Assembly (NCBI GenBank): GCA_964016885.1
Contig: OZ024750.1
Span: 54,374,001-54,438,000, forward strand
DNA length: 64,000 bases
DNA from: Eledone cirrhosa
Lineage: Eukaryota
Direction of reading: 5' to 3'
Shown here: positions 1 to 64,000 of the stretch, piece after piece
Numbering within the stretch: the first letter of the stretch is position 1
How the letters are laid out: each line of letters opens with the position of its first letter
Made by a program: the position numbers and the translations under genes
The notes under the pieces: model-generated
The model's database searches: none
The model's input: only the letters and a program-made list of their open reading frames with translations
Told to the model about the DNA's origin: nothing

Positions 1-3000
1 ATTGCTATTTGTCTGGCATGGACCTGCTTATATACCAAGTAACCACCATATCGAGAGGATGTATTGCTATTTGTTTGATAAGATCCTGCATATATCCCAA
101 CTAACAGTATCTAGTGGATGTATTGGAATTTGTTTGAGATCAATCTGCTTATAACCCAACTAACCATATCTAGTGGATGTATTGCTATTTGTCTGACATA
201 AACCTGCCTATATCCCAACTAAAGATATCTAGTCTATGTATTGCTATTTGTCTGACATGAACATGCTTATATTCCAACTAACCACCATATCTTGTGGATG
301 TATTAATATTTGTCTGGCATGAACCTACTTATATACCAAGTAACCACCATATCTTGTGGATGTACTGCTATTTGTCTGATCTGAAACTGCTTATTTCCCA
401 ACTAACCATATCAAGTGGACGTATTGCTATTTGTCTGACATCAACCTACTTATATCCCAACTAACCACCATATCTAGTGGATGTATTGATATTTGTCTGA
501 CATGAACTTGGATCATATCCCAACTAACCATATCTAGTGGATGTATTGCTATTTGACTGTATCGGACCTCCTTATATCCCAACTAACCACCCTATCTAGT
601 GAATGTATTGCTATTTGTCTGACATGAACCTGCTTATATCCCAACCAACCACCATATCTAGTGGATGTATTGCTATTCGTCTCACATGAACCTGCTTATA
701 TCCCAACTAACAGTGTCTAGTGGATCTATTGCTATTTGTCTGGTAGAAACCTGCTTGTATCCCAACTAACTATCATATCTAGTGGATATATTGCTATTTG
801 TTTGACATGAACCTGCTTATATCCCAACTAACTATATTTAGTGGATGTATTGCTATGTGTCTGACATGAAATTGCTTATATCCCAACTAACCATATCAAG
901 TGGACATAATGTTATTTGTCTGATCTGAACCTGCTTATTTCCCATCTAAACATAACTAGTGGACGTATTGCTATTTGCCTGATATGAGCCTGCTTATATC
1001 CCACCTAACCACCATATGTAGTTGAAGTTTTGCTATTTGTCTGACATGAACCTGCTTATAACCCAACTAACCACCATATCTAGTGGATGTATTGCTATTT
1101 GTATGACATGAACCTGCTTATATCCCAACTAACCACCATATCTAGTGGATGTATTGCTATTTGTATGACATGAACCTGCTTATATCCCAATTAACAGTAT
1201 CTAGTGGATGTATTGCTATTTGTCTGGCAATGACCTGCTTATATCCCAACTAACCATCATACCTAGTGGATATATTGCTATTTGTTTGACATCAATCTGC
1301 TTATATCCCAACTAACCATATCTAGTGTATGTATTGCTACTTGTCTGGCATGAACCTGTTTATATTCCAACTAACAACCATATCTAGTGGATGTATTGCT
1401 ATTTGTATGACATGAACCTGCTTATATCCCAATTAACAATATCTAGTGGATGTATTGCTATTTGTCTGGCAATGACCTGCTTATATCCCAACTAACCGTC
1501 ATACCTAGTGGATATATTGCTACTTGTTTGACATCGATCTGCTTATATCCCAACTAACCATATCTAGTGGATGTATTGCAATTTGTCTGACATGAACCTG
1601 TTTATATCCCAACAACCATATCTAGTGGATGTATTGCTATTTGCCTCATATGAGCCTGCTTATATCCCACCTAACCACCATATCTAGTGGACGTATTGCT
1701 ATTTGTCTGACATGAACCTGCTTATATCCCAACTAACCATATCTAGTGGACGTATTGTTATTTGTCTGACATGAACTTGCTTATATCCCAACTAACCACA
1801 CTATCTAGTGGATGTAGTGCTATTTGTCCGACATGAACTTTCTCATATCCCAACTAACATTATCGAGTGGATGTATTACAATTTGTCTGACATGAACATC
1901 CTTATATCCCAACTAACCACTCTATCTAGTAGATGTATTGCTATATGTCTGACATGAACCTGTTTACGTCCCAACTAACCATATCTAGTGGATGTATTGT
2001 TATTTGTCTGACCATAACCAGCTTATATCCCAAGTAACAACCATATCTAGTGGATGTACTGCTATTTGTCTGACATGAACATGCTTATATTCCAACTAAC
2101 CACCATATCTATTGGATATATTGCTATTTGTCTGACATGAACATGCTTATATCCCAACTAAACATATCTAGTGTATGTATTGCTATTTGTCTGGCATGAA
2201 CCTGTTTATATCCCAACTAACCACCATATCTAGTGGATGTATTGCTATTTGTCTGGCATGAGCCTGCTTACATGCCAACTAACCATATCTAGTGGATGTA
2301 TTGCTATTTGTCTGACATGAACCTGCTTATATCCCTACTAACCATCATACCTAGTGAATGTATATCTATTTGTTTGACATCAGTCTGCTTATATCCCAGC
2401 TAACTATATCTAGTGTATGTATTGCTATTTGTCTGGCATGAATTTGTTTATATCCCAACTAACCATATCTAGTGGATGTATTGCTATTTGTCTGACATGA
2501 ATCTGCTTATATTCCTACTAACCATCATACCTAGTGAATGTATATCTATTTGTTTGACATCAGTCTGCTTATATCCCAACTAACTATATTTAGTGTATGT
2601 ATTGCTATTTGTCTGGCATGATTCTGTTTATATCCCAACTAACCACCATATCTAGTGGATGTATTGCTATTTGAATGATGTGAACCTGCTTATATCTCAA
2701 CTAACAGTATGTAGTGGATGTATTGCTATTTGTCTGGTATGAACCTGTTTATATCCCAACTAACCACCATATCTAGTGGATGTATTGCTATTTGTCTGAC
2801 ATGAAATTGCTTATATCCCAACTAACTATGTCTAGTGGATGTATTGTTATTTGTCTGACATGAACCAGATTATATTCCAACTAACCACCATATCTATTGG
2901 ATATATTGCTATTTGTCTGACATGAACATGCTTATATCCCAATTAACCACCATATCTTGTGGATGTATTAATATTTGTCTGGCATGAACCTGCTTATATA

Positions 3001-6000
3001 CCAATTAACCACCACATCTAGTGGATGTATTGCTATTTGTCTCACATGAACCTGCTTATATTGCAACTAACCTTAACTAGTGGAACTGCTTATTTCCCAA
3101 CTAACCATATCAAGTGGACGTATTGTTATTTGTCTGACATCAACCTACTTATATCCCAACTAACCACCATAGCTAGTGGATGTATTGATATTTGTCTGAG
3201 ATGAACTTGCTTATATCCCAACTAACCATATCTAGTGGATGTATTGCTATTTGTCTGACATGAACCCGCTTATATCCTAACTAACCACCATATCTAGTGG
3301 ATGTATTGTTATTTGTCTGACACGAACATGCATATATCCTAAACAATTTATCTAGTGGAAGTATTGCTATTTGTCTGACATGAACATCGTCATATCCCAA
3401 CTAACCTTATCGAGTGGATGTATTACAATTTGTCTGACATGAACCTCCTTATATCCCAACTAACCACTCTATCTAGTGGATAATTGCTATTTGTTTGACA
3501 TGAACCAGCTTATATCCCAACTAACAGTATCTAGTGGACGTATTGTTATTTGGCTGACATGAACATGCTTATATTCCAACTAACCACCATATCTCGTGGA
3601 TGTACTGCTATTTGTCTGATCTGAACCTGCTTATTTCCCAACTAACCATATCAAGTGGATGTATTGCTATTTGCCTGATATGAGCCTGCTTATATCCTAA
3701 CTAACTACCATATCTAGTGGATGTATTGCTATTTGTCTGACATGAACATGCTTATATTCCAACTAACCACCATATCTAGTGGATGTATTGCTATTTGTCT
3801 GACATGAACGTGCTTATATCCCAATTAACCACCATATCTAGTGGATGTATTAATATTTGTCTGGCATGAACCTGCTTATATCCCAACTAACCATTTCTAG
3901 TGCATGTACTGCTATTTGTCTGATCTGAACCTGAGTATTTCTGAACTAACCATATCAAGTGGATGTATTGCTATTTGCCTGATATGAGCCTGCTTATATC
4001 CTAACTAACTACCATATCTAGTGGATGTATTGCTATTTTCCTGACATGAACATGCTTGTATCCCAACTAACCATATCTAGAGGATGTATTGCTATTTGAC
4101 TGACATGAACCTGCTTATATCCCAATTAACCACCATATCTAGTGGATGTATTAATATTTGTCTGACATGAACCTGCTTACATCCCAACTAACCATATCTA
4201 GTGGATGTATTGCTATTTTTCTGAGATGAACCTGCTTATATCCCAACTAACCACCATATCTATTGGATGTATTAATATTTGTCTGGCATGTACCAACTTA
4301 TATCCCAACTAACGATATCTCGTTGATGTATTGCTATTTGTCTGGCATGAACCTGCTTATATCTCAAGTAACCACCATATCTAGTGAATGTACTACTATT
4401 TGTCTGACATGAACCTGCTTATATACCAACTAACAATATCTAATGGATGTATTGCTATTTGTTTAGCATGAATCTGCTTATATTCCAACTAACCATATCT
4501 AGTGGATGTATTGGTATTTGTCTGACATGAACTTGCTTATATCCCAAGTAACCATATTTTGTGCAAGTAATGCTATTCGTCTGATCTGAACCTGATTATT
4601 TCCCAACTAAACATATCAAGTGGATGTATTGCTATTTGTCTGACATGAACTTGCTTTATATCCCAACTAACCATATCTAGTGGATGTACTGCTATTTGTC
4701 TTGCATGAACCTGCTGATGTCCCCACTAACCATATCTAGAGGATGTATTGCTATTTGTCTGACATGAATCTGCTTATATCTAACTAACCACCATATCTAG
4801 TGGATGTATTGCTATTTGTCTGACATGAACCTGCTTATATCCCAACTAACTTTATCGAGTGGATGTATTACAATTTGTCTGACATGAACCTCCTTATATC
4901 CCAACAAACAATATCTAGTGGATGTATTGCTATTGGTCTGACATGAACCTGCTTATATCCCAACTAACCATCATATCTAGTGGATGTATTGTTATTTGTC
5001 TGACATGAACCTGCTTATATTCTAACTAACCTTATCGAGTGCATGTATTGCTATTTGTTTGACCTGAACCTGCTTATAACCCAACTAACCACCATATCTA
5101 GTGGATGTATTGCTATTTCTCTGACATGAACCTGCTTATATCCCAACTAACCATATCTAGTGGATGTACTACTATTTGTCTGCTATGAACCTGCTTATTT
5201 CCCAACTAACCATATCAAGTGGATGTATTGCTATTTGCCTGATATGACCCTGCTTATATCCCAACTAACTACCATATCTAGTGGATGTATTGCTATTTGT
5301 CTGGCATGTACCAACTTATATCCCAACTAACTATATCTTGTTGATCTATTGCTATTTGTCTGGCATGAACCTGCTTATATCCCAACTAACCATATCTAGT
5401 GGACGTCTTGTTATTTGTCTGACATGAAGTTGCTTATATCCTAACTAACAACCATATCTAATGGATGTATTGCTATTTGTCTGACATGAACCTGCTTATA
5501 TCCCAACTAACCATATCTAGTAGATGTACTGCTATTTGTCTGGCATGAACCTGCTTATATCCCAACTAACCACTCTATCCAGTGGATGTATTTCTATTTG
5601 TCTGACATGAACCTGCTTATATCACAACTAACCACCATATCTAGGGGATGTATTGCTATTTATTTGACATGAATTTGCTTATATCCCAAGTAACCATATT
5701 TAGTGCATGTATTGCTATTTGTCTGACACGAAACTGCTTATATCCCATCTAACCATATCAAGTGGATGTATTACAATTTGTCTGCCATGAACCTGCTTAT
5801 ATCCCAACTAACCTTATCGAGTGGATGTATTACAATTTGTCTGAAATGAACCTCCTTATATCCCAACTAACCATATCTAGTGGATGTACTACTATTTGTC
5901 TGCTATGAACCTGCTTATTTCCCAACTAACCATATCAAGTGGATGTATTGCTATTTGCCTGACATGAACCTGCTTCATATCGCAACTAGCCAACATATCT

Positions 6001-9000
6001 TGTGGATGTATTGCTATTTGTCTGACATGAACTGCTTACATCCCAACTAATAATATCTAGTGGATGTATTATTATGTGTCTGACATGAACCTGCTGATAT
6101 CCCAACTAACCACAATATCTCGTGGATGTATTAATATTTGTCTGGCAAAAACCTGCTTGTATCCCAACTAACCATATCTAGTGGATGTACTTCTATTTGT
6201 CTGCTATGGACCTGCTTATTCCACAACTAACCATATTAATTGGATGTATTGCTATTTGCCTGATATGAGCCTGCTTATATCCCAACTAACTACCATATCT
6301 AGTGGATGTATTGCTATTTGTCTGGATGAACCTGCTTATATCCCAAGTAACCATATCTAGTGGATGTACTACTATTTGTCTGACATGAAGCTGCTCATAT
6401 CCCAACTAACCACCATATCTAGTGCATGTATTGCTATTTGTCTGACATAAACCTGCTTATATCCCAATAAAACCCCATATCTAGTGGATGTATTAATATT
6501 GGTCTGGCAAAAATCTGCTTGTATCCCAACTAACAATATCTAGTGGATGTACTACTATTTGTCTGCTATGAACCTGCTTATTTCCCAACTAACCATATCA
6601 ATTGGATGTATTGCTATTTGCCTGATATGAGCCTGCTTATATCCCAACTAACTACCATATCTAGTGGATGTATTGCTATCTGTCTGGTATGTACCAACTA
6701 ACTATATCTCGTTCATGTATTGCTATTTGTCTGGCATGAACCTGCTTATATCTCAAGTAACCACCATATCTAGTGGATGTATTACTATTTGTCTGACATG
6801 AACCTGCTTATATCCCAACTAACAATATCTAGGGGATGTATTGCTAATTGTCTGACATGAACCTGCTTATATCCCAACTAACCATTATATCTAGTGGATG
6901 TATTGCTATTTATTTGGCATGAATCTGCTTATATCCCAACTAACCATATCTAGTGGATGTATTGCTATTTGTCCGACATGAACCTGCTTATATCCCAACT
7001 AACAAAAATATCTAGTGGATGTATTGTTATTTGTCTGACATGAACCTGCTCATATCCCAACTAACCACCATATCTAGTGGATGTATTGCTATTTGTCTCA
7101 CATGAACCTGCTTATATCCCAACTAACATTATCTAGTGGATGTATTGCTATATGTCTGGCATGAACCTGCTTATATCCCAACTAACCATCATATCCCAGT
7201 GGATGTATTGTTATTTGTCTAACATGAACTTGCTTATATCCCAACTAACTACTGTATGTAGTGGATGTATTGCTATTTGTCTGACATAATCATGCTTATA
7301 TCCCAACTAACCATATCTAGTAGTTGTATTGCTCTTTGTCTGGCATGAACCTGTTTATATTCCAACTAACCACCATATCTAGTGGATGTATTGATATCTG
7401 TCTGACATGAACCTGGTTATATCCCAACTAAACATATCTAGTGGATGTATTGCTATTTGACTGACATGAACCTGCTTATATACCAACTAACCATATCTAG
7501 TGGATGTATTGCTATTTGTCTGTCACGAACCTCCTTATATCCCAACGAACCACCCTATCTAGTGGATGTATTGCTATTTGTCTGACATGAAGATGCTTAG
7601 ATCCCAACTAACCACCATATCTAGAGGATGTATTGCTATTTGACTGACATGAACCTGCTTATATAACAACTAACCATTTCTAGTGGATGTATTGCTATTT
7701 GTCTGTCACGAACCTCCTTATATCCCAAAGAACCACCCTATCTAGTGGATATTTGCTATTTGTCTGACATGAAGATGCTTATATCCCAACTCACCACCAT
7801 ATCTAGTGGATGTATTGCTATTTGCTGACATGAACCTGCTTATATCCCAACCAACCACCATATCTAATGGATGTATTGCTATTTGTCTGACATGAACCTG
7901 CTTATATCCCAAATAATAGAATCTAGTGGATGTATTGCTATTTGCTGACATGAACCTGCTTATATCCCAACCAACCACCATATCTACTGGATGTATTGCT
8001 ATTTGTCTGACATGAACCTGCTTATATCCCAACCAACCACCATATCTAGTGGATATATTGCTATTTATCTGGCATGAACCTGCTTATATCGCAACTAACC
8101 ATATCTAGTCGATGTATTGCTACTTGTCTGGCATGAAGATGCTTATATCCCAACTCACCACCATATCTAGTGGATATATTGCTATTTGTCTGACATGAAC
8201 CTGCTTATATCCCAACTAACCACCATATCTAGTGGATGTATTGCTATTTGTCTGACATAAACCTACTTATATTCCAAATAATAGAATGTAGTGGATGTAT
8301 TGCTATTTGTGTGACATGAACCTGCTTATATCCCAACTAACCATATCTAGTGGATGTATTGTTATTTGTAGGGCATGAACCTGCTTATATCCCAACTAAC
8401 CACCATATCTAGTGGATGTATTGCTATTTGTCTGACATGAACCTGCTTATATCCCAACTAAACATATCTAGTGTATGTATTGTTATTTGTAGGGCATGAA
8501 CCCGCTTATATCCCAACTAACCACCATATCTAGTGGATGTATTGCTATTTGTCTGACATGAACCTGCTTATATCCCAACTAAACATATCTAATGTATGTA
8601 TTGTTATTTGTAGGGCATGAACCTGCTTATATCCCAACTAACCACCATATATAGTGGTTGTATTGCTATTTGTCTGACATGAAACTGCTTATATCCCAAC
8701 TAACCATCATATCTAGTGGATATATTGCTATTTGTCTGACATGAACCTCCTTATATCCCAACTAGCCACTCTATCTAGTGGATGTATTGCTATTTGTCTG
8801 ACATGAACCAGCTTACATCCCAACTAACCATATCTAGTGGATGTATTGAAATTTGTCTGACATCAACCTGCTCATATCCCAACTAACCACCATATCTAGT
8901 GGATGTATCGCTATTTGTCTGACATGAACCTGATTATATCCCAATTAACCACCATATCTAGTGGATGTACTACTATTTGTCTGCCATGAACCTGCTTATA

Positions 9001-10705
9001 TCCCAACTAACAGTATCTAGTGGATGTATTGCCACTTGTCTGGCATGAACCTGCTTACATCCCAATTAACCATCATATCCCAGTGGATGTACTACTATTT
9101 GTCTGCTATAAACCTGCTTATATCCCAACTAACAGTATCTAGTGGATGTATTGCTATTTGTCTGACATGAACCTGGTTATATCCCAACTAACAATCTCTA
9201 GGGGATGTATTGCTATTTGTCTGACATGAACCTGCTTATATCCCAACTAACCATCATATCTAGTGGATGTATTGCTATTTGTTTGGAATGAATCTGCTTA
9301 TATCCCAACTAACCATATCTAGTGGATGTATTGCTATTTGTCTGACATGAACTTGCTCATATCCCAACGAACCATCATATCTAGTGGATGTATTGCTATT
9401 TGTTTGGCATTAATCTGCTTATATCCCAACTAACCATATCTAGTGGACGTATTGTTATTTGTCTGACATGAACCTACTTATATCCCAACTAACTTTGTCG
9501 AGTGGATGTATTACAATTTGTCTGACATGAACCTCCTTATATCCCAACTAACCACTCTATCTCGTGGATGTATTGCTATTTGTCTGACATGAACTTGCTT
9601 ATATCCCAAGTAACCATATTTAGTGTATGTATTGCTATTTGTCTGACACGAACCTGCTTATATCCCAACTAACCATATCTAGTGGATGAATTACAATTTG
9701 TCTGACATGAACCTGCGTATATCCCAACTAACCTTATCGAGTGGATGTATTACAATTTGTCTGAAATGAACCTCCTTATATCCCAACTAACTTTATTGAG
9801 TGGATGTATTACAATTTGTCTGACATGAACCTCCTTATATCCCAACTAACCACTCTATCTAGTGGATGTATTGCTATTTGTCTGACATGAACTTGCTTAT
9901 ATCCCAAGTAACCATATTTAGTGCATGTAATGCTATTCGTTTGACACAAACCTGCTTATATCCCAACTAACCTTATCTAGTGGATGTATTACAATTTATC
10001 TGAAATGAACCTCCTTATATCCCATCTAACAACTCTACCTAGTGGTTGTATTGTATTTGTCTGACATGAACCTGCTTATATCCCAACTAGCCATATCTAG
10101 TGGATATATTGTTATGTGTCTGATATGAACCTGCTTATATCCCAACTAACCATATCTACTGGATGTACTTCTATTTGTCTGCTATGAACCTGCTTATTTC
10201 CCAACTAACCATATCAAGTGGATGTATTGCTATTTGCCTGATATGAGCCTGCTTATATCCCAACTAACTACCATATCTAGTGGATATATTGCTATTTGTC
10301 TGACAGGTACTAACTTATATCCCAACTAACTATTTTTCGTTGACGTATTGCTATTTGTCTGGCATGAACCTGCTTATATCTCAAGTAACCACCATATCTA
10401 ATGGATGTATTACTATTTGTCTGACATGAACCTGCTTGTATCCCAAGTAACCATATCTAGTGGATGTATTGCTATTTGTATGACATGAACCTACTTATAT
10501 CCCAACTAACCATATCTAGTGGATGTATTGCTATTTGTATGACATGAACCTACTTATATCCCAACTAACCATATCTAGTGGATGTATTGCTATTTGTATG
10601 ACATGAACCTGCTAAGATCCCAACTAACCACCATATCTAGTCGATGTATTGCTATTTGTCTGACATGAAACTGCTTATATCCCAACTAACCACCATATCT
10701 AGTGG

Positions 10706-10772
<67 letters not shown>

Positions 10773-13110
10773 AGTAAAATAACGGAGTAAAGAACTCAGG
10801 TATACAGGATTATACGCGAGTCCTTTAATTCTATCCCAACTGACCATATCTAGTGGATGTATTGCTATTTGACTGACATGAACCTGCTTATATCCCAACT
10901 AACCATATGTAGCGGATGTATTGCTATTTGTCTGACATGAACCTGCTTATATTCCAACTAACCATATCTAGTGGATGTATTGCTATTTGACTGACATGAA
11001 CCTGTTTATATCCCAACTAACCATATGTAGCGGATGTATTGCTATTTGTCTGACATGAACCTGCTTATATCGCAACTAACCACAATATCTAGTGGATGTA
11101 TCGCTATTTGTCTGACATGATCCTGCTTATATCCAAACTAACCACCATATATAGTGGATGTATTGCTATTTATCTGACATGAACCTGCTTTTATTCCAAC
11201 TAACCATATCTAGTGGATGTATTGCTATTTGTCTGACATGAACCTGCTTTTATCGCAACTAACCACCATATCTATTTGATGTATTGCTATTTGTCTGAGA
11301 TGAACCTGCTTATGTCCCAACTAACCACCATATCTTGTGGATGTACTGCTATTTGTCTGACATGATCCTGCTTATATCCCAACTAACCACCATATCTAGT
11401 GGATGTAATGCTATTTGTCTCCCATGAACCTGCGTATATCCCAACTAACCATATCTAGTGAATGTATTAATATTTGTCTGGCATGAACCTGCTTATATTC
11501 CAACTAACCATATCTAGTCGATGTATTGCTATTTGTTTGACATAAACCTACTTACATTCCAAATAAGCACCATATCTAGTTGACGTATTGCTATTTGTCT
11601 GACATGAACTTGCTTATATCCCAAGTAACCAAATTTAGTGTATGTATTGCTATTTGTCTGACACGAACCTGCTTATATCCCAACTAACCATATCTAGTGG
11701 ATGTATTACAATTTGTCTGACATGAACCTGCGTATATCCCAACTAACCTTATCGAGTGGATATATTACAATTTGTCTGAAATGAACCTCCTTATATCCCA
11801 ATTAACCACTCTATCTAGCGGATGTATTGCTATTTGTCTGACATGAACTTGCTTATATCCCAAGTAACCATATTTAGTGCATGTAATGCTATTCGTTTGA
11901 CACAAACCTGCTTATATCCCAACTAACCATATCTAGTGGATGTATTACAATTTATCTGAAATGAACCTCCTTATATCCCATCTAACAACTCTATCTAGTG
12001 GTTGTATTGTATTTGTCTGACATGAACCTGCTTATATCCCAACTAGCCATATCTAGTGGATATATTGTTATGTGTCTGATATGAACCTGCTTATATCCCA
12101 ACTAACCACCATATCTAGTGGATGTATTAATATTTGTCTGGCATGAACCTGCTTATATCCCAACTAACCATATCTACTGGATGTACTTCTATTTGTCTGC
12201 TGTGAACCTGCTTATTTCCCAACTAACCATATCAAGTGGATGTATTGCTATTTGCCTGATATGAGCCTGCTTATATCCCAACTAACTACCATATCTAGTG
12301 GATATATTGCTATTTGTCTTGCAGGTACCAACTTATATCCCAACTAACTATATCTCGTTGATGTATTGCTATTTGTCTGGCATGAACCTGCTTATATCTC
12401 AAGTAACCATATCTAGTGGATGTATTGCTATGTGTATGACATGAACCTGCTTGTATCCCAAGTAACCATATCTAGTGGATGTATTGCTATTTGTATGACA
12501 TGAACCTACTTATATCCCAACTAACCATATCTAGTGGATGTATTGCTATTTGTATGACATGAACCTGCTTATATCCCAACTAGCCATATCTAGTGGATAT
12601 ATTGTTATGTGTCTGACATGAACCTGTTTATATCCCAATTAACCACCATATCTAGTGGATGTATTACTATTTGTCTGGCATGAACCTGCTTATATCCCAA
12701 ATAACCATATCTAGTGGATTTATTAATAATTGTCTGGCATGAACCTCCTTATATCCCAACTAACCATATCTAGTGGATGTATTGCTATTTGTCTGACATG
12801 AACCTGCTTATATCCCAAGTAAGCACAATATCTAGTGGATGTATTGCTATATTTCTGGCATGAAGCTGCTTATATCCCAAGAACCATATCTAGTGGATTT
12901 ATTGTTATTTGTCTGACATGAACATGCTTATATCCCAACTACCCACCATATCTAGTCAATGTATTGCTATTTGTCTGACATGAACCTGCTTATATCCTAA
13001 CTAACCACCATATCTAGTGGATGTATTGCTATTTGTCTTTCATGAATCTGCTTATATCGCAACTAACCATAACTAGTTGATGTATTGCTATTTGTCTGAC
13101 ATGAACCTGA
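1..13110. repeat. Satellite array, 59-bp unit with a 62-bp (+CCA) variant, roughly 215 copies, running off the window start
   Basis: Consensus CCATATCTAGTGGATGTATTGCTATTTGTCTGACATGAACCTGCTTATATCCCAACTAA(CCA). Consecutive units start at 10451, 10510 and 10569 (59-bp period). Confidence 0.97.
10707..10832 (-). mobile_element. (TA)n plus a ~60-bp non-satellite fragment inserted in the satellite; probable Penelope-like terminus
   Basis: (TA)n followed by CAAGTAAAATAACGGAGT..., which resembles the reverse complement of the sequence abutting (TA)n at 16942-16980. The Penelope assignment is inference. Confidence 0.5.
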
Positions 13111-13344
13111 CAAATTTTTCCCAGTGAAAATCATTTTAATTAGGAATAAGTATAAATTAGTAATATGTTAGTATTCAGTTTTAGTTTTAAGTTTTTACCA
13201 GTTGCACTTTTCTAATGCTTTTCTAAAATAATTTTCGAGATAGAGTGCTCGTGATGTTTGCTCTAATCTGATCAGTTTTGGGAATTCTTCCTGTTTTATG
13301 TGAAAAAAGTGGCTCCAGAGATATTAAGATTTGGTTGAACAAGT

Positions 13345-15115
13345 ACTATAAAACATACTACGAAAAGGCTGAACACTACAATCAACAGAAATTATGAGAA
13401 GTCTAAAAACTGTGATCAATCAATACAAAGAAGGACTCACTAACAAGGAATTCAGCTTCATCACAGACTTCACAAGTAAATCCAGCCTTTTCTACGGTAT
13501 CCCTAAAGTACATAAAAGCGAATTAATAAGTAAGGCATGCAAGGAAGCCACAGATAGTCATCAATGTCCCCTCACCCAATGATCTCAAATTAAGACCTAT
13601 AATAGCAGGCCCCGCTTGCGAAACCCACCGCCTTATCAACTTCATTGATACCCTTCTCAAGCCTTTTCTCAAACACATCAAAAGCTATATAAGGGACGAC
13701 CTAGATATGCTCAATCACCTCCCTAATATGCCGCTTACTGAACAAACCCTACTAGTGACGTTCGATCTAGTCAACCTATACTCCAACATCCCCCACAACC
13801 TAGGAATAGAAGCTATCCAATTCTGGCTGGATAATTACCACAATGAACTCCCACAACGCATCAAAAAAGAACTCGTGATAGAAGGACTCAAATTTATCTT
13901 GGAGAACAATTACTTCGTTTTCAATAACAAATCCTACAGGCAGAAATCTGAGACCGTTATGGGAACGAAAACGGCCCCACTTAAGGCAACCTAGTCATGG
14001 GATACCTGGAAATTACCCTCTACACTAAAGTACTAAACAAATTTGGAAACACTCTCCACTTACACATAGAAAAGAACTGGAAGCGATATCTAGATGACTG
14101 CTTCATCCTTTGGCACGAAAACATCGAGAAACTTAAAGAATTTCACACCCTTATAAATGGGCTCAACACGAATATTAACTTTACGATGGAATACAGCCAT
14201 CAACAACTCCCCTTCCTCGACATCCTCATTAAGATTCATAACAAAAAAATAGAAACAGACATATACTACAAACCCACAGACTCCAAGCAATATCTTCCTT
14301 TCAATTCTTGCCACCCTAGACACGTTAAAATTAATATTCCCTATAACTTAGGCAAGAGAATCTGTACTATAGTCTCCAATAAAAACACCTGTTACTTACG
14401 GCTACAAGAACTAAAGGACACACTCATAAGCAGGGACTACCCTGCATCACTAATTGACAATGGAATCCAACGAGCCCTAAAACTCAGTACCCAGGACCTT
14501 AGACACCCTAAAGTATATCAACCGAAACTAAAAGCTCTTCCATACATCTCCACACACAACCCCTCAACAATGAGGCCTTTGACACCATCCTCCAGAATAT
14601 CCGTGTGTTAAAAAAGGACCATAGAATGAACCAAATCCTTCGAACACACGATATCATAAAGAGCAAAAGACAATCTAAGTCAATGAAAAACATCCTAACA
14701 CATGCCAAAGTACTGCCAACCACAACAACCAAACCCACAGTAAAAAAAATACGATAGACCCAAATGTGGCATATGCATCAACCTAATAGAGGGCTCGGAA
14801 TTCTATTTCAAAGAAGGACAACGTTTTATAGTAAAACACAATTTCACATGCGCATCAGAAAATCTAATATATGTATTAACTTGCTCAGGTTGTCGAGAAC
14901 AATACATAGGCCAGACTAAAACTGCCTCCGCCAACGCATGACTGTCCATAGATCCCAAATTAAAATACGGGATTACAGAAAAATACCACTGAGTGAACAC
15001 ATTGATACCTGTGCCGCCCCAAATCATCCCAACTTTAGAATCTTTCCCCTCTACAAATTTAAAGATAATGCCACCCACACCCAGCAAGGGATCTCACTTT
15101 ATTAACAAATACGGA
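13345..15115 (+). mobile_element. Penelope-like retroelement, 5'-truncated and frameshifted (RT + GIY-YIG endonuclease)
   Basis: Penelope-type RT motifs FYGIPKVHK, LRPII, FDLVNLYSNIP, RYLDDCF, LPFLD and YYKPTD in ORFs 13394-14611. GIY-YIG-type segment NLIYVLTCSGCREQYIGQT at about 14860-14918, preceded by CxxC. Confidence 0.93.
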
Positions 15116-15492
15116 CCCCGTCTAAACACTTCTCCCTAAGACGAACCCACAACATACACACGTCAACATACATACCTACATCAGCATACATCCTACATAC
15201 ATGTCTATCCACATATAAACACAATGACATACGTAAACACACATGTCCTATTGTGCAACACAAATTTACATACCTTTTGATGTTTATAGATATAAACATG
15301 CCGACACACACACATACACATACGCACACATGTATTGCACATTGATGGGCACATACATATTTGTACACAAGTATCCCATACGGCATCACTGATTTTTCGT
15401 TTTATATTATATCACACTCTGCTCTGTAAGAACAGAGTTCTCAACTGGCATACCGCCTATGGAATACCATAGCTACCATTAAACACACACAC

Positions 15493-15524
<32 letters not shown>

Positions 15525-16351
15525 ATATATAATTTCGAGCTTAATGAGTTCATGTCATTTGAAATAGAAACAGAAAGTCATTAATATAATGGTACATCTT
15601 TTTCTTTTTTCCTAGGGCTGCTGAATCTAGAGCAATGTGGTAATCATATATAGTGATATCCAGAATTTGATAATATTTTGTTATCCTCTCTATTTTTTTC
15701 TCTTTTCCCTAAATTAGACATAACAGAGACATTACCATATATACTCAAATATAAACTGATCTAAATATAATCTAAATTCCTATTTTATGCCTGAGAAATG
15801 GGCAAAAATCGAAAACCCGTTTATAAGCTGAGGTAGCTAATCACCACATTATGTTTAGATTGTGTGGTTTTGAAATACTCATGAGTATTAAATATATTTA
15901 TGAAGTTTTAATATTTTGATGTTTAAAATGTTTTAAGTGTCGTTTAAAATATAGTTTTTGTTTCACAACTCCATTATGTAATGCATTTTTACCATTTCAT
16001 TCGTTTTATAGTTTCAACAAGTTTCTCAAACTTTTATTTACTTCTGGCCACTCACATACTGGGAGTAGTTGAAAGTAAACAATCGAATAAGAGAACTTTG
16101 TATAGGAATTCATTGAGTAGAATGAGTAGAAGTGGGAGAGAGAGGAGAGATAGAGCAAGAAAAAGAGAGGGAGAGAGAGCAATAAAATAAAATCAGATTT
16201 CTATCTTACGTTTTTAAGCATTATAGGGGTGCAGATGAAAACATGTTCATTTTAGTAGACTTGCTATCAAAGAAAATTATTTTTTCGTAACAAAGCAATT
16301 TATTTGTCTCTATTTTCCTCTAATAATATAAAACAGAGTTGCCAGTCCACT

Positions 16352-16420
16352 CAAGGATGCCAGACAGTGTTGTTTCAAGATTTGTTGATCTTTCATCAGT
16401 GACACACATTCAATCCATAA
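16352..16420 (-). ncRNA. Type I hammerhead ribozyme, core intact
   Basis: Minus strand reads GGA-UUGAAUGU-GUGUCA CUGAUGA AAGAU-CAACAA-AUCUU GAA ACA-ACAC-UGU C UGGCAU CC. It has CUGAUGA, GAAA, a GUC triplet and stems I, II and III all paired. Confidence 0.8.
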
Positions 16421-17039
16421 TAGCATGGAAATAGACTAAAGTCTATATAAAATTTTGCAGGTTGTTGTTTTAAATGTCCACTTTCTCTGCTAGCAAGAGT
16501 TGGACGTATATATATATATGGGCTGCCCTTTCTAGCAGCTCGTCCATCAGAGGCACTGGTTCACTGCCCTTAAACTCGCTGAGACTTCTCTCTTCCACGT
16601 GTAGCTGGACAGTCACTTTTAAAATTCTCTTAGTGTTGTCTGAAATGTATAGCCATTTCTGTCAACAAATTACTGGTGAAACATCTCTTTGGATTTGTAC
16701 ATGTGTTATATAGTTATAGAGGTATTTATTTATACTTTAATTTATATTTTTAATTATCGTGTCTATAGTCTGCCTTTCATAGGTTATAGATTCCATACAC
16801 TGGTGGTTTTTTCCCTGTTTTATCGATAGCGCACTGTATATCTCTCTCTGGTGTGTTACCTTTTCAACATATTGTATTTTAAAGAGCTCAGGATTTCTTC
16901 TCCTTGAGCACATTATTTACAGGGAATGGCGAGGGCCTATGACTCCGTTAATTTATCGTGATATATATATATATATATATCTGTTAGCCTCTTCCTCACC
17001 CTTCACTCACTCACTCTCTGTTACTACCTCTCCTCCTCC

Positions 17040-17310
17040 TCCTTCTTCCCGTTTGACCTGTGCGTAATTCTTTTCTTTCGCACGCTTGGCCAGGCCGGTT
17101 CGCCTTTTTTCTCTCTCTCGTCTACGATTTCACAGAACTTATGTTCACCGAATTCACGGACTAGACCCCTTCTTCCTCCCGTTAGACCTGTGCGGAATTC
17201 CTTCCTTGCTCACATTTCAACCAGGTTTGATGGTCTTTATTCTCTCTCGTTCACGATTTCACCGAACTTATATTCATGGAAATTTGGGACTTGACTCGTT
17301 CTTCCTTATT
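17040..17310. repeat. Degenerate 130-bp tandem duplication within a (TA)n-flanked segment
   Basis: GACCTGTGCG at 17055 and 17185; the TTTCAC..AACTTAT.TTCA segment also repeats. Confidence 0.7.
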
Positions 17311-17477
17311 TTTCATTGCTTCACCATCTTTGTTTGTTTACACTCTCGCTGTTCCCTTTAATTACGTGTCCCAACGACTTTCTTTAGCCGTTGCTCGCAC
17401 CAACCGGAGGTATATGGTCTTTAAAGCGAAGAAATACCGATGATGGTTGGAAGATCACTGATGAAGGACCACTTTAT

Positions 17478-18637
17478 TCATATATATATATATATATATA
17501 TAACAGAGGATGTCTGTCTGTCTGTGTAAATCCCTAAAACTCGAGAAGTACCCGACCGACTTTTTTCAAACTTTACATACGTTACTGATATTTCTTGAAG
17601 TGAAATGGGCTAAAAAAATGTTAACTTTTTTTCGCATTAGGCGAAAAACCGTTAACATTTTTTTTCTTGGCCTATGACTCTTTTTTGGGGCGTTACTTAA
17701 AGATAATCCAACCGATTTCCTCGAAATTTGCAGCACACATTAGTTAGTCCCCTCATATTGCTGTGGACAAAAGATTTCCGATTCCATTAATGGTTTCTAG
17801 GAAATTTACGAATTAGCATTGGGTATTACATGCCTTTTTCATTTTCAATATAAACGCTACTTAAACATCGTAAGCAGCGTATAATATTTCGTTAAAAAAT
17901 TTGGTTTATTTAACCGAGGACACAACACTTACTTTTAAGCATGACCATTTTCGGGCGATTGAGGAAATGAGGAGGACCTTAAAATATTTGTCGACACCTT
18001 GTTGAAGCTTTGTACTTTCATCACGCACAAATCCGGGCCCTGTGTACGTTGCCGTGTTATTGACACCGTAAAACTCACGTCTGTGCTACTTCTACTAAGA
18101 CCCCTTTTGTTGCACATACACTGCAGTATGAACGTCCTGTGCAAGTACGCTGAACAGCGGTTGTGCTAATTCCGCAGTGACCTCTTTTGTCGCACCTTTG
18201 TTGCTGTGTAAATGCAGTGCAACCCAGTCCAGTGTTTGTGCTAATTGCACTATGACCCCCTTCTGCTGCAGCTGCGTTGCCACGCTGATTTCGTCATCTC
18301 AATATCCCTACTTAAACGTTCATCCCTACTTGGTTTTCACACAATTGACTACATCGCTCCGTCAGACTGGCGTGTGTTCCCCATCTGTGACGTAACTCGT
18401 GAACAGACTTACTACATACTTACTTACTCCTTTCGCATACAGCATTTGCGCAATCAGCCCACTCACACTGCTACTACTGGATTCTGCCTGCTGGTGTTCT
18501 ACGGTTCCAGTAGATGAACAATCATTCCCTGAGAATAAGGGAATTCAAAAAGTACACAGCTACATTCCTCAATCTTTGCATATGCGTGTTGCTATTTCAT
18601 GTTTCCTACCCCGTGAAACGCCGGGTCCTGCAGCTAG
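17478..18637 (+). mobile_element. Non-autonomous Helitron
   Basis: 3' hairpin CCCG-TGAAACGC-CGGG (18610-18625) followed by CTAG|T at 18634-18638. The 5' end is TC(ATAT)n...(GTCT)n; its exact boundary is blurred by (TA)n. Confidence 0.75.
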
Positions 18638-18794
18638 TAATATTATAAAATTAAATCAAATTGTTTAGAACTACAAGTGAAGTCATTCTTTTCCTTTTTT
18701 CAAATATACCTAATTGTACCAAGGATCTCACACATTTTCCAATATTATATATATATATATATATACATACACACACATATATATCATGTGTATA

Positions 18795-19967
18795 TCTATA
18801 CATATATATATAAAACTGTAGTTGTCTGTGTGTGTATCATCATTTTTGCAAAGTCTATACAAATCCACATTTCTACTCCGATTGACTTCAAACTTGCATT
18901 TATATATTCCTTGCAGTCTAAAGATATTAACTGCAGCTTTTATTTTTCAATTTTCTGTTGTTAAAGGGGTGTTAGACACCGATTATCCATCTCCGTCGCG
19001 CCCTTATAATATCTGTCTGTATGCCTGGCTGTCTGCATTACGACATTCTGACAAATATTGATGACGTATTATGTTCGCTATTTTCCGTTCATTGCCAGGG
19101 AACGTCTTCACGAACCAAAGTATCGTCTTCCTGTTTTCTTTCGGTTGCAACGTTTTTCGAAATATTTACTTCTGCGTTCACAGATTGATTTTTTTAGTTT
19201 CAGAAGATCCCGTTAAGGGTGAAAGCAGCGATTCTTTGCTTAAACTTTAAACTGTTCTTTTAATATATAATATAAGCGAAGCAAGCCAGCCCAGTTGCAC
19301 TTCTTGCCAATAAACATTAATCATTTGTGCGCCATTCAGCTAACTGTAGACCAACAAATACCAACTAAATGGAGCATTGACAAGAATGATGGCAAATGAA
19401 TCTTCGAGGTAAGCAGTTTCCTCCCGAACTGTTAGTTCACGTGGGATTCTCTGCTACACCTTTTCGTAATAATACCGAAGAACGTACTGCTGGTCACTCC
19501 TTCCTCAAAAGCTGTACAAAGAGGACATGTGCATCGGGCAGATGGATTCGGGTGCAAATCTACACCAGGCATACGCGAGAAAATGGCAAGGGACTGCACC
19601 GACAGGGATAGAGAGAAAGAGTAACTTAGTGGAAAGAGTGCGAATGAACTTTTGAGGTAAGTAGCCTACGCCTTACTGCTATGACACTGGAACCTTCTGC
19701 CAACTTAACCTGTGGCGTTATCTTTCACATTTAGTCCAAAAGGCCAAAACAGAGGAGTATGAAAAGAAGGGGCTCAACAATATTTCTATGAACAATGCAT
19801 GTAGACATCTAAACTGTACTTTCAACTTCTTAATTTTCTCCAAATAAAACAAGTTTCCTTTCGGTATATTTTTGTGAGTTTTTAACAGGTACTCACAAAT
19901 AAATGTTTCTCATTGGAGGTGCTATTACCAATATTCTTACCTGTGCAACGCCGGGATACACTGCTAG
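18795..19967 (+). mobile_element. Non-autonomous Helitron with both ends
   Basis: A|TCTATACATATATATATAAAA at 18795, 3' hairpin CCTG-TGCAACGC-CGGG and CTAG|T at 19964-19968. Insertion between A and T with no TSD is the canonical Helitron signature. Confidence 0.82.
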
Positions 19968-20163
19968 TATATATATATATATATACACATATATATCATG
20001 ACAATGATATATATATTTGTGTGTATATACATATATCATCATCACCTCCGTCTTACGTCCATTTTCCACGCTAACATGGGTTAGACGGGTTGTCCTGTTG
20101 TGGGCAATGCTAGGTCAGCAAGACCATGTCTTGCTCATACAGGATTGGTTTTGGCTTGGCTTC

Positions 20164-23100
20164 TACAGTGTGGGCTGAGTGCTTTTTGTTGTGACACCTA
20201 CATGACAACTTTAGTGTGGACTGGGTGCTTTTTGTTGGGACACCTACATGACCACTTTACAGTGTGGACTGGGTGCTTTTTGTTGTGACACCTACATGAC
20301 CACTTTACAGTGTGGGCTGGGTGCTTTTTGTTGGGACACCTACATGACCACTTTAGAGTGTGGACTGGGTGCTTTTTGTTGGGACACCTACATGACCACT
20401 TTAGAGTGTGGACTGGGTGCTTTTTGTTGTGACACCTACATGACAACTTTAGAGTGTGGGCTGGGTGCTTTTTGTTGTGACACCTACATGACCACTTTAG
20501 AGTGTGGACTGGGTGCTTTTTGTTGTGACACCTACATGACAACTTTAGAGTGTGGACTGGGTGCTTTTTGTTGTGACACCTACATGACCACTTTAGAGTG
20601 TGGACTGGGTGCTTTTTGTTGTGACACCTACATGACAACTTTAGAGTGTGGGCTGGGTGCTTTTTGTTGTGACACCTACATGACCACTTTAGAGTGTGGG
20701 CTGAGTGCTTTTTGTTGTGACACCTACATGACGACTTTAGAGTGTGGACTGGGTGCTTTTTGTCGTGACACCTACATGACCACTTTAGAGTGTGGACTGG
20801 GTGCTTTTTGTCGTGACACCTACATGACCACTTTACAGTGTGGGCTGGGTGCTTTTTGTTGTGACACCTACATGACCACTTTACAGTGTGGGCTGGGTGC
20901 TTTTTGTTGTGACACCTACATGACCACTTTACAGTGTGGGCTGGGTGCTTTTTGTTGGGACACCTACATGACCACTTTAGAGTGTGGACTGGGTGCTTTT
21001 TGTTGTGAGACCTACATGACCACTTTACAGTGTGGACTGGGTGCTTTTTGTCGTGACACCTACATGACCACTTTACAGTGTGGGCTGGGTGCTTTTTGTC
21101 GTGACACCTACATGACCACTTTACAGTGTGGGCTGGGTGCTTTTTGTTGTGACACCTACATGACCACTTTACAGTGTGGGCTGGGTGCTTTTTGTTGGGA
21201 CACCTACATGACCACTTTAGAGTGTGGACTGGGTGCTTTTTGTTGTGAGACCTACATGACCACTTTACAGTGTGGACTGGGTGCTTTTTGTCGTGACACC
21301 TACATGACCACTTTACAGTGTGGGCTGGGTGCTTTTTGTCGTGACACCTACATGACCACTTTACAGTGTGGACTGGGTGCTTTTTGTTGTGAGACCTACA
21401 TGACCACTTTACAGTGTGGACTGGGTCCTTTTTTATACAGAAACCTACATGACCACTTTACAGTGTGGAGTGCGTGCTTTTTGTTGTGACACCTACATGA
21501 CAACTTTAGTATGGACTGGGTGCTTTTTGTTGTGACACCTACATGACAACTTTAGTGTGGACTGAGTGCTTTTTGTTGTGACACCTACATGACCACTTTA
21601 CAGTGTGGGCTGGGTGCTTTTTGTTGTGATACCTACATGACTACTTTACAGTGTGGACTGGGTGCTTTTTGTCGCGACACCTACATGACCACTTTACAGT
21701 GTGGACTGGGTGCTTTTTTATCGTGACACCTACATGACCACTTTACAGTGTGGACTGGGTGCTTTTTGTCATGACACCTACATGCCCACTTTACAGTGTA
21801 GATTGGGTGCTTTTTGTTGTGACACCTACATGACCATTTTACAGAGTGGACTGGGTACTTTTTGTCGTGACACACTACATGACCACTTTACAGAGTGGAC
21901 TGGGTACTTTTTGTCGTGAAACACTACATGACCACTTTACAGTGTGGACTGGGTGATTTTTGTTGTGACACCTACATAATCACTTCACAGTGTGGACTGG
22001 GTGCTTTTTGTCGTGACACCTACATGACCACTTTACAGTGTGGACTGGGTGCTTTTTGTCGTGACACCTACATGACCACTTTACAGTATGGACTGGGTGC
22101 TATTTGTCGTGACACCTACATGACTACTTTACAGTATGGACTGGGTGCTTTTTGTTGTGGCACCTACATGACCACTTTACAGTGTGGACTGGGTGCTATT
22201 TGTCGTGACACCTACATGACCACTTTATAGTGTGGACTGGGTGCTTTTTGTTGTGACACCTACATGACCATTTTACAGTGTGGACTGGGTGCTTTTTGTC
22301 GTGACACCTACATGACCACTTTACAGTGTGGGCTGGGTGCTTTTTGTCGTGGCACCTACATGACAACTTTAGTATGGAGTGGGTGCTTTTTGTTGTGACA
22401 CCTACATGACTACTTTACAGTGTGGACTGGGTGCATTTTGTCGTGACACCTACATGACCACTTTACAGTGTGGGCTGGGTGCTGCTACTTGTCGTGACAC
22501 CTACATGACTACTTTACAGTATGGACTGGGTGCTTTTTGTTGTGGCACTTACATGACCACTTTACAGTGTGGACTGGGTGCTATTTGTCGTGACACCTAC
22601 ATGACCACTTTACAGTGTGGGCTGGGTGCTGCTACTTGTCGTGACACCTACATGACTACTTTACAGTATGGACTGGGTGCTTTTTGTTGTGGCACCTACA
22701 TGACCACTTTACAGTGTGGACTGGGTGCTATTTGTCGTGACACCTACATGACCACTTTATAGTGTGGACTGGGTGCTTTTTGTTGTGACACCTACATGAC
22801 CATTTTACAGTGTGGACTGGGTGCTTTTTGTCGTGACACCTACATGATCACTTTACAGTGTGGACTGGTTGCTTTTTGTTGTGACACCTACATGACAACT
22901 ATAGTATGGACTGGGTGCTTTTTGTTGTGACACCTACATGACAACTTTAGTGTGGACTGGGTGCTTTTTGTTGTGACACCTACATGACCACTTTACAGTG
23001 TGGGCTGGGTGCTTTTTGTCGTGACACCTACATGACTACTTTACAGTGTGGACTGGGTGCTTTTTTACACTGAGACCTACATGACCACTTTACAGTGTGG

Positions 23101-26100
23101 ACTGGGTGCTTTTTGTTGTGACACCTACATGACAACTTTAGTATGGACTGGGTGCTTTTTGTTGTGACACCTACATGACAACTTTAGTGTGGACTGAGTG
23201 CTTTTTGTTGTGACACCTACATGACCACTTTACAGTGTGGGCTGGGTGCTTTTTGTTGTGATACCTACATGACTACTTTACAGTGTGGACTGGGTGCTTT
23301 TTGTCGCGACACCTACATGACCACTTTACAGTGTGGACTGGGTGCTTTTTTATCGTGACACCTACATGACCACTTTACAGTGTGGACTGGGTGCTTTTTG
23401 TCATGACACCTACATGCCCACTTTACAGTGTAGATTGGGTGCTTTTTGTTGTGACACCTACATGACCATTTTACAGAGTGGACTGGGTACTTTTTGTCGT
23501 GACACACTACATGACCACTTTACAGAGTGGACTGGGTACTTTTTGTCGTGAAACACTACATGACCACTTTACAGTGTGGACTGGGTGATTTTTGTTGTGA
23601 CACCTACATAATCACTTCACAGTGTGGACTGGGTGCTTTTTGTCGTGACACCTACATGACCACTTTACAGTGTGGACTGGGTGCTTTTTGTCGTGACACC
23701 TACATGACCACTTTACAGTATGGACTGGGTGCTATTTGTCGTGACACCTACATGACTACTTTACAGTATGGACTGGGTGCTTTTTGTTGTGGCACCTACA
23801 TGACCACTTTACAGTGTGGACTGGGTGCTATTTGTCGTGACACCTACATGACCACTTTATAGTGTGGACTGGGTGCTTTTTGTTGTGACACCTACATGAC
23901 CATTTTACAGTGTGGACTGGGTGCTTTTTGTCGTGACACCTACATGACCACTTTACAGTGTGGGCTGGGTGCTTTTTGTCGTGGCACCTACATGACAACT
24001 TTAGTATGGAGTGGGTGCTTTTTGTTGTGACACCTACATGACTACTTTACAGTGTGGACTGGGTGCATTTTGTCGTGACACCTACATGACCACTTTACAG
24101 TGTGGGCTGGGTGCTGCTACTTGTCGTGACACCTACATGACTACTTTACAGTATGGACTGGGTGCTTTTTGTTGTGGCACTTACATGACCACTTTACAGT
24201 GTGGACTGGGTGCTATTTGTCGTGACACCTACATGACCACTTTACAGTGTGGGCTGGGTGCTGCTACTTGTCGTGACACCTACATGACTACTTTACAGTA
24301 TGGACTGGGTGCTTTTTGTTGTGGCACCTACATGACCACTTTACAGTGTGGACTGGGTGCTATTTGTCGTGACACCTACATGACCACTTTATAGTGTGGA
24401 CTGGGTGCTTTTTGTTGTGACACCTACATGACCATTTTACAGTGTGGACTGGGTGCTTTTTGTCGTGACACCTACATGATCACTTTACAGTGTGGACTGG
24501 TTGCTTTTTGTTGTGACACCTACATGACAACTATAGTATGGACTGGGTGCTTTTTGTTGTGACACCTACATGACAACTTTAGTGTGGACTGGGTGCTTTT
24601 TGTTGTGACACCTACATGACCACTTTACAGTGTGGGCTGGGTGCTTTTTGTCGTGACACCTACATGACTACTTTACAGTGTGGACTGGGTGCTTTTTTAC
24701 ACTGAGACCTACATGACCACTTTACAGTGTGGACTGGGTGCTTTTTGTTGTGACACCTACATGACAACTTTAGTATGGACTGGGTGCTTTTTGTTGTGAA
24801 ACCTACATGACAACTTTAGTGTGGACTGGGTGCTTTTTGTTGTGACACCTACATGACCACTTTACAGTGTGGGCTGGGTGCTTTTTGTCGCGACACCTAC
24901 ATGACCACTTTACAGTGTGGACTGGGTGCTTTTTTATCGTGACACCTACTTGACCACTTTACAGTGTCGACTGGGTGCTTTTTGTTGTGACACCTACATG
25001 ACAACTTTTGTATGGACTGGGTGCTTTTTCTTGTGACACCTACATGACAACTTTACAGTGTGGACTGGGTGCTTTTTGTCATGACACCTACATGCCCACT
25101 TTACAGTGTAGATTGGGTGCTTTTTGTTGTGACACCTACATGACCACTTTACAGTGTGGACTGGGTGCTTTTTGTTGTGACACCTACATGACCACTTTAC
25201 AGAGTGGACTGGGTACTTTTTGTCGTCACACACTACATGACCACTTTACAGTGTGGACTGGGTGATTTTTGTTGTGGCACCTACATGACCACTTAACAGT
25301 GTGGACTGGGTGCTTTTTGTCGTGACACCTACATGACCACTTTAGTGTGGACTGGGTGCTTTTTGTCATGACACCTACATGACCACTTTACAGTGTGGAC
25401 TGGGTGCTTTTTGTCGTGACACCTACATGACCACTTTACGGTATGGACTGGGTGCTATTTGTCGTGACACCTACATTACCACTTTACAGTATAGACTGGG
25501 TGCTTTTTGTTGTGGCACCTACATGACCACTTTACAGTATGGACTGGGTGCTATTTGTCATGACACCTACATGACCACTTTATAGTGTGGACTGGGTGCT
25601 TTTGTTGTGACACCTACATGACCACTTTACAGTGTGGAGTGGGTGCTTTTTGTCGTGACACCTAGGTGACCACTTTACAGTGTGGGCTGGGTGCTTTTTG
25701 TCGTGGCACCTACATGACAACTTTAGTATGGACTGGGTGCTTTTTGTTGTGAGACCTACATGACAACTTTAGTGTGGACTGGGTGCTTTTTGTTGTGACA
25801 CCTACATGACCACTTTACAGTGTGGGCTGGGTGCTTTTTGTCGTGACACCTACATGACTACTTTACAGTGTGGACTGGGTGCTTTTTGTCGCGACACCTA
25901 CATGACCACTTTACAGTGTGGACTGGGTGCTTTTTGTCGTGACACCTACATGACCACTTTACGGTATGGACTGGGTGCTATTTGTCGTGACACCTACATT
26001 ACCACTTTACAGTATAGACTGGGTGCTTTTTGTTGTGGCACCTACATGACCACTTTACAGTATGGACTGGGTGCTATTTGTCATGACACCTACATGACCA

Positions 26101-29100
26101 CTTTATAGTGTGGACTGGGTGCTTTTGTTGTGACACCTACATGACCACTTTACAGTGTGGAGTGGGTGCTTTTTGTCGTGACACCTAGGTGACCACTTTA
26201 CAGTGTGGGCTGGGTGCTTTTTGTCGTGGCACCTACATGACAACTTTAGTATGGACTGGGTGCTTTTTGTTGTGAGACCTACATGACAACTTTAGTGTGG
26301 ACTGGGTGCTTTTTGTTGTGACACCTACATGACCACTTTACAGTATGGGCAGGGTGCTTTTTGTCGTGACACCTACATGACTACTTTACAGTGTGGACTG
26401 GGTACTTTTTGTCGCGACACCTACATGACCATTTTACAGTGTGGACTGGGTGATTTTTGTTGTGACACCTACATGACAACTTTAGTATGGACTGGGTGCT
26501 TTTTGTTGTGGCACCTACATGATCACTTTAAAGTGTGGACTGGGTGCTTTTTGTCGTGACACCTACATGCCCACTTTACAGTGTAGATTGGGTGCTTTTT
26601 GTTGTGACACCTACATGACTACTTTACAGTGTGGACTGGGTGCTTTTTGTGCGACACCTACATGACTACTTTACAGTATGGACTGGGTGCTTTTTTATCG
26701 TGACACCTACATGACCACTTTACAGTGTGGACTGGGTGCTTTTAGTTGTGAACCTACATGCCCACTTTACAGTGTAGATTGGGTGCTTTTTGTTGTGACA
26801 CCTAAATGACCATTTTACAGAGTGGACTGGGTACTTTTTGTCGTGACACACTACATGACCACTTTACAGAGTGGACTGGGTACTTTTTGTTGTGACACAC
26901 TACATGACCACTTTACAGTGTGGACTGGGTGATTTTTGTTGTGACACCTACATGCCCACTTTACAGTGTAGATTGGGTGCTTTTTGTCGTGATACCTACA
27001 TGACAACTTTAGTGTGGACTGAGTGCTTTTTGTTGTGACACCTACATGATCACTTTACAGTGTGAACTGGGTGCTTTTTGTCGTGACACCTACATGACTA
27101 CTTTACAGTGTGGACTGGGTGCTTTTTGACACGACACCTACATGACCACTTTACAGTGTGGACTGGGTGCTTTTAGTTGTGACACCTACATGACCACTTT
27201 ACAGTGTAGATTGGGTGCTTTTTGTTGTGACACCTACATGACCATTTTACAGAGTGGACTGGGTACTTTTTGTCGTGACACACTACATGACCACTTTACA
27301 GAGTGGACTGGGTACTTTTTGTCGTCACACACTACATGACCACATTACAGTGTGGACTGGGTGCTTTTTGTCGTGACACCTACATGACTACTTTACAGTG
27401 TGGACTGGGTGCTTTTTTATACTGAGACCTACATGACCACTTTATAGTGTGGACTGGGTGCTTTTTGTTGTGACACCTACATGACAACTTTAGTATGGAC
27501 TGGGTGCTTTTTGTTGTGACACCTACATGACCACTTTACAGTGTGGACTGGGTGCTTTTTGTCGTGACACCTAGATGCCCACTTTACAGTGTAGATTGGT
27601 TGCTTTTTTTTGTGATACCTACATGACAACTTTAGTGTGGACTGAGTGCTTTTTATTATGACACCTACATGACCACTTTACAGTGTGGGCTGGGTGCTTT
27701 TTGTCGTGACACCTACATGACTACTTTACAGTGTGGACTGGGTGCATTTTGTCGCGACACCTACATGACCACTTTACAGTGTCGACTGGGTGCTTTTTGT
27801 TGTGACACCTACATGACAACTTTAGTATGGACTGGGTGCTTTTTGTTGTGACACCTACATGACCACTTTACAATGTGGACTGGGTGCTTTTTGTCATGAC
27901 ACCTACATGCCCACTTTACAGTGTAGATTGGGTGCTTTTTGTTGTGACACCTACATGACCACTTCACGGTGTGAACTGGGTGCTTTTTGTCATGACACCT
28001 ACATGACCACTTTACAGTGTGGACTGGGTGCTTTTTGTCGTGACACCTACATGACCACTTTACGGTATGGACTGGGTGCTATTTGTCGTGACACCTACAT
28101 GACCACTTTACAGTATAGACTGGGTGCTTTTTGTTGTGGCACCTACATGACCACTTTACAGTATGGACTGGGTGGTATTTGTCGTGACACCTACATGACC
28201 ACTTTATAGTGTGGACTGGGTGCTTTTTGTTGTGACACCTACATGACCACTTTACAGTGTGGAGTGGGTGGTTTTTGTCGTGACACCTAGATGACCACTT
28301 TACAGTGTGGGCTGGGTGCTTTTTGTCGTGACACCTACATGACCACTTTACAGTGTGGACTGGGTGCTTTTTGTTGTGAGACCTACATGACCACTTTACA
28401 GTGTGGACTGGGTCCTTTTTTATACAGAAACCTACATGACCACTTTACAGTGTGGAGTGCGTGCTTTTTGTTGTGACACCTACATGACAACTTTAGTATG
28501 GACTGGGTGCTTTTTGTTGTGACACCTACATGACAACTTTAGTGTGGACTGAGTGCTTTTTGTTGTGACACCTACATGACCACATTACAGTGTGGGCTGG
28601 GTGCTTTTTGTTGTGATACCTACATGACTACTTTACAGTGTGGACTGGGTGCTTTTTGTCGCGACACCTACATGACCACTTTACAGTGTGGACTGGGTGC
28701 TTTTTTATCGTGACACCTACATGACCACTTTACAGTGTGGACTGGGTGCTTTTTGTCATGACACCTACATGCCCACTTTACAGTGTAGATTGGGTGCTTT
28801 TTGTTGTGACACCTACATGACCATTTTACAGAGTGGACTGGGTACTTTTTGTCGTGACACACTACATGACCACTTTACAGAGTGGACTGGGTACTTTTTG
28901 TCGTGAAACACTACATGACCACTTTACAGTGTGGACTGGGTGATTTTTGTTGTGACACCTACATAATCACTTCACAGTGTGGACTGGGTGCTTTTTGTCG
29001 TGACACCTACATGACCACTTTACAGTGTGGAGTGGGTGCTTTTTGTCGTGACACCTACATGACCACTTTACAGTATGGACTGGGTGCTATTTGTCGTGAC

Positions 29101-32100
29101 ACCTACATGACTACTTTACAGTATGGACTGGGTGCTTTTTGTTGTGGCACCTACATGACCACTTTACAGTGTGGACTGGGTGCTATTTGTCGTGACACCT
29201 ACATGACCACTTTATAGTGTGGACTGGGTGCTTTTTATTGTGACACCTACATGACCATTTTACAGTGTGGACTGGGTGCTTTTTGTCGTGACACCTACAT
29301 GACCACTTTACAGTGTGGGCTGGGTGCTTTTTGTCGTGGCACCTACATGACAACTTTAGTATGGAGTGGGTGCTTTTTGTTGTGACACCTACATGACTAC
29401 TTTACAGTGTGGACTGGGTGCATTTTGTCGTGACACCTACATGACCACTTTACAGTGTGGGCTGGGTGCTGCTACTTGTCGTGACACCTACATGACTACT
29501 TTACAGTATGGACTGGGTGCTTTTTGTTGTGGCACTTACATGACCACTTTACAGTGTGGACTGGGTGCTATTTGTCGTGACACCTACATGACCACTTTAC
29601 AGTGTGGGCTGGGTGCTGCTACTTGTCGTGACACCTACATGACTACTTTACAGTATGGACTGGGTGCTTTTTGTTGTGGCACCTACATGACCACTTTACA
29701 GTGTGGACTGGGTGCTATTTGTCGTGACACCTACATGACCACTTTATAGTGTGGACTGGGTGCTTTTTGTTGTGACACCTACATGACCATTTTACAGTGT
29801 GGACTGGGTGCTTTTTGTCGTGACACCTACATGATCACTTTACAGTGTGGACTGGTTGCTTTTTGTTGTGACACCTACATGACAACTATAGTATGGACTG
29901 GGTGCTTTTTGTTGTGACACCTACATGACAACTTTAGTGTGGACTGGGTGCTTTTTGTTGTGACACCTACATGACCACTTTACAGTGTGGGCTGGGTGCT
30001 TTTTGTCGTGACACCTACATGACTACTTTACAGTGTGGACTGGGTGCTTTTTTACACTGAGACCTACATGACCACTTTACAGTGTGGACTGGGTGCTTTT
30101 TGTTGTGACACCTACATGACAACTTTAGTATGGACTGGGTGCTTTTTGTTGTGAAACCTACATGACAACTTTAGTGTGGACTGGGTGCTTTTTGTTGTGA
30201 CACCTACATGACCACTTTACAGTGTGGGCTGGGTGCTTTTTGTCGCGACACCTACATGACCACTTTACAGTGTGGACTGGGTGCTTTTTTATCGTGACAC
30301 CTACTTGACCACTTTACAGTGTCGACTGGGTGCTTTTTGTTGTGACACCTACATGACAACTTTTGTATGGACTGGGTGCTTTTTCTTGTGACACCTACAT
30401 GACAACTTTACAGTGTGGACTGGGTGCTTTTTGTCATGACACCTACATGCCCACTTTACAGTGTAGATTGGGTGCTTTTTGTTGTGACACCTACATGACC
30501 ACTTTACAGTGTGGACTGGGTGCTTTTTGTTGTGACACCTACATGACCACTTTACAGAGTGGACTGGGTACTTTTTGTCGTCACACACTACATGACCACT
30601 TTACAGTGTGGACTGGGTGATTTTTGTTGTGGCACCTACATGACCACTTAACAGTGTGGACTGGGTGCTTTTTGTCGTGACACCTACATGACCACTTTAG
30701 TGTGGACTGGGTGCTTTTTGTCATGACACCTACATGACCACTTTACAGTGTGGACTGGGTGCTTTTTGTCGTGACACCTACATGACCACTTTACGGTATG
30801 GACTGGGTGCTATTTGTCGTGACACCTACATTACCACTTTACAGTATAGACTGGGTGCTTTTTGTTGTGGCACCTACATGACCACTTTACAGTATGGACT
30901 GGGTGCTATTTGTCATGACACCTACATGACCACTTTATAGTGTGGACTGGGTGCTTTTGTTGTGACACCTACATGACCACTTTACAGTGTGGAGTGGGTG
31001 CTTTTTGTCGTGACACCTAGGTGACCACTTTACAGTGTGGGCTGGGTGCTTTTTGTCGTGGCACCTACATGACAACTTTAGTATGGACTGGGTGCTTTTT
31101 GTTGTGAGACCTACATGACAACTTTAGTGTGGACTGGGTGCTTTTTGTTGTGACACCTACATGACCACTTTACAGTGTGGGCTGGGTGCTTTTTGTCGTG
31201 ACACCTACATGACTACTTTACAGTGTGGACTGGGTGCTTTTTGTCGCGACACCTACATGACCACTTTACAGTGTGGACTGGGTGCTTTTTGTCGTGACAC
31301 CTACATGACCACTTTACGGTATGGACTGGGTGCTATTTGTCGTGACACCTACATTACCACTTTACAGTATAGACTGGGTGCTTTTTGTTGTGGCACCTAC
31401 ATGACCACTTTACAGTATGGACTGGGTGCTATTTGTCATGACACCTACATGACCACTTTATAGTGTGGACTGGGTGCTTTTGTTGTGACACTTACATGAC
31501 CACTTTACAGTGTGGAGTGGGTGCTTTTTGTCGTGACACCTAGGTGACCACTTTACAGTGTGGGCTGGGTGCTTTTTGTCGTGGCACCTACATGACAACT
31601 TTAGTATGGACTGGGTGCTTTTTGTTGTGAGACCTACATGACAACTTTAGTGTGGACTGGGTGCTTTTTGTTGTGACACCTACATGACCACTTTACAGTA
31701 TGGGCAGGGTGCTTTTTGTCGTGACACCTACATGACTACTTTACAGTGTGGACTGGGTACTTTTTGTCGCGACACCTACATGACCATTTTACAGTGTGGA
31801 CTGGGTGATTTTTGTTGTGACACCTACATGACAACTTTAGTATGGACTGGGTGCTTTTTGTTGTGGCACCTACATGATCACTTTAAAGTGTGGACTGGGT
31901 GCTTTTTGTCGTGACACCTACATGCCCACTTTACAGTGTAGATTGGGTGCTTTTTGTTGTGACACCTACATGACTACTTTACAGTGTGGACTGGGTGCTT
32001 TTTGTGCGACACCTACATGACTACTTTACAGTATGGACTGGGTGCTTTTTTATCGTGACACCTACATGACCACTTTACAGTGTGGACTGGGTGCTTTTAG

Positions 32101-35100
32101 TTGTGAACCTACATGCCCACTTTACAGTGTAGATTGGGTGCTTTTTGTTGTGACACCTAAATGACCATTTTACAGAGTGGACTGGGTACTTTTTGTCGTG
32201 ACACACTACATGACCACTTTACAGAGTGGACTGGGTACTTTTTGTTGTGACACACTACATGACCACTTTACAGTGTGGACTGGGTGATTTTTGTTGTGAC
32301 ACCTACATGCCCACTTTACAGTGTAGATTGGGTGCTTTTTGTCGTGATACCTACATGACAACTTTAGTGTGGACTGAGTGCTTTTTGTTGTGACACCTAC
32401 ATGATCACTTTACAGTGTGAACTGGGTGCTTTTTGTCGTGACACCTACATGACTACTTTACAGTGTGGACTGGGTGCTTTTTGACACGACACCTACATGA
32501 CCACTTTACAGTGTGGACTGGGTGCTTTTAGTTGTGACACCTACATGACCACTTTACAGTGTAGATTGGGTGCTTTTTGTTGTGACACCTACATGACCAT
32601 TTTACAGAGTGGACTGGGTACTTTTTGTCGTGACACACTACATGACCACTTTACAGAGTGGACTGGGTACTTTTTGTCGTCACACACTACATGACCACAT
32701 TACAGTGTGGACTGGGTGCTTTTTGTCGTGACACCTACATGACTACTTTACAGTGTGGACTGGGTGCTTTTTTATACTGAGACCTACATGACCACTTTAT
32801 AGTGTGGACTGGGTGCTTTTTGTTGTGACACCTACATGACAACTTTAGTATGGACTGGGTGCTTTTTGTTGTGACACCTACATGACCACTTTACAGTGTG
32901 GACTGGGTGCTTTTTGTCGTGACACCTAGATGCCCACTTTACAGTGTAGATTGGTTGCTTTTTTTTGTGATACCTACATGACAACTTTAGTGTGGACTGA
33001 GTGCTTTTTATTATGACACCTACATGACCACTTTACAGTGTGGGCTGGGTGCTTTTTGTCGTGACACCTACATGACTACTTTACAGTGTGGACTGGGTGC
33101 ATTTTGTCGCGACACCTACATGACCACTTTACAGTGTCGACTGGGTGCTTTTTGTTGTGACACCTACATGACAACTTTAGTATGGACTGGGTGCTTTTTG
33201 TTGTGACACCTACATGACCACTTTACAATGTGGACTGGGTGCTTTTTGTCATGACACCTACATGCCCACTTTACAGTGTAGATTGGGTGCTTTTTGTTGT
33301 GACACCTACATGACCACTTCACGGTGTGAACTGGGTGCTTTTTGTCATGACACCTACATGACCACTTTACAGTGTGGACTGGGTGCTTTTTGTCGTGACA
33401 CCTACATGACCACTTTACGGTATGGACTGGGTGCTATTTGTCGTGACACCTACATGACCACTTTACAGTATAGACTGGGTGCTTTTTGTTGTGGCACCTA
33501 CATGACCACTTTACAGTATGGACTGGGTGGTATTTGTCGTGACACCTACATGACCACTTTATAGTGTGGACTGGGTGCTTTTTGTTGTGACACCTACATG
33601 ACCACTTTACAGTGTGGAGTGGGTGGTTTTTGTCGTGACACCTAGATGACCACTTTACAGTGTGGGCTGGGTGCTTTTTGTCGTGGCACCTACATGACAA
33701 CTTTAGTGTGGACTGGGTGCTTTTTGTTGTGACACCTACATGACAACTATAGTATGGACTGGGTGCTTTTTGTTGCGACACCTACATCACCACTTTACAG
33801 TGTGGACTGGGTGCTTTTTGTCGTGACACCTACATGACTACTTTACAGTGTGGACTGGGTGCTTTTTGTCGCGACACCTACATGACCACTTTACAGTGTG
33901 GATTGGGTGCTTTTTGTTGTGACACCTACATGACAACTTTAGTATGGACTGGGTGCTTTTTGTTGTGACACCTACATGACAACTTTAGTATGGACTGGGT
34001 GCTTTTTGTCATGACACCTACATGACTACTTTACAGTGTGGATTGGGTGCTTTTTGTCGTGACACCTACATGTTCACTTTACAGTGTGGACTGGGTACGT
34101 TTTGTCGTGACACACTACATGAACACTTTACAGTGTGGACTGGGTGATTTTTGTTGTGATACGTACATGACCCCTTCACAGTGTGGACTGGGTGCTTTTT
34201 GTCGTGATACCTACATGACCACTTTAGTGTGGACTGGGTGCTTTTTGTCGTGACACCTACATGACCATTTTACAGTGTGGACTGGGTACTTTTTGTCGTG
34301 ACACCTACATGACCACTTTACAGTATAGACTGAGTGCTATTTGTCGTGACACCTACATGACCACTTTACAGTATGGGCTGGGTGCTTTTTGTTGTGACAC
34401 CTACATGACCACTTTACAGTGTGGGCTGGGTGCTTTTTGTCGTGACACCTACATGACCACTTTAAAGTGTGGGCTGGGTGCTTTTTGTTGTGACACCTAC
34501 ATGATCACTTCATAGTGTGGACTGGGTGCTTATTTGTTGTGGCACCTACATGACCACTTTACAGTGTGTACTAGATACTTTTAGCTGTGACTTCTACACG
34601 ACCACTTTACAGTGTCAACTGCGTGCTTTTTGTTGTGAAACCTACATAACCACTTTACAGTGTGGACTGGGTGCTTTTTGTCGTGACACCTACATGACCA
34701 CTTTACAGTGTGGGCTGGGTGCTTTTTGTCATGACACCTACATGACCACTTCACAGTATGGACTGGGTGCTTTTTGTTTGACACCTACATGACCACTTTA
34801 CAGTGTGGTCTGGGTGCTTTTTGTCATGACACCTACATGACCACTTTATAGTATGGACTGGGTACTTTTTGTCGTGACACCTACATGACCACTTTACAGT
34901 ATGGACTGGGTGTTTTTTGTCGTGACACCTACATGACCACTTTAGTGTGGAGTGGGTGCGTTTTGTTGTGACACCTACATGACCACTTTACAGTGTGGGC
35001 TGGGTGCTTTTTGTCGTGACACCTACATGACCACTTCACAGTGTGGACTGGGTGGTTTTTGTCATGACACCTACATGAACAATTTACAGTATGGACTGTG

Positions 35101-37458
35101 TGCTATTTGTCGTGACACCTACATGACCACCTTACAGTATGGACTGGGTGCTTTTTGTTGTGGCACCAACATGACCACTTTACAGTGTGTACTAGGTACT
35201 TTTTGCTGTGACTTCTACATGACCACTTTACAGTGTCAACTGGGTGCTTTTTGTTGTGACACCTACATGACCACTTTACAGTGTGGTCTGGGTGCTTTTT
35301 GTCATGACACCTACATGACCACTTTACAGTATGGACTGGGTGCTTTTTGTTGTGACACCTACATGACCACTTCACAGTGTGGGCTGGGTGCTTTTTGTTT
35401 GACACCTACATGACCACTTTACAGTGTGGTCTGGGTGCTTTTTGTCATGACACCTACATGACCACTTTATAGTATGGACTGGGTACTTTTTGTCGTGACA
35501 CCTACATGACCACTTTACAGTATGGACTGGGTGTTTTTTGTCGTGACACCTACATGACCACTTTAGTGTGGAGTGGGTGCGTTTTGTTGTGACACCTACA
35601 TGACCACTTTACAGTGTGGGCTGGGTGCTTTTTGTCGTGACACCTACATGACCACTTCACAGTGTGGACTGGGTGGTTTTTGTCATGACACCTACATGAA
35701 CACTTTACAGTATGGACTGTGTGCTATTTGTCGTGACACCTACATGACCACCTTACAGTATGGACTGGGTGCTTTTTGTTGTGGCACCAACATGACCACT
35801 TTACAGTGTGTACTAGGTACTTTTTGCTGTGACTTCTACATGACCACTTTACAGTGTCAACTGGGTGCTTTTTGTTGTGACACCTACATGACCACTTTAG
35901 AGTGTGTACTGGGTGCTTTTTGTCGTGACACCTACATGACCACTTTACAGTGTGGTCTGGGTGCTTTTTGTCATGACACCTACATGACCACTTTACAGTA
36001 TGGACTGGGTGCTTTTTGTTGTGACACCTACATGACCACTTCACAGTGTGGGCTGGGTACTTTTTGCTGTGACACCTACATGACCACTTTACAGTGTGGG
36101 CTGGGTGCTTTTTGTCGTGACACCTACATGACCACTTCACAGTGTGGACTGGGTGGTTTTTGTCATGACACCTACATGAACACTTTACAGTGTGGACTGG
36201 GTGCTTTTTGTCGTGACACCTACATGACCACTTTACAGTATGGACTGGGTACTTTTTGTCGTGACACCTACATGACCACTTTACAGTATGGACTGGGTAC
36301 TTTTTGTCGTGACACCTACATGACCACTTTACAGTGTGGACTGGGTGCTTTTTGTCGTGACACCTACATGACCACTTTACAGTATGGACTGGGTACTTTC
36401 TGTCGTGACACCTACATGACCACTTTACAGTATGGACTGGGTACTTTTTGTCGTGACACCTACATGACCACTTTACAGTATGGACTGGGTGCTTTTTGTT
36501 GTGACACCTACATGACCACTTTACAGTGTGGGCTGGGTGCTTTTTGTCGTGACACCTACATGACCACTTCACAGTGTGGACTGGGTGATTTTTGTCGTGA
36601 CACCTACATGACCACTTTACAGTATGGACTGGGTGCTTTTTGTTGTGGCACCAATATGACCACTTTACAGTGTGTACTAGGTACGTTTTGCTGTGACTTC
36701 TACATGACCACTTTACAGTGTCAACTGGGTGCTTTTTGTCGTGACACCTACATGACCACTTCACAGTGTGGACTGGGTGCTTTTTGTTATGACACCTACA
36801 TGACCACTTTACAGTATGGACTGGGTACTTTTTGTCATGACACCAACATGACCACTTTACAGTATGGACTGGGTGCTTTTTGTCATGACACCTACTTGAC
36901 CACTTCACAGTGTGGACTGGGTACTTTTTGCTGTGACACCTACATGACCACTTTACAGTGTGGGCTGTGTGCTTTTGGTCGTGACACCTAGATGACCACT
37001 TCACAGAGCGGACTGGGTGCTTTTTGTCGTGACACCTACATGACCACTTTACAGTGTGGTCTGGGTGCTTTTTGTTATGACACCTACATGACCACTTTAC
37101 AGTATGGACTGGGTACTTTTTGTCGTGACACCTACATGACCACTTTATAGTATGGACTGTGTGCTATTTGTCGTGACATCTACATGACCACTTTACAGTA
37201 TGGACTGTGTGATTTTTGTTGTGGCACACTACATGACCACTTTACAGTGTGGACTGGGTACCTTTTGCTGTGATACCTACATGTCCACTTTACAGTGCAG
37301 GCTGGGTGCTTTTTGTCGTGACGCCTACATGACCACTTTACAATGTGGGCTGGGTGCTTTTTGTCGTGAGACCTACATGACCACTTTATTGTGGACTGGG
37401 TGCTTATTGTTGTGACCACTTTATGTGTGTGTTTTTGACACCTACATAACCACTTTAT
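20164..37458. repeat. Satellite array, 48-bp unit (46-, 49- and 51-bp variants), roughly 360 copies, with higher-order duplications
   Basis: Consensus GACACCTACATGACCACTTTACAGTGTGGACTGGGTGCTTTTTGTTGT. Identical or near-identical ORF translations recur at offsets of 1632, 5355 and 621 bp. Confidence 0.98.
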
Positions 37459-37696
37459 ATGTGTGTGTATATATATGTATCTATCTCTCTATATATATAT
37501 ATGTATATATATATATATGTGTGTGTGCATGTATATATATATACATACTAGTGTACGTCTGTATACATATATATACGTACGTATAAATACCGAACATTTA
37601 TTATAATGTTCGGTTCGTTTCTAAACAAACAGCCCGAATTAAGCCGTACAGTGTTCGGCAACGATAGTTCCCATTTTGTTCAACACTGACACAGGA

Positions 37697-37739
37697 ACGA
37701 TGAACTAGTTCCTAGCTTATTAGCTGTCATCAGCACCGC
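37697..37739 (-). ncRNA. Minimal Penelope-type hammerhead motif with one core substitution
   Basis: Minus strand GCGGUG CUGAUGA C AGCU-AAUA-AGCU A GGAA CUAG UU CAUCGU. Stem I is 6 bp, stem III is palindromic (ACUAGU), and GAAA is changed to GGAA. Confidence 0.55.
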
Positions 37740-38777
37740 ATACCTTCCTGTCAGATGATTGAACGTTTGAAAGTATATACTTTCCTTATGCATATTAATG
37801 TTCGGTAAACCCATACGTACATATATATATGTGTGTATGTATGTATATACATACTACTGTACGTCTGTATACATATATGTATGTACGTATACATACTTAT
37901 ATATATATATTTATATATATATATATGTACATATATATTCAAGGAGGCAACAAACAGAGGTAGTAAAAGTCTTATTAGTTTCATGCTTTATATGGAAAAG
38001 GGGAAAGAAAGTTTGACGTGTCGGGCTTTAGTCCTTCTTCAGGAGTACAGAGAAAGGATCACAAAGGATAGATATATTTATATGTCTATGTCTATGTTTG
38101 TATGATAGTATATGTTTCTGTAGCAACAATGCAGAGATCGTGAGCTGTGATGCAACAGATTAGTTGGTTGGTTCAATAAACAAGACAGGTATTTTGCTAT
38201 GAAAACCAAACCTCGCTTGCCTTCTTCCATCACTAAAATAAATACATTACCATTGCATAGCTGAGGGAGGGTGGGCGGGGGGTGCTAGAGAGATAAAAGA
38301 ACGAGGGGGTTAGAGAGAAAGAGAGAGAGAAGGAAGGGGAAAGGAGAGAGAGATGGGAGATAGGTAGGAAGAGAGGGAAGGAGTGAGAGATAGAGATAGA
38401 TAGATATAGAAAGAGGATGAGAGACAGAGAGAGAGACAGAGAATCATAACTCACAGCCCACAGTCACACAGCTTATAACTCACAGTCATTCAACTCTTGT
38501 AGTAAAGAATGTTCTTTCTTACAAACAGAAAGCTCCAATAGAAACACATTTATTTTCTCCTGTGACAAATAAATATCGATCTAAATTGACATTTCTAACA
38601 TTAGCTTTACAGATTTTATTTTTTTAGTCACTCAGATTCATACATACTCACATATGCATTACCCAGCTCTGAACTGACACCTGGGTATTTGGCACCCAGT
38701 TATGCACATCCCTGGCAAATTGGCAGGGACATTAGAACATCTAATAAAATGATTTGCAGTATTCTTTTTGGCTCTCT

Positions 38778-39025
38778 ACGCTCTGAGTTCAACTGCTAAG
38801 GTCTCAACTTTGCCTTTCAAACTTTTGAGGTCGATAAAAAGTACCAGTCTAGTACTGGGGTCGATCTATACCTCTTTCTCACTTCCACTCTCTCACTATC
38901 GCTTTTTCTGGAAGAAATCAGCTGTGTTCAAATCTGGTGAGGAGATGGGCTCTGCCAGGTTTAAAAATAAATAAAACGCCCAAGACATGCTGTATGGTGC
39001 CCTATGACTCTATCAGGAGTTACCT
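38778..39025 (+). mobile_element. tRNA-derived SINE, long-tail variant
   Basis: B-box-like GAGTTCAA and the central TTTGCCTTTCA...GTCGATAAAAAGTACCAGT domain, followed by a tail shared with 39712-39860 and 60030-60190. Confidence 0.7.
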
Positions 39026-39711
39026 ACTTATGCATGCCCCATTCTCTAGATGAAATAATTTCAACTTATGGCTGACAAACATAGCATTTGACACTTCCTG
39101 CTCTGACAACACTAGGAAAATTACTAAGCTGGCATTTTCTACTATAAATCCTATGCCAAATCATCTGACAATCATAACACCATCCAACCCTCTCCACCAC
39201 TTTCTATATTTCCACAATGCAGCAATAATGTTTATGACTTATTTATTGATCACAGAAAGTTATATATTTAAATTAATTATACAAATTTGAATAAAACTGT
39301 GACCCTTTATGAGCCAATAATTTGTCTCTTTGGAGTCTACGACCTAGTCCAGGGTCGCAGAATTCATAAGGTTGACTAGGCCAAAGACTTTAGGTCTGTA
39401 GATGTATTTAATTTTTTATTTTTTGTTGTAGTGGGGTGAAAGATTGAAGTTATCAGTTGGAGTCCAAAATACTTAAAAACCTTGAGGCCCAGCTATGGGT
39501 TAATATAACCTTGCCCCAGATGGCTATCTCTTTTGTCTAATTATAGCATCTGCCCTGCTTACAGACATAAAGCACCGCTGGAAAGTGGTAAAGTAATTTT
39601 ATTTACATGAATTATCAAAAGATTAACAATTCTGTTAGATTCTTTCCTCACATCTCGCCTATGGAAATTTCTTCCAGGATCTTGCTTTCATGACCACTGG
39701 TATGGTATGGA

Positions 39712-39860
39712 CCTGTAACCCCTGAGGGAGTCGTAGGGGCACCATATTGACATACAGTGTTTCTTAGAGCATTGTTAAACCTAGTGGAGCCCACCTCATA
39801 TCCAGGCCTGAGTACAACAGATTTCTTCCAGAGAAGGATAGAGAGTGAGAGAGATATCCA
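39712..39860 (-). mobile_element. SINE long-tail fragment, inverted relative to 38778-39025
   Basis: GTAACCCCTGAGGGAGTCGTAGGGGCACCATA...GATTTCTTCCAGAGAA approximately reverse-complements 38903-39021. Confidence 0.7.
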
Positions 39861-40106
39861 GAGACCAATAAATATCAATCGAGATTGATATTTCCAACAT
39901 ATAGATCTTATTCGTTTAGCTAAACACACTCAAACACTCATGCATATACATATACACATTCACACATAAACACTCATGTTCACACATACACACAAACATG
40001 CACACACGTACATACATTAACACATACTCACACACACAGTCACAAACACTCACACACATACACACAAACACTCTCACACACATACAAACACTGACACACA
40101 CAAACA

Positions 40107-40210
40107 TAAAATAAAGTACCAGTAACACACTGGGGTTGACTTAATTGACTTTCCCCTCTCCCCAAATTGTTGGCCTTGTGCCTAAATCAGAAACTCTTAT
40201 TACTACTTAC
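40107..40210 (+). mobile_element. SINE 3' fragment
   Basis: AAAATAAAGTACCAGT...GGCCTTGTGCCTAAATCAGAAAC followed by a (TTA)n-like tail. Confidence 0.75.
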
Positions 40211-40227
40211 CAATATAGTGAACTAAA

Positions 40228-40600
40228 CAACTGGCTTTCCATCTCAACTGGAGCCAGCTGGCCTAGACCGCAGAGATGGCGCCCCAACGAAATCACCCTC
40301 TTCCCATTCAAAGGTCCCCCATCTGGGACGCCACCTGTTGTGACATGCTCTCTACCTCCAACTTAGTCGCTTCGGTCACAAACCCCAGCACCGTGGCCCA
40401 GCTTGCAGAAAAATAAACAAATACCGGGGATTGTCTGGTCACTTCCTCTTCGCAGCAGTTGCCGTGAAGACGTACAAGATCAGAACGTCGATGGCCCGTC
40501 TGAGGAAGGAGCCCTACGAGGTCGGGTGACTGTTGCAGCAGGTGTCACTGGCCTTTGTCCGCGGGGTACAGCCCTTCTGCCCCCATGCCCTAGGCCCAAA
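40228..40600 (+). mobile_element. CRE-type LINE fragment (restriction-like endonuclease region), degenerate
   Basis: Frameshifted translation gives GFPSQLEPAGLDRRDG, IWDATCCD and FAAVAVKT, which parallels the C-terminal region at 59180-59460. Confidence 0.6.
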
Positions 40601-40789
40601 GCCCAATCACCCTACCCCTTCACCCCTCCCCTCTCTTCTGTGACTCTAGAGTTCTTGCCATCCCCTCCCCTTCCCATTCTTTTTTCTTTCTTTTTCTCTT
40701 TTTTCTCTATATTTTCCTATTCTTTCTTTCTTTTGGTTCTTTTTCTTTTTATTATTGTTCTTGTTATTGTCATTATTATTATTATTATT

Positions 40790-41000
40790 ACCCTTTCATC
40801 CTTACGGGGTCGATAAAATAAAGTACCAGTAATACACTGGGATAATTGCTGGCCTTGTGCCTAAAGTAGAAACAATTATTACTATTACTGTAAACGAGGT
40901 TGACTTTGCCTTTCATCCTTATGGGGTCGATAAAATAAAGTACCAGTAATACACTGGGTAATTGCTGGCCTTGTGCCTAAAGTAGAAACAATTATTACTG
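40790..41000 (+). mobile_element. Two tandem 5'-truncated SINE copies
   Basis: CCTTTCATCCTTAYGGGGTCGATAAAATAAAGTACCAGTAATACACTGGG...GGCCTTGTGCCTAAAGTAGAAACAATTATT occurs twice. Confidence 0.85.
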
Positions 41001-41319
41001 TAAATAAAAATTAACAAAATCTATTAACTAAACTTATACAAATATATAACGAAAAATAACTTGTAACATCTTTTAGAAACTGGCTCTTTCTCCATGATAC
41101 TCTGTCAACCTCTCTGTCTGTCTCTAGCTCTCTCTCTCTCTCTCTACCTCTGGTTCTCTCCCTCACTCTCTCTCTTCTGGTTCTGTCTGTCTCTCTCTCA
41201 CATGTAAACAAATCATTAGTCACATTCCCCACCTCCAATTCTTTCCTCTTCATCAACCTTCATTAACCTTTTCCAATTCTTCTGTTAAGGAGGAAAGATA
41301 CTGCTTATTCAGCTATACC

Positions 41320-41810
41320 GTTTACGTGGTTTTGTCTTTGCGTGCAATTGTTCTCCACGCTCCACATATGACGTATTATCTTCGTTTTTTTCCGTTCATT
41401 GCCAGAGACCGTCTCTATGCACTATCTAAGAGAACATTAGTCTATGACCTCTTTTATACCATAAACGTGGTTCTGTCTTTGCGCGTAATTGTTTTTCACC
41501 GCTCCTATTAATGACGTATTATATTCGTTTTTTCCCGCTCTTTGCCAGGGAACGTTTCCACGAACCAAAGTATCGTCTTCCTGTCTTCCTCCGGTTGCAA
41601 CTTTTTTTGAAATATCCACTTCTGCGTTTACAGATTGACTTTGTTAGTTTCAGAAGATCCCGTTAAGGGTGAAAGCAGCGATTCTTTGCTTAAACTTTAA
41701 TCTGTTATTTTAATAAATTTTTGCTCTACGGTTCTTATATATTTGATATATATTTATCTTTATCGAGCCCTCTTTGGATTTTAGTCTTCAAATTTATTAT
41801 TATTACTATA
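41320..41810. mobile_element. Interspersed repeat related to the interior of the 18795-19967 Helitron, with an internal 141-bp duplication
   Basis: 41511-41714 matches 19061-19264. 41693-41810 matches 61859-61975. ACGTGGTT.TGTCTTTGCG occurs at 41324 and 41465. Confidence 0.75.
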
Positions 41811-42053
41811 TATATATATATATATATATATAAATATATATATTTATAATAAAACACAAAGGCCAAGTATCAAACACTTTGCGCTAACTTTGCTAGAGGA
41901 ATGTCAGTTTAATTTCTTCCTCCCAATCTTTCTCTCTCTCTTGCATACATTGTTGACAAGATATTCAATGGTCAAGTAGCAGCTATATATAGCTACCTAC
42001 CTATCTGTCTATCTCTAACTAGCTTCATCTTTCTGCTTATCTATTTATCCTCC

Positions 42054-45000
42054 TAAAAAACTACCCCACCCCCTCTCGAAACACCCACACAACTCCAAAC
42101 ACCCCAACCACACAACACACTGATGCCCCTACACTTCCACAAACCACCACCCCACCCAACAACCAATCCCCCACCCTCATGGAAATTGTGCAGCCCGATA
42201 CCCGGGATGCAGAGAGGTAAGTGCCTTTTCTCTTCACCACCAACATGGCTATGCTAAGAGTAGGCTGTCTAAATGCGCGTGGCCTGGGCTCAACTTGGAA
42301 GCAAGCAATGCTTCTAAATGACCTCAGGACTCAACGTATAGATGTGATGGTTATTTGCGAGGCCCGGATCAGCAACGTGCGACAGCTGGCCCCCACCTTT
42401 GATGACTTTGAGATGCACGCATCTCTCTGTCAGCCCGGAGGTGGGGGTGGGGTTGTCGTTTTGCTGCAAAAACATCTGGGTCTCGCAACACAGACGGTAC
42501 ATTTGGACCCGGAGGGTTGACTAGTGGTTCTGGACCTTGGCAGTGGTGAAGGCGGAGCATTTAGGTTGGTAGCCGCCTACGGCCCTTTCGGGTCAATGCG
42601 GCCGGACTTCTTCCATCGTCTGGAGACTTTTCTAGGGACGTCCCGCTCCTTGCTATTAGTGGGGGACTGGAATGGTATCCTAGATGCACTCTGGGACTAC
42701 GTAGGGGCCTGTCCCGATAGAGAGGGGTGTAATAGCCTCAAAGGGTTAATCGGTCGATTTGACCTGGCCGATAGATATCGACTAGATTTTCCGACTGCGC
42801 CAACCTGGACTTGGACAAATCGTAGCGGATCATCTAGGTCGTACCTAGATAGGTTCTTAGTTAGAAATAAGGATAAGGACTTTTTAAGTTGTCCAAAAAT
42901 GCGCATGGTTGGCTATTCAGACCACAAGTTAGTGAGCTGCATGGTCAACCTTGACAGAACGCATAGACAGGGACCCGGTTACTGGAAGCTCAACTTGTCC
43001 TTACCGGCAAGTAAGGCTTACAGGGACCGGATTAGCACTTTAGTTAAGGAGCGGTTGACGGGCGCCATCGTCAACAGCAGGTGGTGGGGATCTCTCAAAA
43101 GAGAGATTAGAGTAGTCTCTATAGAATTTAGTAAGGAGTTAGCCTCAAATAGAAATAGGAAGGAAAGGGAGTTGGTAGATAGTGTAGAAGAAGCAATTAG
43201 AAGCGGCGACGTGGCCAGAGTGCTAGCGTCGAGAACGGCCCTGGGCCAGTTCTTTGACGCGAAACACGAAGGCTGCATCGTCCGAAGCAAAATACGTGCT
43301 CTTGGAAACGAGGGGACCAAAGCTGTTAGCTGGGCCCGCGTGACAGAAGCCAAAAGAGGGAGTAGATCCACTATCCGGTCTTTGCGAGACCAGGATGGAC
43401 GGGTGATCCTTGAACCTAAGCAGATGTGCGAGGCTTTTCAAAAGCACTTTGCCGGATTGTTCGGAAGGGGCAGGGAGCCGGTTGGGGAAGTGGACTTCGG
43501 TCCATACCTCGACGGCCTGCCGCGTCTCTCGGACAGGGAGGCGAAGTCCTGCGAGGAGCCGATTTCAGCCGCTAAGATAGAGGACGTGCTGAGCCAATGC
43601 GGCAAACGCAAATCCCCTGGTCTCGATGGTCTTCCATACGAACTATATCTAGCTATGCCGGATTTGTTCCCCGATCTCCTCGAGGCGGTCTACTGCAACT
43701 GGCAACAGAACGGGAGAATTCCCTGTGCTGTGACCAAGGGTGTAGTCACGCTAGTGAGGAAAGACGAGAACAAGGGGGACGATATAAATAATGTCAGGCC
43801 CATAACTCTGCTAAATACAGAGTTACAGATTTTGGCCAAGGTGCTAGCAAAGAGGTTGGAGCTCGTCGTGGGCAACCTGGTGGGAGATGCGCAGACATGT
43901 GCTATCCCGTCCAGGTCCATCCACGACAATCTCCACCTCATGCGATACATCATAGAGAGGGTTGGGAACGAACCCGGCTTTAGTGGGGCCCTGATCAACT
44001 TGAATCAATCTAAGGCGTTCGATAGGGTCGACCATGGTTACCTGGATGCGGTGCTAGCGGCGGCAGGCTTCGGACCCGTTTTCAGGGGCTGGATCAATGC
44101 CATGCACAGCAGCCGCATCTGCTCTAGGGTCAAGGTGAACGGCTACCTCTCAGAGCCGTTCGAAATCGCGCGGTCCATCCGACAAGGGTGTCCTCTCTCC
44201 TCCCTTCTGTATGTAATGACTCTAGAGCCACTGCTGCGGAAGTTGGAGTTGTTGGAACCGGGATTGCGGAAAGCGGTGTCGGCCTACGCCGACGACGTAA
44301 CAGTAATGGTGTCGACGGCCTCGGAAATCGGGGCGATCGGCACCTTACTGGAGGAGTACGAAAGGTTTACAGGGGCTAAGCTGAACCGGGACAAGTCGAT
44401 CGGTCTGCAACTCGGCACGTGGAGGGGCAGATCGCTGCCCTCCGATGGCGTCGTCGGGCGCTGGACGGAGGGCCCGGTGAAGTTGCTCGGGGTCTGGTTC
44501 GGACCAGACCTCCAGGTGGAGAAGAACTGGGGTGAGGTAACGAACAGGGTGTTTGCACTGACCCAGAAGTGGGCCGAGTGCAAACTGTCTCTGAAAGGTC
44601 GGGCGGAGGTGGCGAACACTTATATAGCGTCCGTCATCTACTACCGCCTGACCGTTGTGCCTTGCCCAAGGGAAACGCTCGCCACAATGGAGCGCGCACT
44701 CTTCCAATTCCTTTGGAAGAAGCGGGCTCCTATCGTGAGGAGATCCATCTGCTGTCAACACCCTTCGAAAGGAGGGCTGGGGATGCCGTGGCTAATGATA
44801 CGTAAACACGCATTAAGGCTACGGCACCTCCAGGTATTCCTCACGGGTCAACGGGTCAACTTGTGAGGCGAGCCTTTCCCAGACTCGTCTCGCTCACCGA
44901 GCTGCAATCCTGGGTCAAGCAAAGACCGAGAAAACTGGGCGCCTGGCACACCGAGTGTGCCCAGGCGCTCACGTCTCTCTGGCAGGCGGACCATTCTATA

Positions 45001-45896
45001 GAGGGCTGGTGGTTAGCAGGTGCGACGACGCCCCCGGAGAAGCCCTAGGCATGGAGGAAGACGAACTGAACAACCTGTTCGGTAGGACATTCAGCCCGGG
45101 ACCCATGGATAACTTCCAGAGGTCCCTGGCCTGGCAGTGCTACCGAGGGGCTCTGCCCGTTCGAGAAAGGCTCTACAGACACGGGCGCCCGGGTAGGGAC
45201 CCCTCGAAAAAAATCTGTCCCAGATGCGTGTGCGACGAGGAAACCGTTGCACACGCATTGGTACACTGCTCGGGCATTGCCGATCTGTGGGGCTATGTCG
45301 AACAACTGCTGTAAAGGGTGGGACCGATCCGGTTGACCACCGAGTCTATTGTAACGATCAAGCCGCCTCCCCTCATCAAAAACGAAGGAGAGGCGGTGTT
45401 TCTGTGCGTAATAGCCATGGCGAAAGAGGTTGTATGGTGGACGCGTCTGAAAGGACTGAGGTCAGACACCTTTCTCTCTGGCCAACAACTGGTCCGTTTC
45501 TTCCGATATCATTTCGGAAGAAGGATCAGGATGGAGAGAGAGGTGCTGCACCCCAGCCGTTTTTATGAAAGATGGGTGAAATTGGCGAGAATGGCCCGTG
45601 TGAATGGGCCTTCACTCTACATCAGACTATAGGTGAGGAAAATGAAAGACCAAGGGAGCACTCCCTCTCTGTGCTCCTGAGGAGAAGGGTTGCACACTTT
45701 ATTTCGGGGGTGTGTGCGACCCCTCAAGGCGCCTCCTCCCTATTGAGGATTTTGTTATAAAATTTATTTTGTTATATTTTATTTTACTTTTATATTTTGT
45801 TATTGCCTCCTCCTTATTGAGGACGTCTTGTTATGTAAACTCCCCCCATTGTACTTGTCCCACTTTTTGATTACTGGTGGCAAATAAAAAGAAAAT
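42054..45896 (+). mobile_element. Tx1/L1-clade LINE copy 1, 5'-truncated (end of ORF1, ORF2, 3' UTR)
   Basis: ORF1 tail MEIVQP...ER* ends at 42220. ORF2 runs 42245-45632 with a few stops and frameshifts. AATAAA and an A-rich end at about 45883-45895. Confidence 0.92.
42245..45632 (+). pseudogene. LINE ORF2 of copy 1 (APE endonuclease, RT, CCHC zinc finger)
   Basis: APE motifs CLNARGL, VGDWN, YLDRF and SDH; RT motifs KSPGLDG, RPITLLN, KAFDRV, RQGCPLS and YADD; zinc finger CPRCVCDEETVAHALVHC. In-frame stops at 42518 and 45312 and frameshifts near 44.86-45.0 kb. Confidence 0.92.
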
Positions 45897-46697
45897 TATC
45901 TATCTATCTCCATCTCCCTGTCTGAGATAGAGGAGGTTGTGTGCCAGTCGCGCTGCTAAGTTTTTGTCTTTTTACTTATAAAAAGCAAAAATTTTTATTT
46001 TTAAAAATATACTACTGTATAGATTGACCCTCCGACTAAATTGTCAGTGGGTGGGTCATTGAAATTTTCGCCCCCAGGGGCGAAAATTTATAACAAATTG
46101 TTTTTATAACTATGAATGATAAAATTGAAGCGCTTCCCGCCATAAGTGGAAATGGGAGCGTTGAAATGAAGGTAGTGACGGCGAAAAATCATATAAAAAC
46201 AAAAGTATGGAAACACATACGGCACAAAAAAATATTGAACAAGAAAAATCACAACTTCACAAATGAACTCCACAACCACAAATCAAGCAATTGAGAACAA
46301 CAAAAACAACAACAACAACGACAACAATGACAACAACAACAACAGCAACAATGATGACAACAACACCAACAAAAACAACTCCACAAAAAAGAAATAATTT
46401 TGTTCGCGTAAACTATCCAAAAGACAGAACTATAAACAAATTGACATCTCTAATGCTAGAGAACTACTAAGAGATGCCAAGCAATACGTAACATTTGGGG
46501 AGAATGGCGCTTTTAGCATCACTTCTCCCCAAGAATTGCATAGAGAAACTGTCCTGAAAACTATAGTTTTCAGGACCATCTCAAACACCACCAGAAAACC
46601 AGCTCAATTAACGTAAAATGAAATTGAGCTGGTTCTAAGAAACTCAATAAAAGATATCACCTTCATACAGAAGGAAAAACTCTTCGAGAGTTTATCA

Positions 46698-46888
46698 GTA
46701 ATAATTGTTTCTACTTTTGGCACAAGGCCAGCAATTACCCAGTGTATTTCTGGTACTTTTTTTTATCGACCCCGTAATGATGAAAGGCAAAGTTAACCTC
46801 GGCGGGATTTGAACTCAGAATGGCAAGGGACGTAACTCTATGCGTCAAAGTTTGGCGTCCGACCCTCTACCAATACTGCCAATCCACA
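46698..46888 (-). mobile_element. Full-length tRNA-derived SINE inserted in LINE ORF1
   Basis: Minus-strand A box TGGCAGTATTGG and B box GAGTTCAAATCC, central CCTTTCATC...GGGGTCGATAAA domain. Flanking AATAAT is a possible TSD. Confidence 0.88.
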
Positions 46889-47871
46889 ATAATGAAAGAC
46901 CAATTGACGGCACAGAAATATTCTGTGTCGCCAATTGTGTCCCACCTCTACACCTTTTTCCCCACATATATGGGGAAAAGGACCCCCAAAATAAAGGTAA
47001 CGAGTATCACACCAAATGTAAATATCTGGTGGATATTGAGCGGCTTTATCAACTTTGATGAAGACACAATCATTTCGGTAGGAAAGTCCTCCAGGGGCAT
47101 ATTTAACAGTATAGCTTAGAAGTTCTGGTCCAAATGAGGCCAGAACGAATAGCTAGAATCCCAGAACGTGTGATCCACCCAACTCCTCTCCACCTAAAAC
47201 GACTCCAAAAACACCCACAAGCCCAACAGCTCCCCAAAACGTACCCCTCCCCAATCACACAGACACCACAACGGACGAGGCCCCCTCATCATCACTCCAA
47301 AAAAAATGAAAAAAGACATAACACGAACAAAAAGGCAACAAACACACAACCACCAACACAAACAACACAAACATTAGAAACAAAAATCCCCCCTCCCGAA
47401 AACATCACAATGACAACACTCCAAACACAAACACCCACAACAAAGCAAAAACACACACAAGAACAACAGACAAAAACTAACACAACACATAAAACCTTAA
47501 TGGAGGTCATCTCCAAAAACCCTTCCGTGGAAACCGAAGGAAAATATTTTACCAAATGTATAGACAAACCTAATTTAAGGATGATTAGGGTCCCTACGGA
47601 CACCTATAAGTCCTTAAAGGAAAACTTTGCCGAAGACGTGGGGAATATGTGTTAAACCAACGAACCGCGTCCTCTTGAAACGTTTCACCCCCCCCCCCCC
47701 CCCGCCAGACACCCCATCCCCACCAAACATCTCCATCCCCACTCCGCCAGAAACCACCACCCTATCAAACAACTCCTCCAACACCCCCATGGACATTGTG
47801 CAGCCTGGTCTCCAGGAAGCGAGGAGGTAAGTGAATTCTTTCCTCTTTTTTTCTAACTCTTCCTCTCCAAC

Positions 47872-50800
47872 ATGGCCAATATAAGAGTCGGATGTGTGAA
47901 TGTGTGCGGCCTGGGCATGCCCTGAAAACAGGGCAAACTCTTAAATGACCTCAGGTCGCACAGTATGGATATGGCAGTCATTTGCGAGTTCAGGATCCAC
48001 AGCAAACGGCAGCTGGCCCCCCTCTTCGACGACTTTGAGATCTACGCATCTCTCTGTCAGCCAGGAGGTTGGGGCGGGGTTGCCGTTTTGCTGCAGAAAC
48101 ACCTGGACCTTGTAACACAGACGGTACATCTGGACCCGGAGGGTCGATTGGTGGTCCTAGACGTCAGCAGTAGTGAAGGTGGAGCCTTCAGACTGGTGGC
48201 CGTATATGCCCCATCCGGGACATCGTGGCCAGACTTCTTCAAACGTCTGGAGACTTTTCTGGGAATGTCCTGCTCCTTGCTTTTAGTGGTGGACTGGAAT
48301 GGAATCCTAGATGCACGTTGGGATTATGTGGGAGCATGTCCCAATAGAGGGGGGGTGTAACAATACTCAAACAGTTAATCGGCCGATTTCAACATACCGA
48401 TAGATACCGACTAGATTTCCCGACTTCGCCACCGTGGACGTGGACGAACCACAGCAGGACATCTAGATAGGTTTCTAATTAGAGATAGGGATAGGGACAT
48501 ATTAAGCTGTCCACATATGTTCATGGTTGCCTATTCATAGTCAACCTTGAGAGAATCCATAGGCAGGGACCCGGCTACTGGAAGCTGAACTTGTCGTTAC
48601 CGACACGTAAAGCATACAGTAGTCGGATTAGCACTTTAGTTAAGCAGCAGTTGATGGAGGGCCATCGTCAACAACAGCTGGTGGTGTTCTCTCAAGAGAG
48701 CAATTAGATTAGAATCGATAGGCTTTAGTAAAGAACTAGCGTTAGATAGGAATAAGACTGAAAAGGAACTAGCAGATAAAGTAGAAGAGGAAATTAGGAG
48801 TGGCAGCGTAGCTAACGTGCTATCAACAAGAATGACCCTGAACCAGTTCTTCGACGCAAAGCATGAAGGCTGCATTGTCAGGAGTAAAACACGTGCTCTG
48901 GGAAACGAGGGAGCCAAAGCTGTTAGCTGGGCCCGAGTGACAGAGGGGAAAAGTGGCAACAAGTCCAGGATTCGGTCTCTGAAGGACCAAGACAGATGCG
49001 TGATACTTGAACCAGAGCAGATGTGTGCGGCCTTTCAGCGGCACTTTGCACAACTATTCGGGCAGGGTGGCATGCCGGGAGGGGCTATGGATTTTGGTCC
49101 ATACCTTGACGGCCTGCCGCGACTCTCGAACAAGGAGGCGAAGTTCTGCGAAAGGCAGATTTCGGCCGCTGAGATGAGAGACGCGCTGAGCCAATGCGAC
49201 AAACGCAAATCACCAGGTCTAGCCTACGAATTTTACATAGCAATGCCGGACTTGTTCTCCGGTCTCCTCGAAGTGGTCAACTGAAACTGGCAGCAGAACG
49301 GGAGAATTCCCAGTTCTGTGACCAAAGGCATAGTCATGCTGGTCAGGAAGGACGAGAACAAGGGGACGACATTAATAACTTCAGGCCCATAACTCTGCTA
49401 AACACAGAGTTACATATTTTGGCCAAGATGCTAGCAAAGAGGCTGGCGCTTGTCGTCGAAAACCTGGTGGGAGAAGCGCAGACATGCACAATGCCGACCA
49501 GGTCCATACACGACAACCTTCACCTCATGCGATACATCGTAGAGAGGGTAGGGTGTGAACCCGGCTTCAGTGAAGCACTGATAAATTTGGATCAGACTAA
49601 GGCATTCGATAGAGTCGACCATCATTACCTGGATGCGGTGCTTGCGGCGGCAGGCTTCGGACCCGTGTTCAGGGGCTGGATTGCTGCCATGCACAACAGC
49701 AACATCTGCTCAAGGGTTAAGATGAATGGCTACCTCTCGGAGTCGTTCCAAATCCCGCGATCCATCTGACAGGGATGCCCTCTCTCCTCCCTTCTGTACA
49801 CACTGACTCTCGAGCCACTACTGCGGAAGTCGGAACTACTGCAGGGCATCCCCTTGGAACCGGGACTGCGAAAAGCGGCGTTGGCCTACGCCGACGACGT
49901 GACAGTAAAGGTCGAGCACCTCGCAAATCGGGGAGGTCGGCACCTTACTGAAGGAATACGAAAGGTTCACAGGAACGAAGCTTAACCGGGACAAGTCTGT
50001 CAGTTTCCAACTCGGATCGTGGAGAGACAAACCAATGCTTTCCGTCGGCGTTGTCGGACGCTGGACGGAAAGACCGGTGAAGCTGCTCGGGGTCTGGTTC
50101 GGACTGAACGTCCAGGTGGAGAAAAAGTGGAACGAGGTGGCGGCCAAGGTATTTGCGCTCGCCCAGAAGTGGGCCGAGTACAAACTATCCTTGAAAGGTC
50201 GAGCGGAGGTGGCGAACGCTTTCATAGCGTCCGCCATCTACTACCTCTTGACCGTCGTGCCTTGTCCAAGTAAAACGCTCACCAAAATGGAGTGCACGCT
50301 CTTCCAATTCTTTTGGAAGAAGCATGCTCCTTTTGTGAGAAGATCCATCTGCTGTCAACACCCTTCAAACGGATGGCTGGGGAGGCCGTGGCTGACGATG
50401 CGCAAACACGCACTCAGGCTACTGCACCTCCACGTATTCCTCACAGAACAACTGGTGTGGGCCCCGTTCGTGAAGCGAGCCTTCCCGCAACTCGTCTTGC
50501 TGACCGAGCTGCAGTCCTGGGTCAAGCAAAGACCGAGGAAAATGGGCGACTGGCACATTGAATGTGCTCAGGCACTCACAGTCCTCTAGCAAATGCACCC
50601 GGTGATCAGTAGAGACTCCACCTCATCATTCTATAGAGGGTTAGTCCGCAGCAAGTGCAACAACACTCTCGGAGAAACTCTAGGCGTAGAGGAAGATGAA
50701 CTGGCCAGTCTGTTCGGTAGGACCTTCCGCCTGGCACCGATGGACAACTTCCAAAAGTCCCTGGCAGTGTTACCGAAGAGCTCTATCCGTTCGAGACAAG

Positions 50801-51259
50801 CTCTACAGACACGGGCGCCCGGGCAAGGATCCTTCGAAAAAGACCTGTCCGAGATGCGTGCAGGACGAGAAAACCATCGTGCACGCATTCGTACACTGCC
50901 TGGGCGTTACCGACCTGTGGAGCTACGCAGAACGACTACTGTCATGGGTGGGACAAATCCAGTTGACCACCGAGTCCATTATTGCGATCAAACCGCCACC
51001 TTCCTTCAAAAACGAAGGAGAGGCGGTTTTTCTCTGTGTAATGACTATGGTGAAAGAGGCTATATGGTGGATGAGGCTGAAAGGGCTGAGGTCAGACACC
51101 TTTCTCTCCGGCGAACAACTGGTTCGCTTCTTCAAATATCATTTTAGAAGAAGAATCAGAGTGGAGAAAGAGGTGCTGCACCCCAGCAAATTTTACAAAA
51201 AGTGGGTGAATGTGGCAAGAATGGCCCAAGTGGTTGGGCCTTTTTATATAAGCCTGTAG
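47872..51259 (+). pseudogene. LINE ORF2 of copy 2, multiple frameshifts
   Basis: ORF fragments align with copy 1: VHLDPEGR, FFDAKHEGCIVRSK, RPITLLNTEL, KAFDRVDH, CPRCVQDEKTIVHAFVHC. Confidence 0.9.
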
Positions 51260-51808
51260 GTTGAGGAAGAAGAGGAAGAGAGGAGAGGAGTGCTCACTCT
51301 TCGTGCTCCTGGAGATGAGTGTTGTACATTTTTTCGTGGTGTGTGCAACCCATTTGTAACGCCTCCCCCCTATTGGAGATCTCATTTGTTTTATTCATTA
51401 TTTTGGTTATACATTTTTACACGCCTTGTATGTAAACTCCCCAATTGTATTTGTTCCCATCTTTTGTGTCCTTGTGGCAAATAAAGAAATATATCTATAT
51501 ATCTCCCAACATATCTGTATATCTATCTTTCTACCTACTCACCTGTCTATCTACCTATCCATATCTCTATCTGTTTGTCTATTTATAGTTATCTATATTT
51601 TCCAATATCTTTGGACACAGACACTTGCACTGCTAATGTAGTTCTCAGGGAGATTCAATGTAACAAGACTGGTCTTTTCAATTACAACTATAACATTTTC
51701 CCAGCTGAATGGACTGAAATAACATGAAATAAAATATCTTGCGTTGCTGAAAATTGAACTCACGACCTTATGATCATGAGCAAAATACCATAACCACTAA
51801 GCTATGTA

Positions 51809-51879
<71 letters not shown>

Positions 51880-52061
51880 TCAGGGCATATATATATACAC
51901 ACACACATATATATATATACACACACACATATACACAAACATATGCAGGGCATATAAACAAAGTTACTTAAATACACACTTATATATATCTAATGGTAAA
52001 CAACTCTATAATATAGAAGTCTGGTTAAGATAATTTCTAATTTAGGGAAAGAGAAAGTTGA

Positions 52062-52220
52062 TTAAATTGACCTAAGTATTTAACTTGTACTTTATTTTAT
52101 CAACCCTGAAAGCATTACAGGCAAAATGACATCAGCGGGATTTGAACTCACAACATAGAGAGTCATAACTAAAGGCTGCAAAACATTTGTCCAATGTTCT
52201 AACAATTCTGCCAATCCACT
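52062..52220 (-). mobile_element. tRNA-derived SINE, diverged
   Basis: GGATTTGAACTC (B box, reverse complement) and CTGCCAATCCAC 5' end, as in the 46698-46888 copy. Confidence 0.75.
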
Positions 52221-52267
52221 TCTTGAAGAATGGTTAAGATGAAAAACATTAGTTATCCTGTTATATC

Positions 52268-53287
52268 GTGGTAGCAATGTGATCTAAAGAATGATACAAC
52301 AGACAGGGGACATGTGGTAGCAATGTGATCTAAAGAATGATACAACAGACAGGGGACATGTGGTAGCAATGTGATCTAAAGAATGATACAACAGACAGGG
52401 GACATGTGGTAGCAATGTGATCGAAAGAATGATACAACAGACAGGGGACATGTGGTAGCAATGTGATCTAAAGAATGATACAACAGACAGGGGACATGTG
52501 GTAGCAATGTGATCTAAAGAATGATACAACAGACAGGGGACATGTGGTAGCAATGTGATCGAAAGAATGATACAACAGACAGGGGACATGTGGTAGCAAT
52601 GTGATCTAAAGAATGATACAACAGACAGGGGACATGTGGTAGCAATGTGATCGAAAGAATGATACAACAGACAGGGACATGTGGTAGCAATGTGATCGAA
52701 AGAATGATACAACAGACAGGGGACATGTGGTAGCAATGTGATCTAAAGAATGATACAACAGACAGGGGACATGTGGTAGCAATGTGATCTAAAGAATGAT
52801 ACAACAGACAGGGGACATGTGGTAGCAATGTGATCGAAAGAATGATACAACAGACAGGGGACATGTGGTAGCAATGTGATCTAAAGAATGATACAACAGA
52901 CAGGGGACATGTGGTAGCAATGTGATCTAAAGAATGATACAACAGACAGGGGACATGTGGTAGCAATGTGATCTAAAGAATGATACAACAGACAGGGGAC
53001 ATGTGGTAGCAATGTGATCTAAAGAATGATACAACAGACAGGGACATGTGGTAGCAATGTGATCGAAAGAATGATACAACAGACAGGGGACATGTGGTAG
53101 CAATGTGATCGAAAGAATGATACAACAGATGTGGGACATGTGGTAACAATGTGATCGAAAGAATGATACAACAGACAGGGGACATGTGGTAGCAATGTGA
53201 TCGAAAGAATGATACAACAGACAGGGGACATGTGGTAGCAATGTGATCGAAAGAATGATACAACAGATGTGGGACATGTGGTAACAC
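52268..53287. repeat. 46-bp minisatellite, about 22 copies
   Basis: Unit GTGGTAGCAATGTGATC(T/G)AAAGAATGATACAACAGACAGGGGACAT, highly homogeneous. Confidence 0.97.
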
Positions 53288-53312
53288 ATATTTTGTTTAG
53301 ATATAGGCTGCT

Positions 53313-53503
53313 GTAATAATTGTTTCTACTTTTGGCACAAAGCCAGCAATTACCCAGTGCATTACTGGTACTTTATTTTATTGACCCGAAAAGGATGAAA
53401 GGCAAAGCTAACCTCAGCAATATTTGAAATCAGAATGTAAAGGGCCATAACTCTATGCTGTGAATCATGGTGTCTGATGCTCTACTGATAATGTCAATCC
53501 ACT
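53313..53503 (-). mobile_element. Full-length tRNA-derived SINE
   Basis: Colinear with the 46698-46888 copy from TAATAATTGTTTCTACTTTTGGCACAA to CAATCCAC. Confidence 0.85.
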
Positions 53504-53886
53504 GCCCTTGTAGGCTGCTGTGATGTTAGTAAAAGACTTAGAAGTAGTGTACTGAATTTAAATATGGATTAAGTGGGCTTGCATATCCAAGACCTCATAA
53601 CAGCCCCTTTCTCATTTTTAATATATGTTAAAATATATATCTATGAAACTCATTTTTGTCAAAACTTCAGATAATATAACAATTATTGCATGGAAGAGTC
53701 ATCATATTTCTAGTGAAAGATACTAGATTCTTCAAATAATTTTGGAAATATTCATTACTTTATTGGTATTTAGAACAAAACTTAGCAAAGGTTCTTTCTT
53801 AAAATGAGGATGCTAGTCTTTAGATAAACACTTTGAAACAAACAGTTTTGTATCAAAGAATCTGAGGCAGTTTCAGATAGTTTGGT

Positions 53887-55130
53887 CTTCTGCTTCTTCT
53901 TCTTCTTCCACTTATTCCTGAGAATCCTCAAACACACCTTCCAGCAGGTCTTGTCAGAAGCAAATATTTCCAACTGACCCGGCTGGATCCCCAAGCGAGA
54001 CCAGCTAAACTCATGGATGTTATCCAACCATCTTGCTTGGGGTCTAACCCTGGAGCTCCTGCTGCTTGGTTTAGCCCATAAAATCTGTCCAGCGATTCCT
54101 GAGACATTCTAACCACATGGCCATAGTATCAGAGCTGTGATCTCTCAATTCAGAGAAGTAGCGGAGTGACTCTCTGATCTCCAAGCTACACACTCTATCA
54201 AGTAATATTACTCCAAAGACCCTTCAAAGGAACCCCTTGTATTCATAATCATATTCTTTTGGTCATTACCTTTGATTACTGAATGCTGAAGCTAGCACAT
54301 TACTACACCAGCTTCTGCAATTCTTCACTTAATTCAGCCTCCTGCCTTCCATCACTTGTCACCATGGCCCCAAGATACTTGAACTTCTCCACTTGCTTCA
54401 GTGGAACTTCGTTTACATGTAGAGTCCACTGCACTGGCTTCCATGAGAGGATGCATGTCTCAGTTTTTGCAGCACTGATTTTCATTCTAGCCATCAAACT
54501 GAATCGAAGATCACCTTCTGTCGAGTTGAGTAACAACATGTCGTCTGCAAATTCCAGCCGACTGACTCTATACCCACCAGTCATGATACCACTTCCAACC
54601 CAGCTGCACATGTCAATCCTGTCCATGAAAATCATAAACAGGAGAGGTGGCAGTATGCACCCTTGGCGGAGTCCGACTCCCACACTGAATGGTTTCGATT
54701 TAGCACCATTTATCCAAACAAAATTACTTGGACATTTGTATAGAGACATCAAGGCAGCACCTTCCACAGCAGGTCCTGAGGAACACTGTCATATGCCTTT
54801 TCAAGGTCTACAAACCAAGAATATTCATCTTGGCAATATTCCCATAATTTCTTGAAGACCTACCACAGTGCGTATATTTGGTCAGGTGTGTTGCGTTTGG
54901 AGCGAAAACTGCACTGTTCTTCAGCTAGCTTGGACTCGACAATCTCCCTGCATCTCTTTGCCAGACACTTAACATAGACTTTACGGGGGAGGCTTAACAA
55001 AGAGATCCCTCTGTAATAGGAATAATCTCTCTTGTTTCCCTTTTTAAAAATTGGGATTATCACTTCTAACTGCCATTGCTTAGGTGCCCTTCCAGAGATC
55101 CAGATCTGTTCTGCTAGAGAATGGGTCACA
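53887..55130 (-). mobile_element. RTE-type LINE fragment (RT), 5'-truncated, with (GAA)n tail
   Basis: Minus-strand ORFs give IPIFKKG, YRGISLLS, EEQCSFR, GLRQGCILPPLLF, FADD and FKYLG. The 3' end is a GAA tandem tail at about 53887-53908. Confidence 0.85.
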
Positions 55131-55901
55131 GGTGGCGAATAGCAATATGGCCACCAGATATGATTGTTTGCGATATAAGCAACTGCCAGATGAATAAGCA
55201 GCCCCAGACCAACAGCAGTAAACTACTAGGGGAGATGGAGCAATGGGTGACACCTGTAGCTCCCTAGAAAACTCTCACGATTCAGTGATGTAGCGAGTAA
55301 AGGCCGCCTCTAAAAAAGCTTATTCTTCGCGAGTTTGACAAAGTACCAGATTGGTAATTGATGCGAATAAGGCCACCGAAACTACATCTGCATTATGATG
55401 AGAGGAACAAAAGATAACCATACTGCATCATCCTTCACACAAGTTAACCTGAGATGCATTAAGGCCTATTTGAAAAATATATTGCAGTCTCCATTTTATG
55501 CCACAAAAACTGGTGATGTGCCTGTGACCTCTCCTGGGAGGTGTGGGATGGACACACAAAGATTGTGTATCCTGAGACCCTAAAGAGTGTCTGGAAGGAG
55601 GTAGATTGGTATCTAAAATATTAAAAACACAAAAAGGTTAACTTTATATTAATTTATCATTTATTTCTTGGTGTCTACAGCGAAAAGTTTGACCTTGATA
55701 AATAAATGATAAATATACGAGGGTCAGCAGAAACGTTCACACACTCATAGAATGACCAAATGAGGTTTATTTTTCAACATAATCCATGAAAAAAAAACAA
55801 TGCATTTATTAATAAGAAGAGTTGAAATTTATGCATGCATCCAACCATGCATCTCAGTCGATATAAATACATAAGGTGAAAAGAATTGTTAATTATTATT
55901 T

Positions 55902-56000
55902 GTTGACTTTGCCTTTCATCCTTACGGGGTCGATAAAATAAAGTACAAGTAATGCACTGTATAATTGCTGGCCTTCTGCCTAAAGTAGAAACAATTATTT
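55902..56000 (+). mobile_element. SINE 3' half
   Basis: GTTGACTTTGCCTTTCATCCTTACGGGGTCGATAAAATAAAGTAC...AGTAGAAACAATTATT. Confidence 0.8.
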
Positions 56001-56125
56001 CTCTATGGAGATTAACTACAAACATATGTAGAAACTTTCTATCTCTTAGAACTACTAATTGAGGAAACGTATATACAAGATAGATTCTGAAATTACACTT
56101 GGCAAAATGAAAGGCTGAAATAATA

Positions 56126-57432
56126 TGTAGTGGTAGTGGTGACAGTGGTAGTGGTGGCAGTGGTAGTGGTGGCAGTGGAGGTAGTGGTGGCAGTGGTAGT
56201 GGTGGCAGTGGTAGTGGTGGCAGTGGTAGTGGTGGCAGTGGTAGTGGGGGCGTGGTAGTGGTGGTGGTGGCAGTGGTAGTGGTGGCAGTGGAGGTAGTGG
56301 TGGCAGTGGTAGTGGTGGTGGTGGTTTGGGGGCGGTGGTAGTGGTGGCAGTAGAGTTAGTGGTGGCAGTGGTGGTGGTGGCAGTGGTAGTGGTGGCAGTG
56401 GTAGTGGTGACGGTGGTAGTGGTGGTGGTAGTGGTTGTGGTGTGGTGGTGGTAGTGGAGGTAGTGGTGGTGGTGGTAGTGGCAGTGGTATCGGTCGTTGT
56501 GGTGTTGGTAGTGATAGTGGTGGCGGTGGTAGTGGTAGTGGTGGCAGAGGTAGTGATGGTAGTAGTGGTAGTGGTGGTGGAGGTAGTGATAGTGGTGGCA
56601 GAGGTAGTAGTGGTAGTAGTGTTAGTGGTGGTGGTGGTAGTGGTGGCTGAGGTATTAGGGGTAGTGGTGGTCGTAGTGGTGGCGGTTGTAGTAGGGGTCG
56701 TGGTGGTTGTGGTGTTGGTGGTGGTAGTGGTGGTGGTAGTGGTGGCAGTGGTAGTGGTAGTAGTGGTAGTGGTGGTGGAGGTAGTGATAGGGGTGGCAGA
56801 GGTAGTAGTGGTAGTAGTGGTAGTGGTGGTGGAGGTAGTGATAGTGGTGGCAGAGGTAGTAGTGGTAGTAGTGGTAGTGGTGGTGGAGGTAGTGATAGTG
56901 GTGGCAGAGGTAGTAGTGGTAGTAGCGGTAGTGGTGGTGGTGGTAGTGATAGTGGTGGCAGAGGTAGTAGTGGTAGTGGTGGTGGTGGTAGTGATAGTGG
57001 TGGCAGAGGTAGTAGTGGTAGTAGTGGTAGTGGTGGTGGTGGTAGTGATAGTGGTAGCAGAGGTAGTAGTGGTAGTAGTGGTAGTGGTGGTGGAGGTTGT
57101 GATAGTGGTGGCAGAGGTAGTAGTGGTAGTAGTGGTAGTGGTGGTGGTGGTAGTGGTGGCTGAGGTAGAGGGCGTAGTGGTGGTGGTAGTGGTGGCGGTT
57201 GTAGTGGGGGTCGTGGTGGTTGTGGTGTTGGTGGTGGTAGTGGTGGTGGTAGTGGTGGCAGTGGTAGTAGTGGTGGAAGTGATGGTGGTAGTGTTAGTGG
57301 TAGCAGTGTTAGTGGTGGTAGTGGTGGTACTGATAGTAGTGGTTGTGGTTGTGGTGGTAATTGTGGTGGTGATGGTAGTGGTTGTGGTGGTGGTGGTGGT
57401 GGTGGTGGTAGTGGTGGAGGTGGTAGTGATGT
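56126..57432. repeat. (GTG/GTA/GCA)n triplet low-complexity tract with internal ~51-bp duplications
   Basis: GTGGTAGTGGTGGCA-type triplets throughout; this is the source of the poly-Val and Gly/Ser ORFs. Confidence 0.95.
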
Positions 57433-57749
57433 ACGTTGAAGATAATTTTAGAGTATTAATAAAAGAAAAGCTGCAAGTAAGAGCAGATATGACTGAGTGG
57501 TTAAATAGTTTGCTTTGTCTCTAGCTAGTTATGCAAACATGGTGTATGCATAGCCAATTTTTCAAAATTTTACGAAGTGCTGAAGGGATAAAGTTAATAT
57601 AAAAAGTGGTGTGCTCATGTGAGGAAATGCTATAAAATAGGCTGAAGCACCTTAAAGATGGAAAAAGAAGTTGCCATCATCAGCTACGTGGTGGTTGTAT
57701 AAATGTTTACAGAGGTTTAGGGGTACATGGGTGTTATAGATGTTCTGGG

Positions 57750-59610
57750 GGCTTGCAGCCAAGATTAACTGCATGTCTATTGCACCTAACTAGGCTAGGA
57801 ACTCAGCCCAGTCTAGCTGGGGGTCGTCACGGCCAATGGGTGGGAGGGAGCTGCCCACACTGCTAGACAATACATTAAAAACTGTCCTCCTGAGCCTGTG
57901 CCAAAGCAGCTCATTGTCAAGCTTGACATGAAAAATGCCTTCAACTGTCTACACCGTGACATACATGCCCGAGGCTTGCCTCAGCCGGGCCTTGTCTGCC
58001 TAATACCTATCATATGAGAACCAAGCATGCTCTTCACGCCGGGCAAGATAATACCCACCCTCAACTGGCATTCAACAGGGTGACCCATTGAGCCCCCTCC
58101 ACTTTTGGGGTGGACAGTTTTGCACAGAGCATTACCACTCCGCTCAATGTTTGGTACCTGCATGATGCCACGATAGGCGGGCCCGCAGAGAGCATCTGTC
58201 AGGATCTCCAATCAGACGTTCCCACTCAGGTGAGAATCGACCTCAAGATCAACTCGTCCAAGTCAGAGGTTGCAAACATCAATTATGATGCAAAGAGCTT
58301 CGCGGCCTCCATCTCGGATGGACCCCCAAGGAAGAGGTCCTTATCCTTGGATCACCAATCCTCCACCTACCATTCGCTCTACCTTCAGGCTGAGACTATG
58401 CCAGCTAGAATCCATGATGAGCAGACTGAGCCTGACTAATGCCCACCCAGCACTCTTTCTGTTGAAAACCTGCTTTGTCATGCCAAAGCTCTTATACACT
58501 TACTGCAGTGTCCCGCGCTACAGCCAAACATCTTTTCTCAGGTCTCGATGCCTGCATCCAATGAGCTGCTGAGGAGATATGCAACGTCTGGTTTGACGAC
58601 ACCGAATGGCAGCAGGCCACCTTAGCCATCAAATATGGCAACCTCGGTCTTTGGTCTCCTGTCCCACTGGCCCTACCTGCTTTCTTTTCATCAGTGACCT
58701 CTTGCCATGTTTTCATCAACGAGGTTCTCTACAACACAACTGAACCTTCTGTGACCGAGGAGCGCAAGGCGGCCTAAGCGCCACGGAACCAGCTTGGCCT
58801 CCGCCTCGTCCATCCCCCTCACCCCTCAGCTGACGTCCAATCCCTCACAAAAAAGTAGGATGTCATCCTTTGCAAAATTTAAGATGGGCTGTTGTGCTGA
58901 CATGCTCCCCCCCCCCCCAGTGGTGCCTGGCTCAACGTAGTTCCCTCACTTGTGACTGACATTCAACTGGACAGCGACTGATTCTGCATCTGTATTTTTC
59001 TGAGGCTTGGCCTCCGCATCTGTGAGCCTCACAAATGCTGCTGAGGTACCATTATGGATCCTTTCGGTCTCCACCCACTGTCATGTCATTACAGTGCTGG
59101 CCTCCTCCCACTGTTAAGCCGTTACAGAGCTGGCCACCTCCCATGCCATGTTGCCCTCAACGAAATCATACAGCATGGGCTGGATGACACATACTTCCCT
59201 TCCTGCTCGAGCCAGCAGGGCTGGACAGCAAAAGGCCAGTTGGCATGGCAGTCTTCCCGTTCTGTTAGGGTAGGCCCCTCATCTGGGATCCCATATGCTG
59301 TATCACCTACTCATGTGACAACCTGGTGCGTTCGGCCACCAGCTCAAGTTCTGCTGCCTGCTAAGCTGAAGAGGGCAAACTGTTCAAGTATCAGTCACTC
59401 TCAGATAGGTTTGTGGTAGAGCCTGTAGCAGTGGAGAGTTCTGGTATTCTTGGCCCTTGGATCACATCCCTACTCACTGCTAACGGAGAAGAGTTGGTCA
59501 GCTGCAGATGCGAGTCCTGTGAAGTGGAATGGCTGTTCCAGCACGTCTCCCTCACCATCCTCCAGGGCAGTGTATTCTTCATCCTGCTAACTGGGATCCA
59601 AAAATGGACG
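57750..59610 (+). mobile_element. CRE-type non-LTR retrotransposon relic (RT + restriction-like endonuclease)
   Basis: Frameshifted motifs VKLDMKNAFN, GIQQGDPL, WYLHDATIGG (YLDD-like), GAWLNVVP, LRLGL, DPFGLHPLSC, LIWD and AEEGKLFKY...VAVESSG. Confidence 0.75.
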
Positions 59611-60029
59611 GTAAGTTATTTGGTAGTGGAGGATATTCGTTCGGACGTCACTTTCATTCATATATTGAATACTTGAATTAAAATAGCTGAGTAAAGAAGT
59701 ATAGATATTTATAAAGAAGTGTGAGGGTAGGAACTAAAAATGTTTAGAGAGGTGTGTTGGGGTGGGTAGGAAGTATAGATGTTTACAGAGAGGTGTGGGA
59801 TGGGAAATATAGATGTTTACAAAGCAACAATTAAGGCAGACTTTGGTGCTTCAAAACATTCTGACTGGACACATTTTCACAAGATACGTATTTCAGGACG
59901 TTTTTTATAAACTATATTTTCTAAATCTGCAAGGGTGCACCATTGAGAAATAAGTGGGAAAAAGCCTGTTAAGTTTCAATCTTGGCGACTTCGTACGTGG
60001 ACGAGAACTAGTAAGGTATGGGCGCGTAG

Positions 60030-60190
60030 GATTAACATACGATGTTTCTCGGGGTATTTTAAAACCTGGTGGAGCATATCCCTTTTTCAGGCTTGAGTAC
60101 AGCAGATTTCTTCCAGAGAAGGATAAAGAGCGAGAGAAAGAGATATAGAGGAAGATTCGACCCAGTACTTTTTTTTATCGACCTCGGATG
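60030..60190 (-). mobile_element. SINE long-tail variant fragment
   Basis: Shares AAACCTGGTGGAGC...CAGATTTCTTCCAGAGAAGGATA with 39712-39860 and joins the SINE core (CGACCCAGTACTTT...TTATCGACCTC). Confidence 0.65.
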
Positions 60191-60719
60191 AGAACCACAG
60201 GTGTTTAAAATAGAACTGTCTAGCGTGTGTGAAGGAAGCCAGTACGTTTACATTGAAACTGCGGAGGTAGGAACTACATATATTTACAACGGAATAATGA
60301 AGGCAGTGCCTAGCCTGTTTACTGTGGGGGGTAGGAACGAAGTACAGATGTTTACAACAGAACTAAGGAGGCATGCGTTGGGCACGTGTCGACTATCTCC
60401 TGCCTTCTTTGCCTCCTACACATAAGAGCGACCGCCCTCTTATCAAATTATTCTCTTTCAGAAATAACCTTTCTGTCACGCTCTCTCTTTCCTTCGTTTT
60501 CTTTACACATATTCTTCCTCTATACCGAAAGTATACTGTTTCTGTCTGTTACTTTATCATCGTATATCATCTCTACCGATTTATTTCTCTCTAACATTAC
60601 ACAGTCTGTCTATCTGTTACACCCTCGCCTTCCACCCGCTTGCTACTCTATCTCAGCTTGACTCTCACAGAAACTCTACCACGTACTAATTATTGAATCA
60701 TTAACATTCTTTAGCCTGA

Positions 60720-60849
60720 CTGCCGCCAGCTTCCGTTTTGCCACACTTTCCTGCTCTGACTTTCATTCCGGGTTGTCCATTTTATTGGAGCTGTTTCACA
60801 GACAGGCAGACAGACACTTTGAAAAAGTTATTGTAAATCTCATCCAACT
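60720..60849 (+). promoter_or_regulatory. Probable proximal promoter / 5' UTR of PHPT1
   Basis: Unique, relatively CpG-richer DNA just upstream of the ATG, with CTTCCG and TTCCGG (ETS-like) and ATTGG (reverse CCAAT) words and an upstream in-frame TGA. These are short motifs only. Confidence 0.3.
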
Positions 60850-61036
60850 ATGGCTGTAGCAGCGGCAACCATAGCTTCAGCCGGAGCTTTCAAAAATCCC
60901 AAACTGAAAGCAATTAGCGATGTTGACACCGACAAAAACGGCAGGTTTAAATATATATTGGTCAAAGTGCATGACCCAGAGAAAGACCGCGAATTTAAGC
61001 ATATCATCCGAGGATACAGCCGTCACGAATATCACT
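60850..61036 (+). CDS. PHPT1: 14-kDa phosphohistidine phosphatase (Janus/Ocnus family), first coding exon
   Basis: MAVAAA...ISDVDTDKNGRFKYILVKVH...HIIRGYSRHEYH matches the PHPT1 pattern DVDID.DG.FKYVL..V...IVRGY...EYH, including the catalytic His (His62 here). Phase-1 donor GTAAGT at 61037. I found no exon 2 in the window. Confidence 0.92.
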
Positions 61037-61257
61037 GTAAGTTCTTTTATTTATGTGGTTTCGTCATCATTACTGTAAATCTACTTTTTACCTGTACGGT
61101 GGGGAAGAGAAAAGCCAAAGGGGCAGTTAATATCAACCTACGATTTTGGAGGGGCATACTCACATCAAATTGGACTTCTTTTATAGAACACTTTAAATAA
61201 AGTATCAGTAATGTACTGGGGGTAATTGCAGGGTTGTGCCTAAAGTAGAAACAATTA

Positions 61258-61562
61258 TTATAGAACACCTCACTCGATTTCAGTGGGGAAAAAATATTTT
61301 TCGTAGTGTTTGTTTTTTCTTCGTATGTTAGTAACTAATCTAACCTCCAAAATTCTGGCAATCAAGTTTTTTCCAGAGAACGGAGAGGGTCGCCCCCTCG
61401 GATAACCCCATCCTCGGGAGGTTTCCCTACCGATTTCTTTTTCGCGTATTATCAACGAATATGACCTGCAAACGACAAGATTTGTAGGTAATAGCACACG
61501 AAACAAAAAAGAAAACAGGGAAAAACATTTTCCCCACCGAAATCGAGTGGGGTGTTCTATAA
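61258..61562. mobile_element. MITE (~300 bp) with ~34-bp terminal inverted repeats in PHPT1 intron 1
   Basis: TATAGAACACCTCACTCGATTTCAGTGGGGAAAA ... TTTTCCCCACCGAAATCGAGTGGGGTGTTCTATA (2 mismatches), with TA/TTA at both ends. Confidence 0.88.
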
Positions 61563-61584
61563 ATTTACCAATTATTCTTTTCTG

Positions 61585-61635
<51 letters not shown>

Positions 61636-62964
61636 CATTTTATTAAGGCTAAATAGTGAGTTGTTACTCTAAAGTTTGGCTTGCTTTAAACTCTACTTCG
61701 GTGTTGAATAATACACTTTTCTCTACATACGGAGAAGACCCTCTTCCATTATATCAAAAGTTAACCTAATATATCCCTTCCACTGTACCGATTGTGTTGT
61801 TATTTCTCTTTACCTTTTACACACGCATATATATATATATTTATTAAAATAACTGATTAAAGTTTAATCTGTTATTTTAATAAATATTTGCTCTACGGTT
61901 CTTATATATTTGATATATATTTATCCTTATCGAGCCCTCTGGATTTTAGTCTTCTAATTTATTATTATTACTATATATATATATATATATATATAATGTT
62001 TGCAATAAGAAAAAGAAAGAGGGAAAAGAATACTCGTAACACACATAAATCATATTTAGCACTGATTACTAAAAAAAAATATATCTGTCCACTTTCCGTC
62101 TCCGGGGGTACTGTACATGATATTATTCAACCATTATTTAGGGTTATCAACTATTATTATAGTTATCTGCATTGTGGCAAATATATTTTCAAATTTCAAA
62201 TCTAATGTTTCGTAAATCATTCAAGTCTGTTTTAACACTTAATGAGCAGTTTGAAATGGGACCTATATTTCATACCTGGCTTTTGCTTAGTAACAGTTCA
62301 GTTTTACTACATTTTGCAGTTGGCTTGGGCCTCCTGCCAACTTTCTATATGCCTGTCTGTAATCAACACGATCCCAATTGAGGAGTCTCTATGTGGTTGC
62401 TCGACCTACTAGAAATAGTTTCCCCAAATCATAGACTTAACCCGTCACTCAGTTTAACATTGTCACCTGGTCCCTGGGTGTCTTCAGCGGAAAATGCTTT
62501 GTTGCAAGTATTTGGGTTAGGTATCCTTCCTGTCTGCGGATACCTTCCTCTCGTTATCCTACCTGTATTGGGGACCCTTCCTCCTCTAAACGATTAAAAG
62601 ATGGATTATAGACATAACTACAATTTATTGCCCACCCCCACTTCTCAGCCAGCTTTGTTTCCTTATGTCTTAATAATACACAATTTTAAAATGAAATTCG
62701 CAGATACAATTTTGAAAATGTAGATTACGATTATGTTGATTAAAATTAAAAAAGTTAAATAAACATTAAAAAACAAAACAAAGCAAATTAACACTTTCAT
62801 TATGGTATGGTTCAGTTTCATTTACTGAATACTTTCCATTTGTTTTGTAGTAGGCTAAACATAAACACGGATTCTTTTCGTCATGTCTTCCAATTTCACG
62901 TTGATAATGAACAATTTCTTGTTGACGATGAATAATATCAATTTCACTCTTCCGAGGTCCATCA

Positions 62965-63275
62965 AATAAAATACCAGTCATGCACTGGGGACGATTTAAT
63001 CGACTTTCCCCTCTCCAACTTTTTGGCCTTGTGCCTAAATCAGAAATTATTATTACTTTTTTTTGTCTACCATAAATTTTGAAATCAGTTTGAAGCAAAG
63101 ATCCGATGAAATTTTCAGCTTGAAGTTCCCATGCTCAATTAATCCACCCCTGATACCGTCCTATTATCTGAATGCCGAGGTTAACTTTGCCTTTCATCCT
63201 TACGGGGTCGATACAATAAAGTACCAGTAATGTACTGTATAATTGCTGGCCTTGTGCCTAAAGTAGAAACAATTA
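62965..63275 (+). mobile_element. Two SINE 3' fragments (62965-63058 and 63172-63275)
   Basis: TACCAGT...GGCCTTGTGCCTAAA motifs as in the other copies. Confidence 0.8.
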
Positions 63276-63375
63276 TCTGAATACAAACCAAAACAGTTAT
63301 ATAATGCTCACAACTATTTAGTTGTCTCTGATAATGTCTGCTTTATTTCTGTCTTTTCATAAACATAGTAGTTAG

Positions 63376-63560
63376 TGTCATTGGCAGTATCGGTAGAGGG
63401 TCAGACGCCATGCTTTCCAGCATAGTTACGTTCGGTTATGTTCTGAGTTCAAATCCTGCCGAGGTTAACTTTGCCTTTCATCCTTACCGGGTCGATAAAA
63501 TAAAGTACCAGTAATGCACTGGTAATTGCTGGCCTTGTGCCAATAGTAGAAACAATTAAT
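63376..63560 (+). mobile_element. Full-length tRNA-derived SINE
   Basis: A box TGGCAGTATCGG, B box GAGTTCAAATCC, central domain and GTAGAAACAATT end. Confidence 0.88.
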
Positions 63561-63902
63561 TTCTTTAATTTCATTTTACTTCACTTATATCTGCAATACA
63601 TGGTCTAACTTTTTTTCCTTTTGCAAATCTTCGGATCTCTTTAAATGTTGCCTTAATTACAAATTGGTTGGAATTACTAAATAAAAAAAAAATGTAATCA
63701 TTTCAAAATCCACAAACTAACTTATATTCATTAACTACGACTGACTAGCGAATTTCTGTAATAACCATCACCACATCACCGTTGCGCTAAACTGAACATG
63801 TTTATATTGTCAGTGATATCAAATTGACAGTACTTCCTCACATTCTACTACTGCCACTACTACAGGGTAGCCGGCACGTAAATAGACCATTAGAAAAAAT
63901 AA

Positions 63903-64000
63903 TACAGTAAAATTCCGTTATAACGAAATTCACGGGGTATAAAATTCGTTGTAACGAAACATTTTTTAAACGGGATCAAACTAACACATTGAGCGTGTGG
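63903..64000 (+). mobile_element. Possible left end of a pogo/Tigger-like DNA transposon
   Basis: TA|CAGTAAAATTCCGTTATAACGAA with the repeated palindromic word CGTTRTAACG. The other end is not in the window. Confidence 0.4.

Follow-up and report, generated by a model that had tools for sequence, protein, structure and literature searches.

Hammerhead ribozymes of animal genomes have been described in the monomers of non-LTR retrozymes and in the pseudo-LTRs of Penelope-like elements. Solo monomers are presented as a recognised state of retrozyme families (10.64898/2026.07.22.740005), and palindromic helices III are reported to allow tandem hammerheads to cut as dimers (PMC4209133; PMC7229834). 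Penelope-like elements are described as inserting at (TA)n targets, with 5′ truncation, partial tandem arrangement and an inverted copy at the 5′ end (PMC8557442). A promoter of the snRNA type is attributed to newt satellite II (cited in PMC2220036). In the Schistosoma structure U1.7 makes a Hoogsteen contact with loop 2, and one study found U1.7 to be dispensable in trans (PMC11875169 for both).

HH9 and HH10 are solitary hammerheads in amniote introns. Mammalian hammerhead motifs are described as isolated (PMC7229834). A different class of mobile DNA, the non-autonomous Helitrons, is characterised by a 5′ TC, a 3′ hairpin followed by CTAG, and uptake of host DNA (PMC4344730).

The hammerhead motif in the window

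The window, a 64-kb stretch of contig C10, consists of satellite and microsatellite DNA and the debris of retroelements. Scanned on both strands with a descriptor, it contains one hammerhead, at 16357..16405 on the minus strand, with 6, 5 and 3 pairs in stems I, II and III; helix I is open, and the three helices have type I topology. Stem I pairs 16405-16400 with 16362-16357 (6 pairs, two of them G-U) and leads into the core CUGAUGA (16399-16393). Stem II pairs 16392-16388 with 16381-16377 (5 pairs), the core GAAA occupies 16376-16373, and stem III pairs 16373-16371 with 16366-16364 (3 pairs). With U16.1 at 16364 and C17 at 16363, the predicted cut falls between 16363 and 16362. The conserved core and the NUH site are present, and 12 of 12 core positions tested are intact. 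Across 300 first-order shuffles of the 33.5 kb of non-satellite window sequence, hits averaged 0.02 (loose) and 0 (strict) per shuffle. A family model, R1, whose alignment includes the window copy, matched 16334-16435 with 82.3 bits.

The minus-strand letters are those quoted in the preliminary description, whose quotation ends at 16351, one base beyond its start coordinate. Its complete core, 5-bp stem II and 3-bp stem III agree with the 6/5/3 result of the scan, its count of one copy in the window was returned by both the scan and model R1, and its reading of the motif as a canonically sized type I hammerhead whose stem I bears a UG bulge is supported. The Rfam comparison proposed there as a check matched no hammerhead family, at the gathering score or at E ≤ 10, in the window or in 15800-17000; six better-kept old-copy loci gave no match to the Rfam hammerhead models either. 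The minimum-energy structure of the isolated 86-mer is not a hammerhead, and this fragment folds no better than its shuffles (z = +0.83). The motif is genuine, though what it belongs to is a decaying, truncated member of an old repeat family of 394 nt.

This copy is a 5′-truncated, retrozyme-like monomer remnant of 246 bp (16213..16458, minus strand), corresponding to monomer positions 299-502 at 83% identity plus a 32-nt piece and lacking both octamer motifs of the full monomer. Stem I of the family is a long helix of 24 pairs with a UG bulge. In the window copy this helix is damaged (16340..16425, minus strand): 11 of 17 distal pairs form, compared with a median of 13.5 in old copies. Both 1.7 and 2.7 are changed, the former to C (16356) and the latter to U, and U1.7, through which fast natural ribozymes make their tertiary contact with loop 2, is absent. 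The sixth pair of stem II, which old copies form with a U, is broken, leaving the 'CAA..A' loop. This loop had been read as a feature of fast ribozymes; its C at 16387 occurs in 1 of 68 old copies and is a minority letter in sequencing reads, and the loop is a private mutation produced by decay. Another product of decay is the GGA/UCC extension of stem I previously pointed out, which uses the C at 1.7 where 67 of 68 old copies keep U; the family's own extension is a different and much longer helix. Self-duplex formation by helix III is predicted at −2.2 kcal/mol for the window copy versus −16.9 kcal/mol for the palindrome, and predicted pairing probabilities in the window copy are 0.0 for stem I, 0.51 for stem II and 0.01 for stem III. 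If transcribed, the window copy is predicted to cleave slowly at best, or not at all.

Elsewhere in the window, a 59-62 bp satellite covers 1-13109 and continues for ~10 kb upstream (~23 kb in all), and a 48-bp satellite occupies 17 kb (20164-37416). An endonuclease/RT frame of LINE type, 781 codons long, and additional RT fragments lie within 42521-44866 (+) and 49173-51259 (+).

An old family of 394-nt monomers

In the 3.0-Gb assembly, a 121-base query around the motif gave 528 candidates (best 40 scored), an exact 35-letter core pattern occurred at 28 places, and an exact core-plus-stem-II pattern at 125 (control pattern, 0), so that the motif is not solitary as had been proposed. The matches split into two age classes, young and old. 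Longer queries gave 869 and 1886 candidates, and the best 40 of each included relatives 74-84% identical; the divergent matches of the old class have only a few hundred bases around the ribozyme in common. The majority sequence of 46 old copies is a circularly permuted monomer with a period of 394, one hammerhead and 34% GC, and the copies are 74-87% identical to each other or to this sequence. A monomer of an undescribed retrozyme family, the alternative offered in the preliminary description, agrees with this period, with the covariation in stem I and with the insertion marks described below.

Mapped onto a tripled monomer, 52 of 73 old loci have 3′ ends within two short AT-rich windows that make up 47 of the 394 positions. 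These 3′ ends often run into (AT)n, and the 5′ starts are scattered, with variable 5′ truncation. More than one monomer is present in 33 of 73 loci, with a maximum of 594 nt, i.e. up to 1.5 monomers, the lengths being inflated because about a third of the copies were picked with a 481-bp query. An inverted 5′ piece abuts the copy in 15 of 73 loci. Ends, truncations, inversions and lengths, as read from the sequences, are insertion marks of the Penelope type. For the 5′ starts, so as not to favour copies with the ribozyme, we used a set of 30 loci picked by sequence downstream of the cut site, 28 after the query and a duplicate were dropped: 19 start upstream of the cut site, 9 downstream and none at 1.1. 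Copies that start on both sides of the cut site and never at 1.1 argue against linear monomers released by cleavage as the main template; a multimer left uncut would suit, as would a circle closed by ligation.

Among the 100 core-plus-stem-II matches listed (of 125), the closest pair lies 1118 bp apart and there is no tandem array. Partial tandems occur in the 33 loci with more than one monomer, one of which (L123) has two motifs, and the top-scored matches listed include no full-unit array. Eighteen dispersed palindrome-bearing matches, 2 of them already in the alignment described below, are all single, with no array. DNA reads contain the family in organisms A and B and next to nothing of it in organism C, and the assembled read pieces shown (runs X1, X4, X5, X6 and X7) include no high-depth monomer contig. 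The family is apparently extinct. An AT-rich hairpin of the monomer also occurs in a more abundant repeat with different flanks (L113, 1908-1963), perhaps a sister family.

Alignment A1 comprises 69 rows, the window copy and 68 of 74 old motifs; the other six (those of L080, L119, L134, L136 and L194, plus the duplicate in L185) were truncated, misaligned or duplicated and were not included. Conservation of the core in A1 is not evidence, because 29 rows were chosen by core patterns. In stem I, 14 of the 24 pairs around the UG bulge show changes on both sides between subfamilies. Cells with such changes number 130 versus 76 ± 8 in shuffles (0/500), a control that ignores relatedness, and 83.5% of stem I cells are paired versus 31-41% when the strands are slid. 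The number of stem I pairs with both-sided change is not above that in shuffles (16 vs 15.5; 238/500), and unconstrained RNAalifold returned no structure for the 69 rows. Stem II of the family is 6 pairs long, and the sequences of helix III are variants of two palindromes, ACAGCGCUGU and ACAGCUGU; the palindrome is perfect in 9 of 69 rows, and the others are mostly off by CpG-type changes. Folded as a circle, the majority monomer has a predicted energy of −113.8 kcal/mol versus −66.8 ± 4.6 kcal/mol for 60 shuffles (z = −10.3). The octamer ATGCAAAT occurs in it twice, 171 and 130 nt ahead of the cut site. An octamer forms part of the snRNA-type promoter of newt satellite II.

Within 26 old copies, 25 of 307 core positions are changed (8.1%) versus 788 of 5337 in the rest of the monomer (14.8%; p = 0.0008), and the core is intact in 8 copies versus 3.8 expected. 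Lower divergence of the core fits constraint on active master lineages followed by decay; the test also leaves selection on some old copies compatible with it.

Segment A, probable cargo between Helitron-type ends

The young class shares more than the ribozyme. The motif lies within segment A (15533..16506, plus strand), the cargo of a non-autonomous Helitron-like composite present in ~38 copies at 90-100% identity, which holds the monomer remnant and pieces of other repeats. All 29 other loci found with the 121-base query share segment A or part of it at 90-95%, and a query from another part of A gave 38 near-full places at 90-100%, followed by partial matches only. Shared flanks mark several young copies, on C18 and three small contigs, as duplicates. 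In most young copies segment A is followed by (TA)n and then by segment B; the (TA)n tract that joins the two (16507..16520 in the window) is often interrupted by later insertions in other copies too, and two later inserts stand between A and B in the window copy. Segment B (17490..18637, plus strand), a non-autonomous Helitron-type module forming the 3′ end of the composite, starts with TATATAA, contains (GTCT)n and a G+C-rich hairpin, and ends in CTAG (18634-18637) followed by T. A module further left of segment A starts like segment B. Seventeen young 10-kb loci, mostly with different flanks, include 11 with the 5′ end, 14 with the 3′ end and 10 with both. The 5′ end has TC after A, several loci reading A-TCTATATA, and the flanks, read by eye, lie in (TA)n. 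For the window copy, the 5′ half of the composite was not found within 50 kb upstream. The motif, previously said to lie in no recognisable element, is part of a 1-kb segment that has ~38 copies and is flanked by ends of the Helitron type.

RepHel loci are plentiful (3704 candidates, best 150 scored) and have similar hairpin-CTAGT 3′ ends, and none of 15 RepHel loci carries the ends of the composite as its own, so that no autonomous partner was found among them. Near-identical RepHel loci (L219-L228, L264 and L265, on C27, C20, C19 and C16) are clustered at a spacing of ~100-200 kb and likely represent large segmental repeats. A second Helitron-type element with similar ends directly follows segment B in the window (~18810-19970, +). 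The contigs to which segment A collapses in run X1 have a depth of ~340; in organism B a single contig of depth 18 represents the left part of the segment, differing at 21 of 211 bases. This contrast in depth would be expected of single-copy DNA amplified in one lineage. Segment A also includes a piece of a very high-copy repeat (15760-16020) that reaches a depth of 62,000 in X1 and is also found in organism B.

One of the later inserts, between (TA)n tracts at 16520-16960, has an 86% match beside L209. The other, at 16981..17486 (plus strand), is a truncated repeat of ~636-bp period and not part of the ribozyme. Copies of this repeat (3340 candidates, best 40 scored; L211, L205 and L200 among them) are young, 97-99% identical and circularly permuted, and occur as partial and full tandems and as 5′-truncated copies ending in (TA)n, some with inverted pieces. 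CUGAUGA is present and no complete hammerhead was seen; 5 of 7 units checked have no GAAA partner within 120 nt, and one unit has it at +110. The repeat is possibly a recently active non-autonomous derivative of Penelope.

A decayed Penelope-like element (13200..15140, plus strand) with an RT YLDD motif and a GIY-YIG-like motif stands where the 5′ half of the composite would be. It is not shared by other composite copies and is not homologous to the monomer. Its family is large and young (10724 candidates, the best 150 scoring 92-100%), and some copies have open frames of 700-784 codons. As a parent of the monomer it was rejected: 0 of 29 other copies of its family resemble the monomer. Across 198 loci, three Penelope peptides of the window matched 4 other places, namely the Helitron-free monomer loci L049 and L170 and one young-composite place fetched twice. 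The piece in L170 is a later insertion, because it is 92-96% identical and lies beside a 77% monomer. With this one Penelope family as probe, no RT/GIY-YIG ORF joined to the monomer and no pseudo-LTR homology was found, and upstream of long monomer copies there is further monomer sequence rather than coding sequence.

Selection on the ribozyme was assessed in 26 of 30 copies that were picked by another part of segment A and span the motif, a set that includes segmental duplicates. Changes number 4 of 311 in the core, 15 of 728 in the stems and 422 of 21724 in the flanks; compared with the flanks, p = 0.53 for the core and p = 0.91 for core plus stems in this low-power test. The core is intact in 22 of 26 copies because the copies are young. 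By these counts the ribozyme in the Helitron cargo shows no sign of selection and appears to mutate at the rate of its flanks. Re-copying of the window copy, ~38 times, was likely the work of a rolling-circle DNA transposon that carried it as a passive load. The earlier suggestion of domestication is unlikely: segment A has ~38 genomic copies, with no excess conservation of the ribozyme among them.

Origin of the motif and comparison with known systems

A non-LTR retrozyme family, with later and neutral capture of one remnant by a Helitron, probably explains the motif. RNA of the 394-nt family likely cut itself at the hammerhead and was likely copied back by enzymes of Penelope-like retrotransposons. 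Multimeric transcripts, perhaps made from an internal snRNA-type promoter marked by the two octamers, would have been cut to monomers, probably aided by pairing of two palindromic helices III, and then circularised. Priming at AT-rich sites by a Penelope-type RT/endonuclease would have been followed by copying across the junction in the ribozyme, and such read-through could have produced the observed 5′-truncated, sometimes inverted insertions of up to 1.5 monomers. One such remnant lies in a segment that has been multiplied with a Helitron-type 5′ end on one side and a hairpin-CTAG 3′ end on the other, the ribozyme being on the opposite strand. We hold it doubtful, if conceivable, that the locus records a longer path: reverse transcription by Penelope enzymes that went round a ribozyme-made RNA circle more than once, from a retrozyme with its own octamer promoter of the snRNA type, and the fossil then turned into a Helitron cassette able to cut minus-strand transcripts, half-way to a domesticated solitary ribozyme.

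Several marks of the family are shared with an unlikely alternative in which the 394-nt unit was the pseudo-LTR of an extinct autonomous Penelope-like element, whose RNA the hammerhead processed and whose copies were 5′-truncated. The same insertion marks would result, a palindromic helix III is given as typical of Penelope hammerheads (PMC4209133), and Xenopus retrozymes are reported to be homologous to pseudo-LTRs (10.64898/2026.07.22.740005); however, more monomer rather than coding sequence lies upstream of long copies, the Penelope peptides of the window recur at just 4 other places among 198 loci, and the family hammerhead has canonical long stems I and II. That the match to the descriptor arose by chance has next to no probability: the failure of Rfam models and the poor folding z-score would agree with it, but 300 shuffles gave 0 strict hits, and the family has a covarying long stem I together with a palindromic helix III.

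It is very improbable that the window copy is a domesticated ribozyme at work on a minus-strand host transcript, within an intron or UTR. The 12 of 12 intact core positions, and old copies that preserve the core better than the remaining monomer, speak for this reading, yet there are ~38 near-identical copies, 22 of 26 of which are likewise core-intact owing to youth, and the window copy carries additional damage in stems I and II, with predicted pairing probabilities of 0.0/0.51/0.01 for stems I/II/III. Its surroundings are satellites and retroelement debris, and the 8 ORFs scanned encode retroelement domains or nothing. Even less credible is a composite that spreads by means of its ribozyme, as an RNA-based element of a new type. 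That the ribozyme is retained in 26 of the 30 copies selected through a different part of segment A would be in line with it; the ends are those described for a rolling-circle DNA element (PMC4344730), which largely refutes it, and the ribozyme is internal, antisense and mutated at the flank rate, with copy ends that do not lie at the cut site.

The probable capture of a retrozyme remnant by a Helitron removes a tempting candidate for a domesticated ribozyme, and illustrates how a solitary intact hammerhead can arise without function when an old remnant is recently re-amplified by a DNA transposon. The insertion anatomy of the family offers direct sequence support for Penelope enzymes moving animal retrozymes from circular or uncut multimeric RNA; two earlier papers argue for such mobilisation from co-occurrence and pseudo-LTR homology. 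Since the Rfam models miss the whole 394-nt family, model-based counts of ribozymes in such genomes would be too low.

We set the family, known here from its DNA, beside published retrozyme families by features, and on most testable ones it would qualify as a metazoan non-LTR retrozyme. Its 394 nt, 34% GC and single type I hammerhead lie within the range used for retrozymes (150-450 bp, GC below 50%, one type I hammerhead), and the same genome contains Penelope-like elements and Penelope-type insertion marks. The nearest in size are the 350-390 bp repeats described from Mytilus galloprovincialis, and these repeats and axolotl Rtz_331/353 likewise have one type I hammerhead per monomer of <450 bp (PMC7229834). 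Low GC, the lack of a long ORF in the sequences seen, a circle predicted to be self-paired, a palindromic helix III suited to dimeric cleavage and Penelope elements in the genome are all traits reported for metazoan non-LTR retrozymes. Unlike the retrozymes of those accounts, the 394-nt family yielded no tandem arrays in the matches examined and has partial tandems of up to 1.5 units, and its copies are all old. Its octamer motifs recall the snRNA-type promoter ascribed to newt satellite II (PMC2220036).

Hammerheads described from Penelope pseudo-LTRs (PMC4209133, PMC8557442) share with the family 5′ truncation, an inverted 5′ piece, AT-rich or (TA)n 3′ junctions and a palindromic helix III. 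The family differs from these, as published, in having no attached RT/GIY-YIG ORF and in having long stems I and II in place of a minimal motif, and it has no homology to the one Penelope family tested. With the Schistosoma Sm-alpha hammerhead and newt satellite 2 the family shares type I topology, bulging of stem I and a U at position 1.7. It differs in that this U can pair with A2.7 and in that stem II comprises 6 pairs, is A+U-rich and begins with A-U; in the window copy position 1.7 is C. Like HH9 and HH10, the window motif is a single type I motif at its locus; unlike them it is multi-copy, lies in mobile DNA, shows no sign of purifying selection and has no Rfam match.

The composite resembles the Hel-2 type of non-autonomous Helitrons in its 5′ end near TC, (GTCT)n tract, 3′ hairpin, CTAG before T and internal captured sequence, as described (PMC4344730), and differs in that its cargo includes a ribozyme-bearing retroelement remnant. 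The open-access literature consulted contained no description of Helitron capture of a ribozyme or of the 394-nt family. We read the locus as the relic of a retrozyme family that is apparently extinct, multiplied anew in the cargo of a Helitron: a known kind of element on an unusual ride.
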